Source: Eutreptiella sp. 'Long Island Sound 2002'
Taxonomy: Eukaryota > Protista > Euglenida
DNA: 64,000 nucleotides
Assembly (NCBI GenBank): GCA_964036045.1
Contig: OZ038378.1
Coordinates: forward strand, 6,014,001 to 6,078,000
Direction of reading: 5' to 3'
A program made the translations under genes and the position numbers. The notes beneath the pieces were generated by a model that worked only from the letters and a program-made list of their open reading frames with translations, was not told the DNA's origin and made no database searches. Shown here piece after piece: positions 1 through 64,000 of this stretch (within the stretch, counting starts at the first letter, position 1; each line of letters begins with the position of its first letter).

Positions 1-669
1 AAAATTACCTTTTCAAGGTTTGGCGGATTTTCTTCGCTTGTAAGAAAAGGGAGAGGGTCACCAAATCATAGCACTCATTCCCCTTGAAACCCATGTCCAC
101 CTGCCACAATGCCGGAATTTTTTGCACAGCACCCCTCAATCTTCAAACACGACCCAAGATTTCCCGAAACAACCGAGCTGAATTGAGAGCCGGCACCTTC
201 AGTGCTCTTTTCAAGGGCCACACCCATTGGGCCGTGCGCCACCATAGTTTGTCGCGATACCCTTGATCATTGTCGGTGCACCCCATGAACAAACATTTTT
301 CACCGAATCACTGGCGGCCCTAAACTGCGTAGAACCAATGGTGCACATGCTTGAACTCGTGTTGCCTTTTGTTAACACCCAAACACGCACACACAACGTG
401 CGTTGTACATAGCATACCGCAATGATACCACAACGTGGGGGGTGCATGTGTCTCCCGAATGCCGACGTTGAAACCCATGATGGGTTCGGCACTTCGTTGC
501 CTACATTGAACCATCCATACACCATGTAAACGAATATTTTGTGTGTTTCTCCATCCACAAATTTCCGATGTTATACGCACCAAACGCGGGGTTTTGATGA
601 AGATCTCACCGGGCACCGGGCACAATAGTGGGACTAGGTGTGGGCAAACGAAGCACCCGTCCGACACGC

Positions 670-1188
670 CTATTCCGCCATCCTCTTCTCGAACTCCTTT
701 GGCTCCACACGCGTTTGGACCCGCGGCTTCGACCGCGAAATCGGTACGTATTTGTGCTTTATCATGTGATCAACCCGCTTCTTCATGGTCAAGATAAATA
801 GGAGCACGAAGTAGAACAACAAAATGGGCCAATACACTGGCACATCAAAGATTCGCGAGGTGGTTAAGAACATGGCGACGCATATCGCTTTGCATACGGC
901 GAACCAAAATCGGTATTCTGGAAGCTTTCGGACAAAGGGCCTAAACTCGTCGTCAGCGTGTGTCGGCAAAATTCCAGCGTCATCGTCAAGATCGGGGTCG
1001 CTTTGCGGGGAAATGAATTGTATGAAGAGATTTAAACAAAATATGCCCAAGCCATACGTGATGATGTAAAAGCCATGCGCAAACCATATGCGCACAGCGT
1101 ATATGGACGCTAATACGAACGCAATGGCCCAACGGAGAGCGATTTTGGGGACCAAGAAATCCAACGTTTTTTGAAAGCGGTCCACCAT
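670..1188 (-). CDS. RER1: Rer1 family ER-retrieval membrane protein (divergent; main ORF uninterrupted)
   Basis: Translation has the Rer1 hallmarks: 'GFYIITYGLGIFCLNLFIQFISP', 'LPTHADDEFRPFVRKLPEYRFW', 'DVPVYWPILLFYF..LF..TMKK...HMIKHKYVP'. A possible extra 5' exon 1353-1285 (MSGIRTKGAIPFSEPLTRGAIQK) joins in frame via an 81-nt GT..AG intron (1284-1204, ending ...atccttcatag). It would supply the usual ~25-aa N-terminal extension but is speculative. Confidence 0.93.
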   Translation of the reverse strand: MVDRFQKTLDFLVPKIALRWAIAFVLASIYAVRIWFAHGFYIITYGLGIFCLNLFIQFISPQSDPDLDDDAGILPTHADDEFRPFVRKLPEYRFWFAVCKAICVAMFLTTSRIFDVPVYWPILLFYFVLLFILTMKKRVDHMIKHKYVPISRSKPRVQTRVEPKEFEKRMAE

Positions 1189-1480
1189 TGATGTGTGTGG
1201 CGGCTATGAAGGATGTAGAAACATAGTGGAAAACAAGGGGCGTGAGCATCATGGGAGCTATTCACACTTTGGTTCCACGGAAACCTTTTGTATTGCCCCC
1301 CTAGTGAGCGGCTCCGAGAATGGGATAGCGCCCTTTGTTCGTATACCACTCATCTCGCACCACTATATTCTTTTTCGTCGGAGCAAGTAAATCATACTGA
1401 CTGCACTAGTGTGGTCCGCAGGGTCCGAAACCCCCCCCCAACCTCAACTTGATCCCGTGATCACGGATCACTGGCTCCAA

Positions 1481-1975
1481 TTAGCTAAATCGCGACAAGA
1501 CTGTCGCATGGGTACTTTGGCCCCATGGTACGCCTGTTGCTTTGCGCGGCTTGCACCATTTGCGGTTGGCGATGTGGTTGCTTTTACCTTCAATGGCCTC
1601 GATACAAAACGTGTGCCATGTCGGAGCGTATTTCCCACGTTGCTGGTAGAAATCGCTTCGGCTAGGTTTTGATAGTTGTTTCCAAATCCCAGCAAGCCTT
1701 TGCTGTAAAAGTGGTGATTGACAATCTGGGAAAACCGACAAACTGACACTCAAAGAAAACTTCGACCTAAGAAAAAATTGGGGAAGCTGAAAGAAAGAAA
1801 GGAACGGGCATCGCCGTGGATTCGATGGTATGGTGCTCACGTGGGCAGATCTGCATCGGCTAAAATTGGGGACGTGCCACAGAATTTCATACCCTTCCTG
1901 TAGGAGTGAAACACGGCATCCTGGCTGCTGTGTGTGCCAGGCGCAGGAACGCCCCTATTGTCTCCGAAGCACTCA
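1481..1975 (-). CDS. Putative spliced orphan gene (5' end unresolved)
   Basis: ORF 1837-2280 and ORF 1481-1840 join in frame (phase 2, AC|G) through a 74-nt intron 1840-1767: donor GTGAGC, acceptor tttctttctttcagcttccccaattttttcttAG. Product ...ECFGDNRG...DADLPT/SKFSLSVSLSVFPDCQSPLLQQRLAGIWKQL...SRFS*. No family recognised. Confidence 0.35.
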
Positions 1976-2202
1976 CTGAGAGAAAACCCACGCCTCAACC
2001 AGCAAATTCTTTGGCGGGTCAACGAGTGCAGTGTGCGATGTGCACTGCATCGTGACCAACAACTCCCCAACTGTTGAATGTGGTGGTGGAACCACCTTCT
2101 TTTTTTTGTAGTCACCTTGTTTCGAGGTGGTTGGTGGTAGCTTCCTCTTTCTGCAGTGCACACCGGGCAGCTCCGAATACCTGCTTCTCCACCACCACAA
2201 AA

Positions 2203-2717
2203 ATGGCGGCAGTCAGTGAAGAACCACAACAGGCACCAGAGGTACCTGCGGAGGAACCTGCGGAGGAACCTGCGGAGCAATGGAGCATCTACAACACAGC
2301 GAAAATTGAGAGGGATGACCGCTTTGGTATGTTTGCGTCTTCATTGTTTCCTTGACCCTGTCCGACCTTCCAGAACAAAGCCGCCCACTCGGATGCACTG
2401 GTCCACGGGTGGCAACAACCACAGGGAGGGCCAGCATCAGCCCGAAATCGTTGCTGTGCGTTGCTTTCTGCGGGACAGTGACGAGGGCTGCTGTGGTGGA
2501 CGACGTTCTTCACCGCTGTACAGACATTTACAAGTATGATTTCAGCGAAACAGCGAAGAATAGTGTTACCGAAGCGGTCACGGTTCTAAACAAAGGGGAA
2601 ATCCACTGGTCTCACGACTATGCCGTAGTTTACAGCAACCGCGAGAGATGCTACTTCGTGCTGGCCAAGGTTGGACTGAAACCTTGCCTGGCGGCCGTTC
2701 AGGAACAGGCCGAGTAA
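2203..2717 (+). CDS. Putative two-exon orphan gene, 155 aa, acidic PAEE-repeat N-terminus
   Basis: ATG at 2203 in A-rich context (cacaaaaATGG). Exon 1 (2203-2326) and exon 2 (2374-2717) join in phase through a 47-nt intron, GTATGT...ccgaccttccAG (2327-2373), giving ...DDRF-EQSRPLGCTG...VQEQAE*. Total 468 nt. A 12-bp tandem (gaggaacctgcg) encodes PAEE. Confidence 0.6.
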
Positions 2718-4659
2718 GGCTCCATTCGTTTGCGCCGCGCTCTGACACCTACACTGGACATGGAAACTAAACAAAAGCATGGAAAGATAAGTGAGTTTGC
2801 TTGTGCACCACCTTTGGCAGTGCACACGCCCTTTGCACGTTGGAACGGATTCGACGTCCAACGTGCGCTGGCACTGTACCGGATCCGACAAAATGCGACG
2901 ACCACTTAACAAGTATCATGTTGGGGCATAGCGGAAGTTTGCCACCGCCCCCCTTTTTAGAGCTGAGGCGCACGTGTTTGAAGCTGAAGTATTTAGGTTT
3001 GTATGGGTTCTCGAACGATGTGTTATTGTGCTCAAGGTTCTCTGGATTAATCTGCTTTAGTCTTGAGAGTGTAAAGCAGGTTCAACCCAAGTGAATCGAT
3101 CCCGGTTCTTCTGGTTGAGTCCTTTTCTGTGTTGTGCTGTTGAGAAGTACCCATCGTTGTTGCATGGTCTCAGCCACTCAACACTGTTCTGTATATACTA
3201 GAGGAGTACAAGTGTGGGGGTTTAAAGAAGATGCTGTGCCCAACTTGCTTCCTACCAGGACAACTGGGCAGTGCCAGCGAGGCCCATGCTGCACTTTGCC
3301 AAAAAGAAACTATTTCGCTGTGTTTTGGCGCTTTGACCTGCTTTCAACAGGTATGCCACAAGCCCCGGCAAAGGTTCTTTCTTGGTCACCCCAGCCGTGG
3401 TGCTCACCACTGTGCTGCTGTGGGAGCAAGAGCACTGGTGGTGCGCCTTGGTCATGGTGTCGGTGGTTGCCATACACAGGGCTGGGGTCAGCTGTCCCAG
3501 GCTCGTTGAATGCCATGGAATTTTAGATGCATGGGGAGGTGGAAACGATGCATGCAACAATTTACCCCATTACCGAGGTATTGATTACATTTGAGCACCA
3601 TAGCCAGATTGCCATACATACTGCAGAAATTGTTCGCATAGACCAACTAGCCCCTAGCTCATAACCCTCACATTGTCATTTGCTGTTTACAGGGGCATGC
3701 AGGTCCCTGGCAGAATGTCGACCATCAGGCTGCCCAAAAGAGAGGAATCCCCCCCCCCCCCCCCCCGAGTAAAAGTGGTGCCCGAACACTGTTCCACTAA
3801 GCATGGTGCCAAAACGTTTGATTCCCATCATAGTGCCACCCCGAACTCCCATATCCAGCAAACACTTTCCCACACAACTCTTGTCCTGTTGCACACCATT
3901 GAGGTCATCAATGAAAAACAAGTTTTCGTGAGTCATTTGCTTCTTTGAGGAATTTTGGGACCATGCAGGGGCCGGCTGCACCTTGGTCGTAGGCCACGGA
4001 CTCCTTCCGTATCCAAGCCGAGCCCCCTCCGCCCACCTGATGCATGTAAAACAAGTAATGGTTTTATCACTACCTCTCGAAGACCTTTTTAGACCATAAT
4101 TTTGATTATTATTTTTGTCACTGGCACCCAAAGAAATTTGGACCCTGTGATGCCATTTGAAAGAAGAGGTCGCAAGGGAACCACAAAAAAGTTATTTTGG
4201 AATTTTGACACTTTGCAAGTAGCACCCAAAATAATTTGAGCATCACTAATGTGTAGGTGAGGCAATACTATTTGTAAAGGTTAAGTTTGGCAATTTCATC
4301 AATTGTGATTTGAGTTACAGGTTGCTCAATTCATCGTGTAATGTGGTTATGTACCCCTTGGATAACATCGTTAAAAACTGAGTTCTCATCAAGGAAAGGT
4401 ATGTCTTGAAGGATGGGAATCATACTTTGCTTTGGCCACACGTTGTTGCTTGGTCCACCGGAGAGCAAGCATGTAGGTGGTCATCTTACAATTGGTAAAT
4501 ATTCGTCAACATGCTGGCTCTTTTGTCCCAACCTAAAGACACAAGGGTGATTGTCATATGGTGAACGGAGCGGAGACACATCACATCATGTATCATTTGA
4601 GCAGACAACATGGATAATACCCATTTCCGTGGTATCTTTTAGGTGCGCAACAGGCAAAG

Positions 4660-5118
4660 GGTTTGCTAGTTTGGATATGTATGGAGTAAACAACGTCTTA
4701 CAGTGTATCTTTTGAGCTCTAATGCATGTTGTGCAGCAAAAATTTTTTGTGCCTAGGAACGCCAAGGCCTGTAAAACGTCCATGGGAACTAACTAACTAG
4801 TACACATGTATAGTATGTACTTCGGTTTTTACCCTGATATGGGCTAAGGGTGGCATACAGGGCTGATCAAGTTCAATAGAGACCAGTGCTGCTTGAACGA
4901 GCTGTTGTTTGCATGTGACCCCTACAACATTTAATCATTTTGTTGCGGAAATGGCATATTTTCTAAATGGTCCGCATATCCGGGCAGTGCGCCGCGTAGG
5001 CTCTAAAGGGTGTGCAAAATGCAAAAGGTCAACTTGGAACTACATAACGATGCCGAAAGTCATGGCAATCGAAATCAAAAGCCTCCACAAAGAAGCAAAT
5101 TTTGCACTTCAAAGTTAA
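4660..5118 (+). pseudogene. Possible decayed ubiquitin-specific protease (USP/UCH)-like fragment
   Basis: 'MYGVNNVLQCIF*' (~4677-4712) loosely resembles the USP Cys box (CY.NSVLQCL). 'GCAKCKRSTWNYITMPKVMAIEIK' (ORF 4909-5118) resembles the C.KC...LP.VL.I.L segment. Stops interrupt the reading; similarity judged by eye only. Confidence 0.2.
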
Positions 5119-5538
5119 ATAACCCCCTTGGTTGGTGCACTGTAAAGTCAAAGTGATATCAAATTTCACGTTGATCTACGTTGCAAGCCTAGTTTTCTTG
5201 ATTTTTTTGTTTGGTTTTGATTTACTGTTTTTATCTACTTTGTTTCACCTCTGCCACTAACTTTATGTGATTCCGAAGAATACCCCATTTGTTGGTTGTT
5301 TCTCTAAACTACGTGTCATGGCCACTAAGATTGTTTTGTTGTTTGCAAACTTTCGACTAAGACTTCTTTTTTTTTTTCCAAAACTTCATTCCACTGCAAG
5401 CACATTTTCTTTTAAGGTTTCAAAAATTGCTTTCGTTTTGTAGGACGATTTTTTGTTTTCAACTAAACGATTTGCTTTATATTTTTTTATGAATTTTTGT
5501 TTTGTTGTCTTGAATTTCCACAATTGTTTAGCGATGGC

Positions 5539-5955
5539 TTCCGGTTTCGGAAGTTACACCTCACTCGAGTGCTCCGGTACTGAGGTGAGAGACTAGGTGA
5601 GGATGTATGTGTAAGCCGCTAAGTGGTATCCCAGCAATATATGACATATCGCGGGAGAAGAGTTGATCCCGCGAGCAAATGCTGTTGGGAACGGGCCGCA
5701 ATCCAGCAATATACAAAACTCAACCACTGCGGCAAGAGCGAGACGGGGAACGTGAGGACCCAGAAGAAATAGCAATGCGGTATAAGTGGGAAACCCGCAA
5801 TAGGCACAACTCTTTTGTGCGGCCACTACCCTGCTTTTGTTGAGGGACAAATTTCGGTTTCGGAAGTTAAGCCTCATTTCAGCGCTACGGTACTAAGGTA
5901 GGAGATCACCTGAGGGTGTATGTCTCAGTGACTAAGTGGTATCTCAGCAGTATTC
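5539..5955. repeat. Diverged ~105-bp direct repeat pair (5539-5642, 5853-5955)
   Basis: Both copies read ttc(c)ggtttcggaagtta..cctca......cggtact.aggt...ga....tgagg.tgtatgt......ctaagtggtatc.cagca.tat. Confidence 0.8.
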
Positions 5956-6543
5956 AAATAATGTTCTTTTAAGGTTTTACCTCATCCATGTAACTTTGTT
6001 ATTTTTTTAAAGCTTTTTCTATTACAGAGTTTTGACAAGTTTTTTTTTTTTTGAAAAAATGATCCTACCCGCCACACCTTTGGGGGCATGAAAAGTACAG
6101 AGGTAGACATGAACTTTTTTCTTTTTCGCGGAAGTTTGGCGGCAAATGTTTCAATCCGAGAACTTAAAAAAGCCACAAAATTAAGCATTTGTGCAAAAAA
6201 GAATACCTTTACGCGGGCAAGACTTCTTTTTGCTTCTAGTGATCATCATGGCACAGGAAATTTTGGCTAGATGGTAATCTGTATGAGGCACAAATAGGGG
6301 CCACAGCACCTGCCAAGGAAGACGTGCGCTTTGGGCAAGTACCTCGGCAGTGAGGTCGTCGCCGCTTGAACTGAAGAATTGCAGGCATCTTTTCTAAATC
6401 AACCTTAGAGTGTAAAGTATTAATGTTAGTTTTATCCTCTGCAGAGCCCGAAAGTGGAGAGAAAGAGGTTAAAAAAAGGGACAACAAATGCACCGCAAGT
6501 AGATCACACATGGCGTCAATGGCGTCTGCAAACTCTATGGCAG

Positions 6544-6650
6544 GATGCACCCTACGCTACGACGCCGTGATCGCGGATTTCCAGGTTTCCAGCTCCATCC
6601 ACTTCTTCACCGACTTCATCATGTAAACCTTCCAATTCTTGGCACCAAGG
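6544..6650. other. Isolated exon-like, GC3-biased fragment, strand ambiguous
   Basis: Plus frame GCTLRYDAVIADFQVSSSIHFFTDFIM* follows ...tatggcAG. Minus frame DLGAKNWKVYMMKSVKKWMELETWKSAITAS* follows ...cttgtAG. The two frames share third positions, so the strand cannot be decided. Confidence 0.25.
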
Positions 6651-6673
6651 TCTACAAGTGTCTTTGACCCGAG

Positions 6674-7070
6674 TAGGGTTCCGAACCGGTTTTGCGAAAT
6701 TAGCGGAAAAAACAGTAACCGGCAATAATCGGAGGTTATTTTTAACACACCCGGCACAACCGGCTTTTTTCAAAATTGATTAAAACAAATTACTTGGAAT
6801 GGTTCCAATTGTTTTAGTTTCTTTCCGGCAATATATTTTGTCCAACCTTTGCACTAAAAGGGGGCTTTGGTAGCCATAAACGGTGGCCGATGGTGAACTA
6901 CAACTTCCCGGGTAGCTTTGATCACTATGCTCCAACTTGTATGGGCTGTCTTTTGACATACGGCAATTTTTGGGTTAGTGAAGAGAAATTAATCGGAAAA
7001 ATCGGTTATTTTTATAAAAGGAATTGTCAAAATCCGCTTATTTTCAAAACTACAAGGTTCCAAACCTTAA
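6674..7070. mobile_element. hAT-type MITE copy 1 (~400 bp)
   Basis: Starts TAGGGTTCCGAACC and ends TTCCAAACCTTA (imperfect TIR). Interior is rich in aaccgg/aatcgg motifs and aligns with 7301-7700. Flanks gacccgag / gactgagt are only an imperfect TSD. Confidence 0.65.
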
Positions 7071-7300
7071 GACTGAGTCTCTTCTTGTATATAGCATTCG
7101 TGTGCGGTGCTCCGCGAAGTTGAGTTGCATATAGACAAAACCCCACTTGCCTTAGGTAACTGGCATTTCGGGACCTTAGGCCATCTTTGTAGCCTGTTTT
7201 TTGACAATATTCCTAGGCGTATAGAAACATGAACTTCATTAGCGAAGGTCATTTGCTTAAGAAACTTGTACGACAATGTTCAATTACCTTAAAGAACTAT

Positions 7301-8137
7301 TGGGGTTCGGAACCAGTTTTACCAATTAATAGGAAAAACCGGTTGCCGGCAACAATCGGAGGTTATTTTCAAAACAACCAGCACAACCGGTTATTTTGAG
7401 AAATGATTTGAATCAATTAACGTTATGTTGGACAGTTCGTTTTGCCCAATTTTTGCACTAGAAAGAGGCTTTGGTAGCAATAAACGATGGTCGATGGTCA
7501 ATTACAGCTTTTGAGGCAGTTTTGATCACTGTGCTCCGACTCGTATGGGCTCTCTTCTGACAGATGGCAAAGTTTTGGTTAGTGAAGGTCAATTAATCGG
7601 AAAAATCAGTTCTTTGGAAAACTATTAATCGGCAAAACCGGTTATTTCAGTAACAACAATCGTTTTAACCTGGTTATGTTCAAAACTAGCAGCTTCCAAA
7701 TTAAGGTTCGGAATCGGTTTTACCAATTAATCGGATAATCGGATTAATTGGATTAATTGGGTCTAATGTGACAAATAATCGGTAAAACTGATTACTTTGA
7801 AAACTGGTATAAACCAATTAATTGGACAAGTTATGTATGTTGATACACCACGAAATGTTTCTTATCAAAAACCAGAAGCTTTTGCAAAATCACAGGCACT
7901 TTGGGATAAAAGTCAAAGGTTTAGCATGTCCTTCACCTCTATTTTCCTGTTTACTATCCCTTAGGTAAAAGTTCACGGCTTTTCAGCAATAATTGCATTT
8001 TGTAGAGACAACAATCGAAAATAACCGATTATTTTTATGTCATATAATCGGAATAATTGGTTATTTTTATAGAAATAATTGAAAACAATTGGTTATTTTT
8101 GCATGAAACCAATTCCGAACCTTACTTCCAAACCTGA
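7301..8137. mobile_element. hAT-type MITE copy 2, interrupted in its right TIR by copy 3
   Basis: Starts TGGGGTTCGGAACC and ends cttccaaacctga. Perfect 8-bp TSD AGAACTAT at 7293-7300 and 8138-8145. An 8-bp TSD with a short TIR is typical of hAT elements. Confidence 0.8.
7701..8124. mobile_element. hAT-type MITE copy 3 (nested)
   Basis: Ends TAAGGTTCGGAATCGGTTT and AAACCAATTCCGAACCTTA are inverted repeats. Perfect 8-bp TSD CTTCCAAA at 7693-7700 and 8125-8132. Confidence 0.85.
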
Positions 8138-9169
8138 AGAACTATTGTGTTGTGTAAAGCAAACTTCGCTTGGCTTCAAGTCCGTACCAGCGTCGTACGA
8201 ATTTGAGGCATCTTACGTATCACTTCTTTCTGCCATGGAGCTCATTTACCGTACCGCTTATAGTCTTAAAACTGAGTTGCAAATGCCTTCAACTATTGCA
8301 AGTTCATTGTGCGCACATCACTGATCTTAGCTACCCGACAAAATTTCCCGTTAGGGTTCGGTTTAGGGCTCGAATGTGCCGTGCAGCAAGCTGCCTTGGC
8401 ATGAGATGGGTTTTCTTTGGTTGCTTGAAGGAACTATCATTTTGGGACCTTAAGCAATAAGGTGTTGGTGTGTTGTGTTTGTTCTGGTGTTGTGTCCACT
8501 GCTGCAGTTGTTTTCTAGATAGATAAATCTGCACGCATTTTGAAATAGTCCAAACAAACCAAGACAAATCCACAATGGACCAGGAGGACCAACTTCAGAC
8601 ACGAAGGGCTGCAGTTCGGAACAAAGATATGAAATTTCAAGCTTAGCATGCACAATAGCAACTTTGATCAGAATCTAATTGCAGATTATAAAAACATAGT
8701 GAAAATCATATTCAAAAAGAATAGAAAACTGCCCTAGGGTCGCACCATCTGACTTCAAGGTCACTGTGAGATGTGCACCCTTTACATTAGCTCCATTTTT
8801 GATGAATCGGCATGTTTGTAGCAAATGAGGTGACAGCCATGTCACTTGCATCACCTCGGGCTCTTCTTACCTTAAATAGGCTACTAGGGTTCGAGCTCAG
8901 GACCTCTCAAAGAGATGTGCCTTATATCCCAGAGTGTAGACCAATAGGATAGGTAAAGATGCTAAACAATGGTCGAAAAATTAATGCATCGAGTTCGCCC
9001 CAATGTCAGTGCATGGGGAAAACAGAATATGCCTTACAAAACATAAAGATAGGTCACACTATGGGTGTGTAATGGCTTAATACCTTCATTGAGGTCACAT
9101 TTACATGATGTGAGAAGTACCATGAGATTCAGTATTTCAGAGCCAAAATTATGCTGCAGCCCCATGTTC

Positions 9170-10560
9170 AGTCCACACACTAGCCACAATAACAAAAATT
9201 GACAAACAAAAATCATCCACCCCAAGACTTTTAGTGGAGTCTTGGTGTCACCTGCTAGTGCTGCTATGGCTGATGTTGTTCACTTGTGAGGTTTGATTAA
9301 CGTTGGGTGGTGTGTGGACTGAACATGGGACTGCTCCCTATCGCACATTGGGAGCAATGAGCAGGCAACGGTCGCATCCTCGGCTATCAACTCCAAAGGC
9401 TTGGACATGACACGGCTTAAAAAAACTAACTTGGCATTTGCGTTTAGCCTCAAACCTCTTTGCAGGTAAAACTTTGATCGGCCCGGAACCCCATGAGCAA
9501 ATATCCATTCCCGGCCGAAAATGCAGCTATTGCGACCAGAGGAGGGGTCTTTGCTTTCACTTTGAAACACCGCCCTAGGTTGCGTAAAAATTTCGCCCCA
9601 GTGCTGCCTCCCTCCTTGGTCACGTGTGCCGTTATATTGCATTCTTGGAGTCATCCGCAGCCATGACTGAGGAGGGAAACAGGCACCGAGGGAAAACCTT
9701 GCCGCAAGCTAGGGCGGGGCATAAAAAGGGACACAAACATCCCCTCTCGGGTAGCAAAAGCACCATTCTCTGCGACGAATAGACATTACTTTTATACGGT
9801 TCCGGGCCGCTCAGCGTTTGACCAGTGAAGAGGTTTCAAGGTGAATGCATATCTCAACTTTCCGGACGTTTCCGGACGCTTCGACATTCACGCGGAGGAT
9901 TTCATTACCATTAACTGCTCAGTAGTTTTGATCAGCAGCAGTCCCATATTCAGTTTACACACCAGCCGCGATAACAAAATTTACAAATGAACGACATCGG
10001 CACTAGCACTTACAGTGGACTCTTGGAGTCGGCAGCAGCCATGACCATGGAAAGCAGCAGCACCGGGGGAAGGCCCTGCCGCAGCCTAAGGCGGGGTTTC
10101 AATGCGAAAGCAAGCTAGGAATGGACATTGCTTTCATGGGGTTCCAGGTCGATCAAGGTTTGACCGGTGAAGAGTTTTCAGGGTGAATGCATATGTCAAC
10201 TTTCGACTTTCTGTCTGTTGTATCCAAACGCTTCGGCATTCAAGCCGAAGCCCTGCGTTAGGCTGCAGCCAGAGCCCCAATGCACCTGCCTTCCCTGGTG
10301 ATGGCTGCTGCTGACTCCAAGAGTCCATCGCTAGTGCTGATGTTGTTTCCTTCTGATTTTTTTTTATTGCGGATGGTGTGTGGACGGAACATGGGACTGA
10401 TGCTAATCTTAAAAGCGGAGGCAAGCACACCTCCCCCCCCTCCGGTCACAATGGCACCATTCTCAACTGGGACTGGACATTGCTTTCATGGGGTTCCGGG
10501 CCGATCAGGCTGATCAAGGTTTTGCTGGGGAAGAGGTTTGAGGGTGATTGCATATCTCAC
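9170..10560. repeat. Cluster of fragmented dispersed repeats in both orientations
   Basis: 'ggacattgctttcatggggttcc.gg.cgatca.gg...ga.gag.ttt.agggtga.tgcata' occurs at ~10124 and ~10476, partially at ~9799, and inverted at ~9470-9510. 'acac.agcc.c.ataacaaaa.t' occurs at ~9175 and ~9956. Confidence 0.7.
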
Positions 10561-12780
10561 GTTTCAACTTTAACGTCCTGTCGTGTCCAGGTGCTATCAA
10601 TGTCTGGCAATGTGATTTTGTAGGGGACAGTTTGAAAAGCAGAAACGCTGCATGCACCACATTTCTAGGGCCCACCCACGGCGCAACATGTAAACTCAAG
10701 AGCAGTTGGCAACAACGTCGAACCAGAATTTTCATGTTTGTCTCAGGAGCAATATAGTAGAGAACAACAGATGTTTTGGCCCATTCATATGCGCAAAACA
10801 AAACAGCACTAAGGTGTCCAAGTCAATCTAATAGACAGAGGCAGATGTAGTGTGTCATTATATATACATATACAACCTGTGGATGTACAATTGATATCAT
10901 ACACAAAGACAAATCGTGAGCGCACACCCATTAGCTTTGCTGTGTGGAGGATACTCACCATGTTTCATGGGTTAGGCGGAGGGCACACACCATCCTCTGC
11001 TGCTTTTAGATAACCTCTTTGTCAACTGGTCTACAGAGTGGCAAAATGGCCCGTTGACGCTGAATAGCGCCTGCCATCAGTAAGAGGACTGCTCACACCC
11101 CATGTGTTGCAAAGCGTGCAGGGTGATAGGCAGCATATTGCCAAAAGGCATCTTGGTGACATGGAGTGATCTTGGCAGTGCAGGAGCGGGGGAAGGGGTC
11201 GCTGTCAAGGGCTTGGCATGGAAGTGTCAGCTCCCCTCTGAGCGCGGTGGCGTTAGCTCCCTGAAGGAATAGTAGTGTCCGCTGATCCCCCTCTGGACAT
11301 GGCTGTGGTGGCTGCTTATATTCTACACATGAAAAATGTTCTCACTCTGTTGGAGCCCACACGGCCTTTAGCAAGGGGAGGGATCCAATTCGCTGTGTAG
11401 CGACACTTTGCATTTCTGTGATGTGGTTCACATGGGGTGGTTGTGACCTCCCTGTCCAAAGCAGCCACAATCGTAACATTGTGTCTACATTTGCTGCTAC
11501 CACAAACAAACATTTGCAATGTGGCATAGGCGTCTCTACATATCCAGACGACATGTCCATTGTGCTGCACTCATAGTCGAAGCAACATGACAACATTGCA
11601 ACATTGATCCACCTCCCAAACCAACCTCCAGGTTAGGTTCCCAACGATGTGATAATCCGATGGTCACGCGCTCTGTTTATGATTGGCCACACATTTTCCA
11701 GGAGGTTGGACCTCAGAAGTGCTGGGGTGGGGGTTGATCTTGTATGGACCTGGGCGCATAACATCTGTTTCACCATCCCCAAACTCGGGGGTTGGGGATG
11801 CCGTGACGGCATGAAATGGTCCCGGGGTGTGCAGCCTGTACAGCCCGCACACAGATGGCGCGTTGGATGTGCACTCGGACCGCAACAAAGCACACGGGGG
11901 ATGAACGCGGCCACCCCCTTTCCTCACGTTGCACCTGCACCAAGTCTGTGACACACAGCGCTCTACACACAGCACCCCTTCCGCAGCAGGTCACCAAAGC
12001 CCACGGCCCGAATAATCACCCGACCCCGACACAACAGCGCAAAGCATCCGCACAGATCTGCAGCCCCCATCAGAAGTGAAATGTCCGGGACACGGCTCTC
12101 GGGCCATCGTGCCCATTGTGGGTGTCCGGTGGGAGGAAGGGGTGCTACGTACACGAAGTACGCAGTGGGGCGTCCATTTCGCATTGTAATAATTCACAGG
12201 TCGTTGAAGTAGATGTGTTGCGCAGGCAATTGCGAGCAGGTCAGATCGAGGCTACGGGCCTAACCCATCCCTACTCATGCGACGGCACACTTGGTACCCC
12301 ATGGAGACGGCCTTTCCCTCACGCCCTTTTTAATCCGTGCATTTGCGCGGGCACTTCGCCAGCTTCATTTATTTTGAGCCGCGGCCGCGGCTGCGGCGTC
12401 TTTGGAATCTGGCGCTCTGCAGCTGCGGGTTCGCTTCCGGCTGAGGGATCCACAGCAATTCAATCTTTGCCGAGCGAAAATGGCGAGATGGTGCGAAAAC
12501 TGCATCCGGTGGCAGAAATGACGTGATGTTTCTGTACTACGGTCCTGAAACAGAGCATTTGCCCACCAGCCCTGACCTTGGGCACGGGCTCGTCAATTCT
12601 TTGCCAAGCGCTTCGTGGACGGTACACACATATCCTCCCCAGGTCCGCTCAACGCTCGTTTATAGAACAAGAAAAACGTGAAAGTTATGTGAAACAAGTG
12701 CCGATGAATGCTCGTGACGGATATGCAATGCGTATCGGCTCGAGGAAGCATTCGCCGGCTTTCGTTGCCCTATTCCCAGC

Positions 12781-12896
12781 CCCCTGTGTGACATTCCGTC
12801 TGGTTGTTGCTCCTTTACGGGGCCCTGGACGGTCACCCGTTCTTCCCTTCGCATGTTGCGTCGGGTCGCTGCTTTCTGTCGGCCGCTGCGGCCGGT
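12781..12896. repeat. ~116-bp dispersed repeat, essentially identical to 16329-16445
   Basis: cccctgtgtgacattccgtctggttgttgctcctttacggggccctggacggtcacccgttcttcccttcgcatgttgcgtcgggtcgctgctttctgtcggccgctgcggccggtg is present at both sites. Confidence 0.9.
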
Positions 12897-13497
12897 GCTC
12901 TTGCTGGTGTCGTTTCCGCGTTCGCCCCTACCTCCCTCCCTCAAGTGTGAGAGTAGCGGGTGATCAGGAGGTGCTCTAAGCTTGCAGTCTCATCACCCCC
13001 TTCGCAATAAACGTCGACAAGGCGTTGGGCCTTGATCCGTCCTGGTGTAACGAGCTCTTTGTCTGAGGACGTGACCATTGGGATCAGTGGGCAATAGTGG
13101 GTCAATTGGGAGCAAGACTGAGAACCGGGATTTCCGTTGCGATGGCGCTCGTTGCTCACCGCTCGTTGCCCGCACCACTGCAGAGGCGCGGGCATGGGCA
13201 TCCCATTGGATAGGGGGTAGAAATGTGGCAGGGTTCTGTCAACAGCGGACAACACCTGGTCAGCGGAGGCAGTCACAGTGGCTGCCTCGGTTCGCCACAG
13301 CACAGGAGACGTTGTAACGCCCCTTGGTGCTCAAAAAGGAGACTCTGACGAGTGCTGCGCGACGGAGATAACGCCACAGGCCACGCTGTTTGCAGTTCCA
13401 GCAAAGCGGAAGTGCTGTGGCCTGGCATGACCCCCGGAGCGGCAGTTGACTTGATGGGTTGCCGCGCGTACTCGCTGCTCGAGACTGGATTCGGCCA

Positions 13498-13652
13498 TCA
13501 ACTCGCGTGGCATGCCGCTCGGATCGCCGCAGCATTCATCCCTGGGCACACCGGCGTGCCACACTCCATGAAGCACACCCTGTTCAGGAGCTTGTTGAAG
13601 TTGGGGCACACGACCAGCTCCGCGGCAGCAGCCTCCGCCTCACACTCGGGCT
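13498..13652 (-). CDS. Exon 5 (terminal) of multidomain F5/8C-LamG gene; Cys-rich tail
   Basis: Acceptor gtgtgttcctcccaaccAG, phase 1, matching the exon 4 donor. Reads EPECEAEAAAAELVVCPNFNKLLNRVCFMECGTPVCPGMNAAAIRAACHAS*. Confidence 0.6.
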
Positions 13653-14200
13653 CTGGTTGGGAGGAACACACCAACAGCAGCGACGGAAGCGAGTCTCAGA
13701 CCTCGTTTCCAATAAAAGGGGCGGGGGGTGCGTGGGTCCGCAAGGGGTCTGCGTAGGTCTACACAGCGGCTGCTGCTGCAAGTTTCACATTCCTTGTGCA
13801 GCATTTTGGGTCAAGAGTTTCGGATTGTCGCCCTTTATGAACACCCCCCACAAAAGAGGGGTAGGGCAGTCCTGTGGCCGGCAGGCTGACCAAGCTGACC
13901 AGAAAATGTGGAGATGGACGGCATACGGCATACGCGTGCAGCGTGCGCACGCCGTGCGGCTTCTGTCCCACTGCCCCACTGTTCCAACAACAAGACCTCC
14001 AGAGAGGGGACCGCCGCGACATGCATCACCCGTGGCAGCCTCCTCCCAAACCCGTTGGATCAAGGGATGGACACACCTCTCGCCCAAGAGCTGAAGTAGG
14101 GTTTGGCCCAGGTCCCACGCACACCGCAGAGCAAAACCAAAACCACTGCTCTACAGCTCACCCCAAGGGGCAGTGGACGACACAGAGGCAGGGGGCGTAC

Positions 14201-15320
14201 CGACGGGGATACTCCCGCAGATGGGCACGACACGCGTGTCCTGCTGCCCGTCGAAGGTGAGATCCGGGCGGGAGGCGCACCGCTGGGCTGACTGCGTGTC
14301 AGCGCCGCCCCACGCGATGAGGGATGGGTCAAGGCCGAGGTACGCGTGCGCGGCCCGGCACGTCTCGGCGTCCCGGATGTGGAGGCCGGCGGGGCACTGC
14401 GCCCCGGGGGTGCCGAGGTAGTACCGGGGCGGCGTATACCACGCGGCCCCCGCCGGCAGAAAGGCCTCGGCCCAGGCCGCGGCCATGCGGATGTCGCCCT
14501 GGAACCAGGACGCGGGCCCGGCCGCCGCCGCGTCGGCCCCCAGGACCAGCGGCGCCGCGCCCGGCACCCAGTCACCGGCGGACTGGGCGGAGCACGAAAG
14601 GAGCCCATCCACAAACAGCGCCAGTCCTGCCCCCTTCCGGACGAGGCTGAGGCGGTGCCACACGCCCCGGCCCAGCGGCTTGGCGGAGGTGAGCGCGGCC
14701 CCCCACACTCCGCCCCGGGGGATGCGGCGGGAGCACAAGGGGCGGTAGTCTGGGCCGGTGCTGTAGCCCGGGACGCCCGTGAGGGACAGCACCGCGTAGT
14801 CCTGAGCGATCTGCAGCACAAAGCCGGGCCCGGCGCCGCCGGGGCTGCGCTGAGCCAACACGGGCCCGGCGTTCACAGGGGCTTCGTCGGCAATGCGGAC
14901 GGTCGCCGCGAATGTGAAATCGGACCGGGTCAGCCGGAAGGAAGGCGGATCCGACGGACCTCCAGAGGCCGTCGTCATGGGTGAAACATCAGGGAAATGT
15001 GCCGCCGCAAGCGGCGGCGGCGGCGGCACAGTCGGGGGCGGCGCGCACGCGGCATGCGCCTTGGACTTGGGGACGAAGAACGCGGCATCCCCGGCCTCGA
15101 TCCGCAGCGCCCGCAGCGCGGCCCGCGCCGCCCATGCCCGGCAGCGCAGGTGCAGCGGCCCGCGCGGGACGGGGAACGATGTTGGAGCGACGTGCCATGC
15201 GAACTCCTCCGATGCGGTTTGGGGCACTTGGAGGTGGGCGGCTGATGAGCCAATTTCGAGCCGGAAAAGGGGCGCGGAGTGACCTGCGGGGGCACGGACC
15301 TCGAATGCCAATCGAAGGAC
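14201..15320 (-). CDS. Exon 4: LamG/concanavalin A-like domain plus Cys-rich segment
   Basis: Acceptor cttttcctcatttcAG (phase 0), donor G|GTACGC (phase 1), 1120 nt, very GC-rich codons. 'DFTFAATVR', 'GVWHRLSLVRKGAGLALFVDG', 'PLVLGA...WFQGDIRMAAAW' fit LamG-3; followed by 'YYLGTPGAQCPAGLHIRDAETCRAA'. Confidence 0.85.
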
Positions 15321-16328
15321 CTGAAATGAGGAAAAGCCTAGAGACAGCGAGACCTGTTGGGACCCACCGGCATTAGGGGGCGATTCAGAGGCTGCCCGGA
15401 GGCCGCCAAGGCGTTCTGTGCGCTGGACAACTCAATGTCGCGGGTGCAGGACTCACACCGTGAGAGACAGCCATTGCGTGATTCGCAAGGCCACACGCCG
15501 CCCACCCAACAACGCCCATGCACTGCCCTCAGCCAGGCCATGTAGTGCCAATCGACCACTAAAAGGCGCGTAGCCCCGAAAGCAGCCAAAGCGTCGTGAA
15601 ACACCCCATCACAAACCGCCAACCGCCGCTGTCGCACATGCACTGGAAATGAATGCCTTGGCCAGCCCTTCAGAAGGTGTTGTTCACTCGCCGTAACGTG
15701 AGAAAACTATTACACGCGACTCTCCTTTGCGGCAGGACCACCAGCGATGAAGTGTCAACCAACGGCAACCGACGGGTAAGTGCCACTGGTGCCTTGCCCA
15801 GGGCCGTCGGGTGACCACCATCCGCTGTCGGAAATCTGCCGACGACCGCCAGTCCCTGTGCCAGACAGCCGACAGGGACAGGGCCATGGGGATGACGGGG
15901 GATATGGGGGATTCAGGGCCAGAATGGGTAGAAGGGGGGCATAGGGGGTGAAGGAAATGCCCGCAGACATGGACTCAGTGGAATCTGACAGGCAGGCTAT
16001 GCTCAACGGTTCACCGTGGCCCACTGGAATATGCCCGCGTTATCTGGGAAGTCCCGCAACGTCGAGGACAGGCCCGTGTCCACATCCCCGGGACAAACTT
16101 CATTGGGAAGAATTGTTCGCAAATCGATGGGCTTCCATCAGCCAAGGTCTGACCCGGAGGCCGGGTCGGGGTCAAAATCCTTTTTTGTGCCTTTCAGGCA
16201 TTTTTGAATTCTCCACAAAAAAAATTCTGATTATTTTGAGTATAGACACATCGGGTCGAACAAAAAAATTTCCCCCTGCCATATGCCTAAAAGAAAATCT
16301 CTGGCGCCCACAAAACCCATTGTACCCC

Positions 16329-16445
16329 CCCCTGTGTGACATTCCGTCTGGTTGTTGCTCCTTTACGGGGCCCTGGACGGTCACCCGTTCTTCCCTTCGC
16401 ATGTTGCGTCGGGTCGCTGCTTTCTGTCGGCCGCTGCGGCCGGTG
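16329..16445. repeat. Second copy of the ~116-bp dispersed repeat, inside intron 3
   Basis: Identical to 12781-12896; embedded in a longer intronic repeat-like block at ~16160-16560. Confidence 0.9.
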
Positions 16446-16622
16446 GTCCTGCTGGTGTCGTTTCCGCGTTCACGGAGCCCCCCCCCCCTTTGGGGTCGGG
16501 TCCTGACCAGGATCGGCCCCCGTGATTTTTAGGGGGGGATCGACGGTGGTCGGGGGAGAATGCCCATGTCTCGAAACAGGCCCGTCAAGCGGATGGGAAA
16601 GCTGCAGATGAGGGCACAGCAC

Positions 16623-17417
16623 CGTGTCCGAAGAGGCAACAAGTTGAAACGTCGCTTGGCCTCCATCGCCCTCCGGCAGCCACACATACTCCGGCACTTC
16701 CCCTGCCTTCACCACTGGTACCGTCAAGAGACCCGCGGCTGCGTCGATGACGCGGGTGTACTCCGGATCGCCGGGCGGTGCTGGGGTGCAGTCGCGGCAC
16801 GTCAGCAACCCGACGCGCATCGCCAGCCTCCACGACCAGCTCTGAGGGTACACACGCACGTAACGCGCGCGCACCGGGACCGAAAAGTACGACGCCGCGC
16901 GCGCGTCGTTCGCGCTGTACCCGTAGCTGCCGGGGAAGTCTGCGCCGTTGTCGACGTACTCCCACGCGTGTCCATCGTTGCTGATCGCGACCTCGTACCG
17001 CACGACGGCAGGGTACGCGCCGTGGACACCCTGCGTCACGATACCGTCAACGCGCTCGACCTGACCCATATCCATTTCGTACCACTCGCCCAGGCGTTGT
17101 GTGTCGGACACCCATCCTCCTAATGAGTCCAGGCGCCCCCGGTTGTGTCCCGTCCCGGAGACATCGCCGTTCTGCACAGATGAGGCTCGTCGCATGGCAT
17201 CGGCTGGGTTCACTTCGATGCAACGCCGGCAGACCATCACCCCAGCTCGCAGCGCTGGTCTCGGCCCAACCCACTGCTCGGGATATATGCGCACAAAGCG
17301 CGCCTGGTACGGGCGAGAAAACCAGCCCACAACTTTGTTGAATTCATCGTGTTTGGTGTTGCCGGCAAACAGCGCTCCACTGTCAACCGCCGACCATGCA
17401 AATCCATCACCACTGAC
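16623..17417 (-). CDS. Exon 3: C-terminal half of F5/8 type C domain 1 and complete F5/8 type C domain 2
   Basis: Acceptor cactctccacAG (phase 0), donor ACG|GTGCTG (phase 0), 795 nt. Contains 'ARFVRIYPEQW...LRAGV', 'GEWYEMDMGQVERVDGIVTQG', 'YEVAISNDGHAWEYV' and 'RARYVRVYPQSWSWRLAMRVGLLTC'. Confidence 0.92.
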
Positions 17418-18081
17418 CTGTGGAGAGTGTTGTAAACTGACGACAGGCGTCTCTGCAGCCCCATCCATACACGGGCATTTGATAAAAGTGAGTGAGCATC
17501 TTAGTCATATTTCCTCGAATTTTTGGAAACAAAATAAGGGCTGCAAATGGCCAAAAACAAAGTCCGGTGCACTGCCCAGGCTGCTGCCTAGAGGGGCAGA
17601 TTTTCACCTTGCCGGTCTTGCTCCAAGATGTTGTCACTTCAACCAAAAGCGAAAGAGGATAAATTATGCCTTTTGAGGTGGAGAATCCAAATAAGCCAGA
17701 GCCAGCCTCAACAAACAACAGATTGGGGAAATTGTCCAACTGCCCTAAACTACAAACCTTCCCCCAAAACCCAGATGCAACCTGTGGACAAACCTCCCCA
17801 TGGGGGGTGCATGCACCACCCAGCCCGTGACAGGGTGAATTTAGATCTGTGCGTTTGTGCATGTTTTGAGGCCCTATGTTGGGTGGCCATCCCCCTAAAT
17901 TTTACCCAATAGGGCCCATGTAGCAGGTGTTGCAACTACCACAAGGTCAAGACGTCAGCCGAATGCAAGGCCTAGACAGCAACTGAAGGTCCACACCACG
18001 GGGCCCTCGGAGATTCAATAAATCGGTCAAATTACATTGCAAAAGCCCTTTTCACGCGATTTTCAGAAATGCATAACATAC

Positions 18082-18306
18082 AGGATGCTAAAGCAGACCG
18101 ACTGAAACAACAGGTGATTTTGGGAGGATGCTGAAGCTGAGCAACCGAAACTACAGATGTTTATGGGAGAATGCTGAAGCAGACCAAGTGAAACGACAGA
18201 TATTTATGTGAGGACACGAAAGCTCAAGCAGACCGTCTGAGATGACAGATGTTTATAGGAGGATGCTCAAGCAGACCGACTGAAATGATAATGCTGAACC
18301 AGACCG
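18082..18306. repeat. Degenerate ~41-bp minisatellite (5-6 copies) in intron 2
   Basis: Approximate consensus ggaggatgctgaagcagaccgactgaaacgacagatgtttat, repeated in tandem. Confidence 0.8.
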
Positions 18307-18982
18307 TTGTGGATGACGTCTGCCTTTGTATCTTTGGGGTGGGGTTGTGCAGCCTTTGGATTGGCTTTACAAAAGTCCCAAAGAACATCCATCAATAGTG
18401 TTCAATCATCCTTTCAACAAGGTCAAATCTCCCAAAGGCATTCCTGGGACAATGCCCTGGAGCAGGAAACCAAAGTGCCACAAATCAACACTGTTGATGG
18501 GACCCCATCTATTTGAGGGGTGTTTACAACCGATGTAGGTAGTTCATCTATTGCCATTTGTACTGCACATTGGCGCAATGCTACACATACCTCCAATGGG
18601 AAACCATCAGAAGCATGGAGAACAATGACACTAGCATGCAGGGCAGGAGGTGTGTCATCACAGAAGTCGCAACACGAGGGGGGCTGCAAGATAGGGGTGG
18701 GGTGCGACCGAGTGGCATGGTGGAGACATGTGCATGTGTGGCAGCAATGTTGTGCAATGCAGCCAGTGCCATTTCACGCAATGGCCACAGCAGGTGCAAA
18801 AGACCACGAACCAGTCGTATTGAGAATGCAATGAATGGGCCATGCACTCAACCAACACAACCAGAATTGGCAAAACTACTGTTGTCAATGGGCCCACATG
18901 ACAACCCCCAGCACACATGTGCGACTGTGCCACAAGCCTAACTCGCACTCATGCCATCGCAGACAACCCGCAGTCGCAACAC

Positions 18983-19605
18983 CTGCACTTTGTACGCAGT
19001 GACCCACTGCGGGGCATCACCCCTGCCCCGTAGCACCACGGCGTCCACCCGCATCGAGGACCCCAAATCGATCTCATACCACTCCCCCACAACCGCCTGC
19101 GCCGCCACCCACGCAGTCTTTGACCTCAAGGACCCACGACGGAAGTCTTGCCACACCGAAGAGGACCGCCGCTGCTGTGTGGGGGGATCTGACACGGCAC
19201 AGTCCACTGGCAGAAACAGGTACATGGCCGACCGGGCATCCAGAGTGAAGGCAGTGGTCCGGAACGTTCGCGTGTACATCTGCACGTCCGTAAATGGGGA
19301 GATGTAAGCGCCCCCAGGGTCCAGTAGCCGCCAGCCAGTCAAGTCCACTTCAGGCCAAATCGGGCGACGGAGCAGGACGGCATCGATGGGCTGGACGGCT
19401 TGCAACCAGGCTTCATCAGTGCCTCCCATATCAGTGCTGGCAAAGAAGGCCTTGTTGAGGCGGTTTGCAAGCGGGCTGGACTCGAGGTTGTTGTAGTGGC
19501 TGCCTTGAGGGGACAGCGCGATCCCGTTCGATGTGAGAGGCGCGATGCTGTTCCTCAGCTCGTGCAGCTGGATCCCGATTGCACTGCTGGCGTAAAAGAG
19601 TCCCG
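18983..19605 (-). CDS. Exon 2: unknown domain plus N-terminal half of F5/8 type C domain 1
   Basis: Acceptor atgtcaacAG (phase 1), donor CAG|GTGTTG (phase 0), 623 nt. Ends 'AWVAAQAVVGEWYEIDLGSSMRVDAVVLRGRGDAPQWVTAYKVQ', which continues as a discoidin domain into exon 3 'VSGDGFAWSAV'. Confidence 0.88.
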
Positions 19606-20194
19606 CTGTTGACATGTTTGCATATAGTGAGCAACCCAAGTGAGCGGGTGTTGGACACGGGGCTATACTAAGGCATATGCGGGCCCACGAGGAGGAGGGG
19701 CGGGCAGACCCAAACACCGCACTGGTCTCCCTTACACGAGACGGTCGAGCAGGTGTCCGATCTGATCGCCGCAAAAGCTCACAGACTCACCGAACTCACC
19801 GAATGAGGACGTCAAAGGCTGCACACATCGGGGGCGGGGAAGGGGGGTTCTGAAACGACTATGATGCGAAGAGGACGCAGAGTGTTTACGAGAAGGGGAA
19901 AAGATGCAACAGGGCAGATGAATGGGACACTTGGATGCATGTTTCCCTGTCCCTTTTTCCGGCCTTTTCCGCACTCATGCAATACCCTGGGGAAGGGAAG
20001 CTTTACTGGCTGAATATGCTGGACACAAGTACCCATTTGTGGAGCAGTCACCCTCTGCACCCCCTGTGCAATATGTGGTTGGTATCAGATGTCTTTGTGA
20101 CAAAGACTGTGCGGGGCATGTCAAGGCATGATCCTCTTCATCTTCCTGTGCCAGCTCCGTGTTTTGAATGCATTGGGAAACCGCTTGAATGACC

Positions 20195-20577
20195 GTGGTT
20201 ACCCCCCCCCCCCTGTATAAGCTACGCAAAAGCCACAAATTAATACGTCCTTACACCCACTGTAGCTTGGACAAGGCCGTAGACACCCAGGTTCAAAAAG
20301 AGAAGATTGTATGGGGAACGGGTGCAAGAAAGGGGTACATAATGCACAAACATCCCCAAAATCAGAGCTATGTAGGTTCAAGTGGGCAAACACTCACAAC
20401 AAATGTGCCCATGACTCAATGTAGCTGGCGAATTTGTGACCAAAAACCATGTCTTATGTGGCTGCACTACATTTGGTACCGAATCAAATTAGGTCCCAAA
20501 TTAATGTGGTCCCTACGCCCGCTGTACCTTGGACAAGGCCGTAGCTTATACAAAGGGCGGGGGGGGGGGGTTACAAC
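20195..20577. mobile_element. MITE-like element with ~30-bp imperfect TIRs in intron 1
   Basis: Left end gtggttaccccccccccctgtataagctacg; right end cgtagcttatacaaagggcggggggggggggttacaac is its approximate reverse complement. No TSD confirmed. Confidence 0.55.
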
Positions 20578-20835
20578 TATTATAAGGGGCGGTGTGGACC
20601 GTTCACACTGTCCAGGAATGGCAATGGCACAATCCCTGGGGAGAGTGCACATGTGGGAGGGGATGCCAGCAGGTCGGCACTGAAGGTACGCCTGAGGGAG
20701 GGCACACCAACTGTCTGTGCGCACAACATGATTCCGGTCATAGCGACACAGAGATTTGTGAGTGTTGCAGGTGAACACAAACAATGCAGGGGGAGGGAGA
20801 ACAGAGGGGGGGTGAGGAGACCACCCCCACCACCA

Positions 20836-20838
<3 letters not shown>

Positions 20839-20907
<69 letters not shown>
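20839..20907. repeat. (CA)n microsatellite
   Basis: Direct reading. Confidence 0.98.
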
Positions 20908-20909
<2 letters not shown>

Positions 20910-21050
20910 CGGCGACAAACAGAGCACAGAAAAGACTGGTCTGGATGTACTAGATCTCGTCAGGTGCAAAGCAGAACAAAAACAGTAGCATGTCCCGCCT
21001 GCACTAGGCGCCTTTCTGTGTGAGGAGAAACAGGGCCAGCAGCTCAACGG

Positions 21051-21295
<245 letters not shown>

Positions 21296-22103
21296 TGGGA
21301 TGGTGCCTCAGGTGCAGGACAGTGCATAGTTGCTGGGGCTGTGAAAAAATAAACAACACATCCGAGTTTTGTGTGCACGGCCCGTTATGCGCCTACAATG
21401 GACTGTATGCATAGAATTCATGCAATAAACAACACACCTTGCGATCTCGTAGGCCTTCTCCCCTGCTACTCGCACAAACTGGGGCAGAGCTGCAATGATA
21501 CGCCCAAAAACGGTGTGGAAATTGCTGTTTTACTTTTTGTGCATCATGGTTTGCATGTTGTCTGTTGCAATTCGACCAGCCCTTGGACCCACCACCTCTG
21601 ACATCTTTGGAAGCTCGGGCCCACCAGTGATTTTTTGGCCCTGCAAATCCCCTATTTCGAAGGTGCCGATCAAGAAATCCCCCCGCCCCCCCAAAAAATG
21701 CACCAGCACATTCGAACCAGAAAGCGCTTTTCTTTTGGTCCTTCCGCCAGTCCTGAGTTCGGCCCCACACGTGGAGGGCGGAATCATGGCAAAGCCACGG
21801 TTCGTATTGGTCTTGCATGCTGGTCTGTGAGAGGTGTTAGATAACATCCCCAAACCCCCAGGAGAGGTACGTACACTGGTATGTACCATCAGGGTATGCC
21901 TACAAAGGCCACGACACTTGTATTCAAGTGCCAATCGGTCTGCTCGGAAAGTCAAAACGAGGTCTTCGCTTCAAGCTTCCTTCATTTGATGCGCCTACCT
22001 TGCTTTCTCAAGGTCGGGTTGATCTGACAACATCGCTGGCGATGTGATGTTTCTGCCCCCCCTCCCCCCCTTCACGAGAGTATCTCTTTGCGCGCATGCA
22101 CAC

Positions 22104-22908
22104 CTCTAACAATTATGAGAGCCGACAATTCTGATTCCGTTTCCGTGTCCAGGTCTTGCTCCCCCTCGGGACAGTACTGACACCGGGGATCCGCCAAAAA
22201 ATTGATGTGGCAGCAGCCATCTCCTGTTGCAACCACTTTGCATGCAGCCTCACAGGATTGCCTGTCCAAGGAGGATGGAGTCAAGGGAATGCAGTCGTAT
22301 TCACCGTCATTCCAGCAGTGGCGCGGCATCCAAGGCTCCATGAAACTGTGCTGCGCCTCCTGCAGTGCGTATAGTTCCACGTTGGTCACTATATTAGGGT
22401 CCTCCGCACGTATGCCACCTTGAAGCTCCCTGACCTGCCCCACTGCAAACCACGGTCCTGAGCCATCTGCTGCCCCCCTGAGCAACGACGCCTCTTCTGT
22501 ACTGTACTCCAAGCCCTTGAAGGGTGTGCCCGGGCTGTCCACATTGATGGAAATTGGTATGTAGCCCTTAATGGCCCCAATGGTCATGGGGTTGGACGCC
22601 TGCTTCCACACGTTGAAATTGGGCCAGCGCTTGGAAGGATACAGCAGCTTGAACATAAACAGGCCATCAGGGTTGCGGTGTGAGTCGCCAAGAGCAGCAA
22701 GGATGCTGTAATTAGGGTCGGTGGTACTCCCAAGGCGACGCCATTCTTCTTTCGTTGGGTAGTCACGATTTCTTTGGGCCGTTTGACGGCATAAAAGCAG
22801 CTCCTCGTGGTCATCTGGGGTTGCAAGGTCGTGATTTGAATGCATGCGGACCCCAGTCCATAACGAAGAAAACAGCAGCCCAAATACAAACGCTGAGAGT
22901 GCTGACAT
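22104..22908 (-). CDS. Exon 1 (or first recognised exon): possible signal peptide, fibrinogen-like domain, Cys-rich segment
   Basis: Open frame with donor AGAG|GTGTGC (phase 1). ATG 22908 gives the hydrophobic leader MSALSAFVFGLLFSSLWTG; an alternative internal acceptor lies at 22815. 'LLLCRQT...NYSILAAL...RNPDGLFMFKLLYP...FNVWKQASNP...GYIPISI...FKGLE' resembles the fibrinogen-like module of protist multidomain proteins. Confidence 0.75.
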
Positions 22909-23491
22909 GGATTGACAGTGGTTCTGCAGAAGATGCACGCACTGATGCACGCGAGCCAACACATTCAGCACCACAAGTTTATCGCACTCACCACAAGGTG
23001 TGGTGGTGTGCTTTTTCGCAGCATAAAGCACAAGCATCGGCCTCATCCCTCCCATCATCTTGCTTGGCAGCCGTATTCAAAGATGTTTTTATGGTCCATA
23101 GGGGAGGTAATGACCTTACTTCAAATGCACAGCTGTATGAAGTGCCTCCAATGCAAAAATCTTTGAAATCCAGCAAAATGCACACAGCCTGATAGAACTC
23201 ATTTGCACTGCACCGCCACATGTCCCTAAGCAAACACAATGCCACAAATGAACAAATTGTTGCTCAAACCTTGCCGTGCACCACCCATGCTGTAGCGGGG
23301 TCCCAAAGCAGGGAGGAGACTGGTGGGTACATAACAAGCCGGGGAGAGCTGGGTGGTGCAATGCTGGTTGGGGGCACTGAGCTAAAAAGTTGCCCACCAC
23401 ACCAGTGTCACTGTCAAAGAGGCCCGTCTATGCACTTGAGACCACAGAACCGTATGGAAAATTGCATATTCTCATGGAGCAATTGGACATG

Positions 23492-23563
23492 GCAAGTGGG
23501 TACATAATCCTTGCGAGCTCGGGGACCGCAAGTGGGTACATAATCCTTGCGAGCTCGGGGACC
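23492..23563. repeat. Perfect 36-bp tandem duplication, satellite-family related
   Basis: gcaagtgggtacataatccttgcgagctcggggacc x2; resembles the (aa)gtggctacat.accc.tgcc.tctcgggg.cc family that dominates 48-64 kb. Confidence 0.9.
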
Positions 23564-24255
23564 ACAAGGGAACCAAGTTTTGGTTGCCATTTCCATTGAT
23601 GGCACTCAACTTGGGCAACGTTCCTTTGAGCACCTTGCTGTAGCGGAGTTGGGGAGCCGTCTACCTTTTGGTTCATGGGTGCTACTCCATGGCTCGGAGA
23701 CCACCCAAATTCTTCGCGAACTGGCCTACCAAGAGAATTGGAACGTTGATGTGCTGGCTGTGCCTAGAGAACGGCTAGAAGGGGTAGTTTTTATTCTAAT
23801 TCCCGTGCTCCACTTTCCTTTTTTTTTCTTAATCAGAACACCAACTTTGGATGCCCGCCATGCCTGAGACTCATTTTTTGGGGGTGGGGGGCACTTGGGG
23901 TGGAATTTTTACCTCAAAGGGTCCCCTCCACCCGAATTTTCCGAAAATGTGTCGATGGGTCAAAAAAATGCCTTCTAACTTGCAAGAAATGCTTTCTAAA
24001 AGCATTCTAATTCCAAACTCCGTGCGCCGCCGGTTTTTAAGATTTATGACTAGAACTGTTTTAGAACGCGCACGCAACAAAGCATACATTTAAGCAATAC
24101 TACCCTTTTTGCTAGTCCTCACGGTCTTGTACCAGCGCCCATTGGAGCTTAGTGTGCAAGTACAGCGCACGAATCTATGCGATGCTCGGTGGGAGTTGGT
24201 AAGTTTGGCCGCACTACGTACCACCACTCTCAGGAGGACACACATCCATGACCTC

Positions 24256-24820
24256 TTAGGTTTTCGGCCAAGGCGCTCCAATTTTCGGACCACCTTGCAG
24301 GTGTTGGCAAGCACTGCCGAGCAACACTTGCGGGCGGGCACACCCTAAAAAGAAGCCAGGTGGTCGTGGCACACCCGGTACAGCTATCGGAGCGACAACG
24401 ACTCCCGGAAGAGCATGCAGCGATAGGGAGGCATCATCCCGATCGGCTCCGTTTTGGTAGTGGTCGCTTGTGGCCACCACCGAAACCCCGCCAAATGGGT
24501 GATTATTGTCCCTCACCTTCTGCAACACCAAATCCATGGCCTCCACTAGGGCCCCGCAAACTTGCCCAACCTCGTCAATGAAAAGGACCAATAGCACTTG
24601 TAGAGTACATGCACGTTACGATCATGACTAACGAGGGCGTGCATGACGTCATGGAGCATGCATGACCTCCGGACTTCGGTCTCCCTCACCACTGAACCGC
24701 ACACACGCACCACAACATGGCAGATGATGTGCACAGAGATGCTCCAGATGCCGTCTAGTTGCTGTCAAAGAAGAAAGCGGTGAACAAGGCCAGGGACACC
24801 AAATACAATGACGTCTGGGG
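24256..24820 (-). pseudogene. Pif1-family (Helitron-type) helicase fragment, motifs II-III
   Basis: 'LFIDEVGQVCGALVEAMDLVLQKVRDNNHPFGGVSVVATSDHYQ' (24597-~24453) matches the Pif1 pattern IIDE....D...R.....PFGG..V...GD..Q. Frameshifted and stopped on both sides. Confidence 0.7.
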
Positions 24821-24929
24821 TGCAACGAAGAAGTACGGTGCAAAGGACACATCCAATGCCGCGATGGCCTAGCAACTCGCGAGTGCATACACAAGACCTT
24901 GGATCCGCACACATCCTTGGTGCGCACAT

Positions 24930-25053
24930 GTTAGATCATTAATGGAGTTGATGAGTACAATGGCCGGATGTTGAAGCGTTGCCAATTCCCACTTGAGCTG
25001 GGTGCCGCAACCACCATCCACGATGTGCAGGGTGCACTTGGGTGCCAGCAATG
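24930..25053 (+). pseudogene. Pif1-family helicase C-terminal motif fragment on the opposite strand
   Basis: 'NGRMLKRCQFPLELGAATTIHDVQGAL' matches the Pif1 R.QFPL.LA.A.TIHK.QG motif. Confidence 0.6.
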
Positions 25054-28000
25054 ACCACTTTTGATATTGTTTAGTACTAATGAATCATTTTGAAACGCTT
25101 TTACAATGTTGTCCCCGATATTGACATTTTTGCAAAAGAATTATCCCGAGCTGCATGAGGATAGGCTCACAGAAAAGTTGTAGCAAGCTGCAAAAGCCTT
25201 CAAGGCACAGCCTGTGGGCGGCAAGATGAACACGGCTCCCATTTCAAAAGGAAGTGGCTTTAGTGGACACACACACATAGGAGGGGCCGTGGATCATTGA
25301 CACCGAACTTGGTACGGCGCCATGTAAGTAAAGTATGGGCGGGACACCCCGCTAGGGTGGACCATTTGAACGTAGAAGCAACACCTGACAATGTCTGGCG
25401 ATGGCATCCAGACCTTTTGTTCTTTTAAGGATAAGCTAAACAGCGAAATCTGTGCAAGGGGAACTTCGATGCAGCCGTAGAGAAGTCTTGAGGAGCAAGT
25501 GATTTATGTGGTCTGTTTGGTGAGCTTGCGTGGTGTGACAGTTGCACCCCTTTGAGTGTTTGCTTTGCATGCGTGCAAATTGCCCAATTTGAAGAAAAGA
25601 TATTCTATTTGTCCTCTGGCGCCATGCACCCTTAACTGTCCGCGTTGTGCACATCGTGATAAATGTGCAACGTTGTCACTCCATGGTGTTCCCTGCCGCT
25701 TGCTGCCATAGTGTCCTTTGCCTCTCAGATCTCTAAGAAATGGGGTTGTGGTGCCAATCTTACCGCCGCCGAAATGATAAATGGCTTTGGTGGCTAGCCT
25801 AGGCCTTTCCTGCATAACTTCCAACTTGGTTTGGATAAACAATGCTTGAATGGTTGTTCCATTTCCTTGGTACCTAAGCTGAGAAGGACAAGCCCGCCAC
25901 TGTCAAGACGAACAACAATAAGCGTAGGGCACCGCGACACTTGTCGTGGACTGCACAAGGAAGATCTTTGGCATGCACATCATGCACTCAAATGAAAACC
26001 CTTGCACTGCTGACTAATGACATTTGACGTGTCGTGCCCTGCCGCCGGGGGATGCATGAAGAGGTGAGGGCTATATGTGTACGTCAGGTGACGCCGCAGC
26101 TAATGCAGAAGGAATGGGGTCCATCGGGGCCCGGCACTTGGAGAACCGGGAGGCACAAGTTCGACTTTTTTGGGGGTTATTGGACACTGACACAGGAAGT
26201 GCACGATACGAAACCCGCAGCGAGCACAAGTACCACCCGACGGAGAACTTGGTGGAGGATTTGGTGTGTTGTGTACACGTTGAGACGAAAAACAAAGGCA
26301 GACATGTACCTACACAAAAAGTGTCCTCCGTCGATTAGGAGGGACAACTACGGGCCCCACCTGGTAAACACGGAAGAGATTGTTGAGACGTAGGCGAAGC
26401 GTCGTTGTCGTTTCGTACGGCGCCACATGTTTTGTGGAGTTGGGTGCCAAAAATATGAGGGTCTGCGTGATGAAGTGGCTGAAGGAGTGGAAGGAGAAGG
26501 AAACAACGAAGGTAACAATCCTAGCGTCGTGGCGCATGGTGCACACTGTCGTGGAAGTTGCAGAGACCGTTGATGCTATGAGTGATCCGCAAGCAGCGAT
26601 TTGGCTGCTCTCTCCTTTGTTCTTTCTCACTCCCTCTTTGGCCCGTGCAGACGATCAAAATAATGTAAATATTGCGAAATCCAAACCTAATTGAGAAAAG
26701 GAGCTTGCTGCCGCACTTCCCCCCCTAGCTAGGTGGCGACAACCTCACTACCGGGGTACTAGCCCCAAGCGACGACCGGCGTCGTCTCTGCGGTCCCTGT
26801 AGCCCTTATGTGTGCCTAACACTCAGCTACAGATATGGCTGAGTACTCTTGTGTTGTGATATTGACTGCCATCCAAAAAGAGTACTGCTTGCACCGAACT
26901 TTTTTTTTACATATGTGCTTGCTTTTGCTTTCTTTGTTGGGAACATTATCTTGGTAATTTCTCCACAAAAGAGAACACTTCCCCTCAACTTTGTGCTCTT
27001 CATGTTTACAGGGGTCTTGGGTGTGGGATTGTTGTTTTCACAAATCTTTTCCGTGATTCAATTTTTGTTTTAGAGAAAAAATAGTAAAAAAAAAGTAAAA
27101 TTTTATGCATTACAAAAAGCAAGAAACCGTCTGTAAAAGAAGATTAGTTGCAATGGAAGAAGAATGTAGGGGAAATGGTTTGGTTGCAAGCAACAAGCTT
27201 GTTGTAGCTTGTTGCATTGTTGTTGGAATGCAGGAACAAACGGCACCCCCCTGCATGCCCTCATGGCCAACACACTTGGTCCATGCTCTATGTCTCACAT
27301 GTGCTGCCCCCTGGGGAGCACCTATCTACCCTCTGGGGGGTAGGAAGCACAGATGTGCTGTTCAATTCTCATTGGCATTGTTGTACATGCTTGTTGTAAT
27401 GCTATGCTTGTACATCAACATGAATGTTGTATTCTTCAATGCACCTTGAATGGAATATGTGGGCATCTCCACGTGCCGTCATGGCGTTGATTCTTGTTTT
27501 TCTGCATTGCATGCCTCTTTGGTTGGAGACATTGCTCATCGCATGGCTGTGATGCACATATTGTCGAGCAAGCAGCTGCCCCGATTAACACGTGAGGTGG
27601 GTGCCGTATGCATCAAGACATGGCAGCAATGTCCCAGCCAGGCCTCAGCCAACTGACGTGGTGCCAACTCTGCTTTGTGTTGCAGCGAGGGATTAGGGGC
27701 ACAGTCAAAGTCAGAGTAATGCGCGGCCCACAAGCGGATGTGGTGAGTTTGATGCTGCCGTAGGACGTGTGACACATGCTGGTGGAGGCGTAGGGATTGT
27801 TGATTGTGTTTCCTAGGCTGCCGCACCCAGATAGCGCGGCACTGGGGCTCCGCCACAAGGGCGCATCCTTCTCCCACTCCAGTAGCACGCGAGCCGGGCC
27901 CAACAAGGCCACGGGTGTCATGACGACCCCCACTTTCCCCAAGCTGCGCTGGGCAGGTAGGTCGGCCGGCCCCCAGGCATGCGCCCCAATGCCGGATGAC

Positions 28001-28440
28001 ACCTCTACATTTCGCCATTGAGAACACTTGCCACCATCATTAGAGACAACCATTTACAATGAAATTTCCAACCACCACCCCCCCCCCTCCCCGCCCTTGT
28101 AAGTGTTGTGAAACACGGAGTGGTGCTTTCCAAATATTATCATTATGTGGCCGTTTGGCCTCATGTCTAGCTATGTACCCGCCAATGGGTACCGTGACAT
28201 TGAGGAGCATGAGCATATTTCTCACTTAGCGGCAGCATGCTAGCGTGTGCTCATGCGGATGATAGCAGGAAAAAAAAGCGGAAAAGGGGAGGCGGGGAGG
28301 GGGACAACTAAACTCAGTTCAGAAAAATTGACTAAACTGAATGAGGGGGGGAGTCTTTACAGTGCACGCAAAGCGCACACAGCTCGCACAAGACTAGGGA
28401 AAATTGGGAGTTTTTGCTACAATTTGCGACATTCTTCCCT

Positions 28441-28638
28441 CTATAGACCATACTCTAACCCTACCCCGTGCATGTCTTGCTCATCGTCACTTTGCGATAT
28501 AGTGTTGCAATGAGCATGGAATGCTACATTGCAATGTACAAAAGCCATTTGGCAACCCTTCTTTTTGCAAATGCAGCAATGGCTGCCGCTCATCAACTTT
28601 TGAAGCTTTGGGCTCTTCTTGGATTTCTTTGGAGGCAT
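28441..28638 (-). pseudogene. Degenerate PHD-finger-like fragment
   Basis: 'MPPKKSKKSPK...HCCICKKKGCQMAFVHCNVAFHAHC' follows the C..C...G....C..C...FH..C spacing imperfectly. Confidence 0.35.
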
Positions 28639-29395
28639 TACTAACAATAAAAAATATGGTGAAGGCACACAAAGAAGGTGGAAGACAAAACACAATGAGC
28701 GGCTTGGGCTTTGTACAAAACCGGACTGTGCCTACTCCCATGGCACAACAACGAATGCTTTCCTGGGTGCCTCCCGCCATGTAAGCCGTTACATCCGTTG
28801 TGCTTGCATGGATCACCTTGAAAAACAAGGTGAAATGCACTAAAAATCACAGCAAAGCATGCAAGCGACTCATGTAAATGCATAACATGGCTCAGTGTTA
28901 CTGGCACCAGACACTACTATGCAGCGTGGTTATGGTGCAAAACAGATTTTGTGCAGCATAGCGCGCAGTATACCCCCTCAAAAACAAACATGTGAAGCAT
29001 TAGAAGTAAATGAGGCAATGCACTGCACAGTCTGAATTCAGTGCTGCCGATGGGGGTCTATGGACGGTTCTGATAGACCGAACGTCCCCACCATAGACAC
29101 TTTTAGCCATTACTTCAAATTAAAAACAATGTTAGTGGCGTCTGCTCAGCATTCACCTTAAATGGAACGGCGAGACACCGTGCAATTCCAATTTGCCTTA
29201 AGTAGTGCACCCAAGTAAAAATATCTTCGGCGCCTTCGGTGCGTGCGAGGTCCTATGGATTTCTTGTTGTTCATGGGCCAAGTGACCCCCCCCCCCCTCC
29301 CCAAGGGTGGGGGTTGGACAAAGGGGGGGCTTATGACTTGGTACTTTTATCCACACCAAGGCGTGGGAATGAATGATAATGCACATTGGTGTGCA

Positions 29396-29408
29396 AGAGA
29401 GAGAGAGG

Positions 29409-29501
<93 letters not shown>

Positions 29502-29510
29502 GGAGAGAGA
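29396..29510. repeat. (GA)n microsatellite
   Basis: Direct reading. Confidence 0.98.
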
Positions 29511-32239
29511 CCAAAGATCAATTTTGATTGACTGAATGTCCCCGCTTGAGCCACTTTAAGCCTTTATTCCAATGATGCGCTTCCATCTCAACAGAGCCAC
29601 GCTACATGTACAGTGTGTTGTGCCTCACCTCCTAGATACACCCATATGCATGGACCAAGGCCATGCATGCAACTTGCAATGAAGATGTCATCGAAACACC
29701 AAACACACAAGTGGCTCTGAGATTCATCCTCGGCACTCCTTTGGCCTTGGAGCTTGGCTGTTGGGTCCCTTGTGTAGGTGTAAAGCAAAATCAGCAGCGC
29801 GTGACGCGGCACCCTTGAATGAGTGCCCCCTACATGTGCGTAGCGAGTGATGTGCCAAAAGAGGGTGGTAGCCGATGGGGGGGGGTCGCATGTCGCCAAA
29901 GTATATTGTTCTCGTCAGCAACTAGCGCCCCCACCCCCCCTCAACTGCGGGAGCCGTCGGTGCAATTACCTACAAAACACATCACAGTTTTTGTAGTTTT
30001 GCAGGTAAGTAGGGGAAATGTAATGTAGACACACGTATGGCACATGTGCCTCATACCCGGGCTTGCCGCTGAACCTTTATCCATAGCACCGATATCTATG
30101 AGTTTCATGAAACACATGTCGGTTACTTTCAAGTGCCCAAAAATCCAAGCCACACCCACTATTGGGTAGTCGTACCCTTCGATATTAACATGGGACATGA
30201 CAACCTTCCGGATTTCGGGATGAAGTATGTTTTAGAGAGTGCGAGGATCCCTGGGCTGGGGCCCCGAGGCGATGTGTGCCTTGTCCAACTGCTCCCCATG
30301 TGTCAAGAAGGAAAAAGGTGATACGATGAGTAGTTTGCTGTGGTGTGTGCTGTGCCAATTCCTTGGCATGCTTGCCACCATGTGCAAGTTGCACACCAAT
30401 TATTTTTTTGAGATGAATACCCATATGGCACACAACGTGGCCCGGAACGCAAGTTGCGGACTAAGAGTGACGAGTGCAATGAGCAAGGTGCGGTGTCTCC
30501 AACTAGCCCGATGGCTGAAATGTACACATCACACCACTTGGACAGCTTCACCTCAATTCCTTGCAAAAAAAAGGTGGGACCAATTTTCGGACATGTGCCT
30601 TCCATTGATGGCACCCACGCACCATGCTATAGCGCCAAGTTTCCGCCCGCCTATTCAAGCCGTGTGTCCATGAAGCTAGCCATCGCGATTGTTGTTCTAT
30701 TTGTTCACAAATAATTTAGGGGAACGTGACAACCGGTTTGGCCCATGGCTGTGGGCGCCCCACACCGGTATGTACCCATGGTATAAAGAATCCCATAAAT
30801 CATGTGGTTGCTATGCGGGTGACGCCTTATCCATTCAACACCGGCCATAACGCAGCTTCGCCCTCCATTCTCAAAGTTATCGTGACAAAACAACCATGAG
30901 GCATGCCCGATGGAAGGCGCAATGTCTGAACTTTGATTTCTAGGCTGGTGTCTATGAGGTGCTTCCCATTCCAAGCATTTTGTCAGTCATGCGGGCAACG
31001 TCACCATACCACAAGCGTTATCGGGCTCATTATGAAGGGAACATGCATTGCATTGTGCTTGAGGTTACCACCCTTGGATAGCCGCTGAGCAATCCTTTTT
31101 GTGCATCTAGTGAGGCTCTTTGTCGGTTGGTAGCTGCTACAACACGCCATGCAGTTTGACACTTGTCCCCTGACTAGCTAAGGCCGATGGGTGTTTGCCA
31201 ACAGAATGTTGAAAGTGAGCTGCAAGGAATTCCTCAAGGAACGGATATGCAACACCTCCTGCTAGATGGTGGAGAGGCTACAGAAAAAGGGGTACCACAA
31301 GATGAAGGTAAACAAGGTGTGAACAAGGCAATCAACAAACAAACTTCAATGCAAGATAATCAAGAGGATGAATTAGGATCCTCCGAGTCGGGGCATGTGA
31401 AGCACCCCCGACACGGCGCAAGGAACGATGACAGCAACATTGAGGCCATAGAAGAGTTTGATGAGTACAAACTCTAGTGGAATTCACCAAAAGCACAAGC
31501 CGAAAAGACCGCCAAAGATGTTGCGATGGTTGACGCGTCGCATGCTGGTGCAGATCAAGTAATTGAGCTCAAAGCGCCGTTTGCATGCGGCTTCAGGCAA
31601 TTGGACCTTGGTCCGTGTGGGGAAACGTGTTGGCTTGAGGTGAAGGACATTCGGGGGAAGAGGTTGGAGATTTTTTCAAGGATGAGATGAATAATATCAA
31701 AACCAGAATTCAAACATGTGTGGATCAATGAGCATGCGTCATGGATGTCAGTGATAAAGGCCCAGGTCAGCACGCACAGGAATATAGAAAATGGCGGCTG
31801 TATTTTTCAGATGAGGAATCCACGCCAAACTATTGTGCGATTGGATGTACGACAACGCACAAAGGGTATACGGTGACATAGTGCTAATAGCTGCAAGACA
31901 AGCTAGGCTTGGTGCGCTCAGTCTCACCCATTGTTATCATGTGACTAATTAGTTTGAGGGTTCCAGACACGGATCAAACCCCAAAACTCCCCACCCATAC
32001 CCCATTTTCAACCATACAATGCAACATCACAACCCTTGGTTTGTGTGAGGCTTTAGCGTCCGAACTAGCAATGAATTTCGAAGACATGACTCAAAGGGGG
32101 GAAAATTGGGGTTAAACATTCAAGCATAGTTTTAGAGTACACGTCCAGGGGTCAAAGCCGGCTCACTCCAGATGGGACATAGTTTGAGAATTGGTGCACC
32201 TTTTTTTTTTGCTGCCATAGCTACACAATTTGAGTTCTA

Positions 32240-34982
32240 CTATGTGTACATCACCCAGTTGTGAATTAATGGGCCACAGACAGGTTGTGTCCCACTTTTG
32301 ATGAGGGGTGCTCCTGGTGTTGAAACTAATTTTGGAGCAGAGACCCACGTCAAGCTGTGGGTAGGATTCATGCTATCATTTCGTTTGAGCATGTTGTTTG
32401 ACAAATATTGGTCAAGGAGCAAGAATGTCCAATTACATCTTTTGTATAGTTGAGGCAGCCATGCCCAGTTGGGTGTTGGTTGTTTGCTTCCTCGCTTGCC
32501 TTCGGTCGTGATGTCATTACCCATGAGTGTTGGGGGTTGCCACAATTTCACTTCACCATGAATTACAACAGTGAGCTATTGTACCGTTGTCACAAGTCAA
32601 GTAGGGGTGTGTGATTGAACCGAATGTAGTGCCCTTGGGAAATTTTCTGTCTTGCTAAATGTTTGGCTGCCCCCGCAACCCAGATTAACCTTTAGGACCG
32701 CCGTTGACGATACATAATTCCATTCCAATTATGCAAGAATGATTTCGGTGCGATAGTTTTGGGTGAGAACGTTTGTTTTGGAGGGGGGATTTCAATATAA
32801 TTCTCAGTTCTACATTTTATGGACCATTTACTGAAATTGTCGTGCTATGGACCATTTACTGAAATTGTCCTGCTCCTTTGCTGTCAAATTGAAACCCTTG
32901 AGCATCGGTATACTTGTGCATGTGAATTTGTGTGCCTTATTGACCAATACCGTTATGATCAGTTGAGGTTAGTGGTGTTGTCCCCGCCTTTGATACTACC
33001 ACTAAGCATTGTGGCTTCGTCCATAGTTATTTTGATCGATTGCTTCATTCCCTGGGTGACCATCTTTCGGACGGGGTATTCATACATTCAAGAGATGAGT
33101 TGTATCATGGGAGAGGTATTGTTATTGGCTATCACGTTCTTATCAATGGACTTGGAATACCAATGGGAGTGCATTGTGTTGAGTAGTGAAGGACATTGGT
33201 TGATTGGTTGCATGTTTGAAGACACCACCCAATTTTCCACACATTCCTTCACCGTGAACTTCATGTGGTGATGCATGATAGTATGTGTGGTGGGGTCTAT
33301 CTTTCCTCTTGAAAAGGTTTTACATAACGCAAGAGCTTGGTTAAGACATCTCAATAAATGATTCAGGGTGGATCATTTTATTACCATTGGCTTTTTTTTT
33401 GCAAGGAGGTGATGCCAAGGTATGTGAACAAACACAAAGGATTCTTTCCATATTGTTAAGTTTGTGCATGAAAATATTTTCTGTTTTAAACTGGTTTTCA
33501 AAAGCTGTATGACCAGTTACTATGAGGATATTAAGACCTAGAATTCGGACCCGAAGCCCATCTTGGGAGGACATAAAAAAGGTTTGGTAGCAATGCTATG
33601 GCACGTCTTGGCGTCACACCTGCTATGTTGCTTCAAACGGCACCGGCAAGAGTTTTTCGCGCTTTTTTTTTAGGTAAAAAAGCGTATTGCGAGTGGTGCA
33701 TTTTTTTGCGGTCCAAACTGTTGGTTGCTGCCGTTTCACAACCAAAAAAAAGGCGTATGTTGGCTAAAAGTACCCCCCGCGCGGATGAGCCCATCGGTTG
33801 AGATGACCGGCATTGGAACGCCACAAGGGAACACAAACCGAACACTCCGGTTTTTCAATGTTTTCAATACCATAACAAATAAGTATTTCGTGCATAATGT
33901 AGGATTCGAATTTGCAACGTTGCAAAAGTAATCATTATCAAATGTTTGTGGTGTGTTCTCTTTCAGGACCTAAGTGCCGCCCACGGCTTGCTTGGCGCCC
34001 CAAAGGCCTTGAGTGCACCGCGATAGTAATGAGGGCGTTACAGGGGTCACTGAACGTATTGCTGCAGCATGTTGTGGCTGTGTCACTGCTCAAGCAGAGC
34101 ATCAAGGAAGACCCCACACCCACAATGCACAGCACCTATTCGGTACCTTTATGCTTGAGGAGGAAATACAAACACAATGGACGACAAACTCAGCCCTGCA
34201 ATGTGCCAGGTAATTCATCAACACCAATACCGATTTGCAACAAGTGCCACATAGTGTAGTCCAAAGGTTGCCGGAGTTTGCTTCATGGTGTCACGTTACC
34301 CGTCTTGGGGCATGCTGCGGTGTTGAACTCCACCAACTTGCACCACTCTTGCGCGCGACATAGATTTGTGCTCCACCCAAATCCCTTTTTTGTCGTTGAG
34401 GCACAGCGGACATGCGTGGTAGATGAGAGGAAGCGCTTGGCAGCATTCGTGACTATGCCCAAACAAACAGCAAGGACCTTACGCCCGACTCCCAGTTCGT
34501 TCGTGGGACAGCTCAACGAGTTACGGAGTCACCACAATGAGAGGCCCAACACCAACCTCCGCATCAACACCTCGTCCAAATCGCCCTAGTTCCACAAGGT
34601 GACCATAGACTACGGTTGCGCATACATGTTTGTCCCAACATGTATGTTGCGCTCTTTGTCGCACAACACTTCATCTTTCTGTGGCGCACTAAGAATTCAC
34701 GTGAGGCACTAACCCTCATTGTCACCGGACACTTCGTATCGCACTAAGCTTACACGTGTGGCACTAAGCCTCTTGAATATCTGTCAGTCCCGCAAGCAGC
34801 TAAAACAAACGTATGCCCGCTCTTCTGCTATACGGGCCAGTTATGTCATCAATGTCACTGCTTGTTGAAATGGTCCGGCTAGGAAGTGTGTGATAAGCAG
34901 ATAGTATAGCAAACCAGGAGCAACCGCTCACGAGTTTGCCAAATTTTTGGCTGTGCAGCCCAAAGTGCTGCCCATGTACCAC
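32240..34982 (-). mobile_element. Possible heavily decayed non-LTR retrotransposon pol remnant
   Basis: 'LLANIRLFF...KKMHHSQYAFLPKKKARKTL' (33633-33760) resembles the RT segment ILANRL...IH..Q.GF.PGR. 'FAILSAYH' (~34900) is weakly APE-like, and the order fits one minus-strand element. No YADD motif found. Confidence 0.3.
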
Positions 34983-37633
34983 CTGCTGCAGGAACTAGCC
35001 CACTAGAAAATGGTACCGTGAATGCAGGACACCAACCAAACTATTGGAGCAACCAACAACCTTGACCGAAAAACTGAGATGAATAGTAAAACTAACCCGA
35101 CCGTGAGCCTGAAACCAACTGCAATTGTGCCGAAACTGCACTGCGGTTACAACCCGAAACAATAGTAGCCCCTTCTCCCTCTGTGGTGCCTCAGATTCAG
35201 CACAAGAAGAATTTTGCCTCTTGCAATTCAATCTGAAGCACCACAAGGGCACCCCAATCTTACTTTCACACAAAGGCATACCCTGTACTCACACACCTAG
35301 CACTATGCACCGTTTGCTGATCTCGTGCGTAGATCTAGTGTTGAATGGCGGCACCACTCGGGAAACAACGTGCTGAAAACACGAGCCGGCGAGCGGACAT
35401 AGGGGGATGGCGTACTTAAGCACTGCAAAATGTTTATGCTCGGAGGTCATGGCCACTGGAGAACGCTCCCTTTTCTTTCTTTGCCGGCCGCCCTTTCAAG
35501 AAAGGGTTTCGTTCCATCACTGGTGAGTAGACGTTAGAAATTGCGTGTACGATGTGACGAGATGTTTGTGGAATAGACTTTATCTATCAGCACCATCGGC
35601 GGGAACGGACACATGACATGCAATTGTCTTTCAAAAGGTGAGACACACCGCACAACGCCTTAACACATGGGTGGCAGAGCAGTTGGGACATTCCCCAACG
35701 GAAGCGCAAAATATTGGTGCGATGAATTGTAGAAATATGTCATGAGCAAACGAGAGGACCGTTGGGCTGCGAGCTGTGGTCACGGGAAGGGCGGACCTAG
35801 ATATATGCGATCCTCATTGTATCCGATGAAAACTATCGCGGTAGAGGTTGGGGAAATTGTGGCCAAGGCGCTGCCACAATTTGCGCGCTCTTTGTTGGAA
35901 ATGAACACCAAACAACGTACCATGGGAAAGTTCCACCGCAAAGCAACGGCCGAGGACGTGCAACTACCTTCTCACATGCCCCATAGTGAGGAGCAATACA
36001 AGTGACTGCAGGATGCCGACCTGCAACGGGGCTGGTGGCGGGCGTCCAAAATGCCGAAAATACCTTTCTGTTTTTGCGGCCCCAAAAGCAAATGAGAATC
36101 AAATTGTCACCTCCTAGATTGTGCCTAGGTTCCGCCCCCACCAGCGGCGTTCGGCCTCCAACCGCCGCCTGCGTTCGTCGGCTAGTGCCGCTAGGAAGTT
36201 GCGTTTGTATTTTTGTGTTGTCGTGTTTTTTTGTATTTGGGTGTGTGCATTTTTTGTGTGGCGTTGCTCCCATAGGAAGAACAGATTGGCAGTGAAGGCT
36301 CACTTCTCGAGGTCATGAAGCTCAGCCTTCTCGGATCACAACAATGAGGGCAACTGCAAGTGGCAACAAGACCCCCACGGGCTCCGGCTCCCCAAAGTGT
36401 GGAAGAATCAAAGCAGCTACATTACCATTGGCTTGTCAGTGTTCGCAGAGTGGCAAAGCACCTTGCACCACGCTCTCTTTTCTTTCTTTGCCGGCCGCCC
36501 TTTCAAGAAAAGGTTTCGTTCCATCACTGGTGAGTAGACATTAGAAATTGCGTGTACGATGTGACGAGATGTTTGTGGAATACAACACCGGCAACTTTAT
36601 CTATCAGCACCATCACAGGAGACGGGATGAGCCATATGACATGTTTTGAATGCGGCGGGAACGGACACATGACATGCAATTGTCTTTCAAAAGGTGAGAC
36701 ACACCGCACAACGCCGCAACACATGGGTGGCAGAGCAGTTGGGACATTCCCCAACGGAAGCGCAAAATATTGGTGCGATGAATTGTAGAAATATGTCATG
36801 AGCAAACGAGAGGACCGTTGGGCTGCTTGCTGTGGTCACGGGAGGGACGGACCTAGATATATGCGATCCTCATTGTATCCGATGAAAACTATCGCGGTAG
36901 AGGTTGGGGAAATTGTGGCCGAGGCGCTGCCACAATTTGCGCGCTCTTTGTTGGAAATGAACACCAAACAACGTACCATGGGAAAGTTCCACCGCAAAGC
37001 AACGGCCGAGGACGTGCAACTACCTTCTCACATGCCCCATGGTGAGGAGCAATACAAGTCACTGCAGGATGCCGACCTGCAACGGGGCTCGCGGGTATGT
37101 TCTTGGAATCCCCAAGCTAGCAGGCATCAAAAATGCCGAAAATACCTTTCTATTGTTGCGGCCCCAAAAGCAAATGAGAATCAAATTGTCACCTCCGAGA
37201 TTGTGCTTGGCTCCCGCCCCCACCAGCGGCGTTCGGCCTCCAACCGCCGCCTGCGTTCGTCGGCTAGAGCCCCTAGGGAGTTGCGTTTGTGTTTTTGTGT
37301 TGTCGTGTTTTTTTGTATTTGGGTGTGTGCATTTTTTGTGTGGCGTTGCTCCCATAGGAAGAACAGATTGGCAGTGAAGGCTCACTTCTCGAGGCCATGA
37401 AGCTCAGCCTTCTCGGATCACAACAATGAGGGCAACTGCAAGTGGCAACAAGACCCCCACGGGCTCCGGCTCCCCAAAGTGTGGAAGAATCAAAGCCGCT
37501 ACATTACCATTGGCTTGTCAGTGTTCGCAGAGTGGCAAAGCACCTTGCACCACGCTCTCTTTTCTTTCTTTGCCGGCCGCCCTTTCAAGAAAAGGTTTCG
37601 TTCCATCACTGGTGAGTAGACATTAGAAATTGC

Positions 37634-38143
37634 GTGTACGATGTGACGAGATGTTTGTGGAATACAACACCGGCAACTTTATCTATCAGCACCATCACAG
37701 GAGACGGGATGAGCCATATGACATGTTTTGAATGCGGCGGGAACGGACACATGACATGCAATTGTCTTTCAAAAGGTGAGACACACCGCACAACGCCGCA
37801 ACACATGGGTGGCAGAGCAGTTGGGACATTCCCCAACGGAAGCGCAAAATATTGGTGCGATGAATTGTAGAAATATGTCATGAGCAAACGAGAGGACCGT
37901 TGGGCTGCGTGCTGTGGTCACGGGAGGGGCGGACCTGGATATATGCGATCCTCATTGTATCCGATGAAAACTATCGCGGTAGAGGTCGGGGAAATTGTGG
38001 CCGAGGCGCTGCCACAATTTGCGCGCTCTTTGTTGGAAATGAACACCAAACAACGTACCATGGGAAAGTTCCACCACAAAGCAACGGCCGAGGACGTGCA
38101 GCTACCTTCTCACATGCCCCATAGTGAGGAGCAATACAAGTGA
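37634..38143 (+). pseudogene. CCHC zinc-knuckle (gag/ORF1-like) pseudo-ORF, one per array unit (unit 3 shown)
   Basis: 'CFECGGNGHMTCNC' is an exact C-X2-C-X4-H-X4-C. ORFs 37634-37870 and 37880-38143 are in the same frame and separated by a single TAG (…WCDEL*KYVMSKRED…). Confidence 0.6.
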
Positions 38144-41100
38144 CTGCAGGATGCCGACCTGCAACGGGGCTCGTGGGTATGTTCTTGGAATCCCCAAGCT
38201 AGCAGGCATCAAAAATGCCGAAAATACCTTTCTATTGTTGCGGCCCCAAAAGCAAATGAGAATCAAATTGTCACCTCCGAGATTGTGCCTAGGTTCCGCC
38301 CCCACTAGCGGCGTTCGGCCTCCAACCGCCGCCTGCGTTCGTCGGCTAGAGCCCCTAGGGAGTTGCGTTTGTATTTTTGTGTTGTCGTGTTTTTTTGTAT
38401 TTGGGTGTGTGCATTTTTTGTGTGGCGTTGCTCCCATAGGAAGAACAGATTGGCAGTGAAGGCTCACTTCTCGAGGTCATGAAGCTCAGCCTTCTCGGAT
38501 CACAACAATGAGGGCAACTGCAAGTGGCAACAAGACCCCCACGGGCTCCGGCTCCCCAAAGTGTGGAAGAATCAAAGCAGCTACATTACCATTGGCTTGT
38601 CAGTGTTCGCAGAGTGGCAAAGCACCTTGCACCACGCTCTCTTTTCTTTCTTTGCCGGCCGCCCTTTCAAGAAAAGGTTTCGTTCCATCACTGGTGAGTA
38701 GACATTAGAAATTGCGTGTACGATGTGACGAGATGTTTGTGGAATACAACACCGGCAACTTTATCTATCAGCACCATCACAGGAGACGGGATGAGCCATA
38801 TGACATGTTTTGAATGCGGCGGGAACGGACACATGACATGCAATTGTCTTTCAAAAGGTGAGACACACCGCACAACGCCGCAACACATGGGTGGCAGAGC
38901 AGTTGGGACATTCCCCAACGGAAGCGCAAAATATTGGTGCGATGAATTGTAGAAATATGTCATGAGCAAACGAGAGGACCGTTGGGCTGCGTGCTGTGGT
39001 CACGGGAGGGGCGGACCTGGATATATGCGATCCTCATTGTATCCGATGAAAACTATCGCGGTAGAGGTCGGGGAAATTGTGGCCGAGGCGCTGCCACAAC
39101 TTGCGCGCTCTTTGTTGGAAATGAACACCAAACAACGTACCATGGGAAAGTTCCACCGCAAAGCAACGGCCGAGGACGTGCAACTACCTTCTCACATGCC
39201 CCATAGTGAGGAGCAATACAAGTGACTGCAGGATGCCGACCTGCAACGGGGCTCGTGGGTATGTTCTTGGAATCCCCAAGCTAGCAGGCATCAAAAATGC
39301 CGAAAATACCTTTCTATTGTTGCGGCCCCAAAAGCAAATGAGAATCAAATTGTCACCTCCGAGATTGTGCCTAGGTTCCGCCCCCACCAGCGGCGTTCGG
39401 CCTCCAACCGCCGCCTGCGTTCGTCGGCTAGAGCCGCTAGGGAGTTGCGTTTGTATTTTTGTGTTGTCGTGTTTTTTTGTATTTGGGTGTGTGCATTTTT
39501 TGTGTGGCGTTGCTCCCATAGGAAGAACAGATTGGCAGTGAAGGCTCACTTCTCGAGGTCATGAAGCTCAGCCTTCTCGGATCACAACAATGAGGGCAAC
39601 TGCAAGTGGCAACAAGACCCCCACGGGCTCCGGCTCCCCAAAGTGTGGAAGAATCAAAGCAGCTACATTACCATTGGCTTGTCAGTGTTCGCAGAGTGGC
39701 AAAGCACCTTGCACCACGCTCTCTTTTCTTTCTTTGCCAGCCGCCCTTTCAAGAAAAGGTTTCGTTCCATCACTGGTGAGTAGACATTAGAAATTGCGTG
39801 TACGATGTGACGAGATGTTTGTGGAATACAACACCGGCAACTTTATCTATCAGCACCATCACAGGAGACGGGATGAGCCATATGACATGTTTTGAATGCG
39901 GCGGGAACGGACACATGACATGCAATTGTCTTTCAAAAGGTGAGACACACCGCACAACGCCGCAACACATGGGTGGCAGAGCAGTTGGGACATTCCCCAA
40001 CGGAAGCGCAAAATATTGGTGCGATGAATTGTAGAAATATGTCATGAGCAAACGAGAGGACCGTTGGGCTGCTTGCTGTGGTCACGGGAAGGGCGGACCT
40101 AGATATATGCGATCCTCATTGTATCCGATGAAAACTATCGCGGTAGAGGTTGGGGAAATTGTGGCCGAGGCGCTGCCACAACTTGCGCGCTCTTTGTTGG
40201 AAATGAACACCAAACAACGTACCATGGGAAAGTTCCACCACAAAGCAACGGCCGAGGACGTGCAGCTACCTTCTCACATGCCCCATAGTGAGGAGCAATA
40301 CAAGTGACTGCAGGATGCCGACCTGCAACGGGGCTGGTGGGTATGTTCTTGGAATCCCCAAGCTAGCAGGCATCAAAAATGCCGAAAATACCTTTCTATT
40401 GTTGCGGCCCCAAAAGCAAATGAGAATCAAATTGTCACCTCCGAGATTGTGCTTGGCTCCCGCCCCCACCAGCGGCGTTCGGCCTCCAGCCGCCGCCTGC
40501 GTTCGTCGGCTAGAGCCGCTAGGGAGTTGCGTTTGTATTTTTGTGTTGTCGTGTTTTTTTGTATTTGGGTGTGTGCATTTTTTGTGTGGCGTTGCTCCCA
40601 TAGGAAGAACAGATTGGCAGTGAAGGCTCACTTCTCGAGGCCATGAAGCTCAGCCTTCTCGGATCACAACAATGAGGGCAACTGCAAGTGGCAACAAGAC
40701 CCCCACGGGCTCCGGCTCCCCAAAGTGTGGAAGAATCAAAGCCGCTACATTACCATTGGCTTGTCAGTGTTCCCAGAGTGGCAAAGCACCTTGCACCACG
40801 CTCTCTTTTCTTTCTTTGCCGGCCGCCCTTTCAAGAAAAGGTTTCGTTCCATCACTGGTGAGTAGACATTAGAAATTGCGTGTACGATGTGACGAGATGT
40901 TTGTGGAATACAACACCGGCAACTTTATCTATCAGCACCATCACAGGAGACGGGATGAGCCATATGACATGTTTTGAATGCGGCGGGAACGGACACATGA
41001 CATGCAATTGTCTTTCAAAAGGTGAGACACACCGCACAACGCCGGAACACATGGGTGGCAGAGCAGTTGGGACATTCCCCAACGGAAGCGCAAAATATTG

Positions 41101-43046
41101 GTGCGATGAATTGTAGAAATATGTCATGAGCAAACGAGAGGACCGTTGGGCTGCGAGCTGTGGTCACGGGAAGGGCGGACCTGGATATATGCGATCCTCA
41201 TTGTATCCGATGAAAACTATCGCGGTAGAGGTCGGGGAAATTGTGGCCGAGGCGCTGCCACAATTTGCGCGCTCTTTGTTGGAAATGACCACCAAACAAC
41301 GTACCATGGGAAAGTTCCACCGCAAAGCAACGGCCGAGGACGTGCAGCTACCTTCTCACATGCCCCATAGTGAGGAGCAATACAAGTGACTGCAGGATGC
41401 CGACCTGCAACGGGGCTGGTGGGTATGTTCTTGGAATCCCCAAGCTAGCAGGCATCAAAAATGCCGAAAATACCTTTCTATTGTTGCGGCCCCAAAAGCA
41501 AATGAGAATCAAATTGTCACCTCCGAGATTGTGCCTAGCTTCCGCCCCCACCAGCGGCGTTCGGCCTCCAACCGCCGTTTGCGTTCGTCGGCTAGAGCCG
41601 CTAGGGAGTTGCGTTTGTATTTTTGTGTTGTCGTGTTTTTTTGTATTTGGGTGTGTGTATTTTTTGTGTGGCGTTGCTCCCATAGGAAGAACAGATTGGC
41701 AGTGAAGGCTCACTTCTCGAGGCCATGAAGCTCAGCCTTCTCGGATCACAACAATGAGGGCAACTGCAAGTGGCAACAAGACCCCCACGGGCTCCGGCTC
41801 CCCAAAGTGTGGAAGAATCAAAGCAGCTACATTACCATTGGCTTGTCCACGTTCGCAGAGTAGCAAAGCACCTTGCACCACGCTCTCTTTTCTTTCTTTG
41901 CCGGCCGCCCTTTCAAGAAAAGGTTTCGTTCCATCACTGGTGAGTAGACATTAGAAATTGCGTGTACGATGTGACGAGATGTTTGTGGAATACAACACCG
42001 GCAACTTTATCTATCAGCACCATCACAGGAGACGGGATGAGCCATATGACATGTTTTGAATGCGGCGGGAACGGACACATGACATGCAATTGTCTTTCAA
42101 AAGGTGAGACACACCGCACAACGCCGCAACACATGGGTGGCAGAGCAGTTGGGACATTCCCCAACGGAAGCGCAAAATATTGGTGCGATGAATTGTAGAA
42201 ATATGTCATGAGCAAACGAGAGGACCGTTGGGCTGCGTGCTGTGGTCACGGGAGGGGCGGACCTGGATATATGCGATCCTCATTGTATCCGATGAAAACT
42301 ATCGCGGTAGAGGTTGGGGAAATTGTGGCCAAGGCGCTGCCACAATTTGCGCGCTCTTTGTTGGAAATGACCACCAAACAACGTACCATGGGAAAGTTCC
42401 ACCACAAAGCAACGGCCGAGGACGTGCAGCTACCTTCTCACATGCCCCATAGTGAGGAGCAATACAAGTGACTGCACGATGCCGACCTGCAACGGGGCTG
42501 GTGGGTATGTTCTTGGAATCCCCAAGCTAGCAGGCATCAAAAATGCCGAAAATACCTTTCTATTGTTGCGGCCCCAAAAGCAAATGAGAATCAAATTGTC
42601 ACCTCCGAGATTGTGCCTAGCTTCCGCCCCCACTAGCGGCGTTCGGCCTCCAACCGCCGCCTGCGTTCGTCGGCTAGAGCCCCTAGGGAGTTGCGTTTGT
42701 ATTTTTGTGTTGTCGTGTTTTTTTGTATTTGGGTGTGTGCATTTTTTGTGTGGCGTTGCTCCCATAGGAAGAACAGATTGGCAGTGAAGGCTCACTTCTC
42801 GAGGCCATGAAGCTCAGCCTTCTCGGATCACAACAATGAGGGCAACTGCAAGTGGCAACAAGACCCCCACGGGCTCCGGCTCCCCAAAGTGTGGAAGAAT
42901 CAAAGCCGCTACATTACCATTGGCTTGTCAGTGTTCGCAGAGTGGCAAAGCACCTTGCACCACGCTCTCTTTTCTTTCTTTGCCGGCCGCCCTTTCAAGA
43001 AAAGGTTTCGTTCCATCACTGGTGAGTAGACATTAGAAATTGCGTG

Positions 43047-43234
43047 CTCTCTTTTGCTCGCTCGCTCATCCTCGATTGCTTCCATCTGAACATAAGAGGG
43101 AATTTCGTCTGGCCGCACTGGCATAGGTGTGTATTGACTGCAGTGCTTTTTGCGCTACAGGCTTCGGAGGTCAAGCGCAAGAAAGCGCAGGATTGGAATG
43201 CCAAGCGTGTCAAAACGCCAAGGTTTGGCCCCTC
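43047..43234 (+). other. 188-bp segment present only in array unit 8
   Basis: Lies exactly between gaaattgcgtg and tacgatgtgacg with no TSD. It contains a branch-like ttgac, a pyrimidine tract and ctacAG (43160), and its 3' part is in frame with the knuckle ORF (ORF 43127-43468). Confidence 0.9.
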
Positions 43235-46200
43235 TACGATGTGACGAGATGTTTGTGGAATACAACACCGGCAACTTTATCTATCAGCACCATCACAGGA
43301 GACGGGATGAGCCATATGACATGTTTTGAATGCGGCGGGAACGGACACATGACATGCAATTGTCTTTCAAAAGGTGAGACACACCGCACAACGCCGCAAC
43401 ACATGGGTGGCAGAGCAGTTGGGACATTCCCCAACGGAAGCGCAAAATATTGGTGCGATGAATTGTAGAAATATGTCATGAGCAAACGAGAGGACCGTTG
43501 GGCTGCGAGCTGTGGTCACGGGAAGGGCGGACCTGGATATATGCGATCCTCATTGTATCCGATGAAAACTATCGCGGTAGAGGTTGGGGAAATTGTGGCC
43601 GAGGCGCTGCCACAACTTGCGCGCTCTTTGTTGGAAATGACCACCAAACAACGTACCATGGGAAAGTTCCACCGCAAAGCAACGGCCGAGGACGTGCAGC
43701 TACCTTCTCACATGCCCCATAGTGAGGAGCAATACAAGTGACTGCACGATGCCGACCTGCAACGGGGCTGGTGGGTATGTTCTTGGAATCCCCAAGCTAG
43801 CAGGCATCAAAAATGCCGAAAATACCTTTCTATTGTTGCAGCCCCAAAAGCAAATGAGAATCAAATTGTCACCTCCGAGATTGTGCCTAGCTTCCGCCCC
43901 CACTAGCGGCGTTCGGCCTCCAACCGCCGCCTGCGTTCTTCGGCTAGAGCCGCTAGGGAGTTGCGTTTGTATTTTTGTGTTGTCGTGTTTTTTTGTATTT
44001 GGGTGTGTGCATTTTTTGTGTGGCGTTGCTCCCATAGGAAGAACAGATTGGCAGTGAAGGCTCACTTCTCGAGGCCATGAAGCTCAGCCTTCTCGGATCA
44101 CAACAATGAGGGCAACTGCAAGTGGCAACAAGACCCCCACGGGCTCCGGCTCCCCAAAGTGTGGAAGAATCAAAGCCGCTACATTACCATTGGCTTGTCA
44201 GTGTTCGCAGAGTGGCAAAGCACCTTGCACCACGCTCTCTTTTCTTTCTTTGCCGGCCGCCCTTTCAAGAAAAGGTTTCGTTCCATCACTGGTGAGTAGA
44301 CATTAGAAATTGCGTGTACGATGTGACGAGATGTTTGTGGAATACAACACCGGCAACTTTATCTATCAGCACCATCACAGGAGACGGGATGAGCCATATG
44401 ACATGTTTTGAATGCGGCGGGAACGGACACATGACATGCAATTGTCTTTCAAAAGGTGAGACACACCGCACAACGCCGCAACACATGGGTGGCAGAGCAG
44501 TTGGGACATTCCCCAACGGAAGCGCAAAATATTGGTGCGATGAATTGTAGAAATATGTCATGAGCAAACGAGAGGACCGTTGGGCTGCGAGCTGTGGTCA
44601 CGGGAAGGGCGGACCTGGATATATGCGATCCTCATTGTATCCGATGAAAACTATCGCGGTAGAGGTCGGGGAAATTGTGGCCGAGGCGCTGCCACAATTT
44701 GCGCGCTCTTTGTTGGAAATGAACACCAAACAACGTACCATGGGAAAGTTCCAGCGCAAAGCAACGGCCGAGGACGTGCAGCTACCTTCTCACATGCCCC
44801 ATAGTGAGGAGCAATACAAGTGACTGCACGATGCCGACCTGCAACGGGGCTGGTGGGTATGTTCTTGGAATCCCCAAGCTAGCAGGCATCAAAAATGCCG
44901 AAAATACCTTTCTATTGTTGCGGCCCCAAAAGCAAATGAGAATCAAATTGTCACCTCCAAGATTGTGCTTGGCTCCCGCCCCCACCAGCGGCGTTCGGCC
45001 TCCAACCGCCGCCTGCGTTCGTCGGCTAGAGCCGCTAGGGAGTTGCGTTTGTATTTTTGTGTTGTCGTGTTTTTTTGTATTTGGGTGTGTGCATTTTTTG
45101 TGTGGCGTTGCTCCCATAGGAAGAACAGATTGGCAGTGAAGGCTCACTTCTCGAGGTCATGAAGCTCAGCCTTCTCGGATCACAACAATGAGGGCAACTG
45201 CAAGTGGCAACAAGACCCCCACGGGCTCCGGCTCCCCAAAGTGTGGAAGAATCAAAGCCGCTACATTACCATTGGCTTGTCAGTGTTCGCAGAGTGGCAA
45301 AGCACCTTGCACCACGCTCTCTTTTCTTTCTTTGCCGGCCGCCCTTTCAAGAAAAGGTTTCGTTCCATCACTGGTGAGTAGACATTAGAAATTGCGTGTA
45401 CGATGTGACGAGATGTTTGTGGAATACAACACCGGCAACTTTATCTATCAGCACCATCACAGGAGACGGGATGAGCCATATGACATGTTTTGAATGCGGC
45501 GGGAACGGACACATGACATGCAATTGTCTTTCAAAAGGTGAGACACACCGCACAACGCCGCAACACATGGGTGGCAGAGCAGTTGGGACATTCCCCAACG
45601 GAAGCGCAAAATATTGGTGCGATGAATTGTAGAAATATGTCATGAGCAAACGAGAGGACCGTTGGGCTGCGAGCTGTGGTCACGGGAAGGGCGGACCTGG
45701 ATATATGCGATCCTCATTGTATCCGATGAAAACTATCGCGGTAGAGGTTGGGGAAATTGTGGCCAAGGCGCTGCCACAATTTGCGCGCTCTTTGTTGGAA
45801 ATGAACACCAAACAACGTACCATGGGAAAGTTCCACCACAAAGCAACGGCCGAGGACGTGCAGCTACCTTCTCACATGCCCCATAGTGAGGAGCAATACA
45901 AGTGACTGCAGGATGCCGACCTGCAACGGGGCTGGTGGGTATGTTCTTGGAATCCCCAAGCTAGCAGGCATCAAAAATGCCGAAAATACCTTTCTATTGT
46001 TGCGGCCCCAAAAGCAAATGAGAATCAAATTGTCACCTCCGAGATTGTGCGTAGCTTCCGCCCCCACTAGCGGCGTTCGGCCTCCAACCGCCGCCTGCGT
46101 TCGTCGGCTAGAGCCGCTAGGGAGTTGCGTTTGTATTTTTGTGTTGTCGTGTTTTTTTGTATTTGGGTGTGTGCATTTTTTGTGTGGCGTTGCTCCCATA

Positions 46201-49200
46201 GGAAGAACAGATTGGCAGTGAAGGCTCACTTCTCGAGGCCATGAAGCTCAGCCTTCTCGGATCACAACAATGAGGGCAACTGCAAGTGGCAACAAGACCC
46301 CCACGGGCTCCGGCTCCCCAAAGTGTGGAAGAATCAAAGCCGCTACAGTACCGTTGGCTTGTCAGTGTTCGCAGAGTGGCAAAGCACCTTGCACCACGCT
46401 CTCTTTTCTTTCTTTGCCGGCCGCCCTTTCAAGAAAAGGTTTCGTTCCATCACTGGTGAGTAGACATTAGAAATTGCGTGTACGATGTGACGAGATGTTT
46501 GTGGAATACAACACCGGCAACTTTATCTATCAGCACCATCACAGGAGACGGGATGAGCCATATGACATGTTTTGAATGCGGCGGGAACGGACACATGACA
46601 TGCAATTGTCTTTCAAAAGGTGAGACACACCGCACAACGCCGCAACACATGGGTGGCAGAGCAGTTGGGACATTCCCCAACGGAAGCGCAAAATATTGGT
46701 GCGATGAATTGTAGAAATATGTCATGAGCAAACGAGAGGCCCGTTGGGCTGCGAGCTGTGGTCACGGGAAGGGCGGACCTGGATATATGCGATCCTCATT
46801 GTATCCGATGAAAACTATCGCGGTAGAGGTCGGGGAAATTGTGGCCGAGGCGCTGCCACAACTTGCGCGCTCTTTGTTGGAAATGAACACCAAACAACGT
46901 ACCATGGGAAAGTTCCACCGCAAAGCAACGGCCGAGGACGTGCAGCTACCTTCTCACATGCCCCATAGTGAGGAGCAATACAAGTGACTGCACGATGCCG
47001 ACCTGCAATGGGGCTGTTGGGTATGTTCTTGGAATCCCCAAGCTAGCAGGCATCAAAAATGCCGAAAATACCTTTCTATTGCTGCGGCCCCAAAAGCAAA
47101 TGAGAATCAAATTGTCACCTCCGAGATTGTGCTTGGCTCCCGCCCCCACCAGCGGCGTTCAGCCTCCAACCGCCGCCTGCGTTCGTCGGCTAGAGCCGCT
47201 AGGGAGTTGCGTTTGTATTTTTGTGTTGTAGTGTTTTTTTGTATTTGGGTGTGTGCATTTTTTGTGTGGCGTTGCTCCCATAGGAAGAACAGATTGGCAG
47301 TGAAGGCTCACTTCTCGAGGCCATGAAGCTCGGCCTTCTCGGATCACAACAATGAGGGCAACTGCAAGTGGCAACAAGACCCCCACGGGCTCCGGCTCCC
47401 CAAAGTGTGGAAGAATCAAAGCAGCTACATTACCATTGGCTTGTCAGTGTTCGCAGAGTGGCAAAGCACCTTGCACCACGCTCTCTTTTCTTTCTTTGCC
47501 AGCCGCCCTTTCAAGAAAAGGTTTCGTTCCATCACTGGTGAGTAGACATTAGAAATTGCGTGTACGATGTGACGAGATGTTTGTGGAATACAACACGGGC
47601 AACTTTATCTATCAGCACCATCACACGAGACGGGATGAGCCATATGACATGTTTTGAATGCGGCGGGAACGGACACATGACATGCAATTGTCTTTCAAAA
47701 GGTGAGACACACCGCACAACGCCGCAACACATGGGTGGCAGAGCAGTTGGGACATTCCCCAACGGAAGCGCAAAATATTGGTGCGATGAATTGTAGAAAT
47801 ATGTCATGAGCAAACGAGAGGACCGTTGGGCTGCGTGCTGTGGTCACGGGAAGGGCGGACCTGGATATATGCGATCCTCATTGTATCCGATGAAAACTAT
47901 CGCGGTAGAGGTCGGGGAAATTGTGGCCGAGGCGCTGCCACAACTTGCGCGCTCTTTGTTGGAAATGAACACCAAACAACATACCATGGGAAAGTTCCAC
48001 CGCAAAGCAACGGCCGAGGACGTGCAACTACCTTCTCACATGCCCCATAGTGAGGAGCAATACAAGTGACTGCAGGATGCCGACCTGCAACGGGGCTGGT
48101 GGGTATATTCTTGGAATCCCCAAGCTAGCAGGCATCAAAAATGCCGAAAATACCTTTCTATTGTTGCAGCCCCAAAAGCAAATGAGAATCAAATTGTCAC
48201 CTCCGAGATTGTGCCTGGCTCCCGCCCCCACCAGCGGTGTTCGGCCTCCAACCGCCGCATGCGTTCGTCGGCTAGAGCCGCTAGGGAGTTGCGTTTGTAT
48301 TTTTGTGTTGCCGTGTTTTGTTGTATTTGGGTGTGTGCATTTTTTGTGTGGCGTTGCTCCCATAGGAAGAACAGATTGGCAGTGAAAGCTCACTTCTCGA
48401 GGCCATGAAGCTCGGCCTTCTCGGATCACAACAATGAGGGCAACTGCAAGTGGCAACAAGACCCCCACGGGCTCCGGCTCCCCAATACATTACCATTGGC
48501 TTGTCAGCGTCCGCAAAGTGGCGAAGCACCTTGCTGGAACACCGTTGCGTTCGCAGCACACCCAAATTCGGAAGGAACCAAAGAGCCTCAATAGCCCCCG
48601 CTCTCCCCGTGTACCAAAGTCCGGAAGAATTCAAAGTGGATCTATCGCCCTTGCCTTTGCAATGTCCTCCAAGTGGTGAAAAATGAAATTGGGTACTCAA
48701 CCCTTGTGTACTGGGGCTGAGTAGGTTGGGTTCCAATTCAAGTGCCTACATCACCCCTTGCTTGCAAGCGTGAGTGTGGGAACCAAATGGGTTGCATACA
48801 TCACCCTCGCCTTTGTAGTGTGCCCCAATTGGAGAGGAATCAAACTTACTACAAAACCATTGCCTCTTGGGAGGACTAAAAAGGGGGCAGATTGAAATTC
48901 GTTTATCACTCCCATGATATGCATCGGTCTCGAGGTGTTGCTTCCAGGCAGTTGTCAACGCGTACGTGGATGCAGCCAGAATTGCCGCTTTGGATCTTAT
49001 GCGAACATAGGTATATTGTTGCTCTTGCCCGGTTCAACTCCTCATAGCACGCGAAGAGATAGACATTGCCGTGCAAGTTGAGTAGCGCGTTCTTGATGAT
49101 GAATTCAATAATTTTCCTTGATTTCGATTTGAGATGGGTGCGGCAAGGTGGAGGGCAGAAGACCAAGAGAGGAGACACGAAAAAATGAGATATATGGAGT

Positions 49201-52200
49201 TGGGAGGGAAAAGAAATGGTGTGTCGTATTGCAAGGACAGGGAGCAGCCAAGGGGAATACAGCCACTTCGATTTCTCTACATTTTGCAAACCCACTTTCA
49301 TTCCTCTTCACCTTTTCTCAGTTGTGGCTGTCCCGGAAAGTGGAATTGGGTTGGAACAGGACGTGCAACAAGGCATAGGCCAGCATGCACCAGTGTACAC
49401 ACAAACATAGAGACATTTTTACCCCATCTTTTCTCCTCTATTGCACTGTTCAACGACGCTGATGCCGTCAGTCGGCAACACCCCAACTATTTCGTAGCGG
49501 AGTTCTAGTTTGGCGGAGCCTTGGCGCATTGCATGGTTGTGTTTTGTTTGTAGCTTCACCTCACTATTGTATCTTTGAACACCAGCGATTAAGGCGCTTT
49601 GTTGTTCCCAAGTGTCACCCCCTTACTTTGCAAACCAGGATAAGGCACGGGTGATGTCGCCACGTTCCTTCCTCCCCACTTTGTGGACGTCCAGAAGGCA
49701 GCAGTGATGTGATTCCTCCTCATTTGGGGGACCTAGAGAATTATGTAACCATACTGATTCTTCCCCACCGTGGATACCTTAGGACGACAAGGGTTGTTCC
49801 ACCACTTCCCTTCGTCTCCATGAACGGGACGCCGACAAGGCAATGGGTATCTAGCCTTTTGCCGTTATCTCTACTTTGGCGACTCCGAGAAGGGACGGTT
49901 CATGTAGCCACAGTGGTTCCTCCCCACTTTCCGTCCCTTATGGAGACAGTGGATTGTTGCACTTCTCCCCACTTTCTAGACCCTCGGAATGCAGGGTGCA
50001 TGTGGTCGCTTCCATTCCTCCCTACTTCCGGGACCCCAAGGAGGCGACGCCGATGTACACACTTTGAATGGTGCCCAATCATGGTAACGTGAGAAGATGA
50101 CGGTGATGCACTGACTTTCTTGCCTACCCACTTTCGGGAGAGTACTGAGGTAGGTGACACCAAGAAGACACTTGTGGCCGTAACATGGATAGGACAAGGG
50201 CCGTGCGAGCACTTAGATTTGAGGGAACAACAGCAGCTACAACACCCCTATCTTCTTGGGGGTACAAACTTGACAACCCGGGCCGGCAGGGACCCGGAAA
50301 AACTTCAAAATTTTCACTGTTGGCCTATGTGGCCAACGGTGAAATTCACACAAAAATTTAATCTCCCAAAACTGCACTGTGGGAGGCATATTTCATAATG
50401 TTTCACTGTCAGCAGTGAAGCAGCAACTGACATGGAAGCATTGAGGTGTGATGGACAACACCCCCGCCCCCCCTTCATTCCATCCCATCTGCGGCTGTGC
50501 ACCAACAACGACGAACAACTTCCCCTGTGACAAACGAGTGTACCTAAAGGAGCAACAAAAAACATAGGTAGGGCACTTGCGCACACAGTGTAGCTGCATG
50601 TGTAGACGCATATTCGTGATAAAAACCGCTAGCACTGGCAAATGACATCAGCAAGGGAGAGACTGTCATTGTTAATAGTGAGACAGAGGTTTATACTGCA
50701 CTTTGAGGTGCAACTTGCAAACAACAGACCAGATATATGACCCTCTAGGTGAAACTCAGATAGAAGATAAACAGTACGCGGCCGCTACAATGAAGTACAG
50801 TGCAAATACAAAGGGACAGTGTCATATGTCCGTGCAGTCCAAGAAAGAGGCGGAAGGGTACAATTCATGGTTTATAAATGAGCGTTCGTGTCTGATGGAA
50901 AACAAAAGCACACTCCAATGTAGTGCAATTCCGGACAAAACTGTGCAGTAGGTCATCACAGAGCAGTGCAGTGACACGAAAAAATCTAACACTGGTTTCA
51001 GGCATTTCGGGCACATGTGTCATTATGGTCATTATGGCAGTGTGTTTCACAACTGACAGTGAAAGCACACTATGATGACTCAAAGGTGCAATTGCATTCA
51101 AGAGGGGGGACAGGGAGTGACTTTGATTGTCAACTATAAATCACAAGGTGACCTAGGCCACAACGTATTACAGGATGCTTTCGCAATGGCACATAGATCA
51201 TAATGACACAAATAGCATACAATCACAGAGCATTTTCACTGTTGACAGTGAAACCCCTTGGAGAACAAAGGTCCAAAATGGGGGACAGTGCATACACTGA
51301 CCGGCATGTAGTGCAATGTGCTGTGCGCGCGGTGCATGAAGCTTGTGGTCTCCCTTGCTCTTGCCTGTTGTCGGTCGGTCGTCCGTGCACCGCGCATTCA
51401 AGAGGGGGCAGCATGATATTACTGATGGTGCAATCAACATTGAAGACACATCCATGTAAGGTGGCAAGGGTTATGCAGCCACTTTGATTCTTTCCCCCTT
51501 TTGGGGGATCCCTGAGACAGCAGGGGTTACGTAGCCACTTTGCCCAAGTTGAGGCCCCGGAGATGGCAGGGGTTATGTAGCCACTTTGATTTTATACTGG
51601 TGCAAAATTAATTGCCGCCTTTATTGTGCATCCCTTGGCAGAAGGAACCGGTACAAGTAAACGAGCAGCAAGAGACACGATGTTGCAGGTCCAGGGCACA
51701 CAATGTCATCTTTAGGACCAGCTCGTTGCTTTGCGCCTTGTGTTCAACAACACATTTAGCAATTTGAAAACAGCCGGAACAACGTGAACCCAGTATCTGG
51801 TGTGATGGTGCCAAACCAAAACCAACGCTCTATTGACAACCAAAGACAAATACTGATTTCAACCAAATTGCCTACACCAAACTGTCAATGTTGACAGTGA
51901 AAACCCGTTAGAAAGGGTGCCTCAAAAATCCAATGTCATGGTGTTTTGGGCTATTCTTCTCCTACTTGTGGCTCCTCCTTGCTCTCTGTAGGATCCTGTA
52001 AAATGCATGACCGGTGATCTGCATGTGGAGCCCCGGAACCCGGACCAGGCGGTCACCTTCACAACCGAATCTAGTGAAGTGCCTCCAGAAAAGTGGGGCC
52101 TCAGTGGCGTTAATGGTGAAAAAAAAGATTATAGCTCTGAGGCGTCAAAGGCAGATAACATACAGACAGAACAAGCAGATAGCAACCAATGGTTTAACTG

Positions 52201-52619
52201 TTGACAGTGAAAATCAATCGTGAGAAGGTGTCAGGTAGCGGAAAATCAGAGCGGCACAACTTGTGCGGAGGTAGGTGACCCCAAGAAGACACCCGTAGCT
52301 GTAACATGGAGAGGATAAGGGATGTGCGACCGCTCAGATTGGGGGTAACAACAACAGCTGCAGTACCCCTATCTTCTTCTATATTGGATACCTGACCCGA
52401 TGCTAACCACTTTGATTTGTCCTTGCTTATGGGAGCCCGACAAGGCAACCGTGATACACCCATTTTTGAGTCCTCCCAGTTTGCGGACCCCAAGAACGCT
52501 GCGGTAGCGCGAACCCTGCGAGGATGGTGTTATGTTCCCGACTTGATTCTTGCCCACATTGGGGGGCCCCGAGAAGGCACAGGTAATTTAGGCAATTGAC
52601 CTCCTTCCCTCTTTGGGGA

Positions 52620-53043
52620 CGCCTCAGAGGGCAAGGGTGATGTTGCCATTTTGATGTCCTGAGATTTTTCTGAGGATACCGCTACCGGGGCGTGCTCAAG
52701 GTGCGTAGTATGAGGGATCAAAGCGGTTCCATCACCTTCGTCATGCGGGTGTCCTCCAAGTGAAGAGGAATCAAGCTGAGCGTACCTTCTCAGGGTACGG
52801 CAGAGTGCACGGGAAGCAAGTAGCTAGATAAGCACGGGCTTCTTTGATCCCCCAACGTAGGGTGTAATGAAATTGGCCGAACGAAGGGTTAATGAAACTA
52901 GTTTGCTTGCTCTCCACCTCGGTCACGCCGAAAAGGCCACTTTTGGCTATCAACATGGTTCTCCTCATCTTGGGGACCCAGGAATGCAACGGTGCTATCA
53001 CAACTTTGATTCCTCTACAAAGTTGTACCTCGCCAAGGCAAGC
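52620..53043. repeat. Block inverted relative to its paralogue at 58972-59410
   Basis: The reverse complement of 52981-53043 (cttgccttggcgaggtacaactttgtagaggaatcaaagttgtgatagcaccgttgc) matches 58972 onward, whereas adjacent 52270-52400 matches 58820-58970 directly. Confidence 0.85.
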
Positions 53044-56000
53044 ACTGCTGCCTACTTGAGGCCGCAAAAGTGGGGAACAAGGAAGGTGCTTGCATAACCC
53101 TTGCGTGCTAGGTTCTCCAAAGTGCGGAGGGATACAAGTGGTTGCAACACCATTGTATGCCCCGAGTCCTAAAAGAGTGGAGGGTTGAAAGGGAGCTCAT
53201 CACCATTGCCCTCTTCATGTCCCCAAGGGGGCGAGGAACAAAGGGGAGAGGAACCATAGTGGCTACATTAGCCTTGCTTCCTTGGCGAATCAATACTGCG
53301 AAGGAAGCAAACGGGCTACACCACCTGCCTCTTCTCGGAGGACCCAACATTGGCTGTACTAAAAGTGGCTACATCACAGTTACCTTCCCCATATCTCCAA
53401 AGTATGGAGCAATGACATTATCTATTGAAACCTTGGCTGCTCCGGGTAGACTGGGAACACATTGAAGTGGCGACACCAAAAAAGGGGAGCAACTCGGCTG
53501 TATACACCACCCCTCCCTTCCCATAGTGCCCAAAATGGGGAGGAATCAAACCAGCTTACATAACCATTACCTTCTTAGGGGGTGTTTTTGGGATGCGCAC
53601 TACTTTTACGGAGTGTCTTCCCATTGCGGCCTTGACTTTTCCACGTCCCAAACTGGCCCCTTGAGAGGGAAAACACCTTGCTGAAAAGCAGGGTTGCTTG
53701 GTTGGAAAAGTGGGCAAAGCTCCGCGCCATGCACCTACTATGCACGGTGCTCCTCCTTATGGTACTGGAGGCGGGGAGTACTGGAATGGGCGAAGAAACC
53801 ACTTCCCTCTATGGGTCCTCAAAGTGGGGAGGAATCAAAGTGCCTTTGCACACCTGCCCCGCCAACAAACCCCACCTTGGGGACTACATGAATGCGGCAA
53901 TCGGGGACCACGGGGGGGATTGGTTTGAATCCGGGGCGGAGGGGGGGGCGGCATACTACAATCTCAAGGCACAATACCCTTGTGTTGTATTCTTCGTCCC
54001 CCACCCAATTGGTGGAATAGTGTGTATTGATGGTATTGTATAGCTCTACCCTCCTTGTCATGATGATGGCTCTCAGATCAAAAGCCTACACGATGGAGGA
54101 GCCTCTAAATTGCTTGATGTTGAAGAAGATTGTGATGATGATATAGATGCTCATGCCGTTGTATTGCGTGCAGCACCTCGGGCTTGATGCCGTTATTAGT
54201 ACATGAACGCGTTGGAAGCAATCCACAAGACTAAAGCCACAGGGGCATCGAAGAATGCAATGAAAAAACATGTTCAAACCGCACCCTAGCAGTTGAAGGC
54301 CTAAATAGCAAAAGGAGGAGAAATCTATTTAGCTAGCAATGAAGACCCTTGCCCACACCGTAAATTTCTAATTTGCCATTACCTATCGGTTGCCAGATAT
54401 TGAAGGTAAACCAAAGTGTCCTTGGCTGCAAAAGCATCTGAATGAATATTGGAAGCTCGAAAATGTTGAAAAAAGAAAGCAATACCATATTGGACTTCAA
54501 AGGCTTTTGCCAAAACAACAAATCCGTATGAAGTTTCAACGTCACTGAATAGATCCCCTGCACAGAAAAAAGGGGAAAAGAAGGTGCAATCCAATAAGAA
54601 ACAACCATCAACGAGAAATGTGTTATAGATGGAGCAACAATCACAATTCTTTAACCACTTCATGCCCACTGTGCACATATTAGCCTTTTGTAAAAAAATG
54701 ACAACCAAGCTGTCTACTACACACATGAAATTCCTTGCAGTCTACACAGTCACATGAAACATGAAATCAAAGGTTGGCAAATCAGTGGACAACACCTGAT
54801 GCGAGATTGTCCCTATTCGCAGCGAAACACTTCAAACATAGCCTGACTGTGCTGTTGACCACACAAAGCTAAATGAAGCATCGTGTAGCTTTTTGGCCAC
54901 AAAGTTGTGTGCCGTGCAATTGGCAAAAGGTGCACAGGCTTTGGAAGACAAAAACGTTTTCCTACATTCGGCTACGAAATGTTTTTTGTACATTAGGCTA
55001 CCTACGGCCTCATCATGGCGGTTCTCACATTCCCTGAGGAGGAGGGGGGTTGATACCGTGCAGGATTTTGTTTGCGGGACCATCTCTAGGGGGGGGGTCA
55101 GAAAAAAGTGGGTCCTACAAAAAAAGGCTTTTTCTTCCCTTGTCGCACGTACCACACAACATCATGGTGTTCCCACAGCAAAACATGCCTTGGGCACCCG
55201 TTGGCGTCGTTGTTGCTTCAAGGTCCCCAACCTTGAGAACAACCAAAGTGGCTACGTCACCGCATTTTTTTGGCTATACGGGTGTGGGACATGAAGGAGA
55301 CAAAAAAAGTGGCCACAATATCGCTAGCTTCTCAAGCCGCGAACTCGGTGGTGGTCTATGTTGGCTATGTCACCCTTGCCTTCTCGTGGTTTCTAAAGTG
55401 GAGAGGAATCATAGAAAGCTACATCCCCCTTCTTCCTCGGGCTGCCCAAATCGGTGATGATCACTATTGGCTACGCCACCGCTTCATCGGGTAACACTTA
55501 CATCACCCAAGCCTTCTTCAGATCCCCCAGAGGGGAAGAAAACTGCTGCGTAGCAATATCTCCTTGTCTCCAAAGTACGGAAGAATGAAAGTGCTTACGC
55601 CATGCTTGCATTCTCAGCCTATCGCAAAGTGGGGAGCAATCAAAGCGACTGCACAACCCTACCATCCCGAGTTTCTCAAAATTGGGGGGGGGTCCCCTTG
55701 GTGAGGAGGAATCAACGCAGCCAAACACCCGTTGCCTTGTCCCGGTCATGAAAGTGGGGAGGAAAGCAAGAGGCTGGATCACGCCTACCTTCATTGTATC
55801 TTCAAAGCAAGAAGCCATCCAAGTGGATACATCCGCCGGACTTCTCAAGGTTGCCGAAATGGAACTGGGGTTGCATCCAATTGGCTACATCATTCTCTCC
55901 ACCTAGGCTCCCCAAAGTGGGGGTATGTCAAACCACCTACACCACTCCGACCTTCTCGAGGTCCCCAAGGTCGGGTGATTTCTGATTGGCAACGCCAATG

Positions 56001-58192
56001 GCACCTTATTGGGCTCCCCAAAGTGGAGACAAATACAAAATGCTATGTCACCTCTACCCTTTAGGGTCCCCAAAGCGTTGAGGACCTAGTGTAGCCACAT
56101 TACTTGTGTCTTGTAGGGCTCCATGAAGTGAAGGGAGCAATTGGCAATGGAATGTTGTCTTTTGCGGTGCCCAAAAATGATGAGGAATTCACGTGCCTAC
56201 ATCACCCATACCAATACCTTCTGAGCATGCCGAATGTGGCGAGGAACCAAAGCGTCCACATCACTATTACTTTCTCGCGGGTTTTGAAAGTAGGGAGGAA
56301 TCAAAGTGGCTATATCACCCGTGCCATCACAAGTTGCCCAAAGTGGAGAGGAAACAGGAAAACTACAACAACGGTGCCTTTCGGGGTCCCCAAATTGGGG
56401 AAGGTTGCAACTAGCTACATCACCATGCCATCCCACGGTCCCCGTGTTGCGGGTGATTCAAAGTGGCAACATTTCAGGGCAACTTTCTCCTCTACGCATC
56501 CCTTCCGCCGCTTATGTACCTACAAGCGTTCTTCCGGTTTGTTGGAGTGGAGTGATTTCACTCCAACCTACTGAGATGACCAAGTTAAAATGATGCCGTA
56601 AAGCTTTCGTTTTTTGCAGGGTGATGGAGGTGGAAATGTTTCTCGAACGAGAAGTGAAATTGCTATTCCTGCCACAAAAAAAGGGACACTTTCTATGTTT
56701 AGTTTGATTGGTTTCATGAAAGCACTACATGGATTCCAATGTATAAGACTACGGAGTACACAACACAGTGGTCAAACGAAACAAATAAAGCCAACTAGGA
56801 TAAAAAAAAGTGTCACAGACAATGCAAAGCAATCAAAGTGGCTACACCGACCTTGCCTTCTCGGCGTCCCGAAAATGCCAAGGAAAGCAAGTGGCTGCAT
56901 CAGCGGTGCCTCTTCAAGGATCCGCAAAAGGGGAGGACTCAAAGTGGCTATATCACACCTACCTTCTCACATGCCCCAAAGTGAGGAGGAATACAAGTGA
57001 CTGCATGATGCCGACCCATAGTGGGTCTGGTGGGTATATTCTTGGAATCCCAAAGCTAGCAGGCGTCAAAAATGCCGAAATAACCTTTCTGTTGTTGCGG
57101 TCCTAAAAGCAAATAAGAATCAAATTGGCCATCATCATGGCTGACTTCTCGAGGTCATGAAGGTAGGGAGCAATGCCCATGGCTACATAGGCTCTGCCTT
57201 CTCGGATCACAACAATGAGGGCAACTGCAAGTGGCAACAAGACCCCCACGGGCTCCGGCTCCCCAAAGTGTGGAAGAATCAAAGCAGCTACATTACCATT
57301 GGCTTGTCAGCATCCGTAGAGTGGCAAAGCACCATGCCACGACAAGGTTGCTTTCTCAGCACACCCGAATTCGGAAGGAACCAAAGAGACTGAATAGCCC
57401 CCGCTCTCCCCGCGTACCAAAGTCCGGAAGAATTCAAAATGGATCTATCGCCCTTGCCTTTTCAATGTCCTCCAATTGGTGAAAAATAAAATTGGCTACC
57501 CAACCCTTGTGTACTGGGGCTGAGTAGGTTGGGTTCCAAGTCAAGTGCCTACATCACCCCTTGCTTGCAAGCGTGAGTGTGGGAACCAAATGGGTTGCAT
57601 ACATCACCCTCGCCTTTGTAGTGTGCCCCAATTGGAGAGGAATCAAACTTACTACAAAACCATTGCCTCTTGGGAGGACTAAAAAGGGGGCAGATTGAAA
57701 TTCGTTTATCACTCCCATGATATGCATCGGCCTCGAGGTGTTGCTTCGAGGCGGTTGTCAACGCGTACCTGGATGCAGCCAGAATTGCCGCTTTGGATCT
57801 TATGCGAACAGAGGTATGACAATTGTTGCTCTTGCCGGGTTTAACACCGAAGAGATAGACATTGCTTTGCAAGTTGAGTAATGCGTTCTTGACCATAAAT
57901 TTAACAATTTTCCTTCATTGTGAACTGAGATGGGTGCGGCAAGGTGGAGGGCACAAGACCAAGAGAGGAGACACAAAAGAATGAGATATATGGAGTTGGG
58001 AGGGAAAAGAAATGGTGTGTTGTATTGCAAGCACAAGGAGCAGCCAAGGGGAATATAGCCACTTCGATTTCTCTACATTTTGGAGACCCACGTTTATTCC
58101 TCTTCACCCTTTCTCAGTTGTCATTGTCCTGAAAGGTGGAATTGGGTTGGGATAGGACCTGCAACAAGGCATAGGCCCGCATGCACAAGCGT

Positions 58193-58216
58193 ACACACAC
58201 ACACACACACACACAC
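58193..58216. repeat. Short (AC)n microsatellite
   Basis: Direct reading; expanded relative to the paralogous positions at ~49397 and ~62648. Confidence 0.9.
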
Positions 58217-61200
58217 CAAGACATTTTTACCCCATCTTTTCTCCTCTATTGCATTGCTCAACAACGCTGATGCAGTCAGTCGGCAAGACCCCCCTTGCTT
58301 TGCAAACCAGGATAAGGCACGGGTGATGTCGCCACGTTCCTTCCTCCCCACTTTTTGGACGCCCAGAAGGCAGAAGTGATGTGATTCCTCCTCATTTGGG
58401 GGACCTAGAGAATTATGTAGCCATACTTATTCTTCCCCACCTTGGTTACCTTGGGAGGACAAGGGTTGTTCCACCACTTCCCTTCGTCTCCATGAACGGG
58501 ACGCCGAGAAGGCAATGGGTATCTAGCCTTTTGCCGTTATCTCCACTTTGGCGACTCCGAGAAGGCAGGGTTCATGTAGCCACAGTGGTTCCTCCCCACT
58601 TTCGGTCCCTTATGAAGGCAATGGATTGTTGCACTTCTCTCCAGTTTTAAGACCCTAGGAATGCAGGGTGCATGTGGTCGCTTCCATTCCTCCCTACTTC
58701 CGGGACCCCAAGGAGGCGACGCCGATATACACACTTTGAATGGTGCCCACTTATGGTAACCTGAAAAGGCAATGGTGATGCACTGACTTTCTTGCCTACC
58801 CACTTTCGGGAGAGTACTGAGGTAGGTGACACCAAGAAGACACTTGTAGCCGTAACATGGAGAGGATAAGGGCTGTGCGAGTACTTAGATTAGGGGGAAC
58901 AACAACAGCTACAACACCCCTATCTTCTTGGGCTACTCAACGCAGGGGTGATTTATATTGGATACATGACCCTTGCCTTGGCGAGGTACAACTTTGTGGA
59001 GGAATGAAACTTGTTATAGCACCGTTGCCTTCCGGGGTCCCCAACATGGGGAGAACCAAGTCGCTAGCTAAAAGTGGCCTTTTCTGCGCCCCCGAGGTGG
59101 AGAGCAAGCAAACTAGCTTCATAACCCCTACCTTCGGCCAATTTTATTCCTCATTGCCTTGGGGAACCAAAGAAGGCAGTGGTTATGTAGCCGCTTTGAT
59201 TGGTGTGCACTCTCGCCTGCCCTGAGGAAGTATGTTCAGCTGGATTCCTGTTCACTTGGAGGACAGGCACATGACGAAGGTGCTGGAACCGCTTTGACCC
59301 CTCATACTACGCACCTTGAGCACGCCCCGGTAGCGATGAACCTGAGAAAAGTCTGAGGGCACTACAAGTGCAAGGACATCAAAATGGCTATAGCACCCTT
59401 GCCCTCTGTCCTTGGCTGCAAAAGCATCTGAATGAATATTGGAAGCTCGAAAAGGTTGAAAAAAGAAAGAAACACCACATTGGACTTCAAAGGCTTTTGC
59501 CAAAACAACAAATCTGTATGAAGTTTCAACGTCACTGAATAGATCCCCTGCACAGAAAAATGGGAAAAGAAGGTGCAATCCAATAAGAAACAACCAACAA
59601 CGAGAAATGTGTTACAGATGGAGCAAGAGGCACAACTCTTTAACCACTTCATGCCCACTGTGCACATATTAGCCTTTTGTAAAAAAATGACAACCAAGCT
59701 GTCTACTACACACATGAAATTCCTTGCAGTCTACACAGTCACATGAAACATGAAATCAAGGGTTGACAAATCAGTGGACAACACCTGATGCGAGATTGTC
59801 CCTGTTCGCAACAAAACACTTCAAACATAGCCTGACTGTGTTGTTGACCACACGAAGCTAAGTGCAGCATCGTGTTGCTTTTTGGCCACAAAGTTGTGTG
59901 CTGTGCAATTGGCAGAAGGTGCACATGCTTTGGATGACAATGATAGCTTTGTCATTGGGTTAGGAAAATTTTTTTCGTACACTGGGCTACCTACGGCCTC
60001 ATTATGGCTGTTCCCATATTCCCTAGGGAGGGGGGGGTTGATACCGTGGGGGATTTCTCTCGGGGGACCATCTCTAGGGGGGAGGGGGGGTAGGAAAAAA
60101 GTGGGTCCTAAAGAGAAAGGTTTTTCTTCCCTTATCGCACGTACCACACAACATCATGGTGTTCCCACAGCAAAACATGCCTTGGGCACCTGTTGGCGTC
60201 GTTGTTGCTTCAAGGTCCCCAACCCCGTTTTTTCCCTTTTTTTGGGAACAACCAAAGTCGCTACGTCACCGCGTTTTTTTGGCTATACGGGTGTGGGACA
60301 TGAAGGAGACAGAAAAAAAGGCCACAATATCGCTAGCTTCTCAAGCTGCGAACTCGGTGGTGGTCTATATTGGCTATGTCACCCTTGCCTTCTCGTGGTT
60401 TCTAAAGTGGAGAGGAATCATAGTAGCTACATCCCCCTTCTTCCTCGGGCTGCCCAAATCGGTGGTGATCACTATTGGCTACGCCACCGCTTCATCGGGT
60501 AACACTTACATCACCCAAGCTTTCTCCAGATCCCCCAGAGGGGAAGAAAACTGCTGCGTAGCAATATCTCCTTGTCTCCAAAGTACGGAGGAATGAAAGT
60601 GCTTACACCATGCTTGCATTCTCAGCCTAACCCAAAGTGGGAAGCATTCAAAGCAACCCCAAAACCCTACCATCCCGAGTTTCTCAAAATTGGGGGGGGG
60701 TGGGCATGGTGCGGAGGAATCAACACCCGTTGCCTTGTCCCGGTCATGAAAGTGGGGAGGAAAGCAAGAGGCTGGATCACGCCTACCTTTTCCGCATCTT
60801 CAAAGTAGGGAGCCATCCAAGTGGATACATCCGCCGGACTTCTCAAGGTTGCCGAAATGGAACTGGGGTTGCATCCAATTGGCTACATCATTCTCTCCAC
60901 CTAGGCTCCCCAAAGTGGGGGTATGTCAAACCACCTACACCACTCCGACCTTCTCGAGGTCCCCAAGGTCGGGTGATTTCTGATTGGCAACGCCAATGGC
61001 ACCTTATTGGGCTCCCCAAAGTGGGGAGGAATACAAAATGCTATGTCACCTCTACCCTTTAGGGTCCCCAAAGCATTGAGGACCCATCGTAGCCACATTA
61101 CTTGTGTCTTGTGGGGCTCCATGAAGTGGAGAGAGCAATTCAATTGGCAACGGAACATTGTCTTTTGAGTTGCCCAAAAATGATGAGGAATTCACGTGCC

Positions 61201-64000
61201 CACATCACCCATACCAATGCCTTCTGAGCATCCTGAATGTGGCGAGGAACCAAAGCGTCCACATCACTACTACTAGGATACTAGGCCTACTAGGATAAAA
61301 AAAAAATGGCCCAGAGAGTGCAATAAAAATCAAAGTGGCTACACCCACCTTGCCTTCTCGGCGTCCCAAAAATGCCAAGGAAAGCAAGTGGCTGCATCAG
61401 CGGTGCCTTTTCAAGGATCCGCAAAAGGGGAGGACTCAAAGTGGCTATATCACACCTACCTTCTCACATGCCCCAAAGTGAGGAGGAATACAAGTGACTG
61501 CATGATGCCGACCCATAGTGGATCTGGTGGGTATATTCTTGGATCCCCAAGCTAGCACACGTCAAAAATGCCGAAATAACCTTTCTGTTGTTGCGGTCCC
61601 AAAAGCAAATAAGAATCAAATTGGCGATCATCATGGCTGACTTCTCGAGGTCATGAGGGTAGGGAGCAATGCCCATGGCTACATAGGCTTGGCCTTCTCG
61701 GATCACAAAATTGAGGACGAATCCAAGTGGCAACAAGACCCCCAGGGGCTCCGGCTCCCCAAACTGTGGAGCAATGAAAGCAGCTACATTGCCATTCGCT
61801 TGTAAGCGTCGGCAAAGTGGCAAAGCACCTTGCTACAACAAGGTTGCTTTCTCAGCACACCCAAATTCGGAAGGAACCAAAGAGACTCAATCGCCCCCGC
61901 TCTCCCGGTGTACAAAATTCGGGAAGGATTCGAAGTGGCTCTATCGCCCTTGCCTTTGAACAATGAAATTCGTTTCTCGACCCCCGTGTACTGGGGTTGA
62001 GTAGGTTGGGTTCCAAGTCAAGTGCCTACATCACCCCTTGCTTGCAAGCGTGAGACCCCCGCCTTTGTAGTGGGCCCCAATTGGAGAGGAATCAAACTTA
62101 CTACAAAACCATTGCCTCTTGGGAGGACTAAAAATGGGGTAGGTTGAAATTCGTTTATCACTCCCATGATATGCATCGACGTCACAGTGTTGCTTGTAGG
62201 CGGTTGTCAACGCGTACGTGGATGCAGCCGAAATTGCTGCTTTGGATCTTATGCGAACATAGGTATATTGTTGCTCTTGCACGATTCAACTCCTCATCGC
62301 ACGCAAAAAGATAGACATTGCTTTGCAAGTTGAGTAATGCGTTCTTGATGATGAATTTACAATTTTCCTTCATTGTGAACTGAGATGCGTGCGGCAAGGT
62401 GGAGGGCAAAAGACCAAGAGAGGAGACACAAAAGAATGAGACATATGGAGTTGGGAGGGAAAAGAAATGGTGTGCCGTATTGCAAGCACAGGGAGCAACC
62501 AAGAGCGATATAGCCACTTTGATTTCTCTACATTTTGGAGACCCACGTTTATTCCTCTTCACCTTTTCTCAGTTGTAGTTGTCCCGGAAAAGTGGAATTG
62601 GGTTGGGATAGGACGTGCAACAAAGGATAGACGAGCATGCACTAGTGTACACATAAATAGACACTTTTACCCAATTTGTCTTCTCTATTGCATTGTTCAA
62701 CAACCCCGATGTAGTCAGTCGGCAACATCCTAACTATTTCATAGCGGAGTTCTAGTTTGGCGAAGCCTTGGCGCATTGCATTGTTGTGTTTTGTTCGTAG
62801 CGTCACCTCACTATTGTATCTTTGAACACCGGCGATTAAGGCGCTTTGTTGTTCCTAAGGGTGACCCCCTTGCTTTGCAAACCAAGATAAGGCACGGGTG
62901 ATGTCGCCACGTTCATTCCTCACCACTTTGTGGACGTCCAGAAGGCACCAGTGATGTGATTCGTCCTCATTTGGGGGACCTAGAGAATTATGTAGCCATA
63001 CTTATTCTTCCCCACCGTGCTTACCTTGGGAGGACAAGGGTTGTTCCACCACTTCCCTTCGTCTCAATGAAGGTCGCCCCCATATTTTGATCGGGGTCCC
63101 TAAATGGGGTGATCCATACATATCCCCATGGCTTGATCCGGGTTTTCGGAGGTATTTCTCTGTATTTGAATCTTCATTTATGTCCCTGACACAAAATCTG
63201 ATTGGTTGGGATTGTTTTGTGTCGGTTTCGCCTCATGGGTACCCTTAGGTGTGCCTTTCTCTCTACTTTGGCGACTCCGAGAAGGCAGGGTTCATGTAGC
63301 CACAGTGGTTCCTCCCCACTTTCGGTCCCATCTGAAGCCAATGGATTGTTGCACTTCTCCCCACTTTCAAGACCCTAGGAACACAGGGTGCATGTAGCCG
63401 CTTCCATTCCTTCCTACCTCCGGGACCTCAAGGAGGCGGCACTGATGTACACACTTTGAGTCGTGCCCAGATGTGGTAACCTCACAAGGCAACGGTGATG
63501 CACTAACTTTCTTGCCTACTTGCTTTCGGGAAGGCACTGAGGTAGGTATACCCTTGTGTTGTATTCTTCGTCTCCCGCCCTATTGGTGGAATAGTGCGTA
63601 TTGATGGTATTGTATAGCTCTACTTTCCTTGTCATGGTGATGGCTCTCACATCGAAAGCCTACCAGATGGAGAGGCCTCTAAATTGGTTGATGTTGAAGA
63701 AGATTGTGATGATGATATATATGCTCAAGATGTTGTATTGCGTTCAGCACTTAGGGCTTGATGCCGTTATTAGTACATCAACGCGTTGGAAGCATGGCAG
63801 TAGGCTAATCCATATGCTTAGATGTACGTGTTAGGCTAACATTCCTAATGCATGATGTTGAAGTGGCCCATGATGATGCTAAGGTTGTGCATGCACATAA
63901 AATTGCTGTATGGGTTGGTGAGGCATTGGATGCCGCTTAAGATGATCGGATGAAGCAAGAATTCCTTCCAAAACCAAAGGCAGTCTCTTTTAAAACCTCA

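Follow-up and report, generated by a model that had tools for sequence, protein, structure and literature searches.

How does a block of near-identical, chimeric repeats come to stand at a single place in a genome, and from what was it made? This question is raised by a locus of the euglenid Eutreptiella sp. 'Long Island Sound 2002', which was analysed in a window of 64,000 nt (contig OZ038378.1, positions 6,014,001 to 6,078,000 of the forward strand). In the one assembly studied, positions 35464-48534 of the window (+ strand) hold 12 units in head-to-tail order and shared register, with a start-to-start period of 1082 bp and pairwise identities of 96.3-99.5%. A first-pass annotation had described a 12-copy, ~13-kb array of a 1082-bp chimeric unit, and the spacing, a junction repeated 11 times and the unit alignment all bear this description out. 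Head-to-tail copies that keep a common register and a constant spacing on the scale of 1 kb or above are the mark of a tandem array or macrosatellite; satellite DNA in the strict sense, with hundreds to thousands of copies and usually several loci or a heterochromatic setting, is not what is found here, with 12 copies at one locus. Three units are off the standard length, namely the two edge units u1 (1006 bp) and u12 (1057 bp), and u8 (42962-44231, 1270 bp), which carries an insertion. The sole database protein from the array (P0004) is a single sequence from a 2.2-Mb contig and is uninformative on copy number.

Table 1. Features of the array and its surroundings, in window coordinates; u9 serves as the reference unit.
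Feature	Position	Strand	Remarks
Left flank, outside-array part of the X-element terminal direct repeat (pseudo-LTR-like)	35247-35463	+	Collinear with L042 2145-2406 and L043
Array, 12 units	35464-48534	+	Period 1082 bp, identical join ×11
Edge unit u1, 1006 bp	35464-36469	+	Joins left flank; four private deletions (1, 10, 39 and 26 bp)
188-bp captured fragment, unit 8 only	43047-43234	+	No target-site duplication
u9, last ~49 bp of terminal direct repeat (unit positions 1-49)	44232-44280	+	Alignment to relatives
u9, leader between terminal repeat and ORF1, 108 bp (unit positions 50-157)	44281-44388	+	Alignment to relatives
u9, ORF1 codons 1-130, CCHC zinc knuckle, gag-like	44389-44781	+	47-48% amino-acid identity to L042 ORF1 residues 1-130
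u9, B', 529 bp, opening the local 4.5-kb segmental repeat	44782-45310	+	Homology to copies 2 and 3
ACC filler at the founding join	45311-45313	+	Between B' end and X' start
Edge unit u12, 1057 bp	47478-48534	+	Joins right flank; private 22-bp deletion, no ACC
Rest of segmental-repeat copy 1 (~4.5 kb), with insertions and rearrangements	48535-56271	+	Partly on degenerate 53-bp satellite
Segmental-repeat copy 2, 4.5 kb	56790-61284	+	B' homologue at 56956-57337
Segmental-repeat copy 3	61285-64000	+	Extends to ~65161, past the window; B' homologue at 61453-61833

Four parts make up the unit (Table 1). The closing stretch of a terminal direct repeat, a leader and the start of an ORF (ORF1) together form the X' half, and the 529-bp B' half follows. 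Over unit positions 1-550, terminal repeat, leader and ORF1 codons 1-130 follow one another just as in L042/L043-type elements, and positions 551-1079 belong to the neighbouring 4.5-kb segmental repeat, so that the monomer includes sequence homologous to a dispersed transposable element (TE), as in TE-derived tandem repeats of the CRM1TR kind, without being wholly element-derived. The ORF1 copy is interrupted in all units by the same in-frame TAA (44548-44550 in u9); it keeps the CX2CX4HX4C spacing, with no Pfam hit, and in u1 the private deletions destroy the knuckle. Unit ORFs of 84, 112 and 200 aa had no Pfam match, and the Euglena spliced-leader sequence was not found in the window. A reading of X' as host-gene exons and introns, based on GT-AG-like sites, was rejected, X' being one continuous frame collinear with the ORF1 of the dispersed element. 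The earlier proposal that X' is a zinc-knuckle gene fragment thus gives way to a transposon piece, and the accompanying idea of a macrosatellite forming from TE and gene debris holds for the TE debris, with a satellite-based repeat as further raw material, and fails for host-gene debris. The unit is indeed a composite of two unrelated sequences, which were already neighbours before amplification.

The parent of X' is a dispersed, multi-copy, multi-ORF element of ~7.3 kb (the X element), with relatives on many chromosomes whose ORFs carry a Pfam zinc knuckle and lie between terminal direct repeats; in the ORF1 of an intact relative, PF00098 scored 31.9 bits against a cut-off of 20.8 bits. The terminal direct repeats of L042 measure 262 bp (2145-2406 and 9162-9423) and the upstream repeat of the C6 copy measures 432 bp, the length thus being variable as in pseudo-LTRs. 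Direct repeats flanking a coding region, as expected of an LTR retrotransposon or Penelope-like element, are therefore present in the X element. RT-like motifs, read by eye in conserved alignment columns, are the only pointer to a possible reverse transcriptase. Its 653-aa and 882-aa ORFs matched nothing in Pfam or PDB by single-sequence and profile searches, a protein-atlas search and a word search (3 homologues only) gave no classification of its enzymes, and an AlphaFold model made for the same purpose had a pLDDT of 35. The other parts of the X element are found neither in the window nor in the 20 kb to its right.

The flanks reveal the ancestral order of the two halves. On the left, matches elsewhere in the genome (68-79%) are confined to 35247-35463 within the stretch 32464-35463, and the collinearity of left flank and u1 with related elements extends over 35463|35464. 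On the right, the last unit and the flank (48025-50260) are collinear with B' copies 2 and 3. Since paralogues are collinear over both outer boundaries, the ancestral order was flank-X'-B'-flank, and the junction from B' end to X' start is the sole new one. B' matches 56956-57127/57191-57337 and 61453-61623/61692-61833 at 87-96%, descends from degenerate 53-bp satellite units, and holds ~213 bp (unit positions 720-932) that are missing from copies 2 and 3.

The new junction, an 18-nt join reading GCACCTTGC-ACC-ACGCTC, was exact at 11 of 11 internal boundaries, and a search of the 2.28-Gb genome found it at these 11 places in the array only. The inner X'|B' boundary, searched as a 30-mer with ≤3 mismatches, occurred 12 times genome-wide, always inside the array. 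About 700 near-matches to the join (1-2 mismatches) were considered as a dispersed join-bearing element and rejected, since they belong to an unrelated abundant repeat with flanks unlike the unit. Most of what the first-pass annotation had said of these boundaries stands: one B'-X' join at every internal boundary, X' continuous with the left flank and B' with the right, homology of B' to the satellite-based family near 56950-57340 and 61455-61830; and the same join on a dispersed element elsewhere, which it had named as grounds for refutation, did not turn up. The 3-bp 'acg' microhomology that it had placed at the join was not seen at the locus, where ACG lies on the X' side only. In the right flank, ...CCTTGC is followed by TGG, which indicates that the 3 nt ACC at the join are a filler instead.

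The differences among the units record what followed. Among 72 variable sites, 27 are shared between units, as against 2.65 expected under a single burst with independent mutation (maximum 10 in 5000 simulations), and all four gametes were present in 138 of the 231 pairs that the informative sites form. The distance to the core consensus was 2.0-2.1% for the edge units and 0.65-1.4% for the core units; u1 and u12 are 96.3% identical to each other and carry private deletions each. The excess of shared sites, the mosaic patterns and the most decayed state of the edges together lead to the rejection of one burst after which the units decayed independently. The variant pattern fits repeated unequal exchange with gene conversion. 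For polarising the B' variants, copies 2 and 3 offered only a handful of informative sites, from which no clear succession of events emerged. One founding event followed by unequal exchange, as proposed earlier, agrees with the single shared join and this pattern; an array that is brand new does not, considering the ~2% distance of the edge units from the core consensus, their private deletions and the many exchange events in the core. The insertion of u8 is 99% identical to C17:32188464-32188652 and 98% identical to C1:8586378-8586565, where it sits inside a 3.2-kb duplicated sequence. Its reading as ancestral sequence was rejected, as neither the other 11 units nor the related elements have it at that site; it is a recent capture.

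Collectively, we interpret the locus as a locus-specific, TE-derived macrosatellite without demonstrated function that arose by a founding duplication and grew by exchange, a reading to which we give a probability of about 75%; the absence of function is a default, not a result. The ancestral state, as the collinear paralogues show, was unique DNA followed by a truncated, already pseudogenised X-element copy fused directly to the first ~4.5-kb segmental-repeat copy. One illegitimate event, whose single origin is apparent from the shared join, would then have set a second 1079-bp copy head to tail, linking ...GCACCTTGC to ACGCTC... through the filler ACC, with end joining between sister chromatids and replicative template switching as candidate mechanisms. 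Out-of-register homologous exchange, which left its trace in the mosaic variants, and short-tract gene conversion would have raised the number to at least 12 copies and homogenised the core, while the units at both ends were spared this homogenisation and decayed. Finally, the 188-bp fragment was copied from a C17-like locus and captured in unit 8.

A circle could have led to the same arrangement: the 1079-bp segment would be excised, circularised by end joining at the ACC join and copied by rolling circle, and the concatemer would re-enter its own locus by homologous recombination, with later gene conversion producing the shared variants. This route predicts an identical final structure, one join throughout and edges continuous with both flanks, so that sister-chromatid end joining, template switching and circle formation with homologous reintegration cannot be told apart from the sequence. 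In Euglena, extrachromosomal circles carry the rDNA. For plants, circles that stem from tandem repeats have been documented (PMC2543021). We nevertheless regard this origin as unlikely, since it is not needed and takes more steps to the same product, no copy is seen at any other locus, and the 27 shared mosaic sites reject a burst alone, so that exchange or conversion would be required regardless.

Assemblies are prone to errors in tandem repeats, and the array is known from one assembly, which raises the question of whether an assembler inflated a one- or two-copy locus or mis-estimated its copy number. This is very improbable, because the 72 variable sites tell the units apart, many of them being common to subsets of units, and because collapsed or duplicated reads would not yield unit-specific indels and an insertion of 188 bp in one unit. 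Still harder to sustain is the proposal that the array is maintained as a functional locus, perhaps one that yields small RNAs directed at the X-element family or that organises chromatin. The unit does hold a terminal-repeat end, a leader and a TE 5′ coding region, and TE-derived tandem repeats can be transcribed, as CRM1TR and CRM4TR of maize are (Sharma, Wolfgruber & Presting 2013, PMC3648361); yet at 45-51% protein identity even the nearest X-family copies lie too far from the array X' for sequence-specific silencing, decay goes unchecked in the edge units, an Rfam search of the window gave no match, and the only inverted repeats are two weak ones of 15 nt per unit. A mobile or self-stacking composite element is effectively refuted, as X', either join and the whole unit have no copies outside the array on different flanks, the joins carry no telomeric hexamers, and both ends run into parental sequences.

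The locus is therefore best seen as a clean but ordinary example of tandem-repeat birth, in which the parental sequences, the founding join and the exchange history are all readable; it may serve as a teaching case and as a strain marker in Euglena. It shows no new mechanism or kind of element, and wider interest would come only with the finding of circles, transcripts or small RNAs. Founding and amplification via a 1.08-kb extrachromosomal circle, or a terminal-repeat-driven transcribed array serving a small-RNA or chromatin role, is improbable in our view; if the circle or the functional reading were true, the locus would present the birth of a circle-mediated or functional macrosatellite as a living case in which both parental flanks are still intact.

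Among the known systems close to this one are classical arrays shaped by unequal crossing-over, the dynamics of which were reportedly described by Smith in 1976, with an end-of-array effect said to have been described by McAllister and Werren in 1999. The homogenised core, divergent and decayed terminal units and mosaic shared variants are common to both, and there is no difference in principle, the present array being very small, confined to a single locus and readable in both parental flanks. With the 53-bp satellite found in the same genome at C9:70.748-70.756 Mb it shares head-to-tail repeats and, through B', descent from degenerate 53-bp units, whereas it comprises 12 copies of a complex 1082-bp unit at one locus. 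In a published assembly of E. gracilis, the share of tandem repeats was reported as about 10% (PMC11252322).

Tandem dimers of TEs have been described as the seeds from which satellites grow (McGurk & Barbash 2018, PMC5932611), and TE-to-satellite transitions have been reviewed (PMC9659126). As in those dimers, a rare founder gives two head-to-tail copies that unequal exchange expands, but in place of an active TE inserted twice, the founder here would be a dead TE fragment duplicated segmentally together with flanking DNA. The retrotransposon-derived CRM1TR and CRM4TR also have monomers that start in the terminal repeat and include the parent's leader or UTR, form locus-specific arrays, and were founded by illegitimate recombination with growth and variation by gene conversion or unequal exchange. 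The present array differs from them in its unclassified parent, variable-length terminal repeats, much lower copy number and euglenid host; and whereas their monomers are wholly element-derived (LTR-UTR~LTR), half of the unit described here comes from a non-TE neighbour, and its founding join links the TE to that neighbour.

A direct-repeat search resolved the array into 12 copies spaced 1082 bp from start to start, which bears out the 12-copy, 1082-bp structure proposed in the first-pass annotation and its coordinates, exact to the base (unit 1 starting at 35464 and unit 12 ending at 48534). When the units were cut at ACGCTC for length comparison, nine measured 1082 bp each, and unit pairs were 96.3-99.5% identical. 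No recognisable gene was found from approximately 24 kb to 64 kb of the window. Upstream of the array, both on the minus strand, lie a Rer1-family ORF (670-1188; PF03248, 208 bits) and, at 14151-19774, a gene rich in GC (up to 67%) that encodes one Laminin_G_3 domain plus two F5/8 type C domains. The window occupies C1:6014001-6078000 in an assembly 2.28 Gb in size; in a published E. gracilis assembly repeats account for 58.8% and tandem repeats for 9.85% (PMC11252322), so tandem arrays as such are commonplace in this organism. A 24-nt Euglena spliced-leader query gave 5458 genome matches versus 0 for the control, a result read as placing the genome in Euglena; these sites occur on both strands, spread over chromosomes and not confined to tandem clusters, and none of them falls in the window.

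Coordinates of units, unit parts (from alignment A2 and tblastn), insert, segmental-repeat copies and terminal repeats
Feature	Position	Remark
Unit 1	35464-36469	1006 bp
Unit 8	42962-44231	1270 bp
Unit 12	47478-48534	1057 bp
Terminal-repeat end	unit 1-49	
Leader	unit 50-157	
ORF1 codons 1-130	unit 158-550	in-frame TAA in every unit
B′	unit 551-1079	
ACC	unit 1080-1082	
188-bp fragment	43047-43234	unit 8 only
Segmental repeat copy 1	48025 (inside unit 12) to ~56271	with insertions
Segmental repeat copy 2	56790-61284	
Segmental repeat copy 3	61285 to ~65161	beyond window, L053
L042 direct terminal repeats	L042 2145-2406 and 9162-9423	

The left part of the unit, X′, had been annotated as a zinc-knuckle gene fragment, but it is not derived from a host gene, as translated X′ matches dispersed ORFs on many chromosomes. 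In comparisons of translated X′ pieces with the genome, the closest relatives were 45-51% identical and comprised five to seven ORFs, 208-369 aa in length, among which five measured 362-369 aa; over 100 other matches were more distant. The best relative, in stretch L042 (C3:158334000-158343999), is a 7.29-kb element (L042:2145-9423, C3:158336144-158343422) whose 368-aa ORF1 starts with a zinc knuckle (CCHC; PF00098, 31.9 bits, above the Pfam cut-off) and is followed by ORFs of 653, 188 and 882 aa. Related copies were seen on C6 (L039/L044) and C25 (L041). The upstream terminal repeat is 432 bp in the C6 copy versus 262 bp in L042, so the terminal-repeat length of this parent family, element X, is variable, as in pseudo-LTRs. 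Neither a reverse transcriptase nor a GIY-YIG domain was confirmed in the family: its large ORFs matched nothing in Pfam or PDB and had only three homologues in a set of 5.8 billion proteins, and an AlphaFold model from the family reached a pLDDT of 35. The 882-aa ORF carries the conserved stretches FDLERMFPNI ... QSTGVGIGGxLSAANA ... GRFRDNIFV, which on our own reading may represent RT-like palm motifs with D-N replacing the usual D-D. The annotated continuity of X′ with the left flank was confirmed by homology to L042 and L043 running unbroken across 35463|35464; this flank is single-copy save for the final ~200 bp, where the remainder of the terminal repeat lies. By tblastn, the remaining part of element X was absent from the window and the 20 kb rightward.

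The homology of B′, the right part of the unit, to a satellite-based local repeat also held, B′ being the start of a ~4.5-kb segmental repeat whose three copies are 82-94% identical; unit 12 and the right flank are collinear with copies 2 and 3, in keeping with the annotated continuity on that side. The segmental repeat consists in part of degenerate units of a 53-bp satellite, and a clean array of this satellite at C9:70.748-70.756 Mb (156 units at 85% matches in the 10 kb fetched, L055, C9:70747000-70756999) is the likely ancestor of those in B′. About 213 bp of B′ (unit positions 720-932) are missing from copies 2 and 3; a different macrosatellite, at C1:185.12-185.14 Mb, also contains a short repeat to which part of these ~213 bp is similar. 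That macrosatellite (C1:185120000-185139999, L056 and L057) extends over at least 18 kb, its units measure ~1.87 kb and ~3.23 kb and are 88-98% identical, and its relative of unit positions 764-911 is 126-160 bp long, 80-87% identical and in reverse orientation. The segmental repeat also harbours a short dispersed repeat of ~160 bp (copy 2 positions 3249-3408, window ~60038-60197), of which the genome has dozens of further copies at ~80%.

The X′|B′ boundary within the unit is sharp, ORF1 homology stopping at 48027 and B homology starting from about 48028. The 18-nt B′-X′ join, GCACCTTGC-ACC-ACGCTC, was exact at all 11 internal boundaries, as first annotated; the ~3 bp of microhomology (acg) suggested for it is not visible at the locus. 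Because the outer boundaries read ...GGAGA|ACGCTC on the left and ...CCTTGC|TGGAAC on the right, the join equals CCTTGC + ACC + ACGCTC, and hence bears a 3-nt filler. The right-hand site reads CACGAC in copy 2 and TACAAC in copy 3; an ancestral ACG there is possible, though most of the three copies do not support it. The filler is identical to the trinucleotide that follows the nearest upstream GC (GCACC-TT-GC-ACC), as expected of a locally templated insertion, although a match of 3 nt makes this weak evidence. Near-matches to the join, GCACCTTGC[A/G]CCACTCTC, with about 700 genome copies within 2 mismatches (e.g. L045-L052), were rejected as relatives, since they belong to an unrelated abundant dispersed repeat with flanks that bear no similarity to the unit; these flanks are conserved between that repeat's own copies, and the likeness to the join is due to chance.

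Among the units, 72 columns are variable, 45 as singletons and 27 as shared sites, whereas 2.65 shared sites would be expected had the units arisen in one burst and then mutated independently, the highest count among 5000 simulations being 10. All four gametes were present in 138 of 231 pairs of informative sites, and the shared patterns are interleaved along the array. The edge units differ from the core consensus by 2.0-2.1%, versus 0.65-1.4% for core units, and each carries private deletions: unit 1 has thereby lost the zinc knuckle kept in the other 11 units and relatives, and unit 12 lacks 22 bp retained in copies 2 and 3. This is the classical signature of an array that owes its growth and homogenisation to out-of-register exchange together with gene conversion, processes in which the end units lag. 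The array arose after the 4.5-kb triplication (divergence about 6-18%), yet is not newborn.

The 188-bp insert of unit 8 is 99% identical to C17:32188464-32188652 and 98% to C1:8586378-8586565, at both of which it lies in the interior of a 3.2-kb duplicated sequence, after a (CT)n run. Its site is uninterrupted in the other 11 units, both edge units included, and in L042 and L043, which rules out ancestral sequence and marks a recently captured fragment. No target-site duplication was found, and the insert has the appearance of a patch captured or templated during break repair rather than of a transposon insertion.

The most likely history, with a probability of roughly 0.75, is that a 1079-bp segment was duplicated in one illegitimate event, by sister-chromatid end joining or template switching, with the 3-nt filler at its join, and that repeated unequal exchange and conversion then drove growth. 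A circle amplified by rolling-circle replication and reintegrated by homology predicts the same product, but is not needed and alone fails to explain the shared variants, and we regard this route as rather improbable. An assembly artefact is very unlikely, given variants that are unit-specific and others shared by subsets of units; the array's only protein in the database does not bear on this question. That the unit is a mobile composite element is in effect refuted, because the exact join and a 30-mer spanning X′|B′ (12 occurrences) were found genome-wide in the array only; a known dispersed element with this join elsewhere was one of the refuting outcomes named in the first-pass annotation. 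A functional role finds no support in the sequence.

The nearest described cases are the maize CRM1TR and CRM4TR repeats, whose monomers begin in the LTR and include UTR, and which illegitimate recombination founded before gene conversion shaped them (PMC3648361); also close is the general path by which TE dimers become satellites (PMC5932611, PMC9659126). The array differs in that half of its unit is neighbouring non-TE DNA, its parent element is unclassified and its host is a euglenid. With 12 copies at one locus it falls outside satellite DNA in the strict sense, and it belongs to an already known kind of tandem repeat.
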